A DNA stretch of 64,000 nucleotides. It comes from a virus. Its lineage: Duplodnaviria > Heunggongvirae > Uroviricota > Caudoviricetes. The stretch covers positions 1 to 64,000 of the IMG/VR virus record IMGVR_UViG_3300017971_000019. The stretch is one strand, 5' to 3'. The notes under the pieces were generated by a model. The model saw nothing but the letters and a program-made list of their open reading frames with translations, ran no database searches and was not told where the DNA came from. Positions within the stretch are counted from its first letter, which is position 1. Every line of letters begins with the position of its first letter. Below are positions 1 to 64,000 of this stretch, piece after piece. The position numbers and the translations under genes were made by a program.

Positions 1-87
1 GCACGGGTCACCGAGGGTCACGCTCCCGGCGTCCACGTCCACGAGACCAACCTTCTCCCAGTCCGGCTCTCGGTCGTAGTAGCTCAT
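1..87 (-). CDS. hypothetical protein, N-terminal 29 codons only (gene continues left of window)
   Basis: Minus-strand ATG at 85-87 preceded by AGGAGG (reverse complement of 90-100). Reading frame stays open to position 1. Confidence 0.4.
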   Translation of the reverse strand, partial: MSYYDREPDWEKVGLVDVDAGSVTLGDPC

Positions 88-96
88 GTCTGCCTC

Positions 97-498
97 CTAG
101 TGTCCGAAGCCCATGACGACCACTCTGTCGAAGCTGTCGCCGTGCGTCTGGATTGCGTTGAGCATGGCTATGGCTGCGTCGTATGCCCAGTAGCCTCGGC
201 CCAACCCCTCCTGGTCGATGAGGACACGCTGGTCCTGGGCGAGAGCCCAGACAACCTTGTGCGGCTCCATGACGCTCAGGGCGTCACCGTACCGATCCTC
301 AAGAACCTGGGTGTCACCGTCGTCGGCGTAGAAGTAGACGCCAGCCTTCGCTGGCTTGCTGTCGCCGTGAAGCTCGTAGAACGCGCCAGGGAACAGCTTG
401 CCAAGCTCGACAGAGCCCAGCACTCGACCCCATTGCTTGCCGTCACGGTCCTTGTGTCGGCTCACGTCAACGATCTTCAACGTCACTTCGTATCCCAT
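97..498 (-). CDS. hypothetical protein (133 aa)
   Basis: ORF track. AGGAGG ribosome-binding site 6 nt upstream of the start at 498. It tiles with neighbouring minus-strand genes. Confidence 0.6.
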   Translation of the reverse strand: MGYEVTLKIVDVSRHKDRDGKQWGRVLGSVELGKLFPGAFYELHGDSKPAKAGVYFYADDGDTQVLEDRYGDALSVMEPHKVVWALAQDQRVLIDQEGLGRGYWAYDAAIAMLNAIQTHGDSFDRVVVMGFGH

Positions 499-507
499 CG
501 ATGCCTC

Positions 508-729
508 CTATCGGCTCAGGGTCAGGTTCTTGAACGGAGTGGCCTCAAAGTGATCGATGCCGTACTCATCGACGTACTCCTCGAAAGGGGGGAGGGAGGG
601 GAACTGCTTCCGGTGATCCCGGTATGCCATCTTCACCACTTGCGTGGCCTCCAGGTCACCGAGTCCAAACCCCATGAAGGTGTAGTTCTCGCCTCGCATG
701 ATGGCGAGCTTGAGCTTCATCTTAGGCAT
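508..729 (-). CDS. hypothetical small protein (about 73 aa; start trimmed from the ORF-track 508..771)
   Basis: Internal ATG at 727-729 is preceded by GAGGAGGAGG. The start overlaps the stop of the upstream gene. Confidence 0.5.
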   Translation of the reverse strand: MPKMKLKLAIMRGENYTFMGFGLGDLEATQVVKMAYRDHRKQFPSLPPFEEYVDEYGIDHFEATPFKNLTLSR

Positions 730-929
730 CACTCCTCCTCCTCGATGATCTGGTCGATCTCCTCCATGCACTCCAGCACACTGCCGCAGGAGCCATGTCG
801 GTTGTCACACTCGGGGCAACAGAAGTCCGAGTGAACGTAGTGGTAGTCGCTCGTCCGCACCGGGATGGGCGGCGGATCGAACGTGATGATGTAGCCTCGG
901 TAGCTCACCGGGAATGCCTGTGGGGTCAT
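729..929 (-). CDS. hypothetical Cys-containing small protein (66 aa; CCPECDNRHGSCGS)
   Basis: ORF track. GAGGTG ribosome-binding site. Start and stop codons overlap those of the flanking genes. Confidence 0.5.
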   Translation of the reverse strand: MTPQAFPVSYRGYIITFDPPPIPVRTSDYHYVHSDFCCPECDNRHGSCGSVLECMEEIDQIIEEEE

Positions 930-1096
930 ACGATCACCTCGTGAAAGCCGATCTCTGCCAGAAGAGTGGGGACGTTGAGGATGCTCTTGATCCGCCTGGC
1001 CTCCTCACGCGCCTCTTTGTACTCCGCACGTAGCTGGGTATGGATCTCCCAGTCCTCGTCGCCGGAAACCAGGATCCAGTAGGTTGCCTCAGTCAC
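926..1096 (-). CDS. hypothetical small protein (56 aa, GTG start)
   Basis: GTG start preceded by AGGAGGGG. The stop overlaps the ATG of the downstream gene (ATGA). Not in the ORF track because it is under 60 aa. Confidence 0.35.
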   Translation of the reverse strand: MTEATYWILVSGDEDWEIHTQLRAEYKEAREEARRIKSILNVPTLLAEIGFHEVIV

Positions 1097-1105
1097 GGTC
1101 CCCTC

Positions 1106-1396
1106 CTATCTGTGGATTGAGTACTCGGGCAGGCGCAGGATGCGCTCGATCTCCAGCGTGGCCTGCACGCACGGCTCGGTGTCGAGGGCTCCCCACCGGG
1201 CCAGCCCCTCCTTCGCCACGAGGATGACCCACTTGTGGTACGCCTCCTGGCCTGCCTTCACGTCACCGGCACGCACGTTGTGCAGGGCCTTGCGAAGGAG
1301 CTTGGTGCAGGCTCGCGCAGCCGCACCGACACCCTTCATGTCGGAGTACAACTGCCAGTCATGGATCGTGATCACTCCGACTGCCTCTCTCCTCAT
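1106..1396 (-). CDS. hypothetical protein (96 aa)
   Basis: ORF track. GAGGAGGG ribosome-binding site upstream of the ATG at 1394-1396. Confidence 0.55.
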   Translation of the reverse strand: MRREAVGVITIHDWQLYSDMKGVGAAARACTKLLRKALHNVRAGDVKAGQEAYHKWVILVAKEGLARWGALDTEPCVQATLEIERILRLPEYSIHR

Positions 1397-1644
1397 CAGT
1401 CCCTCCTCGGAAGAGTCTCCTCGTCGCTCAGGAGCGTGTACCCCGTGAGCAGGTACTCATCCTTCCAGCGTGCGCCGCACGAGTCGCAACGGATCTCCTG
1501 CGAGGCCCCGCCGTCGAAAACCAGGGGCTGGCCGTCCTCGTGAATGTCGCTGGTGTCACCGCAGACGGGGCAGACCAGCCCTAGCTGGTTGACGTAGTCC
1601 ATGTCGATCATGGGCTCGCCGTCCGGTCCCACTCGCTCTCTCAT
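1396..1644 (-). CDS. zinc-ribbon protein (82 aa; CPVCG...CDSCG)
   Basis: ORF track. GGGAGGGAG ribosome-binding site. Two CxxC pairs. Confidence 0.55.
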   Translation of the reverse strand: MRERVGPDGEPMIDMDYVNQLGLVCPVCGDTSDIHEDGQPLVFDGGASQEIRCDSCGARWKDEYLLTGYTLLSDEETLPRRD

Positions 1645-1658
1645 AGCTCCCTCCCTTG

Positions 1659-1841
1659 TTAGTCGCCCAGTACTGTCGGGCCCACAAACTCCTCGTACAC
1701 GTTGAGGGCGTCACGGGCCTGAAGGAACGCCTTCATGTCGTTCGCCACCAGGTAGCCGTGAATCTCCTTGTCGAGGAGAAGGACACGCAGTGCGTTCGCC
1801 ATCAGACGGCCAGCCATCCTTTCCTTCTGCTCCTGATTCAT
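1659..1841 (-). CDS. hypothetical small protein (60 aa)
   Basis: ORF track. AAGGAGG ribosome-binding site upstream. Confidence 0.5.
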   Translation of the reverse strand: MNQEQKERMAGRLMANALRVLLLDKEIHGYLVANDMKAFLQARDALNVYEEFVGPTVLGD

Positions 1842-1936
1842 TAGGACGCCTCCTTGCGCTCCTGTCGGAGCAGGAAAAGGATCCGACCAAACAGCTTCAC
1901 GTTCTTGTCTGCCTTGGTCATGTCAACCTCTCAGGT

Positions 1937-1960
1937 TTGAGGGGGGATTACTCCCCCCTC
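1937..1960. other. perfect GC hairpin GAGGGGGG-attac-TCCCCCCTC overlapping the stop codon of the 1948..2178 gene
   Basis: Inverted repeat with an 8-9 bp stem, read directly from the sequence. There is no T-tract after it on the minus strand. Confidence 0.4.
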
Positions 1961-2178
1961 TTGCGGCGAAGCCACTCCGAGAACACCTCCCCGAAGGTCA
2001 CCCTCTCGGGCCGATACTCGGTGCAGCCACGCCAACGGAGGGCGGTGCTAGACGACCGCTTGCCCTCCAGCTTGAACTCGTTGTAGTACGCCTCGTCCGG
2101 GCGGTGATAAGCCTCGAAGAGACCGCACTCGCAGCGTTCAAGCTCATGCTCTGGTCCGTACACCGGGTAGCTCGGCAT
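1948..2178 (-). CDS. hypothetical protein (76 aa; start trimmed from the ORF-track 1948..2343)
   Basis: Internal ATG at 2176-2178 is preceded by AAAGGAGGAG. The ORF-track N-terminal extension is Arg/Ser-rich and overlaps the next gene. Confidence 0.5.
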   Translation of the reverse strand: MPSYPVYGPEHELERCECGLFEAYHRPDEAYYNEFKLEGKRSSSTALRWRGCTEYRPERVTFGEVFSEWLRRKRGE

Positions 2179-2188
2179 CACTCCTCCT

Positions 2189-2503
2189 TTACGAACTGGC
2201 GAGGCCGAAGATGAGCCAGCCCTCGCTCCCGTCCTCGTTCTGGTACTTGAATGCCTCGGCGTCATCCCACTTGGAGTTGACCTCATCAGTGCCCATGCGG
2301 CGCTCTGCCTCCTGGACGGCCTCCTGCCGAGTGGGAAGCTCACCGTTCACGGTGAAGTGACGGCGCTGCACGCCGGTCTTCTCACCGATTGTCCCGGTGT
2401 ACCCGCCGTGCCCGTACTCCCAGCGGGCGTCCTCGACCGCGAGGGCGAACCCCCTGGTCAGCTTGGTCTCGTTGCTGTCAACGTAGAACTCCTGCGCTCC
2501 CAT
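2189..2503 (-). CDS. hypothetical protein (104 aa)
   Basis: ORF track. GAGGGGG ribosome-binding site. Amino-acid composition is protein-like. Confidence 0.55.
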   Translation of the reverse strand: MGAQEFYVDSNETKLTRGFALAVEDARWEYGHGGYTGTIGEKTGVQRRHFTVNGELPTRQEAVQEAERRMGTDEVNSKWDDAEAFKYQNEDGSEGWLIFGLASS

Positions 2504-2516
2504 CTCTACCCCCTCT

Positions 2517-2783
2517 CTACACGCACGCGGCGTGCTTAGCCTCGGCCATGACCTGATCCATGCAGTCGCTCAGGTACTCGTCTCCAAGGGAATCGCAGAT
2601 GATCCCCGACAGCGCCCCCTCCCCGACAGCGCCTGTGATGAGGTTCACCACTCGTGCGCGGACGTAGGCGACTGCGAAGACACCATCCTCAACCTGGCGG
2701 CGGTTGGGGTGATCCTCTGCCAGAGGCATATCGTCGTAGTCGCACTCGGTCTCGACGTAGTAGCGTTCGCGGTTCTGGCTCAT
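2517..2783 (-). CDS. hypothetical protein (88 aa; start trimmed from 2867)
   Basis: ATG at 2781-2783 is preceded by GAGAGAGGTG. The stop overlaps the next gene's start. Confidence 0.5.
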   Translation of the reverse strand: MSQNRERYYVETECDYDDMPLAEDHPNRRQVEDGVFAVAYVRARVVNLITGAVGEGALSGIICDSLGDEYLSDCMDQVMAEAKHAACV

Positions 2784-3001
2784 GCAACACCTCTCTCTCT
2801 CATCTCTTCGAAGGCACGCGCCTCGGCCCGCTCGTACATCCGCAGGATCTTGGCGCCCGTGGGGCACGCCTCGCTCCTGAAACCAGGGTTGCCCTCGGCG
2901 TCAATGATGGGGACGTAGCAGTCACCGCACGTCGCGGCGTGACGCTGCGCGACTTGGGCGAGGAGCACGTACGCTCGCTCGTACCGGCTCACCTTGCTCA
3001 T
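2780..3001 (-). CDS. hypothetical Cys-containing protein (73 aa)
   Basis: AAGGAGG lies 7 nt upstream of the ATG at 2999-3001. Contains CGDC...C. Confidence 0.5.
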   Translation of the reverse strand: MSKVSRYERAYVLLAQVAQRHAATCGDCYVPIIDAEGNPGFRSEACPTGAKILRMYERAEARAFEEMRERGVA

Positions 3002-3354
3002 ACCCACGCCTCCTTGTTCGCCTCGTTCCAGAGGATCTCAGCCTCGTTCTCGACGTTCTCGATTGCCTCGTCCAGCCACTTGGCGAGGTCCCCCTCGTCC
3101 ATGCGGAGGTAGCTGGCCCAGTCGAGGATCTGGGTCTCGGTGACCTCGTCGCTGCCCTCCACGATGCTCCCGAGGTGCAGGCCCACCTCGTCCACGTTGA
3201 GCCACGCGCCGCACGCTGTCGCCTTGTACAGGCGGCGGGAGAGACGACTCACGTCCGCGCCCTCCACTCCGAAGTACTCGTTCAACTCCTCCATGAGGGC
3301 GGACCCGGCATTGGCCTGCTCCTCTGCCGCCTGGTAGCTCACTTCGTTCTGCAT
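2998..3354 (-). CDS. hypothetical acidic protein (118 aa)
   Basis: ORF track. Weak GGGAGC ribosome-binding site. Tiles with neighbouring genes. Confidence 0.55.
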   Translation of the reverse strand: MQNEVSYQAAEEQANAGSALMEELNEYFGVEGADVSRLSRRLYKATACGAWLNVDEVGLHLGSIVEGSDEVTETQILDWASYLRMDEGDLAKWLDEAIENVENEAEILWNEANKEAWV

Positions 3355-3359
3355 AGGTT

Positions 3360-3758
3360 CTAGCTCCCGGTAAGAGGCTCGGAGAGGAGCCTGTCAACGT
3401 GATCGGTCACCTCATTGCAGAGGGACACTCGCTCGCTGGCATCTGGGATCACCTCCCAGAGGTATGCGTTCGCGTCAACGTGATCGTGAAGCTCGGAGAA
3501 GGACTCGATCTCGTAGGGGATCCACTCGTTCGCCTGATCCTCGCGGATCACGTCCAGGATGGCGAGAGCGTACTGGTACGCGGGGGAGTCGTACTCCAGA
3601 TCGTGATCACGCTTCGCCCTCTGGACTGCCACGTCATGCAGCGCCTGCGAGGAGAACTTGAACACCTGGTGGTGCCTGTCGAAGCTCACGTTGAAGGCGT
3701 AGCAGATGCCATCTGCGTCAACTGCCTCGATCCGGCTCCCGTCCTTGCTGACTCGCAT
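3360..3758 (-). CDS. hypothetical protein (132 aa; start trimmed from 3971)
   Basis: ATG at 3756-3758 is preceded by GGGAGGAGG. The longer ORF-track N-terminus is Arg/Pro-rich and looks like a wrong-frame artifact. Confidence 0.5.
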   Translation of the reverse strand: MRVSKDGSRIEAVDADGICYAFNVSFDRHHQVFKFSSQALHDVAVQRAKRDHDLEYDSPAYQYALAILDVIREDQANEWIPYEIESFSELHDHVDANAYLWEVIPDASERVSLCNEVTDHVDRLLSEPLTGS

Positions 3759-3994
3759 TATCGGCCTCCTCCCTGCTGTCCGCCGCTCACGCGCCCTGCC
3801 TTGTACTTCAGGACGCCGGTCTCCTTGGGGAAGGTGACCCGCGTGTCGGGCGTATGACGGTACTCCTCGCTCACCTTGCGCCCCATATCCAGATGGCAGG
3901 CGGCGCAGAGGATGACGTAGTAGCCCTCCCGGTACTCTGCGTCGGGGGTGACTGACCGGCAGAAGCGGCACGTCTTGAATGGTGTCCGGGGCAT
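3758..3994 (-). CDS. zinc-finger small protein (78 aa; CRFC...CAAC)
   Basis: ATG at 3992-3994 is preceded by GAGAGGAGG. Two CxxC pairs. Confidence 0.5.
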   Translation of the reverse strand: MPRTPFKTCRFCRSVTPDAEYREGYYVILCAACHLDMGRKVSEEYRHTPDTRVTFPKETGVLKYKAGRVSGGQQGGGR

Positions 3995-4028
3995 GGTTGC
4001 CTCCTCTCTTCGAATCAATGGCTCCCTG

Positions 4029-4226
4029 CTAGACGCAGGGCTCGGCCAGATGCTCCAGAAGCTTCTGGTCCTCGGCCTCGACCATCACCTTGTAGAAGCC
4101 TGCTCCGTAGCGGTGACCGTTCTCGGTGATGAGCCAGCCGAAGTGCTTCACCAGGCGGGCGGAGATCACGTCTCCGTTGGGGCAGTAGACCCCGTGACCG
4201 GCGACTGTGTAGACGTAGTGGCTCAT
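4029..4226 (-). CDS. hypothetical small protein (65 aa)
   Basis: ATG at 4224-4226 is preceded by GAGGGAGGGAG. Confidence 0.45.
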   Translation of the reverse strand: MSHYVYTVAGHGVYCPNGDVISARLVKHFGWLITENGHRYGAGFYKVMVEAEDQKLLEHLAEPCV

Positions 4227-4240
4227 GGCTCCCTCCCTCT

Positions 4241-4681
4241 CTACAGGTGCGACAGTGTCTCGGCGTCCTCGATCCACTCGGCGTTCTCCTCGCGGGGCAT
4301 GAGCCCCTTGCGGACCCGGTAGCAGGGATCACAGACGTTGGTCTTGTACCCGAGGTAGTGGGTCTCGTGGACCTCCTCCCCGCAGTCCGAGCAGGTCAGT
4401 TCCTTCGGCCAAACCGGCTCGGGATCCACGTCAACGCAGCCCCGGCAGAGATCCTCACCAGGGGTCATCACGTCGAGGCATCCGCAGATGCGGCACTCGT
4501 CCTCACGGTAGTACGGGGCGTTCGCCGCCTCGCACTCGCAGTTGATCTCGGGCTCGCACCCGATAGCGTGATCGATCTGGTCCTGCTCGCAGTCCGCGCA
4601 GTCCCCGCAGGGTGCGTCGGCGGAGCAGTTGGCGAGAACGTCCTTCAGCCCGTCATTCCACTCGGTCATATCGGCCTCCAT
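4241..4681 (-). CDS. cysteine-rich protein (about 143-146 aa; more than 20 Cys in CxxC, CxC and CxxxC arrangements)
   Basis: ORF track. An alternative ATG at 4667-4669 has a GGAGG ribosome-binding site. This is the last gene of the leftward block. Confidence 0.55.
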   Translation of the reverse strand: MEADMTEWNDGLKDVLANCSADAPCGDCADCEQDQIDHAIGCEPEINCECEAANAPYYREDECRICGCLDVMTPGEDLCRGCVDVDPEPVWPKELTCSDCGEEVHETHYLGYKTNVCDPCYRVRKGLMPREENAEWIEDAETLSHL

Positions 4682-4912
4682 TGTTCTGCCCCCACTCGAC
4701 TCCGAGTCACCTCTTCTAGGTCTTGGAGGCGGGTCTGTACGCGCCGCCTCGGGAGCAGGACAATGAAGGCGAGGAGCCCACCAGGCGTACGGCCCGTGAC
4801 ACTCGTGGACTCCTCAGCCCTTCCTTTTGTGCGAGTACCCTCCGAAGACATGATCGGCCTCGATCTAGTAGACGTGCGACTCGGGCTCTACCTCTTGTGA
4901 GCCCTTGGATCC

Positions 4913-4942
4913 GGTCAGGTCGTTAGAAGCACCTTGGCCCCC
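4913..4942. repeat. direct repeat copy 1 (GGTCGTTAGAAGCACCTTGGCCCCC core)
   Basis: One of three similar copies spaced about 56 and 70 bp apart in a region with no coding signal. Confidence 0.6.
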
Positions 4943-4968
4943 TTCCCGGATCGTCCGCCGCTTGCACC

Positions 4969-4998
4969 GTAGAGGTCGTTAGAAGCTCTCTGGCCCCC
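4969..4998. repeat. direct repeat copy 2 (GGTCGTTAGAAGCTCTCTGGCCCCC)
   Basis: 20 of 24 positions match copy 1. Confidence 0.6.
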
Positions 4999-5037
4999 TC
5001 TGACGGCTGCTAGCCCTCTCTCCCTCGTCCTCTTGTC

Positions 5038-5070
5038 TAGAGGCCGCTTAGATGCTCTCTGGCGGGCCCC
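5038..5070. repeat. direct repeat copy 3, degenerate (GCCGCTTAGATGCTCTCTGGCGGGCCCC)
   Basis: Shares TTAGAxGCTCTCTGGC and a terminal CCCC run with copies 1 and 2. Confidence 0.45.
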
Positions 5071-6078
5071 AGGGGGACGGTGGCGGGCCACCTGTAGCCT
5101 TCCTGATCGTCTGATTGATGCCGCCATGAGGAACCGTGTCCCGCCAGTGACCCGAAGGTCCAACCAGCCGGGGGGTCTCGGGAAGCGTTACATCTGAGAC
5201 TGTGGAAGTGGTAGCCCAGGAGAGAGGTATCAAGACCCGGCGTCTGTCCCTTGTCCCCTCAGCCTGCCGTTGGGCGTGCCCCCTTCCTCGCCGCTTCCCG
5301 GAACGCTCGAACAGCGTGCCGTACGCGGGTCTGAAGGGTCTGAGAGGGGCCGTATAGGACCGCCCCGAATCTCCGTACTCTCCTCGCTTACGTCCTCCCC
5401 TTGCGCCCGAGACCCTTGGTCCCTCGCCTTCCCTCTACTCTTAAGGTCTTGACGGGTTAGTCTCTCTACTCGGGATTCCTCCGGGGGGAGGGGGTGCCTC
5501 TCGCTGCTCGGCCTGCCACTAGCTCGGAGCCGCTAAGCTCTCAAGGCCCGTACCCTTCGACCAACGTCCGCTCCAGGTGTAAGGCCCGCTTTCATGTGGC
5601 TGACGCTCAGATTGCCGGGGCTTGGTGACCCCCTGTCTGCCGCCACCGTCTAACTTCGAGACGCAGTCTACCATGTGTTATGACAGGTGAGTCAAGAAAA
5701 ATCGTACGTGCCTTGAAAATAGCCGGCAAACCCCTCCCTGGCCTAGACTTAGAAGAACACCACCAGGAGGGCAAAACCAGAAAACCCAGACCCAAGGGTA
5801 GAATCACATCATGGCAGACCCAATCGCAGCCGCTCTCTGGGAGGCCCAAAAGGCAGTCGAGAGAGAGATCCACAGGCGGCGCGAGAGGCGCGTTCACGGG
5901 GGCCAGGAGCGGCGTAGAGAGGCGCTACGGGCTAGGTGGGCCCATCTGGTCTCCAGCGTCTCTCAGGACGCTCCAGCGAGCCGAGAGGAGCTTGAGGCGT
6001 CCTTTGAGTGGGGGCGCGGGCGGGTCGAGGACCAGGTGCTCTGAGGGTGTACAAAGAGGTATACCAGCTAACTTGAAA

Positions 6079-6095
6079 CTGAAGTTCAACTTCAG
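6079..6095. promoter_or_regulatory. perfect palindrome CTGAAGTT-c-AACTTCAG (putative operator) just upstream of TATATAAG and an SD-like sequence
   Basis: 8-bp inverted arms, read directly. It sits 30 nt upstream of the ATG at 6125. TATATA at 6105-6110 could serve as a -10 element. Confidence 0.5.
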
Positions 6096-6124
6096 GTTGG
6101 TAGGTATATAAGAAGGTGTATAAG

Positions 6125-6298
6125 ATGAATCAGGTCTACTGCCCGTACTGTGAGCGCATGAGGGCGCGTCTGAGGGTGCTCTACAACGAGCGCCACGAGC
6201 GGATGTGGGGGGCCCAGGTTGCGGCGTATGCCGCTGGCTTCCTGAGCGGGGCCGTGACCATCCTGGTACTGAAGTTCATGATCGACTTGGCCAGGTGA
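6125..6298 (+). CDS. small protein with CxxC and a C-terminal transmembrane helix (57 aa)
   Basis: AGAAGG ribosome-binding site 8 nt upstream. High GC at third codon positions in frame. First gene of the rightward array. Confidence 0.4.
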   Translation: MNQVYCPYCERMRARLRVLYNERHERMWGAQVAAYAAGFLSGAVTILVLKFMIDLAR

Positions 6299-6641
6299 AC
6301 ATGAAACCCGTTTTCATCTTGGTAAGTTGAACATGGGATTCAAGTTCAGGGGCCAGGAGGGGGCTGAGACCCCCCGGAGACCCCCGAAGCAGGGCCCAGG
6401 TGCTGTGACCCTGGTAACCCTAGTCATTGCAACAGGTTGGGGATGGTACAGCCTATAATATGAACTATGTAAAGTTGACAGAACAGTTCAGTTTGGGTAA
6501 GTACTGCCCCATCAACCACCTGGGGAGGGTAGGGGGTGGGGGGTATACAGGTCGAGGTCGGGGGGTGAGGTCTCCAGCGCGCCCCCTCACAATCAGGGAA
6601 TCCCCAGAAAATCCCCAAAAGAACAAACTATGAGGTATGTC

Positions 6642-6914
6642 ATGGCGTGTTTCCATACGAGAGAAGTCACCTGTCCTGAGTGTCGTGGATCTCGGGACCA
6701 GGTTGGGAATCCTGTTGGGGGTCTACCGTACTACATTCAGCCTTCTCAGCCTTGCGAGCACTGCATGTGTGGTCGTGAGACGGTGAACGGACGGGAGCAC
6801 GCTGTGTGCTGTATGTGTGGGCACAGGCGGGTCACGACGCAGATCACGTACACGACGACTGTCGGGACGGGGTATACTTCGCCGTCTACGACGTGGAGAG
6901 GCAACGATGGCTGA
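6642..6914 (+). CDS. Cys-rich zinc-finger-like protein (about 90 aa)
   Basis: ORF track 6630..6914. The ATG at 6642 follows GAGG. Multiple CxxC and CxC motifs. Confidence 0.4.
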   Translation: MACFHTREVTCPECRGSRDQVGNPVGGLPYYIQPSQPCEHCMCGRETVNGREHAVCCMCGHRRVTTQITYTTTVGTGYTSPSTTWRGNDG

Positions 6915-7326
6915 GGTTTCGAATACGGGCCTGAGAGCCGTTCTAACGGCTGCGGTGGGGTCCATGGTCTCGGGGAACGTGAAGAGGGGCCCTGTGAGCC
7001 TCCTGGACGCTCTGGAGGGGAATCTGAAGGGGTGGGGGGAGATGAATCTTCACGACATGGGGCCGGCGGTGAACAGCGACACTCACCAGTGGGTGATTCG
7101 GGCGGTGAGGAACGACGGGGTCTGCTACGCGGCACCGATATCCATTTCGGGTCTGGAGATGCAGACGCTATCGAGGAACGACCTGGTGAACGTGTTCAGG
7201 CTCAAGGTGGAGCAAGCGATGAGGGGTCTGGAGGAGCTACGTCGGTGCAACTGCCGGATGGATCCTGACCGGGGGCTTGTCCACTGCGACTCACACCCTC
7301 AACTGCTGACAGGTGTCAGTGAATGA
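6907..7326 (+). CDS. hypothetical protein (139 aa; start trimmed from 6817)
   Basis: The ATG at 6907 overlaps the upstream stop. The longer N-terminus is Arg-rich junk. Confidence 0.45.
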   Translation: MAEVSNTGLRAVLTAAVGSMVSGNVKRGPVSLLDALEGNLKGWGEMNLHDMGPAVNSDTHQWVIRAVRNDGVCYAAPISISGLEMQTLSRNDLVNVFRLKVEQAMRGLEELRRCNCRMDPDRGLVHCDSHPQLLTGVSE

Positions 7327-7544
7327 GCAAGAAGGCGAAGAGAGAGGCTCTGGCCCGCGATGTCGCCCACCTGGACGACGTTGAACTTGAGGGTTGCTGG
7401 GAAGCCGCTCTTCGAGGGGATCTGGAAGCTGTAGAGCTTCGCCTGAAGCGGGTTCGGGACTCCAGGCCTCTTCAGACTGAGATCTCCACAGGCTCTCCTT
7501 GGCGTCAAGGCTCCTCCTGGCTCTTCGGAAGGAAGAACCACTAG
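7323..7544 (+). CDS. hypothetical protein (73 aa)
   Basis: ATGA overlap with the upstream gene. ORF track. Confidence 0.4.
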   Translation: MSKKAKREALARDVAHLDDVELEGCWEAALRGDLEAVELRLKRVRDSRPLQTEISTGSPWRQGSSWLFGRKNH

Positions 7545-7642
7545 CGTGCTCTCCTCTCTCTCTAATCTAGTAGTACGTAGTATGTACTTCCCTCAAAGCA
7601 GAGCAAAGCATATCAAAGCAAAGGGTCATCCGTGTCTTCAGC

Positions 7643-7682
7643 GTCAACAGGGGGTGTTGACAGCCATGGGACAATGTTGACA
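7643..7682. promoter_or_regulatory. operator-like element: GTCAACA-ggggg-TGTTGAC inverted repeat plus a third TGTTGACA half-site, directly upstream of the SD and ATG at 7694
   Basis: Read directly. Two TTGACA hexamers at 7657-7662 and 7677-7682. Preceded by an AT-rich tract and CAAAGCA direct repeats at 7595-7620. Confidence 0.45.
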
Positions 7683-7693
7683 AAGGAGGACGT

Positions 7694-8239
7694 ATGAGCT
7701 TTGCCATCCTCGACGGAAAGGCCCTCACGTCGTCGATCACAGACGAGGGCCTCGTGACGTGGGGAGTCTGGATGGCCATCCTGGCCGACAAGGACCAGGA
7801 CGGAATCACCTCCCTCAACCCCCGCTTCCTCGCCAAGGTCTTCGGACACGACGTGGCCGAGATCGAGGAGGCCTTCAAGACCCTCTCCTCCCCAGACCCG
7901 CACTCGAAGAACGAGGAACACGAGGGACGACGCATCATCCCCGTGGACGGAGGACGCTGGCTCGTCGTGAGTCATGAGAAGTACCGGCAGATCTACCGCA
8001 AGGAGGTCCGCCGCGACTACCTCACCCAGGCGAAGAGAGCGCAGCGCGAACGCGAGAAGAGAGAGAAGCTGTTCACGAAAGACGAACAGCCGCCAGAATT
8101 GAACAAGACCGAGAAGACCGAGCAGGAAATCCTTCAGGAGGCCTTCATCGCACCGGACAAGAAGTGTAAGCACGAGGGCTGCCAGGTGAGGCCGCTCGAC
8201 GGCGACTACTGCTACGACCACTTCATGACAGGCTTCTAG
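7694..8239 (+). CDS. hypothetical protein (181 aa); the N-terminus loosely resembles a phage replisome-organizer or DnaD-like protein
   Basis: Strong AAAGGAGG ribosome-binding site. ORF track. The resemblance comes from memory only and is weak. Confidence 0.7.
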   Translation: MSFAILDGKALTSSITDEGLVTWGVWMAILADKDQDGITSLNPRFLAKVFGHDVAEIEEAFKTLSSPDPHSKNEEHEGRRIIPVDGGRWLVVSHEKYRQIYRKEVRRDYLTQAKRAQREREKREKLFTKDEQPPELNKTEKTEQEILQEAFIAPDKKCKHEGCQVRPLDGDYCYDHFMTGF

Positions 8240-8264
8240 GATGCCTAGCTGGGAAGAGGTGAAA

Positions 8265-8498
8265 ATGGCAAGGTTCGACACATTCTCGGGGGGGTGCTCC
8301 ATCTTCGACCCACCCGACGAGCGAGACGTAGACCGTGAGACAATTCGCCGTCGCCTGGTCAAGGAGGACGCCGCGCTTCGACCGTGGCTGATCGGGAAGG
8401 CCTTGAGGGGAGTCAAGTACACATGGCGAGACCGAGTAAAGTTCACGCTTGCCTCGGCCTGGGAGGCCGGGCTGTGGGCATGGAGGATGAGCAAATGA
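8265..8498 (+). CDS. hypothetical protein (about 77 aa; alternative start 8241)
   Basis: GGAAGAGGTG ribosome-binding site before the ATG at 8265. ORF track. Confidence 0.45.
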   Translation: MARFDTFSGGCSIFDPPDERDVDRETIRRRLVKEDAALRPWLIGKALRGVKYTWRDRVKFTLASAWEAGLWAWRMSK

Positions 8499-8749
8499 AC
8501 CCAGGAACGTGGGGGTTGGTGAAGAAGCTGGACACGTACAAGGAGATCAACAAGAAGCAGGCGGCTCTCATCAGAGAGCTTCGTGAGAGTCTGGAGTCTC
8601 GCGAGTGCGAGGGCTGCAACCACCTCCAGGACGAGAACGATGACCTGGTGAACGAGCTTCTTGAGACGAGGCGGCAAAGGGATGCCTTCAAGTACTCGCT
8701 CACCTGTTACATCAAGGACGACGGACAACTGATCGGGGAGATCGAGTGA
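8495..8749 (+). CDS. hypothetical coiled-coil protein (about 84 aa; start trimmed from 8384)
   Basis: GGAGG lies 8 nt before the ATG at 8495. Contains CEGC. Confidence 0.45.
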   Translation: MNPGTWGLVKKLDTYKEINKKQAALIRELRESLESRECEGCNHLQDENDDLVNELLETRRQRDAFKYSLTCYIKDDGQLIGEIE

Positions 8750-8910
8750 ACGCGGGGGAGATCAACGTCTGCATCGAGCACGAGAAGGAGATCAGGAAGC
8801 TCCGCGAAGAGAAAGCAGAGCTTCAACGACGCATCGACAAGGCAATGGTAGCCGCGAAGAACGGGATGATCATGTACTTCGTCATCGCGGCATTGGAGGG
8901 TCACAAGTGA
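8746..8910 (+). CDS. hypothetical small protein (54 aa, GTG start)
   Basis: GTGA overlap with the upstream stop. The reading frame stays open through to the TGA at 8908-8910. Confidence 0.3.
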   Translation: MNAGEINVCIEHEKEIRKLREEKAELQRRIDKAMVAAKNGMIMYFVIAALEGHK

Positions 8911-9167
8911 GCGAAGAGAAGAACGTCGAACTGACCGAGCAGGAAATCCTGGAGGCGCGGAGCGCGTCGATGATGTTGGCTGCGTGTGCGGCTCCGTACA
9001 ACGCCAACGGACTATCCCTACAGAAGTCTCTGGAACGCGCAGAGCGCATCCTGGAGGCCTCAGAGGCCTACGTCGTGGCGGGATTCACGGCGATCAAGAA
9101 GAGGAACATCGAGGAAGAGGAGAAGCCCAGTGCAGAAGGACAAGCTGATGGCGATCCGGGAGAGTAG
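8907..9167 (+). CDS. hypothetical protein (86 aa, GTG start)
   Basis: ORF track. Translationally coupled to the upstream gene. Confidence 0.45.
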   Translation: MSEEKNVELTEQEILEARSASMMLAACAAPYNANGLSLQKSLERAERILEASEAYVVAGFTAIKKRNIEEEEKPSAEGQADGDPGE

Positions 9168-9525
9168 GGGCGAAGACTACGGCCCCGTCAAGCAGAACCA
9201 CGAATCCATCGGAGCCATCTTCGACGGAATCCTCCACCAGTTCGGGTGGAACTTTCACAAGAAGTCGCTGAAGGACCACCCGGAGGTTGTCACGCTCCTG
9301 ATGAGCGGGCTGAAGCACTCGCGTGAGTCGTTCAAGCACAAGCAGGACAACATCGATGACGCGAAGAACTACCTCGACTTCACCAGAGAGATGGCAGAGG
9401 AAGAGATCTTCGAGGTCAGCAACTCCTACTTCTGCGACTTCAGCGAACTGACAGACGAGGAGATCTGCGAGCTTCTCGATTCCATCGAAATACCAGGGGA
9501 GGTCGAATGCGTCCACGACCGCTAG
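9151..9525 (+). CDS. hypothetical protein (124 aa; start trimmed from 8986)
   Basis: ATG at 9151 follows GAAGGA. The longer N-terminus is Arg/Ser-rich junk overlapping the previous gene. Confidence 0.45.
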   Translation, partial: AIRESRGEDYGPVKQNHESIGAIFDGILHQFGWNFHKKSLKDHPEVVTLLMSGLKHSRESFKHKQDNIDDAKNYLDFTREMAEEEIFEVSNSYFCDFSELTDEEICELLDSIEIPGEVECVHDR

Positions 9526-10610
9526 TTCTATATCACGGCGAGTGCTACGACGGACTCGGTGCCGCCTGGGCGTTCAGATACTTCTACGGCGAGGAGGCCG
9601 ACTTCGTGTCTGTGAGGTACGGGGATCCGCCTCCGTTCAACCTGGTGAAGGGACGCCACCTGTGGCTTCTAGACTTCTCGTACGGGCGCGAGGACATGAA
9701 GAAGCTCATCGTGTCTTCGAAGAAGACAACGGTCTACGACCACCACCAGACGGCAGAGGCCGAACTCGACAAAATCCTCGGAGAGATCCGCAACGAGTTC
9801 CGGGTCCAGCGCGACCAGGACAAGATCGTGTTCGACATGAGCCGCTCCGGTGCTGGTATCACCTACGACGAGATGGAGCGACTGGCTGACCAGAAGGCCG
9901 GCAACAAGACGCCCCGCCTCCTGGGCCGGCGCAAGGCCTGGATCATCGACTACATCGAGGACCGGGACCTGTGGAAGTTCAAGCTTCCCGGATCGAAGTC
10001 CGTGTCCGCCTACCTGGCGTCCATGCCGATGACATTCGAGACCTTCGACGCGGTCAACAAGAGGGAACCCAACGAGGTCATCTCCGAGGGTATGACCATC
10101 GAGAGGTACGTCGATGTCTTCGGAGAAAAGGCCATCAAGAACACGGTGCGGCGCAAGCTCGGTGGGTACGTGGTGCCGATCATCAACGTGCCGTACATGA
10201 ACTCCAGCGACCACATCGGCAAGCTGGTGGAGCAGAACCCCGACGACCCGTTCGCCGCAGGCTTCTTCCTGCGCAACGACGGGAAGTGGCAGTTCGGGCT
10301 TCGCTCGCGTGGGGAGTTCGACGTGTCCGAGATCGCCAAGCTGTACGGCGGGGGAGGACACAAGAACGCCGCAGGCTTCCAGGTGGAGACCCTGCCGTGG
10401 GAGGACCAGTCGCAGCAGATCTACGGGTGGATCGACAAGGAGAAGCTCGAAGAAATCAAGAAGGAGGCGGGAGAAGGCTTCCCGATGCCGACCTCGATTG
10501 CCGTAGAGACGGAAGAGGGCAACGTCGTGACAGTTGCCGAAAACGAAGACGGGGGTCTGTCGTTCACTACCGAGGCCCCCGAGAAGGAGAAGAAGGATGA
10601 AGCAGACTGA
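9507..10610 (+). CDS. DHH-family phosphoesterase with a DHHA1 domain (NrnA/RecJ-like), 367 aa
   Basis: CYDGLGAAW (motif I), VYDHHQ (DHH motif, nt 9738-9746) and a C-terminal LYGGGGHKNAAGF (DHHA1 GGGH motif). Confidence 0.8.
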   Translation: MRPRPLVLYHGECYDGLGAAWAFRYFYGEEADFVSVRYGDPPPFNLVKGRHLWLLDFSYGREDMKKLIVSSKKTTVYDHHQTAEAELDKILGEIRNEFRVQRDQDKIVFDMSRSGAGITYDEMERLADQKAGNKTPRLLGRRKAWIIDYIEDRDLWKFKLPGSKSVSAYLASMPMTFETFDAVNKREPNEVISEGMTIERYVDVFGEKAIKNTVRRKLGGYVVPIINVPYMNSSDHIGKLVEQNPDDPFAAGFFLRNDGKWQFGLRSRGEFDVSEIAKLYGGGGHKNAAGFQVETLPWEDQSQQIYGWIDKEKLEEIKKEAGEGFPMPTSIAVETEEGNVVTVAENEDGGLSFTTEAPEKEKKDEAD

Positions 10611-10833
10611 CTGCCGCATGTGTGGCGCACCCGTGTTCTGGGCCAAGAGCCGTAACGACAAGAACATGCTCATGGACATCGATCCCGTGGAGGGCGGCAA
10701 GTTCGCCATCAACGGAATCGAGACCAACGATCCCCTTGCCCTGAGGATGGGACAGGGCAACTCCGGTGACGATGACCGGACTGCCTACAACTGCCACTTC
10801 GACACCTGTTCAGAAAGGCAGAACAGGGACTGA
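10597..10833 (+). CDS. small zinc-finger protein (78 aa; CRMC...CHFDTC)
   Basis: GAAGAAGG ribosome-binding site before the ATG at 10597. Start trimmed from the ORF-track 10534. Confidence 0.5.
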   Translation: MKQTDCRMCGAPVFWAKSRNDKNMLMDIDPVEGGKFAINGIETNDPLALRMGQGNSGDDDRTAYNCHFDTCSERQNRD

Positions 10834-11345
10834 TGGCGAAGAAGGGTCTCACTCCGAAGCAGAACCGGGCGCTCCTGGTGCTCGCGGCAGGCCAGACGCA
10901 AGAAGCAGCCGCGCAAGCAGCCGGCGTCCGACGACAGCGGGTCCAGGTGTGGATGAAGGAGCACGAGTTCCGCGAGGAACTACGGCTCTCCATGGAAAGA
11001 CTCCGTCACCAGTTCGAATCTCGGATCGTGGGACTCGCCAACAACGCAGCAGTGGTCGTCCAGGAGGCAATGGAACACCCAGACCTGGCGACGAGGATGG
11101 AGGCCGCAAAGACCGCCATCAACGCGGCTGTGCGAATGGCAACGCGGTACAAGGAGCTACAGGTGGAGGGATACGTTCCTCCTCCTACCCCCATGATCAT
11201 GCTCCCACCTGGGTCCAAGATGCCGTGGGAGAATGCAGCCGTATCAGTGACCACACCGCTTCCAGAAACCATCGACGTAGAGGCGACCGAGATTCCAGAA
11301 GAGCCAACGGATGAGCCAGGAACAAAACCAGGAACAGGCAGTTGA
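10833..11345 (+). CDS. putative terminase small subunit (HTH-containing, 170 aa)
   Basis: Sits immediately upstream of the large terminase subunit and overlaps it. Has an N-terminal helix-turn-helix-like segment (LTPKQNRALLVLAAGQTQEAAAQAAGV). ATGA coupling. Confidence 0.5.
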   Translation: MAKKGLTPKQNRALLVLAAGQTQEAAAQAAGVRRQRVQVWMKEHEFREELRLSMERLRHQFESRIVGLANNAAVVVQEAMEHPDLATRMEAAKTAINAAVRMATRYKELQVEGYVPPPTPMIMLPPGSKMPWENAAVSVTTPLPETIDVEATEIPEEPTDEPGTKPGTGS

Positions 11346-12966
11346 TACGACAGAAGCACCCGCGCCCTTCGAATACTCGTCAGATCTCCAGAAGCAGGCG
11401 GTAGAGCACCCACCGGGTAAGCCACTACTCCTCATCGGCGGGTTCAACAGCGGCAAGACCACGGCGGCAATCCTCCACATGTTGCTGCTGTGTGAGTCGT
11501 TTCCGGGCTACAAGGTCGCCGTCCTTCGTAAGACTTTCAAGGATCTTTCTCTTACAACCAGGCCCTCGTTCGACCAGTGGATCCGCCCCGACTTCATCGG
11601 GGAGCCGACCAACGAGAAGGTCGTCACCCTCAAGAATGGGTCAAGTTTCCTCTTTCATTACCTCGATAATCCGAACAGTGCCACCATTCTCAAGGGTCTC
11701 GAAATCAACGGGGCCATCCTCGACCAGGCGGAGCAGATGCAGGAGGCGACGTTCAAGATCCTCCTCGGTCGTCTCGGTCGTTGGAAGGGCGCGAAGGTTC
11801 CGGGCTGGGTCATGGACAGGAGAAATGGAGACTGGCCCTGGAAGGACAACGCTGGGCGTCCGGTTCCTCCGCTCAGCGTCATCCTCACAGCAAACCCAAT
11901 CGAAGAAGGCGACCCAGAGATGCACTGGCTCTGGCAACGCTTCTCGATGGAGTCCGAGACGGCCAGGCAGAAGTACTACCCGATGGGGTATCGGCAGATC
12001 GTCATGCCGACCACCACCAACAAGTTCGCTGGAGAGCAGAACATCGACATGCTGCTCCAGCAGGACGAGGACTACATCAAGCGGTTTGTGAAGGGTGAGT
12101 GGGTCAAGTCCAAGGGCCACCTCTTCAGGCTCGATGAGTCCTCCGTTCTGGAGTACACGCCGCAACTTGTCTCGCACATACAGAACAACATGCGCCTCGG
12201 GCGCGTGCTAGACCACGGAGACACCGCGCCTACGTGCTGCCTCTGGTACGGGGTGGACGAAGACAACAACATCTTCTTCTGGCAGGAGTACTACCAGAAG
12301 GGGATGACCGAAGGCGGGGAGTGGAACGTGTCCGACCACAGAAGGGCAATCACGCAGCTATCGATCCCGCTGACGTTCTCGATGAACCTGGCGGATCCGT
12401 CGATCTTCGATAAGACTCGCGGTATCACCGGCTACAACAAGCGCGAGAAGAGATGGTCAGTGGCCGATGAATATTCTGACGGCAGGATCATCACCGAGGA
12501 CACGAAGATCTACTGGAGGCCGGCGGACAACAACGAGATGCTTTCCAGGCAGAGGCTGCGTCAGTACCTCCAGGTGGACGCGAACCACCGCCACCCGCTC
12601 ACTGGTGAGCTTGGGGCCCCGCACATCTACTTCGTTTCGAGGGACCAGGACTGGGAGCACGGCTGCAACCACGCCATTCGCGAGATCAAGGCGGCGAAGC
12701 TTGAGGTGGTTGGTGAGAACGACGGAGCGCCGATCTACGGGAAGGATCGAGACGACCAGATCCCCGACCACGCACTCGACTGCATCCGCTATGTCGTGAA
12801 CAGCAGACCACTTCCCGCCTCTGAGCCTGCTGCTCCGAGGCAGCTAAAGGCGTATGCTAGAGAGGACGGTCGGGTCTTGGTCACGATTCCCCCCGTCACC
12901 GCTACCCCTCCTCCCGTGCGGCAGAGGCGTAGGGGCGAATGGAAGTCACGCGGCGGAGGCTACTGA
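11311..12966 (+). CDS. terL: terminase large subunit (551 aa)
   Basis: Walker A motif GGFNSGKT (nt 11437-11463) and a Walker B-like GAILDQAE. The size and the C-terminal acidic nuclease-like region fit. A portal-like gene follows. Confidence 0.85.
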   Translation: MSQEQNQEQAVDTTEAPAPFEYSSDLQKQAVEHPPGKPLLLIGGFNSGKTTAAILHMLLLCESFPGYKVAVLRKTFKDLSLTTRPSFDQWIRPDFIGEPTNEKVVTLKNGSSFLFHYLDNPNSATILKGLEINGAILDQAEQMQEATFKILLGRLGRWKGAKVPGWVMDRRNGDWPWKDNAGRPVPPLSVILTANPIEEGDPEMHWLWQRFSMESETARQKYYPMGYRQIVMPTTTNKFAGEQNIDMLLQQDEDYIKRFVKGEWVKSKGHLFRLDESSVLEYTPQLVSHIQNNMRLGRVLDHGDTAPTCCLWYGVDEDNNIFFWQEYYQKGMTEGGEWNVSDHRRAITQLSIPLTFSMNLADPSIFDKTRGITGYNKREKRWSVADEYSDGRIITEDTKIYWRPADNNEMLSRQRLRQYLQVDANHRHPLTGELGAPHIYFVSRDQDWEHGCNHAIREIKAAKLEVVGENDGAPIYGKDRDDQIPDHALDCIRYVVNSRPLPASEPAAPRQLKAYAREDGRVLVTIPPVTATPPPVRQRRRGEWKSRGGGY

Positions 12967-15143
12967 TGGGAAACGAAACACCGGGCCTAGATGAACTCAT
13001 GGATGTTGGGAACCTCTCCATGGGAGACGTTCCGAACGAGCCACAGGTCGGGACATCAGGGTCGGAAGCTCTCGACGCCAGAGACCGGGCGAAGGAAGAA
13101 GAGCGACAGAAGGCCGTGGTGCGTCGATGGTTCAAGCGCATCCGTGTCGCGAAGGAAGTGAAGAAGAAGTGGGAGCAGGACTACGAAGTCAATCGCGCCC
13201 ACGACTACGTACGAGGCTTCCAGAGAGCGAAGGACGACGAGCTAGACGCCCAGGGCGACAAGCGATACGTCATCAACAAAATCCTCGCGAACCTCAAGAC
13301 CAAGATCCCCTCGATCTTCTACTACCACCCGTACATCAGGGTGCGTCCAGCTATCGGTCGTGAGGATTCTCCCGGTCAGACTGTCTCCGGTCGCGCACTC
13401 CTCCTCCAGGACACCATCAACACGATCATCCGTCAGGACGAGACGCGCCTGAAGCCAGAGTGCATGGTTGCCCTGAAGGAGGCCCACTGGGCTTTCGGCA
13501 TCGTTGAGGGTGGCTATTCGGCAGAGTGGGCGGAGAATCCGTACGCGAAGAGGCCGCAACTGATCGAGAGCGAGACGGTCCAGGAGGAGAAGGAGCAGAC
13601 CGAGGAGATCCCCGAGTCGGACTCTCCAGAAGAGGAGATCTTCAACCAGCTAGAGTCCCTCCCGGTCCACGAGTCGTTCTACGTCCGCCACATCCCCGCC
13701 AGGCAGTTCTACGTGGCCACGAACGACCGCTCGCAGACCATCGCACAGGACTGGGTCGGCTACTGGGAGTGGATGTACGTGCGAGACGTGAAGCGCACCA
13801 AGTCGTTCGCGAACACCTCCGACCTCAAGGCCACAGCGAAGATGAGGGAAGAGGGCTACGACCGAGACCTGATGCCGATGGAGACCGCAGAGTCGCCATC
13901 CGACGTGCCGCCCGACATGGTCCGAGTCTGGAAGATCTGGGACCAGCGTGAGAAGAAGCGTCTCGTCCTGGTAGAGGGGCACGACTACCTCCTGAAGGAG
14001 GAGGAGTACGAGCACATCCCGCTCTACGACATCCGCCTAGAGGTCATGCCAGGCGAGTGGTATCCGATCCCGCCGATCTCGCAGCAGTTGATGGAGCAGG
14101 ACGAGTTCAACGACGCCCGCGAGTGGCTGCGCCTCGTGCGCAAGGGCACGCGCCCGCGCTACGTGTACGACAAGCAGGCGTTCACGTCGGACGAACTGGA
14201 GAAGTTCGAGACAGACGAGTTCGGCACGTTCGTCGGCGTCGAGAACGGCAACATGCAGCCGATCTCTCCGGTCCAGCAGCCGTCGTTCGGTGAGAGCGCC
14301 ATCCGTACGCTGTCTCTCTCCGAGCAGGGCTTCGCAGAGCAGGCGGCGACGAGCCCAATCGACCGCCTCACTCGCGGCGGAGGTGGAAAGCCGACAGCGA
14401 CAGAGGTCGGCGCCCTCAGCCAGGCGAGCGACGTGCGTCAGTCGTACGAGCAACAGGAGGTCGCAGACTGGCTCGCCAGGATCGCCTCTGGTCTGCTCAG
14501 GACAGCGGTGCAGCGCATGACCCTTCCTCAGTGGGTGCTCATGAACAGCGACCCGCACGCGCCGCAGCAGGCCCTCCTGGTAGACACGGCAGACATCGCG
14601 AAAGCACTCGACCAGATCCAGAACCCAGTCCCAGAGGACGTGCTCAGGGCAGCTATGGAGCTTCACAGCGCGGCCCTGATGAACCCGAAGGCTGCGATGG
14701 AGCGCGAGTACACCGAGCTTGCACCAGATGATCTGGAGACAGCGTTCGGTGACGGGCGCTGGGACATCACAGTCGATGTGGAGTCGATGTCTCCAGTCAC
14801 AGAGGCCCAGCACGCAGAGAAGCTGATGCAGGCTCTCAACATGCTCGCCAACCCAGGCGTAGGCAGGCTACTGTCCATGTCTCCACCGCTCCTGAAGAAC
14901 ATGCTCAACATGATGGGAATCAGGAACTCCGTCGATCAGCAGTCCATCATGCAGGCTCTACAGATGCGTGATCAGATGGAGCAGCAGATGGCGATGGCTC
15001 AGCAGGGTGGGGGTAGCCAGCCAGCCGAACCAGGCGTAGCGCCGATGGCCGGCGGAGGCCAGCCGAACGACGGGACCGGCGCTCCAGAGGGAGCACCACC
15101 AGACGCGCCACAACCAGCAGCACCACCACAAGCAGCGGGGTAG
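12966..15143 (+). CDS. putative portal protein (about 725 aa)
   Basis: Large gene directly downstream of terL, with an ATGA overlap and a GGCGGAGG ribosome-binding site. Has a Q/M/A/G/P-rich C-terminal tail. Called from position and size only. Confidence 0.55.
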   Translation: MGNETPGLDELMDVGNLSMGDVPNEPQVGTSGSEALDARDRAKEEERQKAVVRRWFKRIRVAKEVKKKWEQDYEVNRAHDYVRGFQRAKDDELDAQGDKRYVINKILANLKTKIPSIFYYHPYIRVRPAIGREDSPGQTVSGRALLLQDTINTIIRQDETRLKPECMVALKEAHWAFGIVEGGYSAEWAENPYAKRPQLIESETVQEEKEQTEEIPESDSPEEEIFNQLESLPVHESFYVRHIPARQFYVATNDRSQTIAQDWVGYWEWMYVRDVKRTKSFANTSDLKATAKMREEGYDRDLMPMETAESPSDVPPDMVRVWKIWDQREKKRLVLVEGHDYLLKEEEYEHIPLYDIRLEVMPGEWYPIPPISQQLMEQDEFNDAREWLRLVRKGTRPRYVYDKQAFTSDELEKFETDEFGTFVGVENGNMQPISPVQQPSFGESAIRTLSLSEQGFAEQAATSPIDRLTRGGGGKPTATEVGALSQASDVRQSYEQQEVADWLARIASGLLRTAVQRMTLPQWVLMNSDPHAPQQALLVDTADIAKALDQIQNPVPEDVLRAAMELHSAALMNPKAAMEREYTELAPDDLETAFGDGRWDITVDVESMSPVTEAQHAEKLMQALNMLANPGVGRLLSMSPPLLKNMLNMMGIRNSVDQQSIMQALQMRDQMEQQMAMAQQGGGSQPAEPGVAPMAGGGQPNDGTGAPEGAPPDAPQPAAPPQAAG

Positions 15144-15146
15144 TAT

Positions 15147-15557
15147 ATGAGCGAAGAGAAGAAGTGCCCGAAGTGCGGCACGACCGAACTGGAGGATCCC
15201 AACGGGAAGTGGTCGCACTGTGAGAAGTGTTGCGCCACCGTCGGCATCGGAGCTTTTCCGTTCTGCAAGGGAGACCCTGACGATCATGGTCCGATGACGG
15301 GCTTCGATGACGCCTTCGAGCCCTACGTCGATGTCCAGTTGCTCGACAGGAAGGATCCTCGCTGCACGAGCACGAACGAGCTTGGAATACGAGGCGTTCC
15401 AATCGGGTCTCGCTCCGAGCGGCGCAGCCTGATGAAGGAGAAGGATCTCCAGTACGGAACCCAGAAGTTCGATGAGAAGCGCGGCAAGGTAATCTACGGC
15501 GGGGCCGCAACGTCCCCGTATCACAAAGGCGGGCCTGGGTTCAGGCGTCGAGACTGA
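15147..15557 (+). CDS. zinc-ribbon protein (136 aa; CPKCG...CEKCC)
   Basis: ORF track. ATG shortly after the portal stop. Confidence 0.55.
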   Translation: MSEEKKCPKCGTTELEDPNGKWSHCEKCCATVGIGAFPFCKGDPDDHGPMTGFDDAFEPYVDVQLLDRKDPRCTSTNELGIRGVPIGSRSERRSLMKEKDLQYGTQKFDEKRGKVIYGGAATSPYHKGGPGFRRRD

Positions 15558-15913
15558 TGTGGAAGACTGAGGACGGCTATGCGTTTGCTGTGGTGCGCCC
15601 TCATTGGAAGGTAAAGGTTAGGAGACAAGACATGGCCAAGGTAGGACAGTTCGAGTTCATCAACGACAACGGGGACCTTCTCGTCCTGGTTCGCGACAAG
15701 ACTCGCGGTGCGGAAGTGATCGCAGAGTGCAAGATCAAGGGCGACGACCTCGGGGAGTTCTTCGATGAGGTGTTCCCCCCTGACGAGAAGGCCATCGCGG
15801 AGGCCAACGAGCGCCTAGAGGTGCTCCTCGACCAGGCGGAAGAGGTGCTCGGCCTCGAAGACGAAGACGACGTTGACGAGCCGGACGACGACGAAGACGA
15901 CGAGGAGGAGTAA
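15557..15913 (+). CDS. hypothetical protein with a strongly acidic C-terminus (118 aa; alternative start 15632 with an AGGAG ribosome-binding site)
   Basis: ORF track. ATGA overlap with the upstream gene. Confidence 0.5.
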   Translation: MWKTEDGYAFAVVRPHWKVKVRRQDMAKVGQFEFINDNGDLLVLVRDKTRGAEVIAECKIKGDDLGEFFDEVFPPDEKAIAEANERLEVLLDQAEEVLGLEDEDDVDEPDDDEDDEEE

Positions 15914-15915
15914 CC

Positions 15916-16203
15916 ATGACAGGTGGAGTTCACACCATCGGGGCCACCGCTGCGAAGCTGGCCAACGACGACAACCCCTACACCAAGATCACGGTCAGGC
16001 TGAACCTCAGCGGGAACCAGACGTTCTTCGGGAACAGCGACGTGGCGAGTGACGGCACCAACGCGCACGGCTACCTAGTGGCGACGGCGACCTCTGGTGA
16101 GTCGTGGACGTTCGGGCCGTACCCGTCCGGGGCCGGCATCAAGCCGTCCGACCTCTACTTCGTTGGCACGGCAGGCGACAAGCTCTTCTGGACAGGCGAA
16201 TAG
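15916..16203 (+). CDS. small protein, paralog A of a duplicated family (95 aa)
   Basis: Its C-terminus (...WTFGPYPSGAGIKPSDLYFVGTAGDKLFWTGE) aligns with the product of 24199..24492. Confidence 0.6.
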   Translation: MTGGVHTIGATAAKLANDDNPYTKITVRLNLSGNQTFFGNSDVASDGTNAHGYLVATATSGESWTFGPYPSGAGIKPSDLYFVGTAGDKLFWTGE

Positions 16204-16216
16204 CCGGGAGGCCACC

Positions 16217-17701
16217 ATGCGCTGGGTAGTCCTTCTCCTTCTGGTCCTCTGGCCGCAGCACGGGACGACGCCAGGAACATCTCACGGAAAGCCTGGTGGC
16301 CCGCCAGAAGACATCACAGCGTCTACTACGTCGTCGTCAGTCTACGACTCTGCCACCGCGATCTGGTGCTTCAACGACAACACCGACCTCGGTGATGACT
16401 GTGCCAGTGATGAGGCCACCTACGACCTGACCCCGGTCAACACCCCAACGGCGACTGGCGGGGCTCTCGGATATGCCCTCGCCAACGATGGCACGGAGGG
16501 CAAGAGAGCCGCCGCCGCAGACTCAGCCACACTCTCTGCCGCCGGGGGGAGCTTCACTGCCTGCTTCTGGACCGTGAACGACAACCCCAACGACAACGAC
16601 TTCTACATCGGGAAGGACGACTGGGGCTCGCAGAGGGAATGGCACTTCAGGAACGATGGGCTCCAGCCTGCGATCTACTACAGCAGGAGCTGCAACAGCT
16701 TCGAGGACAGCGCTAGCACTGGCGTGAACCTCGTTGCTGGTGAGCGGAACTTCGTCTGTGGTTGGTATGACTCTTCCACCAAGAAGGGCACTGCATGGGT
16801 GAACGGGACGGAGGGCAACACCGGCTCCGCGATGGCGACCGACATGGGGGACTGCACCAGCGACTTCGTGGCGGGGGATGCCGAGACCGCAGGGTCTAAC
16901 CGAGACCCGATTGAGGGCACCGTGGGCCCGGTCTACTGGTGGAAGGGTGAGGTGGTGGCGGACGCCACCCTCGACCTGCTCTACAACTCTGGGAAGGGCA
17001 TGACCTGCGAGGACGCCGCAGCGGTGGACACCATGACCGCCTGCTGGGATCTTGACGAAGACCCATCAGGGGGTGCCGGGGCGTACAAGGACTCAGTCGG
17101 CTCTGAGGACATGTCCCCAGAGGGTACTCCTCTGCAAGTCGCTGGGCTGGTGGAGCGGAGTGACTCGGGGATGGGTGCAAACACCCCAACAGCGTCTGGA
17201 CAACGATTTACTATTGCCGATGCGGTGTGGAATTACCCCGGAACGGGTTCCTTTTCGTTCACCTTCTGGTTCAGCGCAGAGGATTTGCCTGCATCCACAT
17301 ACTTCATCCCGATCTCTAAGGGGAATGGGTGGGAGTATCAAGCCACAGCGGGGTATGGTGTTGATAGGATAAATTGTCAGTTCATTGACAATGGGCCAAA
17401 CACAATCACCGCAGGCCCAATTGACTACACCCCAGAAGAGTGGCACTTCGTTGCCTGTGTCCTCGATGCTACGACCGGGAAGGTCAAGATTTCCGTTGAT
17501 GGCTCGGACTTCACAGTCAGCGCAGCCACGTCAAACGGAACCATTCGAGACAGCACGCAAACCATCTCTATTGGAGCATCAAATACAACATTCAGCGGAG
17601 TGCTGGACAACGTAGCCTTTTTCAAAGGCACGGCTCTCACGCAGGAAGACGTGACAGCACTCTACGCCGCAGGCGAGGGCCTCTTCTACCCGGAGTCTTA
17701 G
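16217..17701 (+). CDS. protein with two tandem concanavalin-A/LamG-like domains and a signal-peptide-like N-terminus (494 aa)
   Basis: GGGAGG ribosome-binding site before the ATG at 16217. The N-terminus MRWVVLLLLVLWP is hydrophobic. Two blocks show LamG-type patterns (W.H.a.v.D...k.Y.DG; ...LDNVAFFKGTALTQEDV). Confidence 0.7.
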   Translation: MRWVVLLLLVLWPQHGTTPGTSHGKPGGPPEDITASTTSSSVYDSATAIWCFNDNTDLGDDCASDEATYDLTPVNTPTATGGALGYALANDGTEGKRAAAADSATLSAAGGSFTACFWTVNDNPNDNDFYIGKDDWGSQREWHFRNDGLQPAIYYSRSCNSFEDSASTGVNLVAGERNFVCGWYDSSTKKGTAWVNGTEGNTGSAMATDMGDCTSDFVAGDAETAGSNRDPIEGTVGPVYWWKGEVVADATLDLLYNSGKGMTCEDAAAVDTMTACWDLDEDPSGGAGAYKDSVGSEDMSPEGTPLQVAGLVERSDSGMGANTPTASGQRFTIADAVWNYPGTGSFSFTFWFSAEDLPASTYFIPISKGNGWEYQATAGYGVDRINCQFIDNGPNTITAGPIDYTPEEWHFVACVLDATTGKVKISVDGSDFTVSAATSNGTIRDSTQTISIGASNTTFSGVLDNVAFFKGTALTQEDVTALYAAGEGLFYPES

Positions 17702-17874
17702 TGAACTGCTGCATCTGCGGGAACCAGGACAACGCCGTAGAGTGGTGCTCGATCTGTGAGCACTTCTTCTGCGGCGGTTGCCGTTGGAGCCTGTTTCATC
17801 GTGGCCGAGACGCATTGAAGCAGTGGCTTCTGAAGAAGCCGCCGAAGCACTGTAATCACAAGGGGGAGAGATGA
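17701..17874 (+). CDS. small Cys-rich protein (57 aa, GTG start; CxxC x3)
   Basis: Reading frame is open. The start overlaps the upstream stop and the stop overlaps the downstream ATG. Confidence 0.35.
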   Translation: MNCCICGNQDNAVEWCSICEHFFCGGCRWSLFHRGRDALKQWLLKKPPKHCNHKGER

Positions 17875-19181
17875 TCGAAGTAAATCCACCAGCCGTAGCC
17901 CCAGACGAGGCCGATGATCGCCTAGAGAAGTACGCGACTCCTTTGCAGTGGACCTGGTACTTGAAGTGGGTCGAGCACGGATCGTACTCCGCAGCCGCAC
18001 GCGATGTCGGCGCGGACGGCACGACTCTTCGGCGTGGGATCCGCTCCATCTACAAGAAGGCTGCTCAGCAGGGCTACGCGCCCCACCACGGCCTTGTACA
18101 CGAGGTCCCCGAGGGAATGACCTCCAAGGGCACCTCAGTGCTCTACGACGGAGATGGTGAGGTCCAGGGGTACTGGAACAAGACCACGCGCCAGGGGAAG
18201 GAGCCGGACGAGGCAATCCAGCTTCCAGACGGCGTGGCCGTGAAGGTCTCCACCCTCTACGACAACGCTGGGAGGGTACAGCAGCAGTGGGTCCAGGAGA
18301 GGCCAGAAGACAGGGACCGCATCGAGATCTGGACCGAGATTGCGAAGGAGCTTGCCAAGAAGATTGAGCCCCTTCCGCAGATCTCCAGCCCTGGTCAGCA
18401 CATGGACTCTGACCTATTCGTGGGCTATCCGGTGAGCGACCTACATCTAGGGATGCTCTCGTGGGACAGGGAGACTGGGGACGACTGGGACATCAAGATC
18501 GGTGAGGAGATGCTCAACAAGTCCATCGCCTACCTTGTCTCTGCGGCGCCGAAGTCTGACGAGGCCCTCATCGCCTTCATGGGCGACTTCATGCACTACG
18601 ACTCGTTCGACACAGTGACGCCGACTCAGAGGAACCTCCTCGACGCGGACGGGCGCTACCCGAAGATGGTCCGAGCCGCAATCAGGGCGATGCGCAATAC
18701 CATCGAGGAAGTGGCGAAGAAGCACCGTGTGGTGAGGGTGATCATCGAGATCGGGAACCACGACCTGTCGTCCTCGATCTTCCTCGCGGAGGCGATGCAC
18801 GCTCTCTACGAGAACACTCCGCGCATCTTCATCGACACGAGCCCGATGCACTTCCACTACGCCGAGTACGGGAAGGTTCTCATCGGAACTCACCACGGGC
18901 ATGGTGTGAAGATGGACAAGCTCCCCGGCCTGATGGCATCTGATCAGCACGAGGCATGGGGGCGTACAGAGCACCGTGTGTGGTGGACAGGGCACATCCA
19001 CCACACCCAGATCCACGAGTTCCCAGGCTGCAACGTCGAGAGCTTCCGCGTTCTCGCTCCAAAGGACGCCTGGCACCACCAGCGCGGCTACCGCGCAGCC
19101 AGAGACCTGAAGGCCATCGTGTTCCACAAGGATTACGGTGAGGTCTCTAGGCTGACGGTGAACCCGGAGATGTTCAGGTAG
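17871..19181 (+). CDS. calcineurin-like metallophosphoesterase with an N-terminal domain of unknown function (436 aa)
   Basis: Metallophosphatase motifs GDFMHYD and IEIGNHD (GNHD/E), and a histidine-rich THHGHG...HIHH region. Confidence 0.7.
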   Translation: MIEVNPPAVAPDEADDRLEKYATPLQWTWYLKWVEHGSYSAAARDVGADGTTLRRGIRSIYKKAAQQGYAPHHGLVHEVPEGMTSKGTSVLYDGDGEVQGYWNKTTRQGKEPDEAIQLPDGVAVKVSTLYDNAGRVQQQWVQERPEDRDRIEIWTEIAKELAKKIEPLPQISSPGQHMDSDLFVGYPVSDLHLGMLSWDRETGDDWDIKIGEEMLNKSIAYLVSAAPKSDEALIAFMGDFMHYDSFDTVTPTQRNLLDADGRYPKMVRAAIRAMRNTIEEVAKKHRVVRVIIEIGNHDLSSSIFLAEAMHALYENTPRIFIDTSPMHFHYAEYGKVLIGTHHGHGVKMDKLPGLMASDQHEAWGRTEHRVWWTGHIHHTQIHEFPGCNVESFRVLAPKDAWHHQRGYRAARDLKAIVFHKDYGEVSRLTVNPEMFR

Positions 19182-19735
19182 TGGAACTCTTCCAACTCAT
19201 CGCCGGGTTCTTCCAGCACCTCACGTCCTGGCTTCCTCGTCCATTCCTCTTGAACGTGACAGAGCGTGGGGTGCTGTTCCGGCGCGGCCAGGAGCCAAGG
19301 CTCCTAGAGCCAGGATTCCATTGGCACATGCCGTTGATGTCCAGCTACGAGCGCATCAGCATCCTGAAGGACGCGACGGAGTTCGAGCCGGTGGTGCTAC
19401 CGACGGAAGACGGGAAGACCATAGCCATCGGGTTCGTGATCGTCTGGCACATCAGGCCGGACAACGTGATCAGGTCTGTGACCACTTCCGACGACATCAC
19501 GGCGATGGTAGGGGAGGTTGGGGAGAGCCTTCTCCCGCCCCTGGTCATGCAGTACAGCTTCAGCGAACTCCAGAAGAGGATCAGGGGAGGGAGGAACCTG
19601 ATCACCGTAAACGATTCCCTCACACAGTCTGCCCAGGATATGCTTGAGGAGTACGGGGTGACTGTGGATAGAGCACGAATCAACTTCCTGGCTCCAGCGA
19701 GGGTGCTCAAGCACATCAACAACCCTCTAATGTGA
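19181..19735 (+). CDS. SPFH/band-7 (stomatin/prohibitin-like) domain protein (184 aa, GTG start)
   Basis: Hydrophobic N-terminus followed by V.ERGVLFRRG..P..LEPGFHW..P....ISIL, a pattern typical of SPFH domains. Confidence 0.5.
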   Translation: MELFQLIAGFFQHLTSWLPRPFLLNVTERGVLFRRGQEPRLLEPGFHWHMPLMSSYERISILKDATEFEPVVLPTEDGKTIAIGFVIVWHIRPDNVIRSVTTSDDITAMVGEVGESLLPPLVMQYSFSELQKRIRGGRNLITVNDSLTQSAQDMLEEYGVTVDRARINFLAPARVLKHINNPLM

Positions 19736-19742
19736 GGCCATC

Positions 19743-20783
19743 ATGCCCAGCCCAGCAGAGAACTACCTAGCGAGCTTCCCACCGGACGAACAGCAGAAGA
19801 TCCGCGACTCGTGGGGTGGGCAGGACCGTCTCCAGGAGTGGTTTGACAACGCGTATCGTGCGAACGCTGTAGACGCGCAGGGAAACTCGACCGTTGGGAC
19901 CGGGGTGACCTCTCCGGGATCTGGGCATTCGCTACAGAGCACAGCAGACGTGACCGGGATGCGTGCGGCGGCACGCGAGGCGGGGATGTCCGAGGACTTC
20001 GACCGCTTCGATGAGGAGACCCTTCAGAGGTGGGAGCAGTTCAGGGATCCGAAGTGCCCTCCGAAGTTCCCCTACCGACAGGACAAGCAGCACGCGACCC
20101 AGAACCGCTTCTCCTACCAGGAGAACGCGTGCGTCGAGAAGCCAATCGACACAGGCGGCGTCATCCAGGACCAGAGCGGGAACTGGATCCAGAACCCGGA
20201 GGGCCAGCCCGGTCAGCAGGGCGCGAACCCGTCCAGCAAGATGGCAAAGGCTCCGCCGCCACCGAAGCCGACAACGTTCGGTGGTGCCGGCGACATCACC
20301 TACACCGGCAACCCTCTCGTGGACAACCTGATCTACCAGTTCAACACCCAGAGGCAGCTTGGAGACACCGGGCAGAACAACCTGAATATCTTCGGGATGC
20401 GCAACGAGAGAACTGCCGATCCGAGCAACGTAAACAACGATCCGCAGAACATCAAGGGCCAGCTTCTTAAGGGCGGTGGGATGTGGTGGACGGACGCCAA
20501 CCAGGCGAAGGACGTGTTCCAGGGCTGGCGTGTTGGACAGCAGCAGCAGCAGAAGAAGAAGAAGAAGGCCGGCGGCGGAGGCGGGAGCGTTGGCTACTCG
20601 ACGCAGCCGGCGACAACACAGCCGGCGCCAGCCCCACAGCCGGCGCAGACCAAGGCTCCGAACGTGAACCCGCTGAACGAGACGCCTGGGTACGAGAACG
20701 CGAACAAGAACGTGAAGGTCCCGCAGTACAAGTCGAACCTCCTAGAGGAGCGCAAGTCCGGGTACGGGTTCAACTACAGGTAG
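19743..20783 (+). CDS. Gly/Gln/Pro-rich low-complexity protein (346 aa)
   Basis: ORF track. Contains a (CAG)5(AAG)5 homocodon run at 20541-20570 and a GGGGG stretch. Confidence 0.55.
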   Translation: MPSPAENYLASFPPDEQQKIRDSWGGQDRLQEWFDNAYRANAVDAQGNSTVGTGVTSPGSGHSLQSTADVTGMRAAAREAGMSEDFDRFDEETLQRWEQFRDPKCPPKFPYRQDKQHATQNRFSYQENACVEKPIDTGGVIQDQSGNWIQNPEGQPGQQGANPSSKMAKAPPPPKPTTFGGAGDITYTGNPLVDNLIYQFNTQRQLGDTGQNNLNIFGMRNERTADPSNVNNDPQNIKGQLLKGGGMWWTDANQAKDVFQGWRVGQQQQQKKKKKAGGGGGSVGYSTQPATTQPAPAPQPAQTKAPNVNPLNETPGYENANKNVKVPQYKSNLLEERKSGYGFNYR

Positions 20784-20792
20784 GAGGCCACC

Positions 20793-21113
20793 ATGGCCAG
20801 CAAGATCTCTGACCACCTCACCGAGATGTCTGAGAAGGGGCACTTGAAGAAGCCCTCCATGCAGATCTCGGCGTACGTCTCTTCAGAGAGTGGCCTCGCG
20901 CAGCCAGATGACGACTGGGAACTGAAGTACGCGAAGAAGGATAAGGCGGTGTTGACAAAGGAGATACAATTCCTTCGTGGACAACTTCGCAACTTCGACC
21001 CGGAGGCGGCGGCTCGTAAGGTGAAGCGTGCAATGAAGAAGGAACTCGCGTCAAAGAGGGCCCGCCTGGCCGAGTGCAACGCTCGGATCGACGCGTTCAA
21101 GGAATACCAGTAG
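20793..21113 (+). CDS. hypothetical coiled-coil protein (106 aa)
   Basis: ORF track. GGAGG ribosome-binding site. Confidence 0.5.
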   Translation: MASKISDHLTEMSEKGHLKKPSMQISAYVSSESGLAQPDDDWELKYAKKDKAVLTKEIQFLRGQLRNFDPEAAARKVKRAMKKELASKRARLAECNARIDAFKEYQ

Positions 21114-21123
21114 AGGAGAGCAA

Positions 21124-22212
21124 ATGGGTATCGCAGAGGCCATCGCTGCCGAGTCCGACGAGACTCTAGGCACAAGTGAAGAGCCGGATGAGACCGGGAC
21201 GGATGTCGTCTCCGAAGACGACGACACCGTAGTCGAAGAGGACGACGACACCGTAGTCGAAGAAGACGACGACATCGAAGAGGACGACGACGACGAGGTA
21301 GACGACTGGGACACGGACCCGTCCGAGGACGAAGACGAAGAGGACGACGAGGACGACGAACAGAAGCTCGTCGCCCAGGAGGCTGAGGAGGAGGAGGGCT
21401 CCAACGTAGACCCGCTGGAGAACCTCACAGCAGAAGAGATCGCTGCGATCAACGCCAACCCTGCGCTGAAGAAGCTCAAGCGGGCGATCATGCGCGGGTA
21501 CAACGAGAGGGTCAAGCAGGACGCAGAGCTACTCCAGCTAGGCGCGGCCTACAAGAGCGACCCAGTTGGGACAGTGCAAACCCTCGCACGCGCCCACGGG
21601 ATGTCCATCCAGGAAGCGACAGAGATGGCTCAGGCCGGTGCTGCGGCGGCAGACCAACAGCAGGGCAGCGCTGGCAACGCCATGGAGCAAGCCGGGAAGG
21701 AACTCGAAGCCCTCTTCGGTGAGAAGATCGGCCCCCGTGTTCGTTCCGTCTTCGAGAGGTGGGCAGATGCTCGCTTCGGTGACGCGCTCCAGCCTGTGGA
21801 ACAGGTGGTTGGCCAACTCACAAGCACCCAGGAAGCTCAGCGCATGATGAGCGAGGAGCAGTCGTTCAAGGAGCGCCACAAGGATATCCTCACTCCAGAA
21901 CTGGAGCGGAAGGTCATCGAACTCGGCTCCAGCGGGATGATCGTGCCTGGCGAGAAGATGACCCCTGCCGAGTACCTCGACACCCTTCTCGACGTGGCCA
22001 TCGCGAGGAACGTGAAGTCGGAGGGTGCGAACGCCGGAAGGAACGCGGCGAGGAGGCTCGCGAAGAAGGTCAGGCGCAACCGTTCCGACCAGGAGCCATC
22101 TGGTGTATCCTCGAAGGCGAGGATGAGCAAGAAGTCACGCGTGAGCGAAGCGGGCAGCATCAGCGAGGCGCTCGACATCGCAGACGCAGAGCTTTCCGCA
22201 GAAAGCCTCTAG
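21124..22212 (+). CDS. putative scaffolding protein (362 aa; poly-acidic N-terminus followed by a helical region)
   Basis: Sits immediately upstream of the capsid gene. Has a long D/E run (EDDDTVVEEDDD...) and a coiled-coil-like remainder. Confidence 0.5.
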   Translation: MGIAEAIAAESDETLGTSEEPDETGTDVVSEDDDTVVEEDDDTVVEEDDDIEEDDDDEVDDWDTDPSEDEDEEDDEDDEQKLVAQEAEEEEGSNVDPLENLTAEEIAAINANPALKKLKRAIMRGYNERVKQDAELLQLGAAYKSDPVGTVQTLARAHGMSIQEATEMAQAGAAAADQQQGSAGNAMEQAGKELEALFGEKIGPRVRSVFERWADARFGDALQPVEQVVGQLTSTQEAQRMMSEEQSFKERHKDILTPELERKVIELGSSGMIVPGEKMTPAEYLDTLLDVAIARNVKSEGANAGRNAARRLAKKVRRNRSDQEPSGVSSKARMSKKSRVSEAGSISEALDIADAELSAESL

Positions 22213-22230
22213 GTCTCTCCCCCCAGCCGT

Positions 22231-22272
22231 GGGGCGGGTCAGGGTTCTCGGTCCCCTGGCCCGCCCTTTTTT
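22231..22272 (+). terminator. intrinsic terminator: GGGCGGGTCAGGG...CCCTGGCCCGCCC hairpin followed by T7
   Basis: Perfect 13-bp GC-rich stem followed by TTTTTTT, directly after the stop of the scaffold gene. Confidence 0.8.
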
Positions 22273-22278
22273 TGGGTC

Positions 22279-22307
22279 TTGACTTTTGTATACCTTTTTG
22301 TATAGGT
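22279..22307 (+). promoter_or_regulatory. sigma70-like promoter: TTGACT, a 16-17 bp spacer, then TGtATAGGT; followed by a leader of about 215 nt to the capsid gene
   Basis: AT-rich island in a GC-rich genome. Contains a TTTGTATA direct repeat. Confidence 0.5.
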
Positions 22308-22522
22308 TCAGAAACTGAAGGTACGCGGACATAGCCTGCCAGTTGGCAATCGCCGCCGACATCCTCTTCGGAGGGGAAACGTAGAGCGGTAGGAGGCCGA
22401 CCGAGAAGCAAGGCGGAAACGCAGCGTGACCAAGGACAGTCGTTCCCTAGCGCCTATGGTCTCGTTGCGCAGTGCAATCCCCCATAGGCGGTTCGACCAA
22501 CCAATCTTTGGAGGATTGACAC

Positions 22523-23575
22523 ATGGCAGCAACAAGCATCACTCGCACGTACAACGCGAGGCTGACGGCGCTGCTCGACAAGATCCGCCCGGTCATCCAG
22601 AACCAGATCACCACCGCGAACCCGTTCTACTTCAAGTACAAGAAGTCCGGGAACTGGAAGACCGTTTCGACTCTTGGCGACCGCCTGCGCGTGCCTCTCA
22701 TGTACGAGTTCGCACCCGTGGACACCTTCGGCCCCAACGGCGTGGGCCAGGTGGACGTGACCCCAACCGATGGCCAGACTCCCGCCTTCTTCGAGTGGGC
22801 GCGTATGGCCTCCTCGATCACCATCGGTGACTTCGAGCGTGCCCAGAACAAGGGTGCCGCCCTCGATCTGCTCAAGAGCAAGACCGAGCAGGCGATGTCC
22901 GGTCTGGAAGATCGCTTCGGTCGCTGGCTGATGCAGGGTGAGGGCGCGAACGACACGTCCAGCATCACCACCGCTCGCACCAGCGCGGTCAACGGCTCGA
23001 CCTTTGTGGAGCCCATCCCGCTGATGATCAAGTACAGCCCCGCCACCACCTCGGTCGGATCCATCGACCCGGCATCCGAGACCTGGTGGAGGAACCAGGC
23101 GGTCTCGACCGCTTCCGGCACCTACGCGGCTCTGCTCAAGAACATCGACCACCTGATCAACCTCTGCTCCCAGAGCGCAGGACCCGGCCCCGACCTGTTC
23201 GTGGCCGACCTTCTGGGCTACGAGGTGATCTCGGCGGCTCTTCGTTCTCTCCAGCGTTTCGTGGACTACGAGGAAGTCTCCTTCCCGTGGAAGGCGATCC
23301 GCCTCAACGGCGCTCCGCTCTGCTTCGACCAGTTCGTTCCCGACGCACGGAACGGCAGCACCACGATCAGCACCGCTTCCACCCTGTACGCGGCCAACAC
23401 CAAGTACATGGGCGTGTCCGTGTACTCGGGCGCGGACTTCACCCCAGGCGAGTTCGTTCGTGCGCCGAACGGCACGGGCGAGACCTCGATCATCCAGTGG
23501 TACGGCGCCCACTGGATGAGCCGTCGTGACAAGCACGGCGTCCTCGGCATCAGCGACAACAGCATCACGAGCTAG
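22523..23575 (+). CDS. putative major capsid protein (350 aa)
   Basis: Has its own promoter, a GGAGGA ribosome-binding site and a terminator downstream. Follows the scaffold-like gene. Size is consistent with an HK97-fold coat protein. Confidence 0.6.
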   Translation: MAATSITRTYNARLTALLDKIRPVIQNQITTANPFYFKYKKSGNWKTVSTLGDRLRVPLMYEFAPVDTFGPNGVGQVDVTPTDGQTPAFFEWARMASSITIGDFERAQNKGAALDLLKSKTEQAMSGLEDRFGRWLMQGEGANDTSSITTARTSAVNGSTFVEPIPLMIKYSPATTSVGSIDPASETWWRNQAVSTASGTYAALLKNIDHLINLCSQSAGPGPDLFVADLLGYEVISAALRSLQRFVDYEEVSFPWKAIRLNGAPLCFDQFVPDARNGSTTISTASTLYAANTKYMGVSVYSGADFTPGEFVRAPNGTGETSIIQWYGAHWMSRRDKHGVLGISDNSITS

Positions 23576-23672
23576 CGCCCTCTAGGGGGGTAGGCAATAG
23601 TGCTGAGCCCCCCTTCACTCACTCATGGTGGCGTTAGTTCAGTGCGAGGCCACCGACAAAGGAGAACGTTCA

Positions 23673-24110
23673 ATGATCTTCAACAGCTTCCAGCGCGACG
23701 ACGACGACAAGGTCTTCACCATCGTCCGCAACGTGTCCGGGGCAACCCTGGCCGTCGGTGAGGCCTGCGTCTGGGATTCCGGCGCTTCCCGCGACGGCGT
23801 TCGCGTGACCCAGGCTGCGGCAACGACCCTGTGCCTCTTCCGAGGCATCGTGGCCGAGTCCCTCGCGGACTCCGCCTACGGCAAGGTCCAGGTCCACGGT
23901 CTGTTCACCGACGCGTCCGTCACCAACGACACCTCCATCTCCGTGGCAGCGGGCTCCCCGCTTCTCGCGGTGGCCTCTCAGGACTACCTGAAGCCGCTCA
24001 TCAACACCGCGACCGGCTACGAGGGCTTCGTGTACGCCGCAGAGGCCTACGCGGACAACACCTCGGTCGTGGCGGCGGCGGAGAAGGACGTGTTCATCCG
24101 CGCCCTGTAG
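23673..24110 (+). CDS. putative head decoration or minor capsid protein (145 aa)
   Basis: AAAGGAG ribosome-binding site before the ATG at 23673 (ORF-track start 23625 trimmed). Lies between the capsid gene and the terminator. Confidence 0.45.
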   Translation: MIFNSFQRDDDDKVFTIVRNVSGATLAVGEACVWDSGASRDGVRVTQAAATTLCLFRGIVAESLADSAYGKVQVHGLFTDASVTNDTSISVAAGSPLLAVASQDYLKPLINTATGYEGFVYAAEAYADNTSVVAAAEKDVFIRAL

Positions 24111-24153
24111 TCACGGCTACAAGAGGGCTTTCCGAAGGCCCAGTGGGGGTTCC

Positions 24154-24176
24154 GGCCCCTGCTGGGCCTTTCTTCG
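24154..24176 (+). terminator. intrinsic terminator-like hairpin GGCCCC-tgct-GGGCC followed by TTTCTTCG, with a TGcTAAAAT extended -10-like box at 24181-24189
   Basis: Read directly. The T-tract is imperfect. Confidence 0.5.
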
Positions 24177-24198
24177 TCCGTGCTAAAATGGCGGTGTT

Positions 24199-24492
24199 AT
24201 GAGCCTATCGAGTTCGGTCCAGGGTCACATGATCACGCTGGGAGTGGCTAGGACGGCACTCTCGACAAGCAATGTCCCCTGCCGGCAGATCACCATCCGA
24301 GCCCACGAAGGTACAGACGAGATGAGCATCGGGCTATCCGACGTGGATCCGGCAACCAGGTTCGGGTTCGTCTCTGATGGTGAGGCCTTCACCATCGGTC
24401 CCTTCAACGATGGCAGAGGGCTCAGGCCCAACGAGGTCTTCGTGGTCGGGACCGTTGGTGACAGGCTTACCTGGTTCGGGGAGAACGCATGA
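24199..24492 (+). CDS. small protein, paralog B of a duplicated family (97 aa)
   Basis: Its C-terminus (...FTIGPFNDGRGLRPNEVFVVGTVGDRLTWFGE) aligns with the product of 15916..16203. Confidence 0.6.
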   Translation: MSLSSSVQGHMITLGVARTALSTSNVPCRQITIRAHEGTDEMSIGLSDVDPATRFGFVSDGEAFTIGPFNDGRGLRPNEVFVVGTVGDRLTWFGENA

Positions 24493-26378
24493 GCCAGTAC
24501 TCGACCCACCCAAAGAAGATCAAGATCCACGACGATGACGGCGATGTCCTGGAGATCAACGCCGACGGGACCATTGGAGTCGTTGTCCCGGACACGACGA
24601 AGGTTAAGGTCTGGGACGGGACAGACGAGCTAGCAGTCAACACTGACGGCTCGATCACCACGCAGCTTCTCAGCAAGATCTGCACGAACAACTCGACCGA
24701 TACCCCGCTCCTGGCCAACGCCACGTTCACCGGCACAGCGGGAGAGATGAACGGGTACGCTTCCATCCTGATCACGGTCTACACGGACGTGGCGAGCGCA
24801 ACTGATGGGCTTTCTATCCAGTTCTCTCACACGGACAGCCCGTACGACTGGCACGAGTCTGACGCTTACACAATCGCTGCGGGTGCGTACAAGACCTTCA
24901 CGCTCCAGCCGGTGGATGCCTACTTCAGGATCGTCTACACGAACGGCGGAAGCGACCAGACTGCATTCCACATCAACGTCCAGCTTCACTCGGTAGCGCC
25001 GAAGGCATCCTCGCACAGGATGGAGGACGACATCAGCGGGCAGGACGATGCCCAGTTGGTGAAGTCGATCCTCGCGGCAGAGAGACCGGGAACTGCGGGA
25101 ATCTACACGAACATCCAGGCGACGAACGGTGGGAACCTGAAGGTGAGCGTGGAGGAGTTTGACGGACTCCAGACTAATCCAGACGGAAATCAGATCGTTC
25201 AGATCAGCGACAACAACCTCGATGCTTTCTCGCGCATGAGGGTCTCGCTGCCGATTGCGCTCTTCGACTCATCTTTCCGCTACGACCTGGACCCGCTCAT
25301 TTTTGAGACAAGCACGGCCAACGGAGGGAGTGTTACTCATGCGCCCGCGAGGGCTGCTGCCGCTCTTGCTTTGGATGGAACTGCCGGTGGAAGTGCCATC
25401 ATTCAGTCCAAGGAGTACATGCAGTATGTTCCGGGCAGGAGCCAGCTTATCCTGATCACTGGGCTGATTGGTGCTGGCAACGGGAACCAGAAGCGCGTCG
25501 GCTACTTTGACGCCAACAACGGCATCTACTTCGAGCAAGACACGGACGACTCTATCAAGATCGTCAGGAGGACTGACACCTCTGGGTCGCCAGTCAATAA
25601 TGAAGTGGAGCAGGCGAACTGGAACCTAGACACTCTGGACGGAAATGGATTTAGCGGAATAACTCTAGACCCGACGAAGGTCTACATCCTGGTCATCGAC
25701 CTTCAGTGGCTCGGGATGGGGCGCGTCCGAGTGGGCTTCGACATCAACGGAGAGATCGTGTGGGCTCATGAGTTCCTGAATGCCAATGTCCTCACAACGG
25801 TCTACATGAGAACTGGCTCTCTTCCAGTTCGTTGGGAGCACACTGGAGACAATGCAGACAGCATGGATGCTGTGTGCTCAGCCGTCCTCTCAGAGTCTGG
25901 TAACGATTCCCAGCTTAGCTATCACTTCTCCGGTAATGTGGGAGAGATCAGTGCAGGAACAAGCGCTACCTACGCGGGGGCGATCAGGCCCGCCGCCACG
26001 TTCAACTCCATCACGAACAGGACTCACATTCAGCTTGAGAGCGCTGGGCTCACCGTCACCGGCAACTATGCGGTGAGGCTGGAGATCTACTACGGTGGAA
26101 CTATCGGTGGGAGCCCTTCTTGGACAGCAGCGAACGCTTCTTCTGCCCTTGAGGTGGACGTTGCGGGCACCCCGTCCGGTGGTGTGAAGATTGACGAGTT
26201 CGTTGTTGGGGCGACCTCAAGGGCATCAAGCTCTTTGGAGGCAAGCGTGTCTCACCGCTTCCCCCTCTGCCTCGACATTGCAGGAACGGGCTACAACCTC
26301 ATCTACGCGACTGTTACATCTCTGGGCGTTTCATCTAGCGACTGCTACCCAGACTTCAAGTGGAACGAGTATAGGTAG
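24489..26378 (+). CDS. large virion structural protein (629 aa), function unknown
   Basis: ATGA overlap with paralog B. Composition is beta-rich with many Thr/Ser/Gly. Confidence 0.65.
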   Translation: MSQYSTHPKKIKIHDDDGDVLEINADGTIGVVVPDTTKVKVWDGTDELAVNTDGSITTQLLSKICTNNSTDTPLLANATFTGTAGEMNGYASILITVYTDVASATDGLSIQFSHTDSPYDWHESDAYTIAAGAYKTFTLQPVDAYFRIVYTNGGSDQTAFHINVQLHSVAPKASSHRMEDDISGQDDAQLVKSILAAERPGTAGIYTNIQATNGGNLKVSVEEFDGLQTNPDGNQIVQISDNNLDAFSRMRVSLPIALFDSSFRYDLDPLIFETSTANGGSVTHAPARAAAALALDGTAGGSAIIQSKEYMQYVPGRSQLILITGLIGAGNGNQKRVGYFDANNGIYFEQDTDDSIKIVRRTDTSGSPVNNEVEQANWNLDTLDGNGFSGITLDPTKVYILVIDLQWLGMGRVRVGFDINGEIVWAHEFLNANVLTTVYMRTGSLPVRWEHTGDNADSMDAVCSAVLSESGNDSQLSYHFSGNVGEISAGTSATYAGAIRPAATFNSITNRTHIQLESAGLTVTGNYAVRLEIYYGGTIGGSPSWTAANASSALEVDVAGTPSGGVKIDEFVVGATSRASSSLEASVSHRFPLCLDIAGTGYNLIYATVTSLGVSSSDCYPDFKWNEYR

Positions 26379-26401
26379 TTTTGAAAACGGGAGAGAGACC
26401 G

Positions 26402-27817
26402 ATGAAGCAGAAGTGCCTCATGCTGGGGGCGGGGTCTGCTCCGCCGAAGAGGAAGCTGACGGACCCCCAGTTCTCGGCTTCCGAGGAAGAGACCGAGTGG
26501 GTCACCCTCGACATCATGGAGAGGAATAAGCCGGACATCCTCTTCGATCTGAACTGGATCGAGAGGACCGACATGACCGTAGCCACGCACGGGCTGCGCG
26601 ATGGATACCTCTGCAATCAGATCCCAGTCCCAGACGAGACATTCGATGAGATCCACGCCTACGAGGTGATGGAGCACTACGGGAAGCAGGGGGACTGGGA
26701 GGGGTTCTTCCAGGGGATGAAGGAACTCTGGCGCATCCTGAAGCCTGGGGGGATGCTCATCGGGACCGTTCCGAAGTACACGTCCGAGTGGGCATGGGGA
26801 GATCCTGGTCACACGAGGGTGATCACAAAGGGGACGCTCTCCTTCCTGATGAAGGCGTCGTACGAGAACAAGTCGAGCAACGAGCCGAGGACGGACTACC
26901 AGGACTACGTCGATCCGTGCTGGTGGGAGCCGAGGCATGGGGCTGACCTGGGGGAGCACTACAGCTTTGGGATCAGGAAGCCTATCGGTGAACTCAGCCT
27001 TCAGATCGAGACTGGCTCGACGTGCAACGCCGCTTGCAACTTCTGCGTCTACCCGGAGGCAGCGAAGGAGCGCAGCGGGAAAAAGATGCGACGGCACACG
27101 TTCGAGGACATCATCGACGATGCGGAAGTCCTGGGTGTTGGCAAGGTGGTACTGAACGGACTGAACGAGCCGCTCCTGGACCCGGACCTAGAGTCGAAGA
27201 TCGAGTACGTCAGGGCCAAGATGCCGAGGGCATTCATCGAGATCTACTCCAACGGGCTCCTGATGACGCCACGTAGGTTCGACTCGCTGGCGGATGCAGG
27301 GCTCTCCGGGGTGGTCTTCAGTCTCAATGCAGTGACCCCGAGGCAGCACGAAGAGATCATGGGCATGAAGGGGAAGTTCGACCTCATCGAAGGTCACATC
27401 GACTACGCCCGCGAGAACAAGAAGGGCGTCACGGTTGAGGTTCATGCCGTGATGAACCCCGACTACTTCGACCACTCGGACGAGATGAGCTTCTACCACA
27501 GGTGGGGGCACTACAACGAGCCGAATGGGGTCGGCGCTGTCATCCGCGAGGGGAACTGGGCGAACGAACTTGACGCGATCAAGAAGTTCTCCCCGAATGA
27601 GAAGTGCGGAAGGGCCACCAACCAGATGTACATCACGTACGACGGGAGAGTCACGACGTGCTGCTTCGACCCGTTCGGACGCCAGGTCTTCGGGAACGTC
27701 GAGAAAGAATCCCTGAAGGTGATCCGCGACTCCGAAGAGTACGTGGCGTTCAGGAAGGCCCACGAAGAGGACCGCGCAGACGAGTACGACATCTGCCGCA
27801 ACTGCACGAGAATCTGA
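26402..27817 (+). CDS. fusion protein: N-terminal class-I SAM methyltransferase plus C-terminal radical-SAM enzyme with a SPASM/twitch-like domain (about 471 aa)
   Basis: GGGAGAGAG ribosome-binding site. Methyltransferase motifs LMLGAGSA and LKPGGML. Radical-SAM cluster motif CNAACNFC (nt 27023-27046). C-terminal Cys-rich region TTCCFDPFG...GNVEKESLKVIRDS...ICRNC. Confidence 0.75.
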   Translation: MKQKCLMLGAGSAPPKRKLTDPQFSASEEETEWVTLDIMERNKPDILFDLNWIERTDMTVATHGLRDGYLCNQIPVPDETFDEIHAYEVMEHYGKQGDWEGFFQGMKELWRILKPGGMLIGTVPKYTSEWAWGDPGHTRVITKGTLSFLMKASYENKSSNEPRTDYQDYVDPCWWEPRHGADLGEHYSFGIRKPIGELSLQIETGSTCNAACNFCVYPEAAKERSGKKMRRHTFEDIIDDAEVLGVGKVVLNGLNEPLLDPDLESKIEYVRAKMPRAFIEIYSNGLLMTPRRFDSLADAGLSGVVFSLNAVTPRQHEEIMGMKGKFDLIEGHIDYARENKKGVTVEVHAVMNPDYFDHSDEMSFYHRWGHYNEPNGVGAVIREGNWANELDAIKKFSPNEKCGRATNQMYITYDGRVTTCCFDPFGRQVFGNVEKESLKVIRDSEEYVAFRKAHEEDRADEYDICRNCTRI

Positions 27818-28374
27818 TGGGCATCATCGAGCAGTACGCGACAGGCAACAAGCTGAACATCGGGTGTGGCACAGACTGTCGAGACGGCTGGGTGAACGTG
27901 GACTTCCACGGCGCTGTTGGGTCGGACTATCAGTTCGACCTCAGGAGCAGGTGGTCGCTGTTCCAGAACAGCACCTTCGACACGGTGCTGGCCTCGCACG
28001 TCCTAGAGCACTTCTCTGGGCCGGACCTGTTCCACGTCATGTTCGAAGCCGGTCGCGTTCTGCGACCAGGCGGGCGGCTCCTCGGAATCGTCCCATATGC
28101 AACGAGCGAGATCTTCTACGCCAACCCGTTCCACAAGCAGGCGTGGACGGAGAGAACTCCGATGCAGTTTGACCGGCGGCTCTATCATTCCGGCGGCGGG
28201 CCATCGTCCCTGCACGCAGACCAGGGAATGAAGCTTCAGCCGTGGGACGTGGAGTGTGTGTATCTTAGGCCGGCGGAGGGGTGGGAGGACGAGCCCGACA
28301 TCCAGGCGGCAGCGAGGAAGTACCTCAACGTGATTGACGAGATGCACTTCGTCATGAAGCTGGTGGAGGAGTAA
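27817..28374 (+). CDS. class-I SAM-dependent methyltransferase (185 aa)
   Basis: ATGA overlap with the upstream gene. Motifs LNIGCGTDC, VLASHVLEH and LRPGGRLLGIVP. Confidence 0.7.
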   Translation: MGIIEQYATGNKLNIGCGTDCRDGWVNVDFHGAVGSDYQFDLRSRWSLFQNSTFDTVLASHVLEHFSGPDLFHVMFEAGRVLRPGGRLLGIVPYATSEIFYANPFHKQAWTERTPMQFDRRLYHSGGGPSSLHADQGMKLQPWDVECVYLRPAEGWEDEPDIQAAARKYLNVIDEMHFVMKLVEE

Positions 28375-29138
28375 TGGTACAGGCGAAGGCGGATGAGTTC
28401 TCGGGGTTCCGAGTGATGCTGGTGACCCCGACCTATGGGCCTGTGGACCCGATCTGCGCGAAGGATCTCCGAGTCGCAGTCATGGGCGCTTCGAACCACG
28501 GTGTCTACTGGTGCGGTGACGGCTCAGGCGACAGGATGGGCTACTCGCTCACGAGGAACGGGTCTACCCAGATCGCGTACGAGAAGGAGGATATCGGGGG
28601 GATCATGTGGGTGGACTCCGACATCCGCCCAGCGCCAAACAGCATCCTTTCCATCCTAGCGTCGGTGAGGGACTTCAAGGCGGAGTTCGTGACCGGCATC
28701 TACCACCAGAGGGCCGGCAGGAACCTCCCGGTGATCTACGACTTCGATGAGGAGACGGAGCACTTCCGCCAGTACCAGGGCTACCCGGAGAACACGTTCA
28801 TGCCGGTGGATGGCTGCGGGTTCGGGTTCGTCTGGACGAGCAGGAAGCTCATCCGGGCCATCGCAGAGCACCCGGAGTTCAAGCAGGAAGACGGATGGTT
28901 CCCCGACAAGCGGGACGCGGGTGGGTACGGTGAAGACCTCAGCTTCTGCTACCAGGCGCGAAGGGCTGGGTTCCAGTTGTACGCCAATACGTCTGTTCAG
29001 GTCGGACACCTGGCCGCGCCGTACGTGGTCACCAGGCAGGACTTCCTCAACAAGGAAGTGAAGGGTGACGAGCTTGCCAAGGTGGTCCTGAAGGAGCGGA
29101 AGAACATTGGAGTGTGGGGAGAGCGAGAAGATGATTAA
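28374..29138 (+). CDS. putative GT-A fold (family 2-like) glycosyltransferase (254 aa)
   Basis: LVTPTYG, a DSD acidic motif and the overall pattern resemble GT2 enzymes. Called from memory; moderate confidence. Confidence 0.5.
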   Translation: MVQAKADEFSGFRVMLVTPTYGPVDPICAKDLRVAVMGASNHGVYWCGDGSGDRMGYSLTRNGSTQIAYEKEDIGGIMWVDSDIRPAPNSILSILASVRDFKAEFVTGIYHQRAGRNLPVIYDFDEETEHFRQYQGYPENTFMPVDGCGFGFVWTSRKLIRAIAEHPEFKQEDGWFPDKRDAGGYGEDLSFCYQARRAGFQLYANTSVQVGHLAAPYVVTRQDFLNKEVKGDELAKVVLKERKNIGVWGEREDD

Positions 29139-29502
29139 GGACTACCCGAAGATCAAGGCCCTACAGGGCGAACTCAGGAACGACGGAAAGGTCTACGACC
29201 TCTACAGGTGCCGCAAGTGCGGGCACGTCTTCACCAGGGAGGAGGAGCTTGAGTTCTACGCGATGGGCTCCCTCTTCACCCCGGAGGAGGAGCGGGAGGA
29301 GACCATTTGCCCGTGCGGGAGCATGAAGTTCGAGCCGAAGCGCCCGCCCAAGAAGCCCAGCGAGATGCTCCGCAAGGAATTCCGCCGTTGGCGGATCTGG
29401 GCCTATGTGGGTAAGCTGGTGCTTGCACGATGGCTGGCACCGAAGCTGGAGAAGAACCGGAATCTCCAGTTCCTGCTACCTTATATCGAGAAGCTCGTCT
29501 AG
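29130..29502 (+). CDS. zinc-ribbon protein (124 aa; CRKCG...CPCG)
   Basis: GGGAGAGCGAG ribosome-binding site. Start trimmed from 29107. Confidence 0.5.
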
Positions 29503-29512
29503 GAGGACAAGC

Positions 29513-29815
29513 ATGGCCAACTACGCACAGACCGGAAACCGATACACCGCGATCTTCGTCATCGAGAAGGACAACTCCGGTGGCAAGCTGTACAAGAGGG
29601 CCCCGTTCGATCTCGTCCGCTTCAATGTGGACTCGAACCCGGACGCAGAGCCAGAGATTGTCCCCCTCGGGGTTCAGGAGAGCCCTCCAGGGACAGCGGC
29701 GACACCGCCAAAGCCGGACACGGACAAGATCTACGAGAAGATCTGGGTCGTGGAGACGATGCCGTACAGCGCGTCCCGCACCGGCAAGCACGACTTCGCT
29801 CCGCACCTCGACTAG
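29513..29815 (+). CDS. hypothetical protein (100 aa)
   Basis: AGGAGGA ribosome-binding site before the ATG at 29513. Confidence 0.5.
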   Translation: MANYAQTGNRYTAIFVIEKDNSGGKLYKRAPFDLVRFNVDSNPDAEPEIVPLGVQESPPGTAATPPKPDTDKIYEKIWVVETMPYSASRTGKHDFAPHLD

Positions 29816-29824
29816 GGGTGACCT

Positions 29825-30244
29825 ATGCGCGTAGAGGACATGCTCCTCCGTGAGGAGGGATTCGTCCCGCACGCCTACCAGGATCCGCTCGGATACTGGA
29901 CAATCGGCATCGGGCGATTGATCGATAAGCGCAAGGGTGGAAGGGTCTCGAAGGATGAGGCCCTTTTCCTTTTGCGTAACGACATCGATGAGGTCAAGCG
30001 CGGGCTTGACGAGAACATCCCATGGTGGCAGGGCTTGAAGCCAGTCAGGCAGGCTGTCCTGATCTCGATGGCCTTCCAGATGGGCGTTGCCGGCCTTCTC
30101 AAGTTCAAGCGGACACTTCAGGCCGTAAAGGACGGGGACTTCGAGAAGGCTGCGAAGGGGATGCGTGGTTCGCTGTGGGCCAGGCAGACACCTGGTCGCG
30201 CAGAGCGTCACGCACGACAGATGGAGACAGGACGATGGCACTAG
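29825..30244 (+). CDS. endolysin: glycoside hydrolase family 24 (T4-type) lysozyme (139 aa)
   Basis: MLLREEGFVPHAYQDPLGYWTIGIGRLI carries the T4-lysozyme catalytic Glu, Asp and Thr signature. Confidence 0.85.
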   Translation: MRVEDMLLREEGFVPHAYQDPLGYWTIGIGRLIDKRKGGRVSKDEALFLLRNDIDEVKRGLDENIPWWQGLKPVRQAVLISMAFQMGVAGLLKFKRTLQAVKDGDFEKAAKGMRGSLWARQTPGRAERHARQMETGRWH

Positions 30245-30543
30245 ACGACTTCTACTGGGTAGTCTGGCTTCTCGTGATCTTCCTGCCGTACGAACTCTAC
30301 GGTGCCTTCTCGAAGAAGGACGGGGACACGCTCTCTGAAAACGTCTGGGACTGGTTCGCCGTCAAGAACAAGAATGCGAAGTACGGTAGGCTCCGCCGGC
30401 TGATTCTCTTCGGCTTCTGGGTTGGGCTAGGAAGCCACTTCGTGTTCGCGACCAGCGTCCTGCCCGTCATCATCGGCGGGATCGGGATGGCCTGGTCCAT
30501 CGGGTACTACTACCTGAAGGAGAAGAAGCACGATGAGAGTTAA
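30235..30543 (+). CDS. holin-like small membrane protein (102 aa, 2-3 transmembrane helices)
   Basis: Overlaps the lysozyme stop. Hydrophobic segments VVWLLVIFL and LILFGFWVGLGSHFVFATSVLPVIIGGIGMAW. Confidence 0.5.
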   Translation: MALDDFYWVVWLLVIFLPYELYGAFSKKDGDTLSENVWDWFAVKNKNAKYGRLRRLILFGFWVGLGSHFVFATSVLPVIIGGIGMAWSIGYYYLKEKKHDES

Positions 30544-31750
30544 GAGGCTGATTCTTACCGTGGCCGTGTTCACTATCACGGCCATGATAACGGGGGCCGT
30601 TATTGGTTGTGGAGGATGGACCCCTCCAGGCCCTCCTGTGAACCCGTGCGACCAGTGCGACCCGGAGACGCAGTACTGCGACGACGGACAGTGCGTGGAC
30701 AAGTACACGGAGGAGTGCCAGGCCCTTCTCGACCAGGGGCTTCCGTGGTGCGCACCGGGCACGACATGCGGTGAATGTGTCCACAACCCAAGCGCGGACC
30801 CGCGCCATTGCGAGAAGCTGGCCTCCTGCACCGAGCCTCCACTCCCAGAGCCCCAGTGCCCGCAGTTCACGGATAGGGGCGGAACGCTACGTCTTCTCAG
30901 GGCCACCCCAGACCTCACGAAGGACCCATGCGACTGCTACCTTGGTGAGGAGTGGATCCCATGCGACGACCCGGTCGCGTGCGGTTTCCCGCAGGGCATC
31001 CCGAACGAGAAGTTCACCCTCGTCCAGAACCCCGGTCGATACGGGTCCGTAGTCAATAGTGTGATGGCAGAACTCACCGGATGCGCGGTGGGGACGGACT
31101 GCCCCATCACCTTCGGGCCAGACCCGTGGATGAAGCTGGTATGCGACTCGCTCTGCGAGAAGGGGTTCAACTGTGGCCGGCACAACGACACACCGCCAGG
31201 CGCAACCGACCAGATCAGCGTCAAGCAGGGGGACTTCTGCGACGGACAACTCCACGAGAACTACCAGATCTACAACTACGGAGGAAAGAAGGTACGCTGG
31301 GCTCCAGGAGGACAGCAGGATGGCTGGCTTGTGGAGTGCGATGGAAGTACTCCTCCGCCGGTTGGTGATTGCACGCAGCCGCATCCAGACGTGACTAGGA
31401 TGCAACTGAAGTGCCGCGAGCACAACGGGATCCTCGACTGCACATGGGTCACAGTGAACCAACCCGACTTCTGCGGATCTATCGGCTACTGCTGTATGCC
31501 TGGTTCTCCGTGCGGTTGCAACGAATGCGGTGTGCCTGGCTGTACACCCCGTGGGGGGTGCCCTGTTCGAGGGGATGGGGATCCAGAGCGCGATGTCTGC
31601 GAGGCGGAACTCTGCGACCAGAAGTGGACATGCAACGGGGAGCCCTATCCTCCGTACAAGGGCAATCCCGCTCAAAGCGATTGCAGGGGAAACTGGGTGA
31701 CGTGGTGCAGTGCCCCAGGCTCCACGGCAAGAGCGGAAGGTCACCGATGA
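30533..31750 (+). CDS. cysteine-rich secreted protein or lipoprotein (405 aa, about 55 Cys)
   Basis: N-terminal signal sequence with a lipobox-like VIGC. The mature part has dense CxxC and CxC motifs. Confidence 0.6.
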   Translation: MRVKRLILTVAVFTITAMITGAVIGCGGWTPPGPPVNPCDQCDPETQYCDDGQCVDKYTEECQALLDQGLPWCAPGTTCGECVHNPSADPRHCEKLASCTEPPLPEPQCPQFTDRGGTLRLLRATPDLTKDPCDCYLGEEWIPCDDPVACGFPQGIPNEKFTLVQNPGRYGSVVNSVMAELTGCAVGTDCPITFGPDPWMKLVCDSLCEKGFNCGRHNDTPPGATDQISVKQGDFCDGQLHENYQIYNYGGKKVRWAPGGQQDGWLVECDGSTPPPVGDCTQPHPDVTRMQLKCREHNGILDCTWVTVNQPDFCGSIGYCCMPGSPCGCNECGVPGCTPRGGCPVRGDGDPERDVCEAELCDQKWTCNGEPYPPYKGNPAQSDCRGNWVTWCSAPGSTARAEGHR

Positions 31751-31989
31751 AGCTTGACTTCAAGACCATCGCGACCACGCTTCTGATTGGCATCCTCACG
31801 TTCATCGCAGGCAAGGTCTGGGAAGGCGTGGAGATCGCCAAGGAGAACAGGACGCACCGCGAGATGCAGGCGGAGGACATCCAGGAGATCAAGGCGGACC
31901 TGAAGGAACTCCGCAAGGAACTCTACGGCATCTACCCGGTGATCAACGAGGTGGCTGAGGCCGCAGACGTTGGGACAGGAGCGGAGTGA
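31747..31989 (+). CDS. i-spanin-like protein: N-terminal transmembrane helix plus coiled coil (80 aa)
   Basis: ATGA overlap. TIATTLLIGILTFIAG is followed by a charged helical region. Confidence 0.45.
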   Translation: MKLDFKTIATTLLIGILTFIAGKVWEGVEIAKENRTHREMQAEDIQEIKADLKELRKELYGIYPVINEVAEAADVGTGAE

Positions 31990-32273
31990 TGGACGAAAGA
32001 CTCAGGAAGGTCTACTTTCCATCTGGTGGTCACGGAGACCTCCAGGAGATCCGAATCTTCAACGACTCGGCCATCCAGAGGAGCGTTGACAACGCTCTCA
32101 GGCGGGTCCACCCGGAGAAGAGCGGGGCGGTCCTGAAGGTCAACCTGGACGACCAGGGGATCGCGGCTGTCATGGCAGCCCGCCTTGGTGACAACTGGTC
32201 TATGGGGCTGGTCCTGGACCGCAAGTGGACAGGCGAGATGTCGGCTGGTGCAGAAGTCGTCTTCGAGTGGTAG
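31986..32273 (+). CDS. hypothetical protein (95 aa)
   Basis: ORF track. Coupled to the upstream gene. Confidence 0.45.
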   Translation: MMDERLRKVYFPSGGHGDLQEIRIFNDSAIQRSVDNALRRVHPEKSGAVLKVNLDDQGIAAVMAARLGDNWSMGLVLDRKWTGEMSAGAEVVFEW

Positions 32274-32294
32274 TCTGGCCCTTGTAGGAGGGTT

Positions 32295-32489
32295 GTGATG
32301 AAGAACTTCCAGAGACTGATCATCGAGCTAGTGATCGCCTTCGCAGCGGGCGTCTTCACGACCCTGGCCCCACTGTCTCAGGACGGCGTCCAACAGAACG
32401 AGATCTTCGCGGCCCTGGCCGCAGGGTTCGTCGCAGCCGGCGCTCTCATGAGGAAGAAGCCAGAGGTCACGAAGCCGAATGCTGGGTAG
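32295..32489 (+). CDS. small membrane protein (64 aa)
   Basis: ORF track. Two hydrophobic helices. Confidence 0.4.
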   Translation: MMKNFQRLIIELVIAFAAGVFTTLAPLSQDGVQQNEIFAALAAGFVAAGALMRKKPEVTKPNAG

Positions 32490-32610
32490 GAACAGATCGC
32501 CGTTCGGTCTCCATCGAAGCACAATCCTGAAGTGGAGGAAGGGTCTGTCGTGGCTCTTTCTCCTCATGGTTTCTTTGCTGACTCTGGCGATCCTATTGGG
32601 GTAGGGCATC

Positions 32611-33027
32611 ATGGACATTGACATCGTTGTGGCGGTTATCCAAACCCTTACAGGGATTCTCCTCGGTATCATCGGCTGGTGGTTGATACAGTTGAATGGA
32701 AGAGTCAGGGATCTGGAGGTCAAGGTGGCTACCTATGAAGGTGACGTAAGGGTGGCCAACGAGAAGCTTGTCTCCATTGACGAGAAGATCGGTGGCCACA
32801 TCCTGAGAGAAGAGCACGAGACGTGGGGAAAGATCGATGCTCTTGGTGGCGAGGTTGCAGACATGAGGGTATCCATGGCGACCATGGTGACCGAACTGAA
32901 GGGGCTCGGGAGGGCCGTGCAGGAAGCCCTGGCAAAAGTTGTCGATCACGACAAGGAAGCGACGGACTGGAAGCACCGGATCGTTGCTCTTGAGGCGGTG
33001 GTGAGCAAGCACCACCCGGCCCCTTAA
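32611..33027 (+). CDS. membrane protein with an N-terminal transmembrane helix and a long coiled coil (138 aa); spanin- or antiholin-like
   Basis: VAVIQTLTGILLGIIGWWLI followed by a heptad-rich segment. Confidence 0.5.
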   Translation: MDIDIVVAVIQTLTGILLGIIGWWLIQLNGRVRDLEVKVATYEGDVRVANEKLVSIDEKIGGHILREEHETWGKIDALGGEVADMRVSMATMVTELKGLGRAVQEALAKVVDHDKEATDWKHRIVALEAVVSKHHPAP

Positions 33028-33039
33028 AGGAGAAGTACG

Positions 33040-33384
33040 ATGGCCACACAGCCACCAGCAGCAGAGCCCGGTTGGTTCCAGAAGATCGTTGAGATGCTCG
33101 AAGGTGGAGCCGGGGGGCCGGCTTCCCAGGTTCCGCCTCAGGCCGCAGCGCCTCCTGGTGGAGTCGCAGGAGCCCCGATGCCTGGAGCCGCGCCTCCGAA
33201 TCCAAACGACCCGGCAGCCATCGCTGAGCAGTTGATGCAGCGAAACCAGGAGATGGCTCCGTACGGTCAGACCGGACCAGGCGCAGAGACCACCGGGCTT
33301 CAGAACCCAGGCCCCAACCCTCAGGATCCGGGCATGATCGCCCAGCTTCTGAGCAGCATCTTCGGTGGTGGTGCGGGCTCTTAG
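33040..33384 (+). CDS. Pro/Ala/Gly-rich protein (114 aa)
   Basis: ORF track. AGGAGAAG ribosome-binding site. Confidence 0.45.
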   Translation: MATQPPAAEPGWFQKIVEMLEGGAGGPASQVPPQAAAPPGGVAGAPMPGAAPPNPNDPAAIAEQLMQRNQEMAPYGQTGPGAETTGLQNPGPNPQDPGMIAQLLSSIFGGGAGS

Positions 33385-33973
33385 CGCCTGCGCCATCGCC
33401 CTCGCATTACTACCCGGAGTCACCATGGCAGACAGGGGAATCCCGTTCAGGCCGCAAGCACAACCCCCGGTCAACCCACTGGCTGGGATGCTCATGCAGA
33501 GCTTCTCGCCAATGTCGCCCTTCATTGAGCACGCGAGTGTGGCTGGACGACAGGTGCCAACGTTCCCGAAGGACTCGAACAAGGACTACACCGAGAGAGA
33601 TCTCGACGTGGTCTCTCGTACGGCCTATGGGGAAGCTAGAGGAGAGGGCGACGAGGGGATCCGCGCTGTTCTCCACGTCATGAGGAACCGCAAGCTCCTC
33701 GGTGACGACACATCGTACAGCGAGGTGGCTCTCAAGCCGCGCCAGTTCTCCGCCTGGAACAAGGGTGATCCAAACAGGGAACTGATCCAGAGTCTCGGTG
33801 AGGAAGAGCTTGCCGACACTAGGGACATCGCAGAAGAGGTCTTGTCTGGAGAATCTGAGGACCCAACCGGAGGAGCGACGCACTATCACGCGAAGGAAGT
33901 GAGCCCGAAGTGGGCTAGCGAGATGAGGCCTACCGCGACCATCGGAAGGCACAGGTTCTACCGTGAGGACTAG
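33365..33973 (+). CDS. SleB/CwlJ-like cell-wall hydrolase with a Sec-type signal peptide (202 aa from the GTG start; alternative ATG at 33425)
   Basis: SleB-family signature YGEARGE...VLHVMRNR...QFSAW...ATHYHA. The GTG-start N-terminus ALSACAIALALLPGVTMA-D looks like a signal peptide. Confidence 0.75.
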   Translation: MVVRALSACAIALALLPGVTMADRGIPFRPQAQPPVNPLAGMLMQSFSPMSPFIEHASVAGRQVPTFPKDSNKDYTERDLDVVSRTAYGEARGEGDEGIRAVLHVMRNRKLLGDDTSYSEVALKPRQFSAWNKGDPNRELIQSLGEEELADTRDIAEEVLSGESEDPTGGATHYHAKEVSPKWASEMRPTATIGRHRFYRED

Positions 33974-33975
33974 GT

Positions 33976-34659
33976 ATGGACACAGCGCAGAGCATGATCA
34001 ACCGCGTGATCGTGCGATTGGAGGACCCGGACTACGTCTTCTTCTCGCAGGATGACCTCATCGGTGCGTACAACGATGCGCTAGACGAGATCAGCGAAGC
34101 CACGGAGATCAACGAGACCACGGCAGTCATCAAGCGCAGGAAGAAGGCGGCGTACACAGACCTCCGAGGAATCCTCCCAGCCACGGCCCTTCGCGTCACA
34201 GCCATCTGGAACCTCAACACCCAGAGGTGGCTCCACCCAACCACAGTCACGGAGCTTGATGACCTACTGGGACGCCAGTGGGAAGACAAGCCGGACACGG
34301 AGCCGCGCTGGTGGTGGATGCGCGGGCTCTGGCATCTTGGGGCGTACCCGGTTCCGAACGCCGACATCGCCAACCTCCGCATCCACTACGCGGACATCCT
34401 TCCACACGTCAGGTCAGACGGCGGGCTCTCCCAGGGTCTCGGAACGTCTCCAGCCCTACCCGACGACTTCACCGACGCCATTGAGAACTACATGCTGTAC
34501 CAGCTTCTCGCGCAGAGGAAGGAGACCAAGAAGTCTCTGGATCACTTCAAGGAGTACAAGGTCCACGAGGCCGAGCTTTACAAGCTGGCCCACAACAGGA
34601 TGAGGCGCGACAGAGCAGGACAGATGGGTGCCCGTAGAGGATGGGGGCTCCGACGATGA
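33976..34659 (+). CDS. virion structural protein (227 aa)
   Basis: ORF track. Tiles between the lysin and the tail genes. Confidence 0.6.
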   Translation: MDTAQSMINRVIVRLEDPDYVFFSQDDLIGAYNDALDEISEATEINETTAVIKRRKKAAYTDLRGILPATALRVTAIWNLNTQRWLHPTTVTELDDLLGRQWEDKPDTEPRWWWMRGLWHLGAYPVPNADIANLRIHYADILPHVRSDGGLSQGLGTSPALPDDFTDAIENYMLYQLLAQRKETKKSLDHFKEYKVHEAELYKLAHNRMRRDRAGQMGARRGWGLRR

Positions 34660-35717
34660 TCACGCTAGCAACTTCCACGGCACGCGTACAGCGCCAGCTA
34701 GACGACGAGGATGCAGACGTTTGGACCGTCACCCAGGTGCAGGACTTTCTCCAGGACGGGTACGACAGGTTCTGCCGCGACACACAGTGCATCTTCGACA
34801 TGGAGATGTACGAGGACCGTCCGCACACCGGGAACTACACCAAGGAGCACGAGAAGGACTACATGACGGACATCCCGATTCTGGCCAGATTCACGATCAC
34901 CAAGGAGTCTGACCGTCAGTATGTGGATCCCGGCGCTCCGATCCCGTCGAACCACACCAGGCAGGACGACGCGTCCTACATGAGCACCGACAGGGATAGC
35001 CTGGCGACCTCTGGATCCTCCACGAGGACGGTGGGCATCCTGCCGGCGAGGTTCGTGTCTGTGGACAGGGTCACCCACGACTGGCTCCGCCTTGCGCCAG
35101 AGAGTGCCCGCTACAACCGCCGCAACAGGAACATCTACCAGACGGAATCTGGTGGCGTGTACGCGTACCAGATGGACGAGGATGGTCTATGGAACTTCCG
35201 CACCGTGGGCGTGCCCGTAAGAGAGCTTCCGACAGTGACTATCAGCGGGATCTTCGGAGGCATTCGAGCATTCACCGACGACGAGTTCGACTACGACGAC
35301 GAGGTCGTTGTCGGGACGTACGGTGGGGTACGCCAGGTGCCGCAGCAGTTCGCATCGGGCCAGTACGGTGGTGTTCGGAAGATCATCCCGGACGCGAACG
35401 CGACGAGAGTTGAGTACTTCCGCCTCGGGAAGAATCTCAGGGCGCACCCGTTCGAGATTCCTGACAGGTACGTTCGCTACGTCGAGTGGTACGCCCTCTA
35501 CAGGGCCTACAACACACCAGGCGAAGGCGAGGACAAGGCTCTCGCTGACCACTACATGCAGCGCTTCCAGATGGGCATCGAGAAGATGAAGAAGCGCGTT
35601 GATGACGAGATGAAGGAGCGGGCGCAAGCCATGGGAACGAAGAGGCTTGGTAAGCTGGACTCGTACCTAGAGCGTTTCCCGTCCAACTACGGGTACAAGC
35701 GCCCGTTCAGGGGGTAG
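34641..35717 (+). CDS. virion structural protein (358 aa)
   Basis: ORF track. Overlaps the upstream gene. Confidence 0.6.
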   Translation: MGAPTMITLATSTARVQRQLDDEDADVWTVTQVQDFLQDGYDRFCRDTQCIFDMEMYEDRPHTGNYTKEHEKDYMTDIPILARFTITKESDRQYVDPGAPIPSNHTRQDDASYMSTDRDSLATSGSSTRTVGILPARFVSVDRVTHDWLRLAPESARYNRRNRNIYQTESGGVYAYQMDEDGLWNFRTVGVPVRELPTVTISGIFGGIRAFTDDEFDYDDEVVVGTYGGVRQVPQQFASGQYGGVRKIIPDANATRVEYFRLGKNLRAHPFEIPDRYVRYVEWYALYRAYNTPGEGEDKALADHYMQRFQMGIEKMKKRVDDEMKERAQAMGTKRLGKLDSYLERFPSNYGYKRPFRG

Positions 35718-35719
35718 GA

Positions 35720-36112
35720 ATGGCAATCGTAGTCGAAACCTGGATGTCGGAGGATCTCGAACTGGGGGTGGACTCCACCACAAAGACGCATCCTGGTGGT
35801 GGAACGCTCAACGGCACTCAGATCTCCCTCAGCACGTTCTCTCGTGCGGGCGCGAGCGGGACCAGCGAGACGACCACCTGGGACCCAGGCGAGATCGCGT
35901 CTGGCTCGTCAGAGGAGAAGGAGATCACCGTGCAGGGTGCCCAGCTTGGGGACTTCGTGCTGGCCTCCCTCAACATCGACCTGGCAGGGCTGATGCTCAG
36001 CGCATACGTCTCCGCCGAGAACACGGTCACGGCGTCACTGTACAACCTGTCTGGTGGCGCTGTGAACCTCGGAAGCGCAACGCTCAAGGTGGCTGTCTTC
36101 GAGACGAGGTAA
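35720..36112 (+). CDS. structural protein (130 aa), Ig-like or beta-sandwich composition
   Basis: ORF track. Confidence 0.55.
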   Translation: MAIVVETWMSEDLELGVDSTTKTHPGGGTLNGTQISLSTFSRAGASGTSETTTWDPGEIASGSSEEKEITVQGAQLGDFVLASLNIDLAGLMLSAYVSAENTVTASLYNLSGGAVNLGSATLKVAVFETR

Positions 36113-36115
36113 CGG

Positions 36116-38098
36116 ATGGGCCGCGTAATCAACACGAACTCGGAGACCTTCGGCTCTGTCAACCAGAGCGCGAAGACTCAGTCGATGACGCTGAGGAGGT
36201 ACTGTTCCTCCGACTCTGGAGACGACGAGCAGACTCACGAGTTGGCGTACTCGCAGAGTGCGAGCCCGTCCTCCTGGACCGACTCTAGGACTGAGTTCAT
36301 CCCTCCCACCACCGACTGGCGGAACAAGACTTACGACCTGGCCTGCGACGAGACCTACTACTGGAGGGCTCGCGGTCGCTGGTATCAGAGCAGCGTCCTC
36401 CAGGAGACGAAGACAACCAACACTCCGGGTCGCACGTTCAAGACGCACGCAGTTATTCCGACCATCGGGACTCCGTCTCTGAGCAACGAGACCTCCTCCT
36501 CGGTGAGGGTGAACGGAAGCTGGACTCCGGGCACGAGTGAGACGACAGCCTACTGCTACGTCCAGTACAAGAAGACCGCCAACTCCACCTGGTTGACGTT
36601 CGGCGGAGCCGTGGACACGGACACCGGGTACTCCAGTGTGTCGATCCCGGCAACGACCGTGACGGGGCTGGATTCGAGCACCAGCTATGACTTCAGGCTC
36701 CAGGTCCAGAGGCCAGGCGCGACCAACTCGACAACCTACAACGGCACCGCAGCGGCGACGAACACAGAAGCCGGCGACCCGACGATGACAACGAACGCGG
36801 CCACCTCTGTCAGTCACAACTCAGCCACACTGAGCGCGACCATCGTCATGAACGACGCCACTGGCGTGACCCTTGGGTTCGGGTACGAGGACTCACAGCA
36901 TGATCCGTGCCCGCAGCCATGCACCAGCTACGCCAACACGTCTTCGACGCAACTGGTAGTATCAGATGGGACGTATACACAGCAGATCACGGGGCTTACC
37001 CCGTCAACGACGTACTACTTTAGGGCCATCGCGGATTGGGATTCTGGGGGAGCGACGACGGAAGACGATCCGCTAGGGGCAAGCGAGCTTTCGTTCACGA
37101 CACCTGGCGATCCAGGGGAACTATCAAGGGAACAAGAGATGCTACCAATTCAAGATTTCGACAGGAAGTGGGGGGTAGCCACCACGATCTTCTTCGTAGC
37201 TCCCCAGGATGCGAACTCGTCTTCGGACTCGTTCCTCGACGCGGCAGTGCCGTGGACGACTGGGGACAGCAAGATCACGGGTGTCGTGTACGACGATGAC
37301 TCCACCCCTACGATCACGGCGGAGGACGACACGGACAGCCTGCCGGCAAGGGTCGCCTCTACCAATCTGTACAGGCTGGACCTGAGTGATACCGAGATGG
37401 AGCACGATGAGGTCTTCATCACGCTGACCACAGCGACTCCATCATCCAGCGGTGTGCGTGACGTGATGCTTCGAGTGCGCACTCACCTCCAGCTAGGTAC
37501 GGCCCACATCGACGCAGCGACCGGAGAGAAGTCAAACGCGACTGCGTTCAAGGTCGAGGGGTACGGGTCTGGCCATGGCATCGAAGCCATCGGTGGAACC
37601 TCCGGTCAGGATATCAATGGCATCATCCGCGAGCACTTCAAGGATGTTGGTACGTGCCAGACACACCCTGGTGGGGCGACGATCAAGCTGGCATCTACGG
37701 CAAGCTCTCAGGATGACGCGTACAACGGCGACGTGGTCTTCATCCCGGAGGGGACGAACGCTGTCGGCCAGGGTCGCGTGATCACGGACTACAACGGCAC
37801 GACGAAGGAAGCCACCGTGGACAGCGCGTGGGTCGGAACAGCGCCGGGCACCTCCGAGCAGTACATCGTCATCAGCGGTCCACGAGTGTGGGAGCAGGAG
37901 ATTTCTTCCGAGCTTTCCTCGATCCCAGGCGCGACCGACAACTTCGGACGGAAGCTACAGACCCTCTTCCAAAGGTTCACGTTCAGGATCTCCCAGACGG
38001 CCACAGAGCAGACCTGGTACAAGGCTGACGGAACGACCACCCTCGACACCAGGGCGGTGTCCGACAACGGAACGACCCAGCTTATCGAAGAGTTCTAA
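36116..38098 (+). CDS. tail or appendage protein with two fibronectin type III-like repeats (660 aa)
   Basis: FN3 C-terminal consensus appears twice: VTGLDSSTSYDFRLQV and ITGLTPSTTYYFRAIA. Confidence 0.7.
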   Translation: MGRVINTNSETFGSVNQSAKTQSMTLRRYCSSDSGDDEQTHELAYSQSASPSSWTDSRTEFIPPTTDWRNKTYDLACDETYYWRARGRWYQSSVLQETKTTNTPGRTFKTHAVIPTIGTPSLSNETSSSVRVNGSWTPGTSETTAYCYVQYKKTANSTWLTFGGAVDTDTGYSSVSIPATTVTGLDSSTSYDFRLQVQRPGATNSTTYNGTAAATNTEAGDPTMTTNAATSVSHNSATLSATIVMNDATGVTLGFGYEDSQHDPCPQPCTSYANTSSTQLVVSDGTYTQQITGLTPSTTYYFRAIADWDSGGATTEDDPLGASELSFTTPGDPGELSREQEMLPIQDFDRKWGVATTIFFVAPQDANSSSDSFLDAAVPWTTGDSKITGVVYDDDSTPTITAEDDTDSLPARVASTNLYRLDLSDTEMEHDEVFITLTTATPSSSGVRDVMLRVRTHLQLGTAHIDAATGEKSNATAFKVEGYGSGHGIEAIGGTSGQDINGIIREHFKDVGTCQTHPGGATIKLASTASSQDDAYNGDVVFIPEGTNAVGQGRVITDYNGTTKEATVDSAWVGTAPGTSEQYIVISGPRVWEQEISSELSSIPGATDNFGRKLQTLFQRFTFRISQTATEQTWYKADGTTTLDTRAVSDNGTTQLIEEF

Positions 38099-38109
38099 AG
38101 GAGCCCACC

Positions 38110-41100
38110 ATGCCCAACCTATTCAAGCGTGCGGGTGGGTGGAAGTGGCTTCCAGACTCCGACTCTGTTGGCGCTCCAGACGAAGCCCTGCTCAGGGCGC
38201 ACAACACCGTCCCAGACGAGATCGGTGGTCGCGCTCTGCGTGGGGGTTCGTCTGAACTCTACACAAGCCTTGGGACGAGAGTGGATTCTCTCCGCACCGC
38301 AACGCTCCAGAAGACAACCTACAGGTATGCCGGGGTTGACGATGAGCTAGTCATCAACGGAGCATCCAGCGGTAAGACGTTCGATGGCTCTGGGGACATC
38401 ACATTCGGTGACGACTCGTACCAGGCGTTCGCGGCCCGTGGAACCAAGAAGTGGAAGCACGACGGGTCAACTACTAACACATGGGGCATCGCGAAGCCGA
38501 CGAAGAAGCCGACCCTGGCCGCTGTCACGAGGGTCACGAAGGAAGTCGCATCCTTCGACTCTGACGAGTTGCCAGCGTTTGTGATCAACGAGGGGTCCGC
38601 TGGGACTCCTCAGTTCATCACTGACTACGACGGCACCGCCAACGGCGCGATGCAAGTGGAGCCAGACGCAGAGAGCGGAATCGCTTCGGTCACCAAGTAC
38701 TACAACACAGAGCAGGACTTCCTCAACCTACAGGGCTTCCAGGGCGCAGAAACGGACGTGTTCGACATGCGCGTTTGGCTGGAGAACCCTCGCCAGGTCG
38801 AGAAGGTCACGATCATGTTCGGGCTGGACGACCCGAAGTCAGACTCTGCCTCTATCACGATGACCTCTTCCTCTACGACAGCGACTGTGACGCACTCGTC
38901 CCATCCGCTCAGCGATGGAGATGTTGTCGTGATCACTGGAGCGACGAACAGCGAGTTCAACGGAGTCTTCTCGATCACGTATATCAACGCGAACTCATAC
39001 TCGTACACAATGTCGTCTGCGACGACCCCACCAGGAGAGAGCGACTCTGGAACAGTCACGTACGTGACAAAGGACGCGTTCAGGGACAATCACTACTTCT
39101 TCGACTTCAACATCAGGAACAACGGGAAGATCGACAACAAGGATGCGGCGTCATCGTCTGTCGAGGCGTACAGAAAGTCAACGAACAGGCTTCTTGAGCA
39201 ACTAACGGCGGATGAGATCACAGAGGTAAAGACTCCAGAGGATGCAGGGCAGATTCTGAAGAGGCTCGGTGGGTCCTACAGGGGATCTACGGTCCAGGCT
39301 CGTGCGGATGGAACTGCCGCGTCCCCGGCGTGGGGGCACTTCTCGGTGACCCGTGGTCAGTTCAAGAGGATTGGGGATTCTGACGCAGACTGGAATGACG
39401 TGACGGCGTTCAAGGTCGTCTACCACGCAGTCCCAGGAGAGGACACCAGCAAGAAGAAGTTCGGAATGGATGACGCGGTGTGGGCCGGCTCTGGAAACAG
39501 GTCTCTCACTGGTAAGTTTCAGGCGGCGTACAGGTACGCACGCCGATTCAAGGATGACGATGGGGATCTCGTCTACACCGAGCTTTCTCCGATGTCTCCA
39601 CTATCGGATCCGATCACGCTGAAGCAGCAGACGCTGAACGTGACAATCACAGAGGCTGGCCTGTCTGGCGCAGACCCTCAGGTGGACACGATCTGGATCT
39701 ATATCTTCGGCGGCTGGCTAGACACTTTTTACCGCGCCGCAGTCACGGCGTCATCGATCAACCAGGGGCTCACCATCGATGAACTCACGAACCCTGGAGC
39801 CGGGGCAGCCAACTTCGATGACGCGATCCAGAGGTCTCGCCTCACGACCCACGGATTCACGTATGTCCAGACTGGAACGGAAACGTCACTAAGCGCGGGA
39901 GAGCTAACAAGCAGCAGTACGACCGCTACCGTGACACACACGAACACACTCTCGGCTGGGGACTACGTCCTCATCTCGTGGGCAGCGCAGTCTGAGTACA
40001 ACGGCGTCTACCTGGTTGACTCTGCCACTGGGTCCGACTTCACGTACACGTTCGCCGGGAGCGCCACCTCGCCGGCCACCGCTGGTGGGGGAGACCCCTC
40101 GAACCCAGGTGTCATCACGTTCACTCCGCTGGCCGGCTACCCGACAGGAACACCGACTGGTGCGGCAAGCAACGACCTGACGGTCTCCATCGCGAAGAGC
40201 GAGATCGACTTGATGATCGAGAACGAGATCTTCGAGCCAGGCTCGATTGGACCCCCAGACGACATCGTCGGAATCGCCGGCCCGTGGAACCGCAGGATGT
40301 TCGTCCTCACGAAGAAGGGATGGCTCTACCCATCGAGCACGAAGTCCCCATCCAGCTTCAGCCTCTACCACGCCATCGATCTGAGGCGCTACGGTGAGCC
40401 GCTATGGCTCGCGGGGACAGCGAACGGAGTCATTGCTGGCTGCTCGAAGGACATCATCAGGATCGCAGGCACTGGCGACGAGAGCGCGGATCACGTCACG
40501 GTGGACCTATTCCCGCAGCCGTTCAGTGCCGGGAACCCTCCTGTGGACAAGGCCCTGGCGGTTGACTCGAACGTCATCATCTACAGGGCCGCAGACGGGC
40601 CGATGATGCTCGTCGGGAACACCTTCCAGATGATCCCGTTCATCGGCACAGAGCTTCTGTGGCGCGGCTACAACAGGCACGGCGTCGAGGCGCTGGACAT
40701 CGAAAACGGGAGATTCAGGTTCGCAACAGACAACCACAACCTATACATGCTCGCGCCAGAGGGGGTGGAGTCTGAGACATCAGTGACGATCACCAGGAGC
40801 GAGACAACCGCCACAGTGACCCACACCGAGCACGGGTTCTCGAACGGCGACAAGGTCAGGATCAAGGGCGCATCCGACTCTTACTACAACGGCGACCACA
40901 TCATCATGGTCGTTGATGACGACTCATACACTTTCACAGTGAACGGCGGGGCTGAGAATCCAGCGACGGGATCAATCAAGGCCGTCCTGATCAAGGATCC
41001 GGTGGCTGTGTGGAAGTACTACCAGGCGCAGCAGGAGTGGTGCAGGCTAACGTACGGGTACACGATCAACTCGATCACCCGCGAGCCAGACGGGAATGTG

Positions 41101-41823
41101 ATTCTCGGAACGAAGAGCGGAGAGGTTCTGAGGGCCGAGCTTGGAGACGAGGACAACAGCGAGGCCATCGCCGTGGATATCCTCACTCCTATCAACGACG
41201 GCGGAAACCCACTCGCCAGGAAGGACCCGTCAGACTTCCAGATCCACTGCTACACAGCGGACGATTCCGGTACGGCATCGTTCTACATCAACGGTCTGAC
41301 GGAGCCTGTCGCGTCTGTGACGCAGACGTTCGCAACTGGTGCCAACGAGGTGTACAGAACCGACCTAACTGGTCTCGGGAAGTTCCTCAAGCTCCAGCTT
41401 GGGATCACAGGCTCGTTCAGGCAGTTCTCCATGAACGCGTTCAACGTCACCTATAGGCCTCTGCCGCAACAGGTGATGGTCTACGACACTGGTCACATCA
41501 TCGCCCCGAGGCAAGATCTAGCTTGGATCAACGAGGTGGAGATTGACGTGGAGAGCCCCGCTGACCTGGAGATGGAGATCTGGAAGAACGGTTCGCTCTG
41601 GCAGACCCTCGATGTTCCGGTCACGGCCAACATCAGGGATGTGTACACTATCGTTTGCCCGAGGCAGACGAAGGGACGCCGCCTACGCCTAGTCTTCAAG
41701 ACGACGAACTCCAACGGCGAGGGCAACGTCGGGTTCGAGCCGTACGGAATCGCGGTTCGCTTCCGTGGAAGTGGAAACTTCACAGAGCTTCCGCTCACGC
41801 AGGGTGACCAGGGGAATGTCTAG
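38110..41823 (+). CDS. large tail or internal structural protein (1237 aa) with three copies of a domain of about 70 aa
   Basis: Repeats starting around nt 38863, 39906 and 40792 share the pattern (S/T)xTTATVTHxxHxxSxGDxVxI.GAxxSEYNGV...Y(T/S)(F/M). The protein is not alpha-helical or Ala/Gly-rich as a tape measure would be. Confidence 0.75.
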   Translation: MPNLFKRAGGWKWLPDSDSVGAPDEALLRAHNTVPDEIGGRALRGGSSELYTSLGTRVDSLRTATLQKTTYRYAGVDDELVINGASSGKTFDGSGDITFGDDSYQAFAARGTKKWKHDGSTTNTWGIAKPTKKPTLAAVTRVTKEVASFDSDELPAFVINEGSAGTPQFITDYDGTANGAMQVEPDAESGIASVTKYYNTEQDFLNLQGFQGAETDVFDMRVWLENPRQVEKVTIMFGLDDPKSDSASITMTSSSTTATVTHSSHPLSDGDVVVITGATNSEFNGVFSITYINANSYSYTMSSATTPPGESDSGTVTYVTKDAFRDNHYFFDFNIRNNGKIDNKDAASSSVEAYRKSTNRLLEQLTADEITEVKTPEDAGQILKRLGGSYRGSTVQARADGTAASPAWGHFSVTRGQFKRIGDSDADWNDVTAFKVVYHAVPGEDTSKKKFGMDDAVWAGSGNRSLTGKFQAAYRYARRFKDDDGDLVYTELSPMSPLSDPITLKQQTLNVTITEAGLSGADPQVDTIWIYIFGGWLDTFYRAAVTASSINQGLTIDELTNPGAGAANFDDAIQRSRLTTHGFTYVQTGTETSLSAGELTSSSTTATVTHTNTLSAGDYVLISWAAQSEYNGVYLVDSATGSDFTYTFAGSATSPATAGGGDPSNPGVITFTPLAGYPTGTPTGAASNDLTVSIAKSEIDLMIENEIFEPGSIGPPDDIVGIAGPWNRRMFVLTKKGWLYPSSTKSPSSFSLYHAIDLRRYGEPLWLAGTANGVIAGCSKDIIRIAGTGDESADHVTVDLFPQPFSAGNPPVDKALAVDSNVIIYRAADGPMMLVGNTFQMIPFIGTELLWRGYNRHGVEALDIENGRFRFATDNHNLYMLAPEGVESETSVTITRSETTATVTHTEHGFSNGDKVRIKGASDSYYNGDHIIMVVDDDSYTFTVNGGAENPATGSIKAVLIKDPVAVWKYYQAQQEWCRLTYGYTINSITREPDGNVILGTKSGEVLRAELGDEDNSEAIAVDILTPINDGGNPLARKDPSDFQIHCYTADDSGTASFYINGLTEPVASVTQTFATGANEVYRTDLTGLGKFLKLQLGITGSFRQFSMNAFNVTYRPLPQQVMVYDTGHIIAPRQDLAWINEVEIDVESPADLEMEIWKNGSLWQTLDVPVTANIRDVYTIVCPRQTKGRRLRLVFKTTNSNGEGNVGFEPYGIAVRFRGSGNFTELPLTQGDQGNV

Positions 41824-44399
41824 TGGCAGGAAGAATCAGGCACCCGGACGACGCGACCCACGACATCCAGGTCGCGTTCAGGGACGTAGACGACGAGCTA
41901 ATCGCAATCGCTCGATTGGCGGAGCAGGCCTCTAGGCAGACAGAGGCCTCTGCGGTCGAGATCAAGAGGGTCGAGGACAGCCTCAACCAGAGGATCGACG
42001 CTCCTACCCACCTAGACCACAGGGATGTGATGCGCGGTGCCGGCGACGGCCACGCCATCGGCTACGTTCCAGACCCTGGTCCGACTCTGGACACGACGAA
42101 GTTCCTCAGGCACGACGGTGCCTGGGAGCCGATCTCTGGAGCCGCTGTCGATCACGGGAGTCTTGGTGGACTTGGAGGCGACGACCATACCCACTATCTA
42201 CTAGCGGATGGCACTAGGGCACTTACTGGGAACTGGGACGCCGGCTCATTCCAAATCCGAGCCGAGACCCTCCGCTCAGACGTGGCCACCGGGACCGCTC
42301 CGCTCACGATAGCGTCCACGACTCTGGTCACAAATCTCAATAGCGACCAGCTTGATGGACAAGAGGGATCGTACTACCTGGACTCCGCGAACTTCACTGG
42401 GACTGACTGGACGGACCTGACGGACGCTGGGGACACCACTCTCCACGGTCACGACATTACTGGCCTCACTGGCTACAGCAACGACCATGGGGCCCTCGAC
42501 GGGCTCGCGGACGACGACCATACGCAGTACCTCCTGGTGAATGGGACTCGCGACATGACGGGGGACCTCCTCCCGAACGCGACGGGCACCCTGGACCTCG
42601 GGGCGACGACGGACTACTGGGCCGAGTCCTACGTCAATCTCATGTACGTCGGGACAAGGGTGGAAGGACAACTGGCCAACCTTGAACTGAGGGCGCCGTC
42701 TGGGAACGTTCAGCTTTCCCTCGGCGGTACGTACACATGGTCGGCAAGCTCGACAGGGTTCTACCCGTCTGGGGCAGGAGACGCAGACATCGGAACGAAC
42801 TCTCTTCCGATCAGGGACCTATACATCGCTGACCAGGTCATCTCCTCGGTGGCGACCGGAACAGCGCCACTCACAATCGCCTCCACCACCCTAGTCTCGA
42901 ACCTGAACGCTGACCTTTTGGACGGTCAGGAAGGGAGCTACTACCTCGACCTGACGAACGCCACGAATCAGAGTGCCATCGACCATACGTCGATCAGTAA
43001 CATCGGGACGCAGAGTCACGCGGCTATTGACTCCCACATCATAGACACGTCGATCCACTTCGCACAGACTGGGATCGATCATGGAACCATCGGTGGTCTC
43101 ACGGACGATGATCACACGCAGTACACGCTGATCAGTTCCCAGGCAGGAACTCCAAGCTCTACGCCGTCTCGTGTTGGGCTCATCAACGTGGACACGAGCG
43201 CAGAGACGGCCTATGTCTCTACTGGTACGGCAAGCTCTGCCGACTGGGACCTTATTGAGACAGGAGGCTCCGTTGATCACGGTGGCCTCCTGGGCCTTGG
43301 GGACGATGACCACACGCAGTACTTCCTGGCAGACGGATCCCGCGACCTGACCGGCGACCTGGTCATGAAGACCGGGAACACGATCTACGCCTACGGTGAG
43401 TACACAGACGCTTCGAACTACGGTCGAGCTTACTTCGAGGCGACTGTCGCTTCTGCGGCTATCGGTTTCGAGACTGCCGGTACTGGGGATGACAAGCCTC
43501 TCGTCATCAAGAACGAGTCGAACGGGCTCATGAGCTTCCACACCAACAACACCATGAAGTGGCTGATCGAGGCGGGTGGGGACTTCGAGCCAGGGGCGGA
43601 CGACACGTATGACATCGGGGCGTCAAGCTGGCAGGTCGCGGATGTCTGGACGACAGGACTGAAATCCGACGGCTACATCGACAAGAACGAGAACTCCCAC
43701 TTCATCGACCTGCCCCTCCGCGCCCCCGACGGACGGATCGTCACTGTCGAGGATGACTTTGTCCACGGGGGTCCATTGGTGTCCGGGGACATTGGTACGC
43801 TCAATTGGAACATCAGCGGGGGGACGGGGTACACAGTCGGCTACGGAAGTGGCACCAACAACGGACACCCCGGACTGGTCCGCATCAAGCCAGACAACGA
43901 CACCGGGGATGCCGTCTACCTCTTTGCCAATTACACCACCTACACGATGTTCAACGGGATCGAAGAGTACTGGCAGACTTGGATTCTCTATGACGCCCAG
44001 AGCACCGAGGGTGAGGTGAACATCATCGTTGGGATCAACACAACCGTTGACTACGCAGCAGGCACGGACGGGATCTACTTCTACTGTGACTACAATGCCA
44101 ACAACAACTGGCAGGCGAGGACCATCGCGTCCGGCTCCGCAACCGACACAGATACCGGAGTGGCGCACCGATCCGGAGACAGCGCCAACGACTACTTCCG
44201 GTTCGACATCCACTACACCCCGACTGCGGTGAAGTTCTACATCGACGGATCTCTGGTGGCGACCAACACCACGAACATTCCGACCAGTGACGCCATGATG
44301 CCAGCCCTCGCGGTGGAGTGTGACGCGACAGGGGCAGGTAACTCGCTGGAGAACGTCTTCCTCGACTATTACGCAATGACTTACAAGGTGGACCGATAA
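41823..44399 (+). CDS. tail fibre protein (858 aa) with repeated HG.LGGL.DDDHTQY motifs
   Basis: Four copies of DDHT(H/Q)Y at 42181, 42512, 43098 and 43305. A duplicated segment ATGTAPLTIASTTLV(T/S)NLN(S/A)D.LDGQEGSYYLD at 42288-42380 and 42856-42950. Confidence 0.7.
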   Translation: MAGRIRHPDDATHDIQVAFRDVDDELIAIARLAEQASRQTEASAVEIKRVEDSLNQRIDAPTHLDHRDVMRGAGDGHAIGYVPDPGPTLDTTKFLRHDGAWEPISGAAVDHGSLGGLGGDDHTHYLLADGTRALTGNWDAGSFQIRAETLRSDVATGTAPLTIASTTLVTNLNSDQLDGQEGSYYLDSANFTGTDWTDLTDAGDTTLHGHDITGLTGYSNDHGALDGLADDDHTQYLLVNGTRDMTGDLLPNATGTLDLGATTDYWAESYVNLMYVGTRVEGQLANLELRAPSGNVQLSLGGTYTWSASSTGFYPSGAGDADIGTNSLPIRDLYIADQVISSVATGTAPLTIASTTLVSNLNADLLDGQEGSYYLDLTNATNQSAIDHTSISNIGTQSHAAIDSHIIDTSIHFAQTGIDHGTIGGLTDDDHTQYTLISSQAGTPSSTPSRVGLINVDTSAETAYVSTGTASSADWDLIETGGSVDHGGLLGLGDDDHTQYFLADGSRDLTGDLVMKTGNTIYAYGEYTDASNYGRAYFEATVASAAIGFETAGTGDDKPLVIKNESNGLMSFHTNNTMKWLIEAGGDFEPGADDTYDIGASSWQVADVWTTGLKSDGYIDKNENSHFIDLPLRAPDGRIVTVEDDFVHGGPLVSGDIGTLNWNISGGTGYTVGYGSGTNNGHPGLVRIKPDNDTGDAVYLFANYTTYTMFNGIEEYWQTWILYDAQSTEGEVNIIVGINTTVDYAAGTDGIYFYCDYNANNNWQARTIASGSATDTDTGVAHRSGDSANDYFRFDIHYTPTAVKFYIDGSLVATNTTNIPTSDAMMPALAVECDATGAGNSLENVFLDYYAMTYKVDR

Positions 44400-44617
44400 T
44401 GGCTATTCCAGTTCGACGTAAGGGGGAGATCGTCGCCTCCGTGGACATCGTGGGGATCGACATTCCCGACGACGAAGACGGGAGAGCCCGCATCGCATAC
44501 CTCGTAGTAGAGAGGACCGACAACCAGAATCGCTACAGCTTCAAGATCGGCACCCCGCAGGAGCTTGACGAGGGGCCAGACCTTGGGTCCGGGTCCGATG
44601 TTCCGGTTGTCCTTTGA
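44399..44617 (+). CDS. hypothetical protein (72 aa)
   Basis: ATGA overlap with the fibre gene. Confidence 0.45.
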   Translation: MAIPVRRKGEIVASVDIVGIDIPDDEDGRARIAYLVVERTDNQNRYSFKIGTPQELDEGPDLGSGSDVPVVL

Positions 44618-44680
44618 TCTGGTACTCTCAAAGGTGCATGGAGATCGCGTGCCTGCGCGAACCCACTGAGGAGGCATAAG

Positions 44681-45418
44681 ATGTTTGGAATTGGACGACT
44701 ACTGAAGGCGCTTGTTCCGCCGCCTCCGCAGTTCGGGTTCTTGGGGCTTCTGGCGGCGGCTGTCCCGGCTATCGTTGGGGGTATCGCCAAGCACAAGGCA
44801 GCGAAGAAGCAGGCTGACTTCTCGGACAAGATGTACCGGGACGCGAAGGCTGATATCGACGCAGACCGTGCGGACCAGTTGGCCTGGCTGGAGCAGATGA
44901 CCCCGCAGTTCCAGTCTCTGGCTGGGATGGCGATGGGGCCTCAGATCACCAACACGACAAGCTCGTACAACGACATGCTCCGCAAGGTCGTTGATCCTGG
45001 CCAGGCGAGGATGAAGGCTGCGCTCGACAAGCAGTACTTCCAGGACATCACAGCCCCAGCCCTAGAGCCCGGATACGCGGCAAGGCAGATCGCTGCCATC
45101 AACGCGGCCAACGCTGGGGCGGAGCAGGCAGAGCGCAATGCGCTCATTCGCCGTGGAGGATCGATGGACATGCCGCTCGCATCGACCAGGGCGACGACTG
45201 CCGAGAAGCTCAACTTCATGGCCGGTCTTCCGATGCTCAAGGAGCAGATCAAGGACAAGAGGAGGGCCACCGCCGCCAATTGGATGGGTCAGTGGCAGGG
45301 GCAGCACAAGAAGGGGACGAGCAGCCAGACGACAGAGGGCCCAGCGAACGTCGGTGCGGCTCTCAGCGCTCTCGGCGCGATGCGTCCACCTGAGCGTCAG
45401 ATTCTCTACAGGGGGTAG
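44681..45418 (+). CDS. putative internal virion protein (245 aa) with a hydrophobic N-terminus
   Basis: GAGGAGG ribosome-binding site. ORF track. Confidence 0.55.
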   Translation: MFGIGRLLKALVPPPPQFGFLGLLAAAVPAIVGGIAKHKAAKKQADFSDKMYRDAKADIDADRADQLAWLEQMTPQFQSLAGMAMGPQITNTTSSYNDMLRKVVDPGQARMKAALDKQYFQDITAPALEPGYAARQIAAINAANAGAEQAERNALIRRGGSMDMPLASTRATTAEKLNFMAGLPMLKEQIKDKRRATAANWMGQWQGQHKKGTSSQTTEGPANVGAALSALGAMRPPERQILYRG

Positions 45419-45420
45419 CG

Positions 45421-45747
45421 ATGTCTATCATCTACGCGGGCGAGAGGCCCAACGACAGCGGGTGGAACCTTGTTGGAGACCTAGCTCAGGTTGCCGCGAA
45501 GACGCTGCCTGGGATGTTTAAGAAGCCAGAAGTGCAAGAGTTGCCAGGCGCGAAGAACTTCGCGAACCCAGAAGCGATGGTTCCGGCAGTCACACCAGTC
45601 ACACACAATCCTGCGGCTCCGGTTCCACTTGGTGGCGGCATGGGCGGACTTGGGGACTTCGGTGATCTGGGAGACTACAAGATCCCGAGTCTCACGGTCG
45701 CTGACATGATGCTCCCGTACTTCGGCGGCTTCGGACCTCGTTTCTAA
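45421..45747 (+). CDS. putative internal virion protein (108 aa); its N-terminal 30 aa are paralogous to the N-terminus of the next gene
   Basis: MSIIYAGERPNDSGWNLVGDLAQVAAK aligns with MAQIIFTGKRPEDSAWATLVPGLAQAAS. Confidence 0.5.
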   Translation: MSIIYAGERPNDSGWNLVGDLAQVAAKTLPGMFKKPEVQELPGAKNFANPEAMVPAVTPVTHNPAAPVPLGGGMGGLGDFGDLGDYKIPSLTVADMMLPYFGGFGPRF

Positions 45748-45759
45748 GAGGAGTGAGCC

Positions 45760-47586
45760 ATGGCTCAGATCATCTTCACAGGTAAGCGCCCAGAGGATTC
45801 AGCCTGGGCGACTCTCGTTCCAGGGCTCGCTCAGGCTGCGTCTCTCGCATTCGCTGAGAAGAAGCGGCAGGACCAGTTGAAGATCGAGGCCGAGGAGCGA
45901 GAGCGCAAGAGGGAGCGAGAGGACTGGACGTTCGAGACAGAGCAGCAGAGGCGCGAGGAGGAGAAGGAGGACCGCGTCGCTGAGACCCAGTCGAAGACGC
46001 ACGAGATCCAGAAGGCTCTAGCGGAGGAGCAGGCGGAGAGGGACGTTGACGAGGCGTACGAGAGGGCTGGCACTGTTCAAAAAGGGCTTCTGGAGGACTA
46101 CCTGAAGCCGACCGAGCTAAAGATGCCTGGTGCTGTTTCGATGGAGAGAGAGGTCGCTCCGGGCGTGACTCTCGACAGACAGCAGGTAGGAACAGAGGAA
46201 GCGGTTGACATTGGTGACAGCGCCAAGAGCATGGAGGCGCTAAACGCGCTGATGGAGAGTGCTCCAGGGGCGAGGGAGTTCGCGGAAAGGCTCCAGGGCG
46301 ACGTGACGATCCCTGGGGTCGAGAAGTACGGCGTAGAGGATGAGACGTTGGGTAGGGGTGAGCTTGCCGCTCGTGCGTACGACGACAGGCAGAGGGCAGC
46401 AGCCGCGAGAGCGCGTGAGAAGGGCGAGGGCCCGATTGTCTTCCCGGATGACGAGAGTGTGCCCCCGTTCTTCAGGGGCAGGACGTTCAGGCCAGGCGAG
46501 GACGGGTACGAGATGGCCGAAGAGGTCGCGCCAGAGTACGCGAAGAGTCTGTTCGCTTCCAAGAAGGCTGGCTCTCTGAAGCAGGCGTACGACTCTAAGT
46601 CCGGTCGTAAGGTCTTCGTTACGGACTCAGAGATCCAGTCGGGCGGCGGTCGCTACCAGCCTATTTCCGCCGCACCTGACGACGCGCCGGACAAGGAGAA
46701 CAGGTTCCTGCGTGGCGCAGCCTGGGACATCGTTGAGAACGCGAGGGACGAGTGGCTCGCGGGCAATAGGAAGAACATGGACCTGACAGATGCGGAGAGG
46801 AAGAGGTTCCTCGCGTCTTTGCCGGTAGAGATCCTAGGCCCAGCGCAGGGCGTAGCTGACCTCGACCTCGACCCGGCTAAGGCTGGCCGAGGAGTGGAGA
46901 TGCGCTCCGCGATCATCCAGACTGCGAAGATCCTGAATCCAAACTTCACGCAGCACGGGTTCGAATTCAAGCGCGATTGGGCGAAGGGAAAGCCAGCGAC
47001 TGCTCGCCGCGCCGTCAACGACGCTATCGCGGACGTTGGTCGCGCCTTCAAGCTCTCAGAGGAGTTCCGTCGCACCGGGATGCCATGGATCAACAAGGGC
47101 TACGTCTGGTTCCTAGAACAGGTTGGATCTCCAGAGGAGAAGGCTCTCCGCACCAGGCTGAAGACTCTCGCTACCGAGTTCTCGAAGGCGCAGAACAACG
47201 GAATGGCCGCGAAGCAGGAAGAAATCGAGGAGGCGTACAGAAGGTACATGACCTCCGCCACCCCAGAGGAACTGGAGGCCATCCTCAGAGAGGATCTCCA
47301 CTCCACGGTGAACCGCATCGTCACTCTCGAAAACGACTACGAGCGATTCGTTGGCGAGCCCGTACCGACGCCTACCCTCAACAAGCAGACCATCGAGAAG
47401 GCTCGCGAGGCTGGCTACTACGACATCTTCGTGGATGCCGGCGCGGTTCTCACTGAGGGTGGCGGCGGAGGAGCACCTGGGGACGAGCCCATTCCTGAGA
47501 TCGGAGCCGTTGGGCAGACGATCACACGCAACGGAAAGACGTACGTCTGGGATGAAGTGGAGGGTGGATTCACCCCGCAGGAATAG
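45760..47586 (+). CDS. putative internal virion protein (608 aa), charged and coiled-coil-rich, with the shared N-terminal tag
   Basis: GAGGAG ribosome-binding site. ORF track. The N-terminus is paralogous to that of the 45421 gene. Confidence 0.6.
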   Translation: MAQIIFTGKRPEDSAWATLVPGLAQAASLAFAEKKRQDQLKIEAEERERKREREDWTFETEQQRREEEKEDRVAETQSKTHEIQKALAEEQAERDVDEAYERAGTVQKGLLEDYLKPTELKMPGAVSMEREVAPGVTLDRQQVGTEEAVDIGDSAKSMEALNALMESAPGAREFAERLQGDVTIPGVEKYGVEDETLGRGELAARAYDDRQRAAAARAREKGEGPIVFPDDESVPPFFRGRTFRPGEDGYEMAEEVAPEYAKSLFASKKAGSLKQAYDSKSGRKVFVTDSEIQSGGGRYQPISAAPDDAPDKENRFLRGAAWDIVENARDEWLAGNRKNMDLTDAERKRFLASLPVEILGPAQGVADLDLDPAKAGRGVEMRSAIIQTAKILNPNFTQHGFEFKRDWAKGKPATARRAVNDAIADVGRAFKLSEEFRRTGMPWINKGYVWFLEQVGSPEEKALRTRLKTLATEFSKAQNNGMAAKQEEIEEAYRRYMTSATPEELEAILREDLHSTVNRIVTLENDYERFVGEPVPTPTLNKQTIEKAREAGYYDIFVDAGAVLTEGGGGGAPGDEPIPEIGAVGQTITRNGKTYVWDEVEGGFTPQE

Positions 47587-47589
47587 AGA

Positions 47590-50500
47590 ATGGCAAAGCT
47601 ATACCTCGATCCAGAGACAGGCGAAGAAGTCACAGCGAACGAGTTCAGGAGGCGTCGAGCCAGGAGGCAAGCCGCCTCTGAGGGGCAACCTATCGCTGAC
47701 TTCATGTCCCCGACGCGTCAGCTACTTGGGATCCCAGAGCCTGGGACCATGTTCTCTACCGAAGAGCAGAAGGACGTTCCAGAGGGTCATCTGTCTGGGT
47801 ATAGGAAGAGGAAGACTTACCTCGATCCGGCCACCGGAGAAGAGGTTGATGAGATTGAGTTCCGTGCCCGCAAGGCGAAGCGTGAGCGTGAGAAGGAAGA
47901 GCTAGATAAGAACGCAGCGGAGCGGAAGAGGGCCGAGGAGATAGCGGCGAAGGACCGCGAGATTGCGGAGAGGGTCACCCAGGGGATCCCGTTCGAGCCG
48001 CTTCGGAAGCTTGCCGCGTCGAAGCCAGCACGCCTTGCCATGGAGACCGCCACGGGGCTACCCCGCACCATCGGTTTGGACTTCCTCCTTGGCCCAGCCG
48101 AGTCTGACGTTCAGTTGCTGGGCGCCGGCGAGAGGGCCGCGACGAGGGCTGGCCGCAAGCGCGGCAGGGCCATGATGCCGACGGTTGGTGGTGGCGGAGT
48201 TCCTGGCGTCCCGGACATCCCGACCGGACTAGAGGCTGATGAGGACAGGTACGTCACAGATCTCCCGACCGGCGTCAAGGAGCTTGGCGACAGGACATGG
48301 GCGTCCGACCTAACCCAGGAGACCATCGACAAGATCAAGGCGATCCAGCTACCAGGCAGGAACCCGTTCACCGACGAGCCGCTCGCTGAGGGCGAGCAGC
48401 CGTACGCGTCTGTCGGCGGAAGTGTCGGGGTCTCGCCAAGGGTCGCTGAGGCCCTTCGCGATCCGTTCATCTACAACAACGAGGTCGAGTTCTCGCGTAC
48501 CGCCAGGTGGAGGTCCGGGATTGAGGAGGCCATTCGTCCAGCCATGTTCGGCGCTGGGGAGAGCTTCGAGACAGCGAAGGATGTCGCGCTCCCAGCCGCT
48601 GTTGCGTACGGCGCAGTTAGGCGACCATGGCACACGATTCCTGCTATCGCTGGTATCGAGCTTATGTCCATCCTTGGCGAGAAGGGCGCGAGGGCGGCTT
48701 CACAACACCTAGGCGAAGACGAAGAGCGGATGGCCCAGATCGGGCGAGAGATTCCGATGGCCCCTGCCGGCCTGAAGGTCGGCCCAGCATTGACGAAGGC
48801 GGGTCTCAGGGCTACATCTCCCCTACTGGGGAAGGCGAAGACTCGCAAGTGGCTTGCGCGGGGCGCTAGGACCAACAACAGTCGCGAAAGGTCCATTGAC
48901 CTTGAGGTGCAGCGAGTCACCGGGAAGACTCTGCTCCAGACTCTCCGAGACGTTGGGCGTGGCGCTAAGTGGTGGACTCAGGAGAGGACCACCGATGGCC
49001 CGTTCATGGCCATGAGGCGTGAGCTAGGTGCTCGTAAAGATCTGGCTAAGGGCTTCCAAACTCCGTACGCGAGGCGCGGCATCACTCAGGAAACAGCGGA
49101 GAAGCTGAGAGACCTCCAGGATCCGCGCTGGAGGGATAAGGCTGACTGGTCACAGCCTGTTGGGGAGAGGGGCGACTTCCTCGGATGGAGGGCGAATAAG
49201 CAGGGCAAGCTGGAGCCGGTCTACGCGCCGGCATCTCCAGTCAGAACTGATGCCCCGCCTGGCCCAGGCAGGGGTGTCATCTACGACCAGGAAGGCAACG
49301 TCAAGGACACGTATGACCTGGACGCGCAGGGCAAGCCTGTCGGTGCGTCTGGAGGAGTAGACGTTCCCGAAGCCGTTCGTCGCTACGCGCCGATGACCGC
49401 TGGGTACATCGCCCAGGGCATGACATTCTCGAAGTGGCCACTCCCTCTTGGAAGGTTCGCAGCCGGTCGTTTTGCAAACCTCGGTGCCAGAAGGCTTGTC
49501 TCCAGAATGCTGGAGGGTGTGAGGAGGAAGAAGCCCGCCCGCAACGTTGAGGCGTTCGACGCGGAGGCCAACGAGTTCGTGATGGTCCCCGAGGACGCAC
49601 TAATCAACAACCCTGCGAAGTACAAGACCAAGGGTCAGGGTGCGCGAATCCTCAAGGAGAGGGACGCTCTTCGTAAGGCGAGGGAGAAGGAAGCCGATCA
49701 GGCTCGCAAGGCCAAGGAAAAGGCGGACGCTGAGGCGAAGAAGGAGCAGGAGAAGCTCCAGAAGGCCGTAGAGGACGCGATCAAGCAGGCTGAGGCTGAG
49801 CAGCAGTCTCGCCAGGGCATGTCCTCGACGCTCTCCCCGCAGGAGGGCTCCAAGATCATGGAGATCATGGAGCACCAGGTTGCGGTAGAGCGCGTCATGA
49901 AGGAGATGGGCGTTGACCGCGTAGAGGCGGAGAGGATCCTCAAGCAGCGCGGCGATGTTACTGCTCCAGAGACTCCTATCGAGTCCGCGAAGTTCAAGTC
50001 TGGAGATATCACAGAAGCCGATATCTTGAAGGCTGCTCAGGATGGCGCGACCCCGGAACAGCTTCGCGCCATGCGCGAGAAGCTCGCCCAGAAGGGTGAG
50101 CCAACGAAGCCGGCAGAGCCTCCAAAGCCTGAGCCTCCTGCGGAGCCTGTCGCAGAGCCTGCCCCAACGAAGCCGAAGGCTCCCGAGGGTGAAGGCGGAG
50201 CCGAGACCGTTGAGTCTCTTGGTGGGACGGGACATCTCTCGAAGGGCCAGCTTGGTGCCTTCAGGCAGAGAGTGGAGATGGGCGAAGACCCGGTCACCGT
50301 CCTGAAGCAGATCAACGAGTACAGGCGGAAGAAGGGACAGTCGGTTCCAGAGTCGAAGCCTACTGAGCCGGCGAAGGCGCCGCCTGCTGAGCCTCCAGCG
50401 GACACGTCGCTCGACAGGACAAGCGGGACTATCCGCACGCGTCGAAAGAAGCAGGAGCGAGACAGGAATCTCGGTGAGGACGCCCCCGAGGACGCAGCCG

Positions 50501-53500
50501 TGTTTGAGCCCATCGTAAAGGGTCAGGAGGTTGGAGACGGAGTCAGGATCGGTGACACCTACGTAGACGTATCGGGCGAGACTCCACGCACTGTTCGCGT
50601 CGAGGGACAACTAGACACGCGTGGGAAGATCCGCCTTCATCTCGTTGACGCAAAGACGGGAGACTGGGTCTTGGGTGAGCCGACGAACGGGCACAGTTTC
50701 CTGAAGGGGCTTAGAAAGGACATCAAAGACGGCCTGATCGAGAAGCCAGCCGAGAGGCCAACCAAGCCAACCGCTCCGAAGGGCGGGAAGTCCGGTAAGG
50801 CTCAGGAGCCGTTCGACACGACCACGCCTGAGGGTCGCGCAAAGGCGTTCGCTCGCGAAGGTGGTCCTACCGACGCCGAGTGGAACCAGATGGGCGGCAA
50901 CATCGCGAAGCGTGCGTGGCTTGAGTCGCAGGGGAAGACAGGCGAGCCTCGCATGACCGGGCCTACGCCGGAAGGGCTTGAGGGGCCGGCGGGCAAGGCT
51001 CTCTCCGAGACGCAGACGCCTCCGACAGAGAAGCCGTCGAAGGGGAAGGGCAAGAAGAAGAAGGGCAAGCCTCGTCCAGGAGTCATCCGCAAGGGTGACG
51101 TTGTCGAGTTCGCGGACGGGACTCGCGGGATCGTCAAGGGCAAGGGAAGGAGCGGGGGCCTCAAGGTTCAGGTCGGAGAGACGACTCGTCTCGCCACACC
51201 GGACCAGGTGAAGAAGGTCGAAGCGAAGGCTCCGACTCCAGAGGAGCGCCAGGCTGCGCTCGACAAGGTCAAGGAACTCGGTGAAGGCAACAGGGGAATG
51301 CTGGAGCGCGAGTTCTACGAGTCCGGCCCAGAGGCGGCTGTCATTCTGGGCACGGAGAAGATGGGCCTCGAAGAGCCGGTAGTCCGCTCGTTCATCGAAT
51401 CCCTCCCTGAGACGAGGCCCCCAGCCACCCCAGCCGAAGCCGCTGTCGAGATCACGAAGGGCAGCTTCAAGGGCCAGAAGGGTGTCCCAATCGGGGAGGC
51501 CGACGCCAAGGGCGTGACCAACGTCATGCTCGAATCCGGCGAGGTCCAGCCCTTCAAGGCCGGCGAGTTCAAGGTGCTCAGGGGATCCGGGAAGGACGCA
51601 GATATTGCGGCCACCATCAAGAAGGCCGAGGAGGACGCTGGGATCGAGTGGGGAGAGCCCCTAAAGGGCCCTGAGAAGGCCCCAGAGGCTCCAGGAGCGC
51701 CTGTAGAGGGCAAGAAGGCCCCAGAGGCCGGGAAGCCGGCTACGGGCCGTAGGGGGGCTTGGAGCGGCCTTGACGCGGCTGTTCGAGAAGGGGACCAGGC
51801 GAGGGCCAGCAGCATCGCCCGAGGGGCTGTCAAGGACCCCGAGGCCAGCGCCGTGGTCGGCGGGCAGGGTGTCAGGGTCGGGGACGTGATCGAGTCCGGG
51901 CCGCACGCCGGGAAGATGGTTCTGGAGGTTCAGGACGGGGCCGTCGTCCAGATGACCAAGAAGAAGTTCACCGGGGGTGGGGGTCGCTACCAGGTCGGAC
52001 GGGTGACCACCGTCGGGGAACTCACCGCCCGCCGTGCCCGCCCGAACTACCAGGGCTACTACTCGCAGCTTGAGAGGGTGCTGGAGACTCCACACGTTCA
52101 GGAAACTCAGGTTGCCCACGACTGGCTCCGCTTCCTCAAGAAGCGCAAGCGCGGCGTGACTGCCGACGAACTCTACTGGACAGGCCTAGAGGAGTTCCTG
52201 AAGTCGAAGAAGCCGTGGGAGCGAGTAACCAAGGGCAAGCTCCTTCAGTACCTCAAGGACAACAAGGTTGAGTTGTCCGAGTGGAGGCAGGGCGACATCC
52301 ACCAAATCGACTTCAATAGCCCGGCCCAGGTGGACGCGTACGTTCGTATGTGGGAGCGCAGGGCTAGGGAGTCCGGTGTCTACACGGAGCAGGAAGTCCG
52401 CAACATCGGTGCCGCGATGCGTAACGACCCGATGTCTAGGATTGACCAACTCAGGGAGGACATCACGAAGCCTGAGTACGGCGACTACAAGGAACCGGGC
52501 GGAACGAACTACCGCGAGTTCATCGTGACGATCCCGTCGAAGAGTGTCCCGACTCCACTCCGCTATCGCGTCGAGAGCATGGACAGGTCCATTCCCCCGG
52601 AAAAGAAGGCGAGGGTGGACGAGCTAAACGAGGAGAAGGGCGCACTGGAAGCCGCCCTGGTCACAGAGTTCGGCGCAGTCTTCCGAGTGAGGAGGGGCGA
52701 GCCGAGAGTCAAGCCGCGCCACCTCAAGGATAAGGATCGAATCCTAGAGATCAACAAGGAGATCCAGAAGATCCGAGAAGAGGGCGGGGAACTCTGGACC
52801 GTCGAGTCTTACTGGGCAGACAACGGAGTGCAGGCGAAGTCTCCAGGGACAGGAGGGACTTACAAGTCCAAAGCGGAGGCAAAGGCGGCAGCGGAGAAAC
52901 TAGCCAAGGAGAAGCCAACCCACGGCAGGCTTCACGCCAAGTGGGACGCACCACACTTCTCGCATCTCAACGCACAAGGGGGCATCCTCTACCACATCCG
53001 CATGACGGACAGGATCGACCCGGCAACCGGAGAAAAGATCCTCTTCGCTGAGGAGTTCCAGTCCGATGCCGCATGGGACGCCAAGAAGAAGGGAGTAAGG
53101 AAGCCAAACAAGGCCTGGCAGAAGGATCTGGAGAGGTTCAACGAGCTTAGCGATAGGAATCGAGAGATCAGGAACAAGCGCGACACCTCTTCCCTGACTA
53201 AGGACGAGAAGCGTGCGCTCAAGGCGGAGTACGAGCGAAACTCCGAAGAGATGCAGCGCATCAACAACAAGTACGGCGAACACCCAGGCTCTGGCGTACG
53301 TGGCTTCATGGGTCGGAAGGACGTGCCTACCGAGATGCCGTACATCGAGTCCACCAACAAGTGGCTCGACCTGGCCACGAAGCGATTCATCAAGATGGCC
53401 GTAGAGGAAGGCTACGATCAGGTCCGCTTTACTTCCGGCTCGATGCAGACTCGTCGCTACGACCTCTCTCAGAGGGTGGATGAGGTCCGTTGGGATCCCG

Positions 53501-56500
53501 CAGAGAAGAGGCTAGAGGGATACAAGGACGGCGAGAACATCCTCAACGAGTACGATGTCCCTGCTGAGAAGCTCGCGGACTACATCGGTGAGGAACCGGC
53601 TGCGCGGCTCAGGAGGGCGGCGCAGAACTGGAAGGAGCCCGACCCGCTTGGTGGATGGGGGATCGAGCAGGCAAGGCGACCAGGCGAGTTCTACGTCATC
53701 GACCCGAATGGCCAGTACGTCTACACCAGGGAGGGTAAGAGGGACCTCTTCTACGGTAAGGATGAGGCCAGGAACTACATCGAGGAATCCATTCGTGAGT
53801 CTGGCGACACAGTGAGCCAGATCCCGGCAATCTCTGGACAGGATCTCTCGATGGGCTCCACTGGCCTCGCGAAGCTCTACGACGTGATGATTCCGCAGTC
53901 CTTCAACCGCGTCCTCAAGCCGTTCAGGACTCAGGGTGAGACCATCTACCGCCTAGAGGGAGACCGCCTGACGAAGACGGTCGAGGGCGCGAAGGGACCG
54001 AAGCTCGAAGAAGGGCAGATGGGGGAGAATTCGTACACCAAGAGGTACGAGGTCAGGGAGCACCCGGATCAGGCTCTGGCAAACCAGGGCGCAATGGCCA
54101 TCTATGATCTGGGCACCGAGACGTGGGCGAGGTCCACTGACCCACGTATGCCTATCGATCCTGATCTTATGGCGATGAGAAAGCGCCAGGGGGTAACGGA
54201 CACCACTGGAGCTAGGGCCAACTACTTCAAGAGCGCAGCCGACGCACGTCGCGTAGCGTCTGAGATGAACCTCGACTACGCTCACGACAGGATGGCTGAT
54301 GGCGTTCTTAGCCGCTTCAAGTACAACGTCGTTGATGCGAAGACAGGCAAGATCGTCAGGACGGTCAATGAGCCCTGGCAGACGGTGGACGCTGTGCGGG
54401 AACTCGAAGGCAAGAGTGGCCGCGAGTACGTTGTAGAGCCTGCCGGCGAAACCGTACACACCATCAGGATCCCGGACGAACTCAAGCGCCAGGTCGAGAA
54501 GGAAGGGTTCCCTCAGTACAAGATCGGCAAGGAAGACCTCGTAGAGACCCCGATCACGACGGAAGACGTGCGCATGGCTCTGCCAGAGGCGCTGCGTCCA
54601 CTCCTCAAGAGGGCCACGAGGACGGAGACCAGGCCGGCGGGGAAGGGGAAGGGAGAGGTTCGCGCAGACGCGAAGATGGGACTCCGTGCCGGCGACTGGT
54701 ACATCGACACTCCTCACGGTGGAAGGATCATCATCAAGCAGAACGGGTTCATCAGGATCGAGAACCCGGAGCAGTCGCTGGTCGGATACTCGCCGGAAGT
54801 CATCGCAGACGTGAAGGCCGGCAAGCGCGGCGCACTGGGCCGCATGGAGACGCCAGGCCAGGGTCCGCTGGTTCCGAAGTACCGCCGCAAGTACGGCATC
54901 GACCGCGACATGCAGATGCGCATCCTCAACGCGGGAGTCATCCCGCACGAGATGGGCCACATCTTCATCGACTACTTCGCGAGCCCCAGGGAGAAGGCAC
55001 GCATCGAATCCTGGTTCAGGGAGGAGATGGAGGCGAAGGGCCTAGAGAAGTATGACGAACTGTTCGCTGAGGGCTTCAGGGAGTGGTTCGAGTCCTACCG
55101 CTGGAAGAAGAAGCCTCGCAACGCTGTCGAGAGGGTGTACAAGGCGATCTACGAGTTCGTTGCGAACGTCTACGACACCTTCCGCCCGACAATCGAAGGC
55201 CAGTACAGGAAGGTCGCCCAGGGCAAGCCGTTCAAGCGTGGTCGCCACCAGGATGGATGGGTAGGAAGGACTGCTAAGGAGGCGTACCAGATCGCGGCTC
55301 GCGAGGTCGGAGACAGCGAAGCCAACTTCATGAAGTGGTTCAAGAAGTCTGTCGCCAACACCCAGTGGGACCAGATGAGCAAGGGCCAGATGGGCGGTCT
55401 CAAGCTTGGCAAGCACCCAGAGGGCTACCCGCACTACGGCCACGACAAGATGCCGTTGGAGCTATACCACGCGACCATCGCGAAGGCAGACTTCGACGCG
55501 TTCAAGCCTGGTAGCAGGCCAAGGTACGTGGACCCGGCCAACCCAGACGCCGACTACGGACGTGGCGTGGACGGCATGGGCATCTGGTTCGCAGAGGATG
55601 CCGAGTTCGCGAACTCCAAGCTCCGGTTCGACTGGATGGCTGAGGACATGAGGCGAGGCGGGCCTCCGCCGGACCACAACGCCATCCGCAACCCGGAGGG
55701 CCCCATTCCCGAAGGGGGAAGGATCATTCCCGCTTATCTCTCCCTCCAGAAGCCGCTCTTTGTACGCGAGAGGCGCGATCTCGACTACGAGGTAGCGAAG
55801 AAGTGGGCGCAGATCGAAGCCAAGGATCCCGCAAAGAGTGCGAAGGCCAAGAAGAGGAGCAAGAAGGCGAACAAGGCTCTCCTGAAGGTCGATAGGGACG
55901 TGAGGAACTACGTCAACGAGCTTGCCGACAAGTACGCCGTTCCGAAGGGTGGTGGAATCACGTTCCAGGACAGGCTGCTTATCGCCTACGACAGGATCAA
56001 CGCTGTCGAGCGTGCCAAGCTCATGGAGTACCGCAGGGCGGGTGAAAAGGCTAGGCTGGAAGCCGCTATCGCTGAGGCAGAGATGACCGGCAACCCGGAG
56101 GCGTACCTACAGACCCTCAGGCGCGGAGACCCGAAGGACATCGCGAGGGCCAAGAAGGCTCTCCAGTCCGAGGGCTACGACGGGTTCCTCGTGGGCGACG
56201 ACATGGGCTTCGGTCGCGCATGGGTGGTATTCGAGGGCGAGCAGATCAAGTCCTCCAGGGCGAACGTCGGGACGTACGACCCGAAGAACCCTGAGTACCG
56301 CCACATGATCGAGCCTGAGCGTGCGAAGAAGCTCAAGACCAGGAAGCACCTTCCAACAAGGCGGGAGTTCGCAGAGGCAGTCCAGAACACCAAGGGCGCG
56401 GCGATCACAGAGGATGGGCTCATCATGGAGCTTCAGCGTTGGCAGAAGCCAGACCAGGCTGGAGCACTCTCCATCAGGACCGGGGTCTTCTACCTACCTA

Positions 56501-59500
56501 AGGGTGACCGCAAGGCCAGCGCTTACAGGATCACTCCGAACTCGAAGCACACCGGGGCTGGTATCGCCTACGGCGGAACCGATAAGGTTGAGGGGCAGAC
56601 CCTCATCCGCAAGCCTCTGTTCGTGCGCGGAGCTACCGGAGGCAGGGCCCCAGAGGAAGCCTTCAAGATCATCAAGGGAGCCCCAGCGTTTTCGAAGCTC
56701 GAAGACCAGCTTTGGTCGATCCACATGAGCGACTACTCGATGCGCGAGTGGCCGGACATGATCCACGCGAAGGCTCGTGCAGAGAAGGCGGCGAAGGCCT
56801 ACTCCGAGGCTCGTGCAGAGCACGGCCAGGACTTCACGAAGTACGAGGACATCTACAACGAGTACCACGACGCCCAGAGGCTCTTGGCAACGACCCGCGA
56901 CAAGATCCAGACCAGTGAGATCGAGAGGGTCCTACAGGACTTCGGCGGCGACCCGTCCATGGCTCGCGACATTCTGGCCAACTCCAGGGAGGGCAACCAG
57001 CTTCGCTACGCGATCCAGGAGAACATCATCGCCCACGTCGTGAGGGACGAGGGCTTCGACGCTGTGGTCGGCTTCACGAAGGGCAAGAACGGAGCGAAGT
57101 TCTCCGAGGTCTTCGACGTTCGCGAGACCACGTACCCGGACACCGGGTATGTCCAATCTGACATCCACCCGTCATTCATCCCCGAGAGCGTCGGTCGCTA
57201 CCAGGTCGGGCAGAAGAAGGGCGACACGAGCACCCCAGAGTTCAAGAAGTGGTTCAGGAAGTCCACCATCAAGGACGGGAACAAGCCGAGGCCGGTGTAC
57301 CACGGTACTGGCAAGGAAGGATTCTTCGAGTTCGAGTGGCCAGAGCACGACCTCGGGTTCCACGTTGGGTCCAGGGCGCAGGCAGTCGAGGCCGGTGTCA
57401 CGAATAGGATCAGCAGGCTCAGCGAAGAGATGAGGGCTCTCCGGGCGGAGGCGCTTCCGTACGCACAAGCCGGGAAGGAAGTGCCGAAGGAGATCAAGGA
57501 CAAGATCGCCAAGAACGAGAAGGAGGCGAAGACGAGCGGGCGGATTCCTGGACAGGAGGGCTTCGAGGAACCACGCATGATCGAACTGTACGCTCGCGCA
57601 GAGAACCCGCTCCGTCTCCATGACGTTGGAGACAAGTGGGGCTACTACGCGTACGACTACCTACCAATCGGAAAGACCGTACAGGGCGGCAAGCCTGGGT
57701 TTACTCGCGAAGAGGTCCAGATGCTGAGGGATCTACCTAGGAGGTTCAGGCCGGCGGAGACAGTCAAGCTGATCAAGAGCAAGGGCTACGACAGCATCGT
57801 GTACAAGAACGAGCACGAGGGCAGGGTTTACGACAGAGCGACAGGAGAGCTAAAGTCCCGCGATGACTCCTACATCCTCTTCGACAAGAACCAGGTGAAG
57901 CAGACGAGCAACGTCACATGGGGAGAGGGCGGAGACTTCCGCTACCAGGTCGGGCCGAAGGGTGCTGGCAGCAACCTGAAGAGGTCACTGGAGAAGCTGG
58001 AGTCCACCCGCAAGGCCCGCAAGCCGATCAAGGGTGTGATGGACAGGAAGGCAGACCTCTCCCCTAGGTTGGTGAAGAAGATGGACAGGAAGGCTACTCC
58101 GAGGTTCTCGGTCGGAGAGGTCTCCGATGTCCTGCCGGAAGCGCTCAGGGGTATGCCCGAGATCTACAGGGACCAGTTGACGGACGCCCTCACCTCCAAG
58201 AGGTTCGAGGTCAAGATGACCGAGGACACGAAGAGTGACTGGAAGGGCACGATCTACCAGTACAGGCTTAGTCCGGCGCGTCCAAAGCACGCGAGGGTGG
58301 AGCCTCCGAGGTGGGAGGGCGAAGAGCCTAACGCCTGGTACGACCCAGAGATCGCGGAACTCAAGAGTACATCAGAGGGCGGGTTCCGACAGATCGGGTA
58401 CGACCTGAAGCCTGGCTGGACACGCAGCGTGGAAGACCTCACCTCTGGTGACGGTACGACCTACTTCCGTGGCATGAGCGCAGAGGAGTGGGTGGAGATC
58501 CAGCGCACAGGCAAGATCAGGTCACAGGGTGCCTACAACCTCGGTGACAAGCAAGTCGGCAAGACCTACTACTCGGTGAGCCCAGGACAGGCGGAGTCCT
58601 ACGCCGCCGGCTTCCAGCCGTGGCAGAGGACCCCAGCGCACGGGAAGAACGCGTACATCGTGGAGATCAGGAACCCGAAGAGGAAGGGCACCCTAGAGCA
58701 GGGTGATGAGCGTGGGGTTCCGGGCGAGATCAACGCCTCAGAGATCGTCAACGTGTACGAAGGCGTGCCGTATTACTTCAAGGACGGCAAGGTCGAGTAC
58801 ACGCCAGATACCGTCAGGGGGCCAGGTGGAGAGGGTTGGGTGAGCACCCACGTCGAGGGCTCTCGCTACTCCCCAAGCACACACGTTGCATGGCGCAAGA
58901 TCGATGGCGAGAAGGTAGCCAGGCTCCGCGCAGAGGCGGAGACGGTGACCCTCACGGACGGCGCGATGGCTGTCGAGCCAGCGGCCAGGTACGCGCTCTC
59001 AGAGGCTGGACGCAAGAGGCTCCGTGAGAAGCAGATGGAAGAGGCCAGGAAGATCGCTGGCGAGGGTGCCCTGGTCGATGAGGCGACGATGGAGAAGTAC
59101 TTCCGCGACGAGGCCTCCATCGCCCGCGAGGTCCACGACGACTTCTCCCGTCTCGGCTACAAGGAGAGCTTCGCTGACCATCTCAGGGCCATCAAGACGA
59201 ACGCCGACGAGTACTACATGAGGAGCCTCGACTTCACCACGATGTGCAGGAAGAGGTACGTCCTCGGCGCAACCATCGACGCCATCCAGCAGAAGCTTGG
59301 CCGTCCTCTCGACGCCAAGGACATCATGAGGGTGGGAGCCCAGATGAGGCTCCACGGCATTGAGACCGCCTGCGGTCCATGCTACGTAGAGTCGAAGCGT
59401 CTCCAGAACGCTGCCATCATGGAGCAGTTGAAGACCGGCTGGTACAGGCCAATGCCGAAGATCGACCCGAAGACCGGCAAGAAGATGCGCGATGACAACG

Positions 59501-62067
59501 GGAAGATCATCAAGGTCAAGACCTGGATTCCACCGATCCCGAAGAAGCTCCACGACAAGCTCCTCACCTCCGATGGCATCGCTGAGATCGCTGCGAACTA
59601 CCCACAGGAGCGCATCAAGATGGGCTACCTGTACGGGGACAGGAAGGTGAAGGCCCCAGAGGTGCGCGTCTCCTACAAGGGAGAGATCCTCAGCAAGGTG
59701 GACAAGGAGGGCGGGCTCACTGACGGAATGGTAGCCAAGATGAACAAGCGTTCCGGCCTCAGGTGGCAGTCCTGGTCGGACTTCGAGGTTCCGCACATCA
59801 TCGACGCCATGCAGGCAATCGCGGACATGCACCTACGCGGGCTCAAGGGCCACGCCTACACGAAGGTCCCCGAGTTCGTTGAGGTGCTCGCGCCTACCGG
59901 CCTGGCAATCAACATGAGCATGATCCCGAAGGACATCGGGATCAGGAACGGAAAGCTCTGGTTCAACGATGCCGAGTCCTTCCCGTTCGACTTCGGGCTC
60001 AGGATGAGGAAGAAGTACAAGAACGTGGGCTTCGAGACCATCGGCGTGAACGACGCGCAGATCAAGATGGCCCTGGCCGATCCTCGCATCGACTACGTGA
60101 TCCCGTACCACCAGTCCGGCCTCAACAGGAACTACATGAAGATGGTGGGCATGGGCAAGTGGCAGGACTACACGGGTGAGCAGAACTTCACCGTGCGCGG
60201 GACCACCAAGCAGTTGAGCACTGGCAAGTGGCAGGGCAAGGCCTCCAGCAAGAAGGTTCTCTGGGACGAGTACAAGGGCGACCTGAACCTCCTCGACAAG
60301 CTCGCGAAGGAGCGCGGCATCGATCCTCCGTTTGTGAGGATGAGGCACTGGAAGGGATACGAGAAGCTTCTGAACGACCGCCGCAGCTTCATCGAGAATG
60401 GCAAGGGCTACATCAACCAGGACGTGGTGAAGCCAGAGTTCGATATGCGTGCGATCAAGAGGATCATGCGCGAGTACACCCCACCAGACATCAAGCCTGC
60501 CGGCGTGGTCGTGGACGAGTTCGTGAAGGGCGAGATCCCAGCGGAGCCGAGGCAGAGGTACTCCCTTGGCCTACCGAAGAAGACGGAGGGCGTGACTAGG
60601 GGAGGCAGGACCGTCACCCCGAGGAACAAGCCTTCCCAGCCGGCTAGGAGGATCATGGAGCACATGGCTCCTAACCTCACCGGGAAGACGATCCTCGACT
60701 ACGGGGCGGGGTACGGGGTTGACCTCAAGCACTACGAGGGTAGCGGCATCTTCAAGGGCGTCCAGGGCTACGACCCGAACCACATGCAAACGAAGCCTCG
60801 CAAGGCAGACATCGTGACGAACACCTTCGTGGCCAACGTGCTGGAGCCCGTTGACCGCCATGCTATGCTTCGCTCCGCATACAAGCACGCGAACGAGGCA
60901 CTCATCGTGAGTGTGCGTGCTGACAAGATCCCCGGAACGCCGCACCTGGATGGGGTGATCACCAAGAAGGACACGTTCCAGAAGTCCTACAAGAAGGGAG
61001 AGCTTGTGAAGGAACTGGGAGAACTGTTCGGCAAGGAGAACGTCGAGGAGCTTCGCTACGGCGTCTCTGGGGCGCAGATGGCCATCGTCACGAAGCCGAA
61101 GGGGAAGCTGAAGGGCGAAGATCAGCCCAGGTTCTCGATCACGGACCCGGTCCTCGTCGCAGGCGGATCCGCAGGGCGCACCTCCATCCCAACCGCGAAG
61201 GTCACCGAGCCAGCATTCACGATCAAGGCGACCCCGAAGGAGCCGATCAGGTTCACGAGGGGTGACAAGGTGTACAGGCTGTCCGAGCGTGGAGTGGCCC
61301 GCCTCATGGGCGTCTCCGACAGCTACAAGCTGCCCGAGAACAAGGCGCTGGCTCGCACGGTTCTGGGGAACGGCGTCCCACCGCCGCTCGCAAGGGCCGT
61401 CGTGCTGCCGCTCCTCAAGGGCATCAAGAAGCCGACAGCCGTGACCCTCTTCTCTGGCGGGAGCCTGGTAGAGGAAGGGCTGAAGGATAAGGTCCGCTTC
61501 CTGGGCGGACACGAGATCAGCGCGGACATCGCCGGGGTGGCTCGTTCGAACGGACACAACACCCGCATCGTGGACGTGACGAAGGCTGACTTCTCGGACT
61601 TCGCAGGGGCTGACTGGCTCCACGCCTCCCCGGTGTGCAAGAACTTCTCGGCGGCGAAGAACCAGTCCGGTGAGGTTCCTCTGGACATCCGCTCCGCAGA
61701 GGCTGTGGTCAGGGCAATCGATCAGGTGGGGCCAACAGTGGTCACCATCGAGAACGTGAAGGGCTACCGTGGCTCGGAGGCCCTACAGTTGATCATCGAG
61801 AAGCTCAAGAAGGAGGGCTACAACGTGGACGCCGCCGTATACGACGCGGCTGACTACGGAACCCCTCAGCACCGCCAGAGGCTGCTCGTGAGGGCCATCA
61901 AGGGCAAGCTTCTTCCGCCTCCTCCGATGAAGCAGTCGCACGTCTCCTGGTGGGACGCTGTGAAGGATCTGAAGCACCCGCTCGATCCGAAGGGCCTGGC
62001 GGACTGGCAGAAGCGTAGGCTGGCTCCCCTGGAGCACATGATCGTGGGGGTGGGCGATGCCCCTTAG
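47590..62067 (+). CDS. giant multidomain 'polyvalent' virion protein (4825 aa) with several identified domains
   Basis: Uninterrupted ORF of 14,478 nt with coding-like GC at third codon positions. Its start follows the stop of the upstream gene after a 3-nt gap. Identified elements: an N-terminal tandem 23-aa repeat; a K/E/A/P-rich linker; an HEMGH zincin motif at nt 54946-54960; a possible ADP-ribosyltransferase motif set; a repeated GYD module; a class-I SAM methyltransferase at about nt 60640-60990; and a C-terminal C5-cytosine DNA methyltransferase at about nt 61430-61930 with motifs FSGGS, PVCKNFS, ENV and QHRQR. Confidence 0.85.
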   Translation: MAKLYLDPETGEEVTANEFRRRRARRQAASEGQPIADFMSPTRQLLGIPEPGTMFSTEEQKDVPEGHLSGYRKRKTYLDPATGEEVDEIEFRARKAKREREKEELDKNAAERKRAEEIAAKDREIAERVTQGIPFEPLRKLAASKPARLAMETATGLPRTIGLDFLLGPAESDVQLLGAGERAATRAGRKRGRAMMPTVGGGGVPGVPDIPTGLEADEDRYVTDLPTGVKELGDRTWASDLTQETIDKIKAIQLPGRNPFTDEPLAEGEQPYASVGGSVGVSPRVAEALRDPFIYNNEVEFSRTARWRSGIEEAIRPAMFGAGESFETAKDVALPAAVAYGAVRRPWHTIPAIAGIELMSILGEKGARAASQHLGEDEERMAQIGREIPMAPAGLKVGPALTKAGLRATSPLLGKAKTRKWLARGARTNNSRERSIDLEVQRVTGKTLLQTLRDVGRGAKWWTQERTTDGPFMAMRRELGARKDLAKGFQTPYARRGITQETAEKLRDLQDPRWRDKADWSQPVGERGDFLGWRANKQGKLEPVYAPASPVRTDAPPGPGRGVIYDQEGNVKDTYDLDAQGKPVGASGGVDVPEAVRRYAPMTAGYIAQGMTFSKWPLPLGRFAAGRFANLGARRLVSRMLEGVRRKKPARNVEAFDAEANEFVMVPEDALINNPAKYKTKGQGARILKERDALRKAREKEADQARKAKEKADAEAKKEQEKLQKAVEDAIKQAEAEQQSRQGMSSTLSPQEGSKIMEIMEHQVAVERVMKEMGVDRVEAERILKQRGDVTAPETPIESAKFKSGDITEADILKAAQDGATPEQLRAMREKLAQKGEPTKPAEPPKPEPPAEPVAEPAPTKPKAPEGEGGAETVESLGGTGHLSKGQLGAFRQRVEMGEDPVTVLKQINEYRRKKGQSVPESKPTEPAKAPPAEPPADTSLDRTSGTIRTRRKKQERDRNLGEDAPEDAAVFEPIVKGQEVGDGVRIGDTYVDVSGETPRTVRVEGQLDTRGKIRLHLVDAKTGDWVLGEPTNGHSFLKGLRKDIKDGLIEKPAERPTKPTAPKGGKSGKAQEPFDTTTPEGRAKAFAREGGPTDAEWNQMGGNIAKRAWLESQGKTGEPRMTGPTPEGLEGPAGKALSETQTPPTEKPSKGKGKKKKGKPRPGVIRKGDVVEFADGTRGIVKGKGRSGGLKVQVGETTRLATPDQVKKVEAKAPTPEERQAALDKVKELGEGNRGMLEREFYESGPEAAVILGTEKMGLEEPVVRSFIESLPETRPPATPAEAAVEITKGSFKGQKGVPIGEADAKGVTNVMLESGEVQPFKAGEFKVLRGSGKDADIAATIKKAEEDAGIEWGEPLKGPEKAPEAPGAPVEGKKAPEAGKPATGRRGAWSGLDAAVREGDQARASSIARGAVKDPEASAVVGGQGVRVGDVIESGPHAGKMVLEVQDGAVVQMTKKKFTGGGGRYQVGRVTTVGELTARRARPNYQGYYSQLERVLETPHVQETQVAHDWLRFLKKRKRGVTADELYWTGLEEFLKSKKPWERVTKGKLLQYLKDNKVELSEWRQGDIHQIDFNSPAQVDAYVRMWERRARESGVYTEQEVRNIGAAMRNDPMSRIDQLREDITKPEYGDYKEPGGTNYREFIVTIPSKSVPTPLRYRVESMDRSIPPEKKARVDELNEEKGALEAALVTEFGAVFRVRRGEPRVKPRHLKDKDRILEINKEIQKIREEGGELWTVESYWADNGVQAKSPGTGGTYKSKAEAKAAAEKLAKEKPTHGRLHAKWDAPHFSHLNAQGGILYHIRMTDRIDPATGEKILFAEEFQSDAAWDAKKKGVRKPNKAWQKDLERFNELSDRNREIRNKRDTSSLTKDEKRALKAEYERNSEEMQRINNKYGEHPGSGVRGFMGRKDVPTEMPYIESTNKWLDLATKRFIKMAVEEGYDQVRFTSGSMQTRRYDLSQRVDEVRWDPAEKRLEGYKDGENILNEYDVPAEKLADYIGEEPAARLRRAAQNWKEPDPLGGWGIEQARRPGEFYVIDPNGQYVYTREGKRDLFYGKDEARNYIEESIRESGDTVSQIPAISGQDLSMGSTGLAKLYDVMIPQSFNRVLKPFRTQGETIYRLEGDRLTKTVEGAKGPKLEEGQMGENSYTKRYEVREHPDQALANQGAMAIYDLGTETWARSTDPRMPIDPDLMAMRKRQGVTDTTGARANYFKSAADARRVASEMNLDYAHDRMADGVLSRFKYNVVDAKTGKIVRTVNEPWQTVDAVRELEGKSGREYVVEPAGETVHTIRIPDELKRQVEKEGFPQYKIGKEDLVETPITTEDVRMALPEALRPLLKRATRTETRPAGKGKGEVRADAKMGLRAGDWYIDTPHGGRIIIKQNGFIRIENPEQSLVGYSPEVIADVKAGKRGALGRMETPGQGPLVPKYRRKYGIDRDMQMRILNAGVIPHEMGHIFIDYFASPREKARIESWFREEMEAKGLEKYDELFAEGFREWFESYRWKKKPRNAVERVYKAIYEFVANVYDTFRPTIEGQYRKVAQGKPFKRGRHQDGWVGRTAKEAYQIAAREVGDSEANFMKWFKKSVANTQWDQMSKGQMGGLKLGKHPEGYPHYGHDKMPLELYHATIAKADFDAFKPGSRPRYVDPANPDADYGRGVDGMGIWFAEDAEFANSKLRFDWMAEDMRRGGPPPDHNAIRNPEGPIPEGGRIIPAYLSLQKPLFVRERRDLDYEVAKKWAQIEAKDPAKSAKAKKRSKKANKALLKVDRDVRNYVNELADKYAVPKGGGITFQDRLLIAYDRINAVERAKLMEYRRAGEKARLEAAIAEAEMTGNPEAYLQTLRRGDPKDIARAKKALQSEGYDGFLVGDDMGFGRAWVVFEGEQIKSSRANVGTYDPKNPEYRHMIEPERAKKLKTRKHLPTRREFAEAVQNTKGAAITEDGLIMELQRWQKPDQAGALSIRTGVFYLPKGDRKASAYRITPNSKHTGAGIAYGGTDKVEGQTLIRKPLFVRGATGGRAPEEAFKIIKGAPAFSKLEDQLWSIHMSDYSMREWPDMIHAKARAEKAAKAYSEARAEHGQDFTKYEDIYNEYHDAQRLLATTRDKIQTSEIERVLQDFGGDPSMARDILANSREGNQLRYAIQENIIAHVVRDEGFDAVVGFTKGKNGAKFSEVFDVRETTYPDTGYVQSDIHPSFIPESVGRYQVGQKKGDTSTPEFKKWFRKSTIKDGNKPRPVYHGTGKEGFFEFEWPEHDLGFHVGSRAQAVEAGVTNRISRLSEEMRALRAEALPYAQAGKEVPKEIKDKIAKNEKEAKTSGRIPGQEGFEEPRMIELYARAENPLRLHDVGDKWGYYAYDYLPIGKTVQGGKPGFTREEVQMLRDLPRRFRPAETVKLIKSKGYDSIVYKNEHEGRVYDRATGELKSRDDSYILFDKNQVKQTSNVTWGEGGDFRYQVGPKGAGSNLKRSLEKLESTRKARKPIKGVMDRKADLSPRLVKKMDRKATPRFSVGEVSDVLPEALRGMPEIYRDQLTDALTSKRFEVKMTEDTKSDWKGTIYQYRLSPARPKHARVEPPRWEGEEPNAWYDPEIAELKSTSEGGFRQIGYDLKPGWTRSVEDLTSGDGTTYFRGMSAEEWVEIQRTGKIRSQGAYNLGDKQVGKTYYSVSPGQAESYAAGFQPWQRTPAHGKNAYIVEIRNPKRKGTLEQGDERGVPGEINASEIVNVYEGVPYYFKDGKVEYTPDTVRGPGGEGWVSTHVEGSRYSPSTHVAWRKIDGEKVARLRAEAETVTLTDGAMAVEPAARYALSEAGRKRLREKQMEEARKIAGEGALVDEATMEKYFRDEASIAREVHDDFSRLGYKESFADHLRAIKTNADEYYMRSLDFTTMCRKRYVLGATIDAIQQKLGRPLDAKDIMRVGAQMRLHGIETACGPCYVESKRLQNAAIMEQLKTGWYRPMPKIDPKTGKKMRDDNGKIIKVKTWIPPIPKKLHDKLLTSDGIAEIAANYPQERIKMGYLYGDRKVKAPEVRVSYKGEILSKVDKEGGLTDGMVAKMNKRSGLRWQSWSDFEVPHIIDAMQAIADMHLRGLKGHAYTKVPEFVEVLAPTGLAINMSMIPKDIGIRNGKLWFNDAESFPFDFGLRMRKKYKNVGFETIGVNDAQIKMALADPRIDYVIPYHQSGLNRNYMKMVGMGKWQDYTGEQNFTVRGTTKQLSTGKWQGKASSKKVLWDEYKGDLNLLDKLAKERGIDPPFVRMRHWKGYEKLLNDRRSFIENGKGYINQDVVKPEFDMRAIKRIMREYTPPDIKPAGVVVDEFVKGEIPAEPRQRYSLGLPKKTEGVTRGGRTVTPRNKPSQPARRIMEHMAPNLTGKTILDYGAGYGVDLKHYEGSGIFKGVQGYDPNHMQTKPRKADIVTNTFVANVLEPVDRHAMLRSAYKHANEALIVSVRADKIPGTPHLDGVITKKDTFQKSYKKGELVKELGELFGKENVEELRYGVSGAQMAIVTKPKGKLKGEDQPRFSITDPVLVAGGSAGRTSIPTAKVTEPAFTIKATPKEPIRFTRGDKVYRLSERGVARLMGVSDSYKLPENKALARTVLGNGVPPPLARAVVLPLLKGIKKPTAVTLFSGGSLVEEGLKDKVRFLGGHEISADIAGVARSNGHNTRIVDVTKADFSDFAGADWLHASPVCKNFSAAKNQSGEVPLDIRSAEAVVRAIDQVGPTVVTIENVKGYRGSEALQLIIEKLKKEGYNVDAAVYDAADYGTPQHRQRLLVRAIKGKLLPPPPMKQSHVSWWDAVKDLKHPLDPKGLADWQKRRLAPLEHMIVGVGDAP

Positions 62068-62227
62068 CGAGTACTACGGCGGGAAGGGCGCAAAGGTCAT
62101 GAAGGACATGGTCAAGCGCTATGGCAAGAAGAAGGGCAAGCGGGTGTTCTACGCGACCCACAACAAGCAGAAGAAAAAGGACTCCGTGGCTGGTATGCTG
62201 GAGTCACACTTTGGAGGTGGACGATGA
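62057..62227 (+). CDS. small lysine-rich basic protein (56 aa)
   Basis: Open frame overlapping the stop of the giant gene. Under 60 aa, so absent from the ORF track. Confidence 0.35.
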   Translation: MPLSEYYGGKGAKVMKDMVKRYGKKKGKRVFYATHNKQKKKDSVAGMLESHFGGGR

Positions 62228-62376
62228 AGGGTAAGGGCAAGGCCATTCTGAAGGCCGGAACAGGCGGAGGCGGCAAGGGAAAGCCGTCCCTCGCAGCAAA
62301 GCCGTACGTGGGCAACAAGGGTGGTCAGGTCCGTTCGGGCAAGGCCTCCAACGCCAGCAAGTACTCGAAGAGGTGA
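62224..62376 (+). CDS. small Lys/Gly-rich basic protein (50 aa)
   Basis: ATGA overlap with the upstream gene. Confidence 0.35.
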   Translation: MKGKGKAILKAGTGGGGKGKPSLAAKPYVGNKGGQVRSGKASNASKYSKR

Positions 62377-62380
62377 CACC

Positions 62381-62956
62381 ATGCCAGCGCCACTGTTGAA
62401 CTCTGCATTCAGTGCAATCAGGTCAGGGATGTCGAAGGCCCCAGACATGTCTGGCTACGCTGGAGCCGGCGGCGCTGAGAAGTGGATGGCTGAGTCCGGC
62501 GGCAACATGGATCAGTACAACCAGCAGATGAAGGCCTACAAGGGTCAGGGTCAGGGGCAGCCGCCGCCACAGGGGCAGCCGCCGTCAAAGCAGGGCGGGC
62601 AGGGCGCGAGCTATGCGATGCCGAGGCCTGCGCCACAGAACGGACAGGAGCAGCGTACAGCGCCACCGCCTCCACCACCACCACAGCCAGGAGGTGGTGG
62701 AAGCTTTATGGATCGCTTCAGGAACATTGCGCAGGCTAGCGCAGGCTTGCCGACCTCTGGAGGGGACGCTTTGCTAAGCGCGGTCACAGGGATTCCTGGG
62801 CTTGGCAGCATAGCGAGTATGCTTGGCGGACTCTTTGGGGGTGGCCCGATGAGGGGCCCTTCTGCTGCTGACGGTCAGCGCATCAACGCTGAGAGATTGG
62901 CTGCGGCGCAGGGAGACCCGAATGCGCCACAGGGATACGGTGGATACGGAGGATAG
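62381..62956 (+). CDS. Gly/Gln/Pro-rich low-complexity protein (191 aa)
   Basis: The ATG at 62381 lies 4 nt after the upstream stop. ORF track (62321..62956, trimmed). Confidence 0.45.
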   Translation: MPAPLLNSAFSAIRSGMSKAPDMSGYAGAGGAEKWMAESGGNMDQYNQQMKAYKGQGQGQPPPQGQPPSKQGGQGASYAMPRPAPQNGQEQRTAPPPPPPPQPGGGGSFMDRFRNIAQASAGLPTSGGDALLSAVTGIPGLGSIASMLGGLFGGGPMRGPSAADGQRINAERLAAAQGDPNAPQGYGGYGG

Positions 62957-62958
62957 AA

Positions 62959-63126
62959 ATGAAGGGTTACAACAAGCACATGAAGACGGGCCAGCAGCCC
63001 TCGGGCTCCAGGATCAAGACCACCCGTCCCCCAGGCAAGGCCACCAAGGGCTCTCAGAGCAACAGCGCCAAGCCCAACATGAAGACCGGGCCGAACTACG
63101 GCGGGCCCCACGAGAAGGAGATGTAG
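62959..63126 (+). CDS. small lysine-rich basic protein (55 aa)
   Basis: Open frame immediately after the upstream stop. Confidence 0.35.
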   Translation: MKGYNKHMKTGQQPSGSRIKTTRPPGKATKGSQSNSAKPNMKTGPNYGGPHEKEM

Positions 63127-63128
63127 CC

Positions 63129-63503
63129 ATGGCGAATACGAAGAGGGGTCAGGCGGTCGAGTCCTTCGACAACATGATGAAGGAAGGCGTCAGAAAGAGG
63201 CGGGCGAAGACGAAGAGGGGCCAGGCGGTCGAGTCCTTCGACAAGATGATGAAGGAGGGCGTCAGAAAGAGGCGGAAGGGGCAGACCCTCTCCGAGTACA
63301 CCAAGGGGCTCAAGAAGAAGAAGAAGAAGCCGTCCCTGGACGAACTCTCCCTAGGCAGAACAAGCGTGTCCGACATGGCGAAGAGGGCGAGAAGGGGCGT
63401 CATGAGCAGCGGCGGTACGCGTGCCAAGAAGAAGAAGGGCGGCATGTCGATTGACGACAAGCTCAGGTGGGGCGTGTACAAGAGGAAGAGCGGTAAGTCA
63501 TGA
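63129..63503 (+). CDS. lysine/arginine-rich basic protein (124 aa) with a 24-aa tandem repeat
   Basis: TKRGQAVESFD(N/K)MMKEGVRKRR(AK/KG) appears twice at nt 63138-63281 with a 72-nt period. Also a KKKKKKP run. Confidence 0.5.
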   Translation: MANTKRGQAVESFDNMMKEGVRKRRAKTKRGQAVESFDKMMKEGVRKRRKGQTLSEYTKGLKKKKKKPSLDELSLGRTSVSDMAKRARRGVMSSGGTRAKKKKGGMSIDDKLRWGVYKRKSGKS

Positions 63504-63721
63504 AGAAGCCAGTTGGCAAGAAGCCAGGCCGCAAGCGGAAGAAGAGCCTCAGTCTCGACGCCCTCTCTGAGGCGCTGGAGAATGAGAAGGCCATGAAGGT
63601 CCCCGCTCCACCTCGGAAGAAGCGCAGGAGGGCCCCGAAGATGAAGCAGGGGAAGTGGGGCACTCAGGAACCAGCAGCGAAGCCCAACTACAAGGGCAAT
63701 CGCATGGGAGAGGGCTACTAG
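63500..63721 (+). CDS. small lysine/arginine-rich basic protein (73 aa)
   Basis: ORF track. ATGA overlap. Last plus-strand gene. Confidence 0.45.
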   Translation: MKKPVGKKPGRKRKKSLSLDALSEALENEKAMKVPAPPRKKRRRAPKMKQGKWGTQEPAAKPNYKGNRMGEGY

Positions 63722-63723
63722 GC

Positions 63724-63797
63724 TGGAAGGGGCGGGGGGAGTCGAACCCCCGCTGCCTGGTTCAAAGCCAGGTGCTCTGCCGTTGAGCTACGCCCCT
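63724..63797 (-). tRNA. tRNA-Gln (anticodon UUG), with the CCA end encoded
   Basis: The reverse complement folds as a cloverleaf: acceptor stem AGGGGCG/CGCCCCU, U8, D arm GCUC-AACGGCA-GAGC, anticodon arm CCUGG-CUUUGAA-CCAGG, T arm GGGGG-UUCGACU-CCCCC, and a 3' terminal UCCA. Confidence 0.8.
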
Positions 63798-64000
63798 AGT
63801 AGCAAGCGGTTGCTTCTCCGATGGTAACGCACACGGTCAACTCGCCCCGCCTCCAGATGCTGGTAGCGGGGCCGTTCTTCGTAACGACAACTCCACGCTC
63901 CATGGGGATGACAAGGTGAGAATCCTTCTCGGACTTCAGAACGACATAGCCCGCTTCGCGGCGTGGACGATAGCTGCCGTACTTGCGTTCGCACTCTTGA
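63796..64000 (-). CDS. 3' end of a minus-strand gene that continues beyond the window
   Basis: Open minus-strand frame ending at TAG (63796-63798). It translates to ...ECERKYGSYRPRREAGYVVLKSEKDSHLVIPMERGVVVTKNGPATSIWRRGELTVCVTIGEATACY. A second minus-strand frame is also open, so the call is uncertain. Confidence 0.3.
   Translation of the reverse strand, partial: QECERKYGSYRPRREAGYVVLKSEKDSHLVIPMERGVVVTKNGPATSIWRRGELTVCVTIGEATACY

Follow-up and report, generated by a model that had tools for sequence, protein, structure and literature searches.

Small lysine-rich proteins encoded behind a giant polyvalent-protein gene in a large phage: candidate head-associated or virion-internal components

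[quoted passage not shown] Encapsidation has been predicted for polyvalent proteins (PMC5512222), and one from phi24B has been detected in virions by proteomics. The window analyzed here, a stretch of 64,000 nucleotides (positions 1 to 64,000 of IMG/VR record IMGVR_UViG_3300017971_000019), is from a large phage and contains a giant ORF (47590–62067, + strand) that encodes a polyvalent protein of 4,825 residues. This protein matches the Pfam families ART-PolyVal (3.5e-15), DNA_methylase (4.2e-28), and Methyltransf_23, and its domains include Dcm. Its relatives, at 30–41% identity, have polyvalent-protein domains and are located in a podovirus tail/ejection module. The giant protein is probably encapsidated. 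It is followed at 62057–63721 (+ strand) by six back-to-back genes, p1–p6, five of which encode lysine-rich products.

Layout and coding status of the cluster

The stop codon of the giant ORF lies inside p1 (62057–62227; 56 residues, pI 10.2), the ATG of which is positioned 11 nt within the 3' end of the giant ORF. An ATGA joins p1 to p2 (62224–62376; 50 residues), which is followed by p3 (62381–62956; 191 residues), p4 (62959–63126; 55 residues), and p5 (63129–63503; 124 residues); a second ATGA joins the p5 stop to the start of p6 (63500–63721; 73 residues). All six genes are on the + strand, with three start/stop overlaps and gaps of at most 4 nt. A convergent phage tRNA-Gln(ttg), identified by ARAGORN at 63724–63797 on the minus strand, shows where the + strand operon ends, and 21 tRNAs of the same phage lie on the minus strand downstream of the cluster. 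No promoter-like site or + strand terminator-like site was found in 60000–64000. The late structural operon ends with this cluster, the translation of which is coupled to that of the giant gene.

As the preliminary description had noted, the five short products are basic and rich in lysine, and the first gene overlaps the giant ORF. The composition of p1, p2, p4, p5, and p6 is 16–22% K, 4–12% R, and 0–10% D+E, with a pI of 10.2–11.1 and a net charge of +9 to +28. The G/Q/P-rich protein of 191 residues reported among them is p3, a low-complexity protein containing 20% G, 14% A, 13% P, and 9% Q.

All six are real, coding genes. The in-frame codon log-likelihood is 0.86–0.99 per codon for the five small genes (0.92 for p1, 0.94 for p2, 0.99 for p4, 0.86 for p5, and 0.88 for p6) and 0.35 for p3, versus −0.6 to −1.6 off frame (about −1.0 for p1 and −0.6 for p3), on a scale where the values for known phage genes are 0.72 ± 0.27 (in frame) and −0.87 ± 0.30 (off frame). 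Codon usage fits the annotated frames only. GC3 is 0.78–0.93 in the five small genes (0.93 in p4) and 0.63 in p3, compared with 0.78 in the training genes. Shine-Dalgarno-like motifs precede the starts, clear for p2–p6 (GGAGG upstream of p2 and p4) and weaker for p1, and each of the six genes is also predicted by the gene callers of three public sources. Population variants are few and all preserve the reading frames, including an in-frame 18-nt indel in p3 of one strain and, in p4, one synonymous change and a TAG-to-TAA change of the stop codon. A six-frame scan of the window returned 75 small basic ORFs, among which only p1, p2, p4, and p6 combine a lysine content of at least 15% with phage-like codon usage; p5 was missed solely on account of an upstream extension that brings its ORF to 193 residues. 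Lysine-rich small ORFs with phage codons occur at the cluster more than expected by chance.

The p1 family and its neighborhood

Judged by its sequence, p1 is orthologous to the members of a widespread, uncharacterized family of small phage proteins. It has five close homologues and scores 83 bits against the family HMM; a profile search detected 881 homologous clusters (E ≤ 1e-3), and IMG/VR contains 76 loci of the family, which is absent from Pfam, PHROGs, NCBIfam, and the PDB. A conserved, predicted helical N-terminal core of ~37 residues (MPLSKYFGGxGxKVMxxMKKxYGxxKGKxVFYATANK, with M1, P2, G11, F31, Y32, and A33 invariant) precedes a variable polybasic tail, and in some proteins, such as P0045 and P0141, the core is fused to Pro/Gly-rich tails. 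The AF2 model of p1 is a helical hairpin of moderate confidence (pLDDT 70) with no fold match, and p1 itself has no match in the PDB.

Genes of the p1 family are found in head-morphogenesis modules, either between terminase and portal or in the interval from portal to scaffold/capsid. We sampled the context of 76 loci from IMG/VR, or 81 with other sources, representing 60 distinct sequences. The Pfam matches of the large ORFs flanking p1 homologues are almost exclusively to terminase, portal, and capsid families, and TerL is encoded upstream in 22/60 loci. In Pelagibacter phage HTVC033P, the p1 homologue gp81 is encoded between terL and portal; the homologue in phage ctyzp037 is directly 5' of portal, and that in the nearest relative (L038) is flanked by the portal and major capsid genes. 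In 31/60 loci, an additional small basic gene accompanies the p1 homologue, and 21/60 have a disordered G/P/Q-rich gene, usually immediately after the p1 homologue, as counted with a home-made ORF caller; these neighbors reproduce the layout of p1-p2-p3. The p1 homologue is also frequently the sole tiny gene, and the contigs of such phages measure ~40–60 kb. Many loci encode downstream a protein of ~776 residues that has no Pfam or PDB match and matches portal with an hhalign probability of only 14%. The large head proteins beside p1 homologues are strongly acidic: the ~776-residue proteins have net charges of −43 to −53, and those of scaffold-like proteins are −19 to −25. In this phage, ~47 kb separates the cluster from the portal gene, and the head-module argument therefore rests on the homologues. 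The tie to the giant protein suggested earlier is not conserved: no giant-gene relative lies within 5 kb of p1 loci elsewhere, and none of the giant-gene relatives has such small basic genes downstream. No homology or structural match assigns any of p1–p6 to a virion.

The remaining proteins are more individual. P2 (22% K, 24% G, net charge +13) has no acidic residues, is weakly amphipathic (muH 0.32), and is probably disordered; a protein of 50 residues with similar composition occupies the same position in L080. P4, rich in K/G/S/T/P, has a net charge of +9 and is likewise probably disordered. P3 contains one weakly hydrophobic, Gly-rich segment, ALLSAVTGIPGLGSIASML, with a Kyte-Doolittle maximum of 1.57. 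It resembles an L015 sequence only marginally (tblastn E 7e-4), a phmmer search gave no match, and the disordered genes found elsewhere in the p1 block are analogous by composition. P5 (+28) contains the KKKKKK run noted previously, together with KKKK runs, and its gene has a tandem repeat at 63131–63275 (period 72 nt, 2.0 copies, 94% identity). The 24-residue protein repeat, first described as perfect, is present and near-perfect, with 22 of 24 residues identical between A2–R25 and A26–R49. Among 5.8 billion proteins, the sole match to p5 is p5 itself, and no family or PDB match was significant. P6 (+17) displays the motifs KKPGRKRKK and PPRKKRRRAPK around a short acidic helix-like segment. 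The searches run found no relatives of p2, p4, p5, or p6, and a role for these orphans would be argued from composition and position alone.

Possible roles of the cluster

The idea that p1–p6 are not genes but frames left open by chance in an untranslated, purine- and GC-rich tail behind the giant gene agrees with the purine-rich strand of the last 2 kb (AT skew 0.24–0.33), with the many spurious ORFs that high-GC DNA yields, such as the 75 small basic ones in six frames, and with the lack of homologues for 4/5 small proteins. Non-coding frames, entertained in the preliminary description, are nevertheless rejected because of phage codon usage that picks exactly the annotated frames, Shine-Dalgarno-like motifs alongside start/stop overlaps, and hundreds of p1 homologues; the three public gene sets concur. 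Frame conservation, proposed as a check, is seen in the few strain variants. The chance-frame explanation is already refuted for p1, and for the whole cluster, we give it almost no credence. A lysis or membrane cassette, in which cationic peptides would disrupt the outer membrane and p3 would supply a membrane-active segment, has a parallel in the disruptin gp28 of phiKT, a cationic peptide of 56 residues that replaces spanins (bioRxiv 10.1101/515445). The position at the end of a late operon, the absence of recognized lysis genes among the scanned genes of the window, and the borderline hydrophobic stretch of p3 point the same way. However, no endolysin or holin is adjacent, p1 homologues adjoin terminase, portal, and capsid genes instead of lysis genes, p2, p4, and p6 have a muH of 0.30–0.36 versus 0.89 for LL-37 and contain 21–28% Gly+Pro, and a transmembrane-like segment is found in 0/5 small proteins, making such a cassette very unlikely. 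Bulk genome condensation resembling that by protamines or adenovirus protein VII would place hundreds to thousands of copies in a nucleoprotein core. It draws on the high net charge summed over one copy each of p1–p6 (+81), on low-complexity Lys/Gly/Ser/Pro sequences that recall histone H1 tails, and on T4, which carries ~1,000 internal protein molecules (PMC9958956). The likeness to protamines, adenovirus VII, or phage internal proteins seen in the preliminary description did not hold up: the proteins are Lys-rich, with just 4–12% Arg, and searches of Pfam, PHROGs, and NCBIfam matched none of them to adenovirus VII, protamines, histones, HU, or T4 internal proteins. Tailed-phage DNA reaches near crystalline packing density without protein. 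The conserved p1 core, folded by prediction, is typical of a specific interaction and not of a bulk counter-ion, and a p1 homologue is often the single tiny gene of its kind in a phage; we regard condensation as unlikely.

Late nucleic-acid binders or assembly cofactors that are not carried in the virion are a possible, if doubtful, alternative. Such polycations could aid packaging or the assembly of proheads, whether as chaperones of the very acidic portal or scaffold proteins or through compaction of replicated DNA, or could also target the host nucleoid or RNA. Placement in the late operon, the occurrence of the p1 family in head modules, and the polybasic disordered tails are shared with virion residence, so the present data fit either, and the strong acidity of the large head proteins nearby suits a cofactor. 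On the other hand, the small proteins encoded beside portal in T7, gp6.7 and gp7.3, are virion components, as are lambda gpW and SPP1 gp7, likewise products of small portal-adjacent genes, and the coupling to a probably encapsidated polyvalent protein suggests co-delivery.

The best reading, which we consider about as apt to be right as wrong, is that p1–p6 are minor head-associated or virion-internal proteins. The coupling to the polyvalent gene and the association of the p1 family with head modules support a virion-associated reading indirectly, and packaged basic proteins, as first proposed, are plausible but unproven. The analysis shows coding genes, the family membership of p1, and the location of that family in head modules; we infer virion presence, DNA or portal binding, and ejection of the cluster proteins. 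In this reading, p1–p6 are late products of the 3' end of the virion-structural operon, with coupled translation starting from the giant polyvalent-protein gene, and the p1-p2-p3 module has been relocated to behind the giant gene in this phage and extended by p4–p6, three lineage-specific polybasic genes. The interior of a phage head can accommodate little bulk protein, and this restricts any charge-neutralizing role. The conserved core of p1 would attach to a partner in assembly, for instance the portal or core; the disordered lysine-rich tails would touch packaged DNA or acidic head proteins, and the cluster proteins would exit the capsid alongside the polyvalent protein and the DNA.

Organization and coding capacity of the p1–p6 cluster

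The six genes p1–p6 all lie on the + strand at window 62057–63721, with spacing between them near zero. The first, p1 (62057–62227, 56 aa), starts at an ATG 11 nt inside the 3' end of the giant gene (ORF 47590–62067, 4,825 aa). It overlaps p2 (62224–62376, 50 aa) by ATGA, and p3 (62381–62956, 191 aa) starts after a 4-nt gap. Gaps of 2 nt precede both p4 (62959–63126, 55 aa) and p5 (63129–63503, 124 aa), and p6 (63500–63721, 73 aa) overlaps p5 by a second ATGA. A convergent tRNA-Gln(ttg) gene on the minus strand (63724–63797) begins 3 nt past the p6 stop. A tight coupling links the cluster to the giant late gene. The five small products contain 16–22% Lys and 4–12% Arg, with pI values of 10.2–11.1 and net charges of +9 to +28, and p3 is built mainly of Gly (20%), Ala (14%), Pro (13%), and Gln (9%). 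Recomputing the ORF coordinates, Lys/Arg content, pI, and charge confirmed a preliminary description of this polybasic run in all but one detail: the p5 repeat, described as perfect, is identical at 22 of 24 residues (72 nt × 2.0 copies at the DNA level, 94% identity).

The same description had allowed that the region might be a non-coding GC-rich tail. Four lines of evidence establish p1–p6 as real genes and refute that reading, which we regard as scarcely tenable. First, a codon model trained on 16 long window genes, expressed as a log score in bits per codon, gives +0.86 to +0.99 for the annotated frames (+0.35 for p3) and −0.6 to −1.6 for the two remaining + frames of the region; for reference, the in-frame score of 50-codon windows of known genes is +0.72 ± 0.27 and their off-frame score −0.87 ± 0.30. 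The five small genes have a GC3 of 0.78–0.93, compared with 0.63 in p3 and 0.78 in the training genes. Second, in a six-frame scan of the window, only p1, p2, p4, and p6 among 75 small basic ORFs combine Lys richness with phage-like codon usage; p5 was missed solely because its ORF extends upstream. Third, Shine-Dalgarno-like motifs precede the starts, clear at p2–p6 and weaker at p1, and a scan of 60000–64000 found neither a promoter-like site nor a + strand terminator-like site, which fits a single, translationally coupled operon. Fourth, six public contigs carry the same phage at 99.3–99.9% identity, with few variants and with the reading frames of p1–p6 kept; in p4, strain variants comprise one synonymous change and a stop codon switch from TAG to TAA. 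All six genes are also predicted by the gene callers of three sources. Relatives at intermediate distance were not found, and the public contigs are too close to the window for dN/dS.

Strains differ within p3, which carries an in-frame 18-nt indel in a QGQPPP repeat and the substitution A170T (window 62552 and 62843–62889). Four of the six public contigs begin within p3, beside the polymorphic site, so variation in this gene may be what breaks assemblies there.

The p1 family and its place in head modules

p1 represents a large, phage-specific family found in the context of head modules. When 1.84 billion representatives were searched with a profile, 881 clusters scored E ≤ 1e-3, of which 144 reached E ≤ 1e-10; the close homologues share 61–84% identity with p1. 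The family is defined by an N-terminal core of ~37 aa (MPLSKYFGGxGxKVMxxMKKxYGxxKGKxVFYATANK), in which all 60 p1-like sequences from phages share M1, P2, G11, F31, Y32, and A33 without exception, followed by a variable and mostly strongly basic C-terminal tail, for a total length mainly of 42–90 aa. Against an HMM of 60 members of this 'MPLSKYF...VFYATANK' family, p1 scores 83 bits (E 5e-27). In some members, such as the proteins P0045 and P0141, the core is joined to a Pro/Gly/Gln-rich tail or to a larger region, and Pfam gave no informative match to a known domain in the longer fusions. The family has no entry in Pfam, PHROGs, or NCBIfam and no sequence match in the PDB, where no chain is similar by sequence to p1 or p5. 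AlphaFold2, run on a shallow five-sequence alignment, models p1 as a helical hairpin with a pLDDT of 70, rising to 84–88 at residues 11–30, and Foldseek matched this model to no PDB fold at E < 1.

To place the family, we collected 76 loci from IMG/VR, or 81 including other sources, yielding the 60 distinct p1-like sequences. Pfam matches of the nearest same-strand large ORFs are nearly all to terminase, portal, or capsid families. Terminase_6N/Terminase_3 flanks p1 homologues upstream in 23/50 and downstream in 6/47 cases; in a local iterative search, 22 of the 60 loci had TerL on the upstream side; and the flanking portal families are SU10_portal, P22_portal, Head-tail_con, and Portal_Mu. 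In Pelagibacter phage HTVC033P, the p1 homologue (gp81) lies immediately 3' of terL, with the portal gene four genes later, and in phage ctyzp037 it is followed directly by a gene for a 'head to tail connecting protein'. HTVC033P and HTVC023P were the sole cultured isolates identified with a p1 homologue. In the nearest relative of the source phage (TerL 34%, portal 29%, and capsid 41% identical), it sits between the portal and major capsid genes. Judged from gene neighborhoods, the association of the p1 family with head morphogenesis is general. In the window, p1 lies outside the terminase-portal-scaffold-capsid block, behind the giant gene, with ~47 kb separating it from the portal gene upstream. 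No relative of the giant protein was found within 5 kb of p1 homologues elsewhere, and the pairing of p1 with the giant gene is specific to this phage.

A second family recurs at these loci. Acidic proteins of ~776 aa with CPxCG...CPAC motifs, assembled from one contig (L026, 5876–8206) and 18 similar loci (alignment A5), are encoded 3' of p1 homologues and 5' of scaffold-like genes. They matched nothing in Pfam, the PDB, or INPHARED, and hhalign to portals reached only 14% probability; this is probably an undescribed portal family. In bacterial records, the closest p1 homologue (69% identity) is found in a Planctomycetota MAG (JBGLNR010000001.1; positions 4001–4153 of the extracted locus, L097), 3.87 Mb into a 5.97-Mb scaffold, and is followed by scaffold-like and capsid genes. 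This copy may be what remains of a prophage and may hint at the host. A ribonucleotide-reductase-like ORF lies immediately upstream of it, and two weaker p1 copies occur in Phycisphaerae and Omnitrophota MAGs.

Elements of the wider cluster recur as well, by counts that are approximate because neighboring small genes were chained by a simple ORF heuristic. At least one further small basic gene is present in the same block at 31/60 p1-family loci, and a disordered G/P/Q/N/M-rich gene of 95–284 aa at 21/60, usually between a p1 homologue directly 5' and the ~776-aa acidic protein. In one such block (L010), the p1 homologue is followed by a 41-aa PAKKK-repeat protein, a 44-aa basic protein, and a 186-aa Ala/Gly/Pro/Glu-rich protein; in another (L080), by 74-aa G/K-rich, 50-aa K/G/S-rich, and 134-aa G/P-rich proteins. 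Such blocks mirror p1–p2–p3 in composition and position only. Phmmer found no similarity between p3 and the disordered genes beside p1 homologues, and the single tblastn match of p3 among those loci was marginal (E 7e-4). The 41-aa protein of L010 (1802–1927) consists almost entirely of PAKKK/AAPKKK repeats, like a histone H1 tail, and the same contig encodes a 70-aa basic protein (1453–1665) matching phrog_20603, a family of unknown function (1.4e-18).

Outside the source phage, the searches found no relatives of p2 or p4–p6. Divergent p1 copies were considered for p2–p6 and ruled out, as none matched the p1-family profile (≤2.4 bits in hmmsearch with all filters off). A search of 5.8 billion proteins recovered p5 only from the same phage, and IMG/VR scans did likewise for p3, p4, and p6 and returned nothing for p2. 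p2, p4, p5, and p6 each form a singleton cluster, and p3 shares its cluster only with the A170T variant from another strain. Pfam, PHROGs, and NCBIfam scans of p1–p6 gave chance-level matches only, and a distant BLASTN of 61500–64000 against 50,697 phage records gave no match. p2 and p4–p6 are lineage-specific, Gly/Pro-rich polycations. Phage structural modules are already known to encode small basic proteins; the p1 family, and the arrangement of five polybasic genes and a disordered partner coupled to a 4,825-aa polyvalent gene, are undescribed in the libraries searched.

The giant polyvalent neighbor

The source phage is large, with ~60% GC, and is present on contigs of up to 92 kb; its source samples are JGI 3300017963 and 3300028840 and ENA ERZ27256783 and ERZ27256798. 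Its + strand operon starts with the terminase large subunit gene (11311–12966), followed by the portal (12939–15143) and major head protein (22523–23575) genes, further structural genes, and the giant gene. Several genes are atypical for a structural region: a DNA repair exonuclease (17871–19181, +; phrog_704, 3.5e-114), a radical-SAM/methyltransferase protein (26381–27817, +), and a glycosyltransferase-like protein (28374–29138, +) are encoded inside the structural operon, and a DHH phosphoesterase (9507–10610) immediately upstream of the terminase gene. Just beyond p6, 21 minus-strand tRNA genes follow in this phage (contig L001, 882–6575), including Lys-ttt, Arg-tct, Arg-cct, and Arg-acg.

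Pfam identifies ART-PolyVal, C-5 DNA methylase, and SAM methyltransferase domains in the giant protein, and its homologues carry PF18760, PF18798, PF18857, and PF18819. Many effector domains, polyvalent-specific ones included, are joined in one late polypeptide, and the product is a polyvalent protein sensu Iyer et al. 2017. Such proteins have been argued to be packaged and delivered with the DNA (Iyer et al. 2017, PMC5512222), and proteomics detected a 2,811-aa polyvalent protein in phi24B virions. In its domains and its place among late virion genes, the giant gene resembles that class, including P1 DarB and phi24B gp47, a likeness that applies to the giant neighbor and not to p1–p6. Searching with the C-terminal 1,201 aa retrieved relatives at 28–41% identity over 26–56% of the query, plus one short 63% match, in a podovirus with an SU10-type adaptor gene, where they form part of the tail/ejection module. 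A polybasic run comparable to p1–p6 follows the giant-gene relative in none of those retrieved. Genes of 191 and 124 aa behind one homologue (L090) were considered as relatives of p3 and p5 and proved unrelated, their equal lengths being coincidental.

The giant gene also varies among strains. Between window 58228–58802 and a second contig of the same phage (L003) there are eight nonsynonymous and no synonymous differences, six of them packed into ~100 nt (58228–58330). This stretch may encode a part of the polyvalent protein's surface that is undergoing local diversification. No template-like repeat for it exists within the window, so a diversity-generating retroelement is not indicated. The first 261 nt of a 76-kb contig of the same phage (L004) do not align to the window, the match beginning at window 61103. 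They may reflect structural variation within the giant gene or an artefact at the contig end.

Possible roles of p1–p6

Small genes close to the portal gene are familiar from other phages. In lambda, the gpW gene lies between the terminase and portal genes, and in SPP1 the gp7 gene follows the portal gene; in T7, the genes for gp6.7 (~88 aa) and gp7.3 (~99 aa), both of which contain Lys-rich stretches, lie just 5' of the portal gene. The two T7 proteins are very small, and their structures have been solved in the virion: twelve copies of gp6.7 bridge the portal barrel and the core, six copies of gp7.3 occupy the tail channel, and both proteins are ejected at infection (PMC11784390). In many phages, p1 homologues hold comparable head-module positions. 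In the window, p1–p6 instead follow the giant gene and share no sequence similarity with gp6.7 or gp7.3 (chance-level PHROGs matches only, E 0.22; none in Pfam), and p1-family members likewise gave no informative PHROGs match, to these two proteins or otherwise. Some p1 homologues have a small 'MGCF...STLLT' protein nearby; it was considered as a link to gp6.7 and set aside, since tblastn against phage records gave no match.

The T4 internal proteins IPI, IPII, and IPIII offer a second comparison, being basic as well. Each is packaged in the head at ~360 copies, and all are injected with the DNA (PMC9958956), alongside the ADP-ribosyltransferase Alt (PMC9958956; PMC5512222). Similarly, the small basic proteins p1, p2, and p4–p6 accompany an ART-containing protein. 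PHROGs and Pfam show no homology of p1–p6 to IPI, IPII, or IPIII, and no T4-type capsid-targeting sequence, protease site, or prohead protease was identified. The T4 proteins are folded, whereas p2, p4, and p6 appear disordered.

We put at about even the chance that p1–p6 are minor head-associated or virion-internal proteins. On this reading, p1 would bind an assembly partner through its conserved core, with the basic tails in contact with DNA or highly acidic head proteins. The sequence data fit equally a role in assembly or nucleic-acid binding outside the virion, a reading we consider distinctly less probable. Bulk condensation of the genome, suggested in the preliminary description from a resemblance to protamines and adenovirus protein VII, which associate with sperm and viral DNA, draws on the strongly basic, low-complexity character and small size of the five proteins. 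The resemblance did not hold at the family level: no family in Pfam, PHROGs, or NCBIfam, such as the adenovirus VII or protamine models of Pfam, was matched at E ≤ 0.1–1 beyond chance-level hits for p3 and p5, and the Arg-dominated composition of those proteins is absent. Because homology is lacking, Lys prevails over Arg, and the p1 core is conserved and predicted to be folded, we judge this role improbable.

A lysis function like that of the disruptin phiKT gp28 would suit proteins of the 56-aa size class that are strongly cationic, phage-encoded, and orphan-like. That disruptin is a membrane-associating amphipathic helix, whereas p2, p4, and p6 are Gly/Pro-rich and only weakly amphipathic: their maximum hydrophobic moment over 18 residues is 0.30–0.36, against 0.54–0.58 for p1 and p5 and 0.89 for LL-37, so that none of the five qualifies as such a helix. 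With these low moments, and with p1-family genes in a head-assembly context, lysis is a highly improbable role.

The proposed virion residence of p1–p6 can be extended to a broader and rather doubtful proposal. The p1 family, its polybasic companions, and a Gly/Pro/Gln-rich partner might together form a widespread, unrecognised head component of tailed phages, namely disordered polycations associated with the portal or DNA end that are packaged and co-ejected, here with a 4,825-residue polyvalent effector. None of this overturns current understanding, and the function of p1–p6 is one that we infer. Should they be absent from virions, the cluster amounts to no more than a set of fast-evolving, Lys-rich orphans ending a late operon. 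If p1 and its partners do reside in the virion, a conserved and abundant family would join the few small internal or ejection proteins on record, which are poorly visible in cryo-EM maps and mostly annotated as hypothetical. The broader proposal, if true, would define a new conserved class of internal virion protein that extends from pelagiphages to Planctomycetota-linked phages. Virion residence of p1 and its partners would also offer a handle on how DNA and proteins are arranged around the portal in many uncultured phages of marine and sediment habitats, and could reveal how very large polyvalent effectors are loaded.
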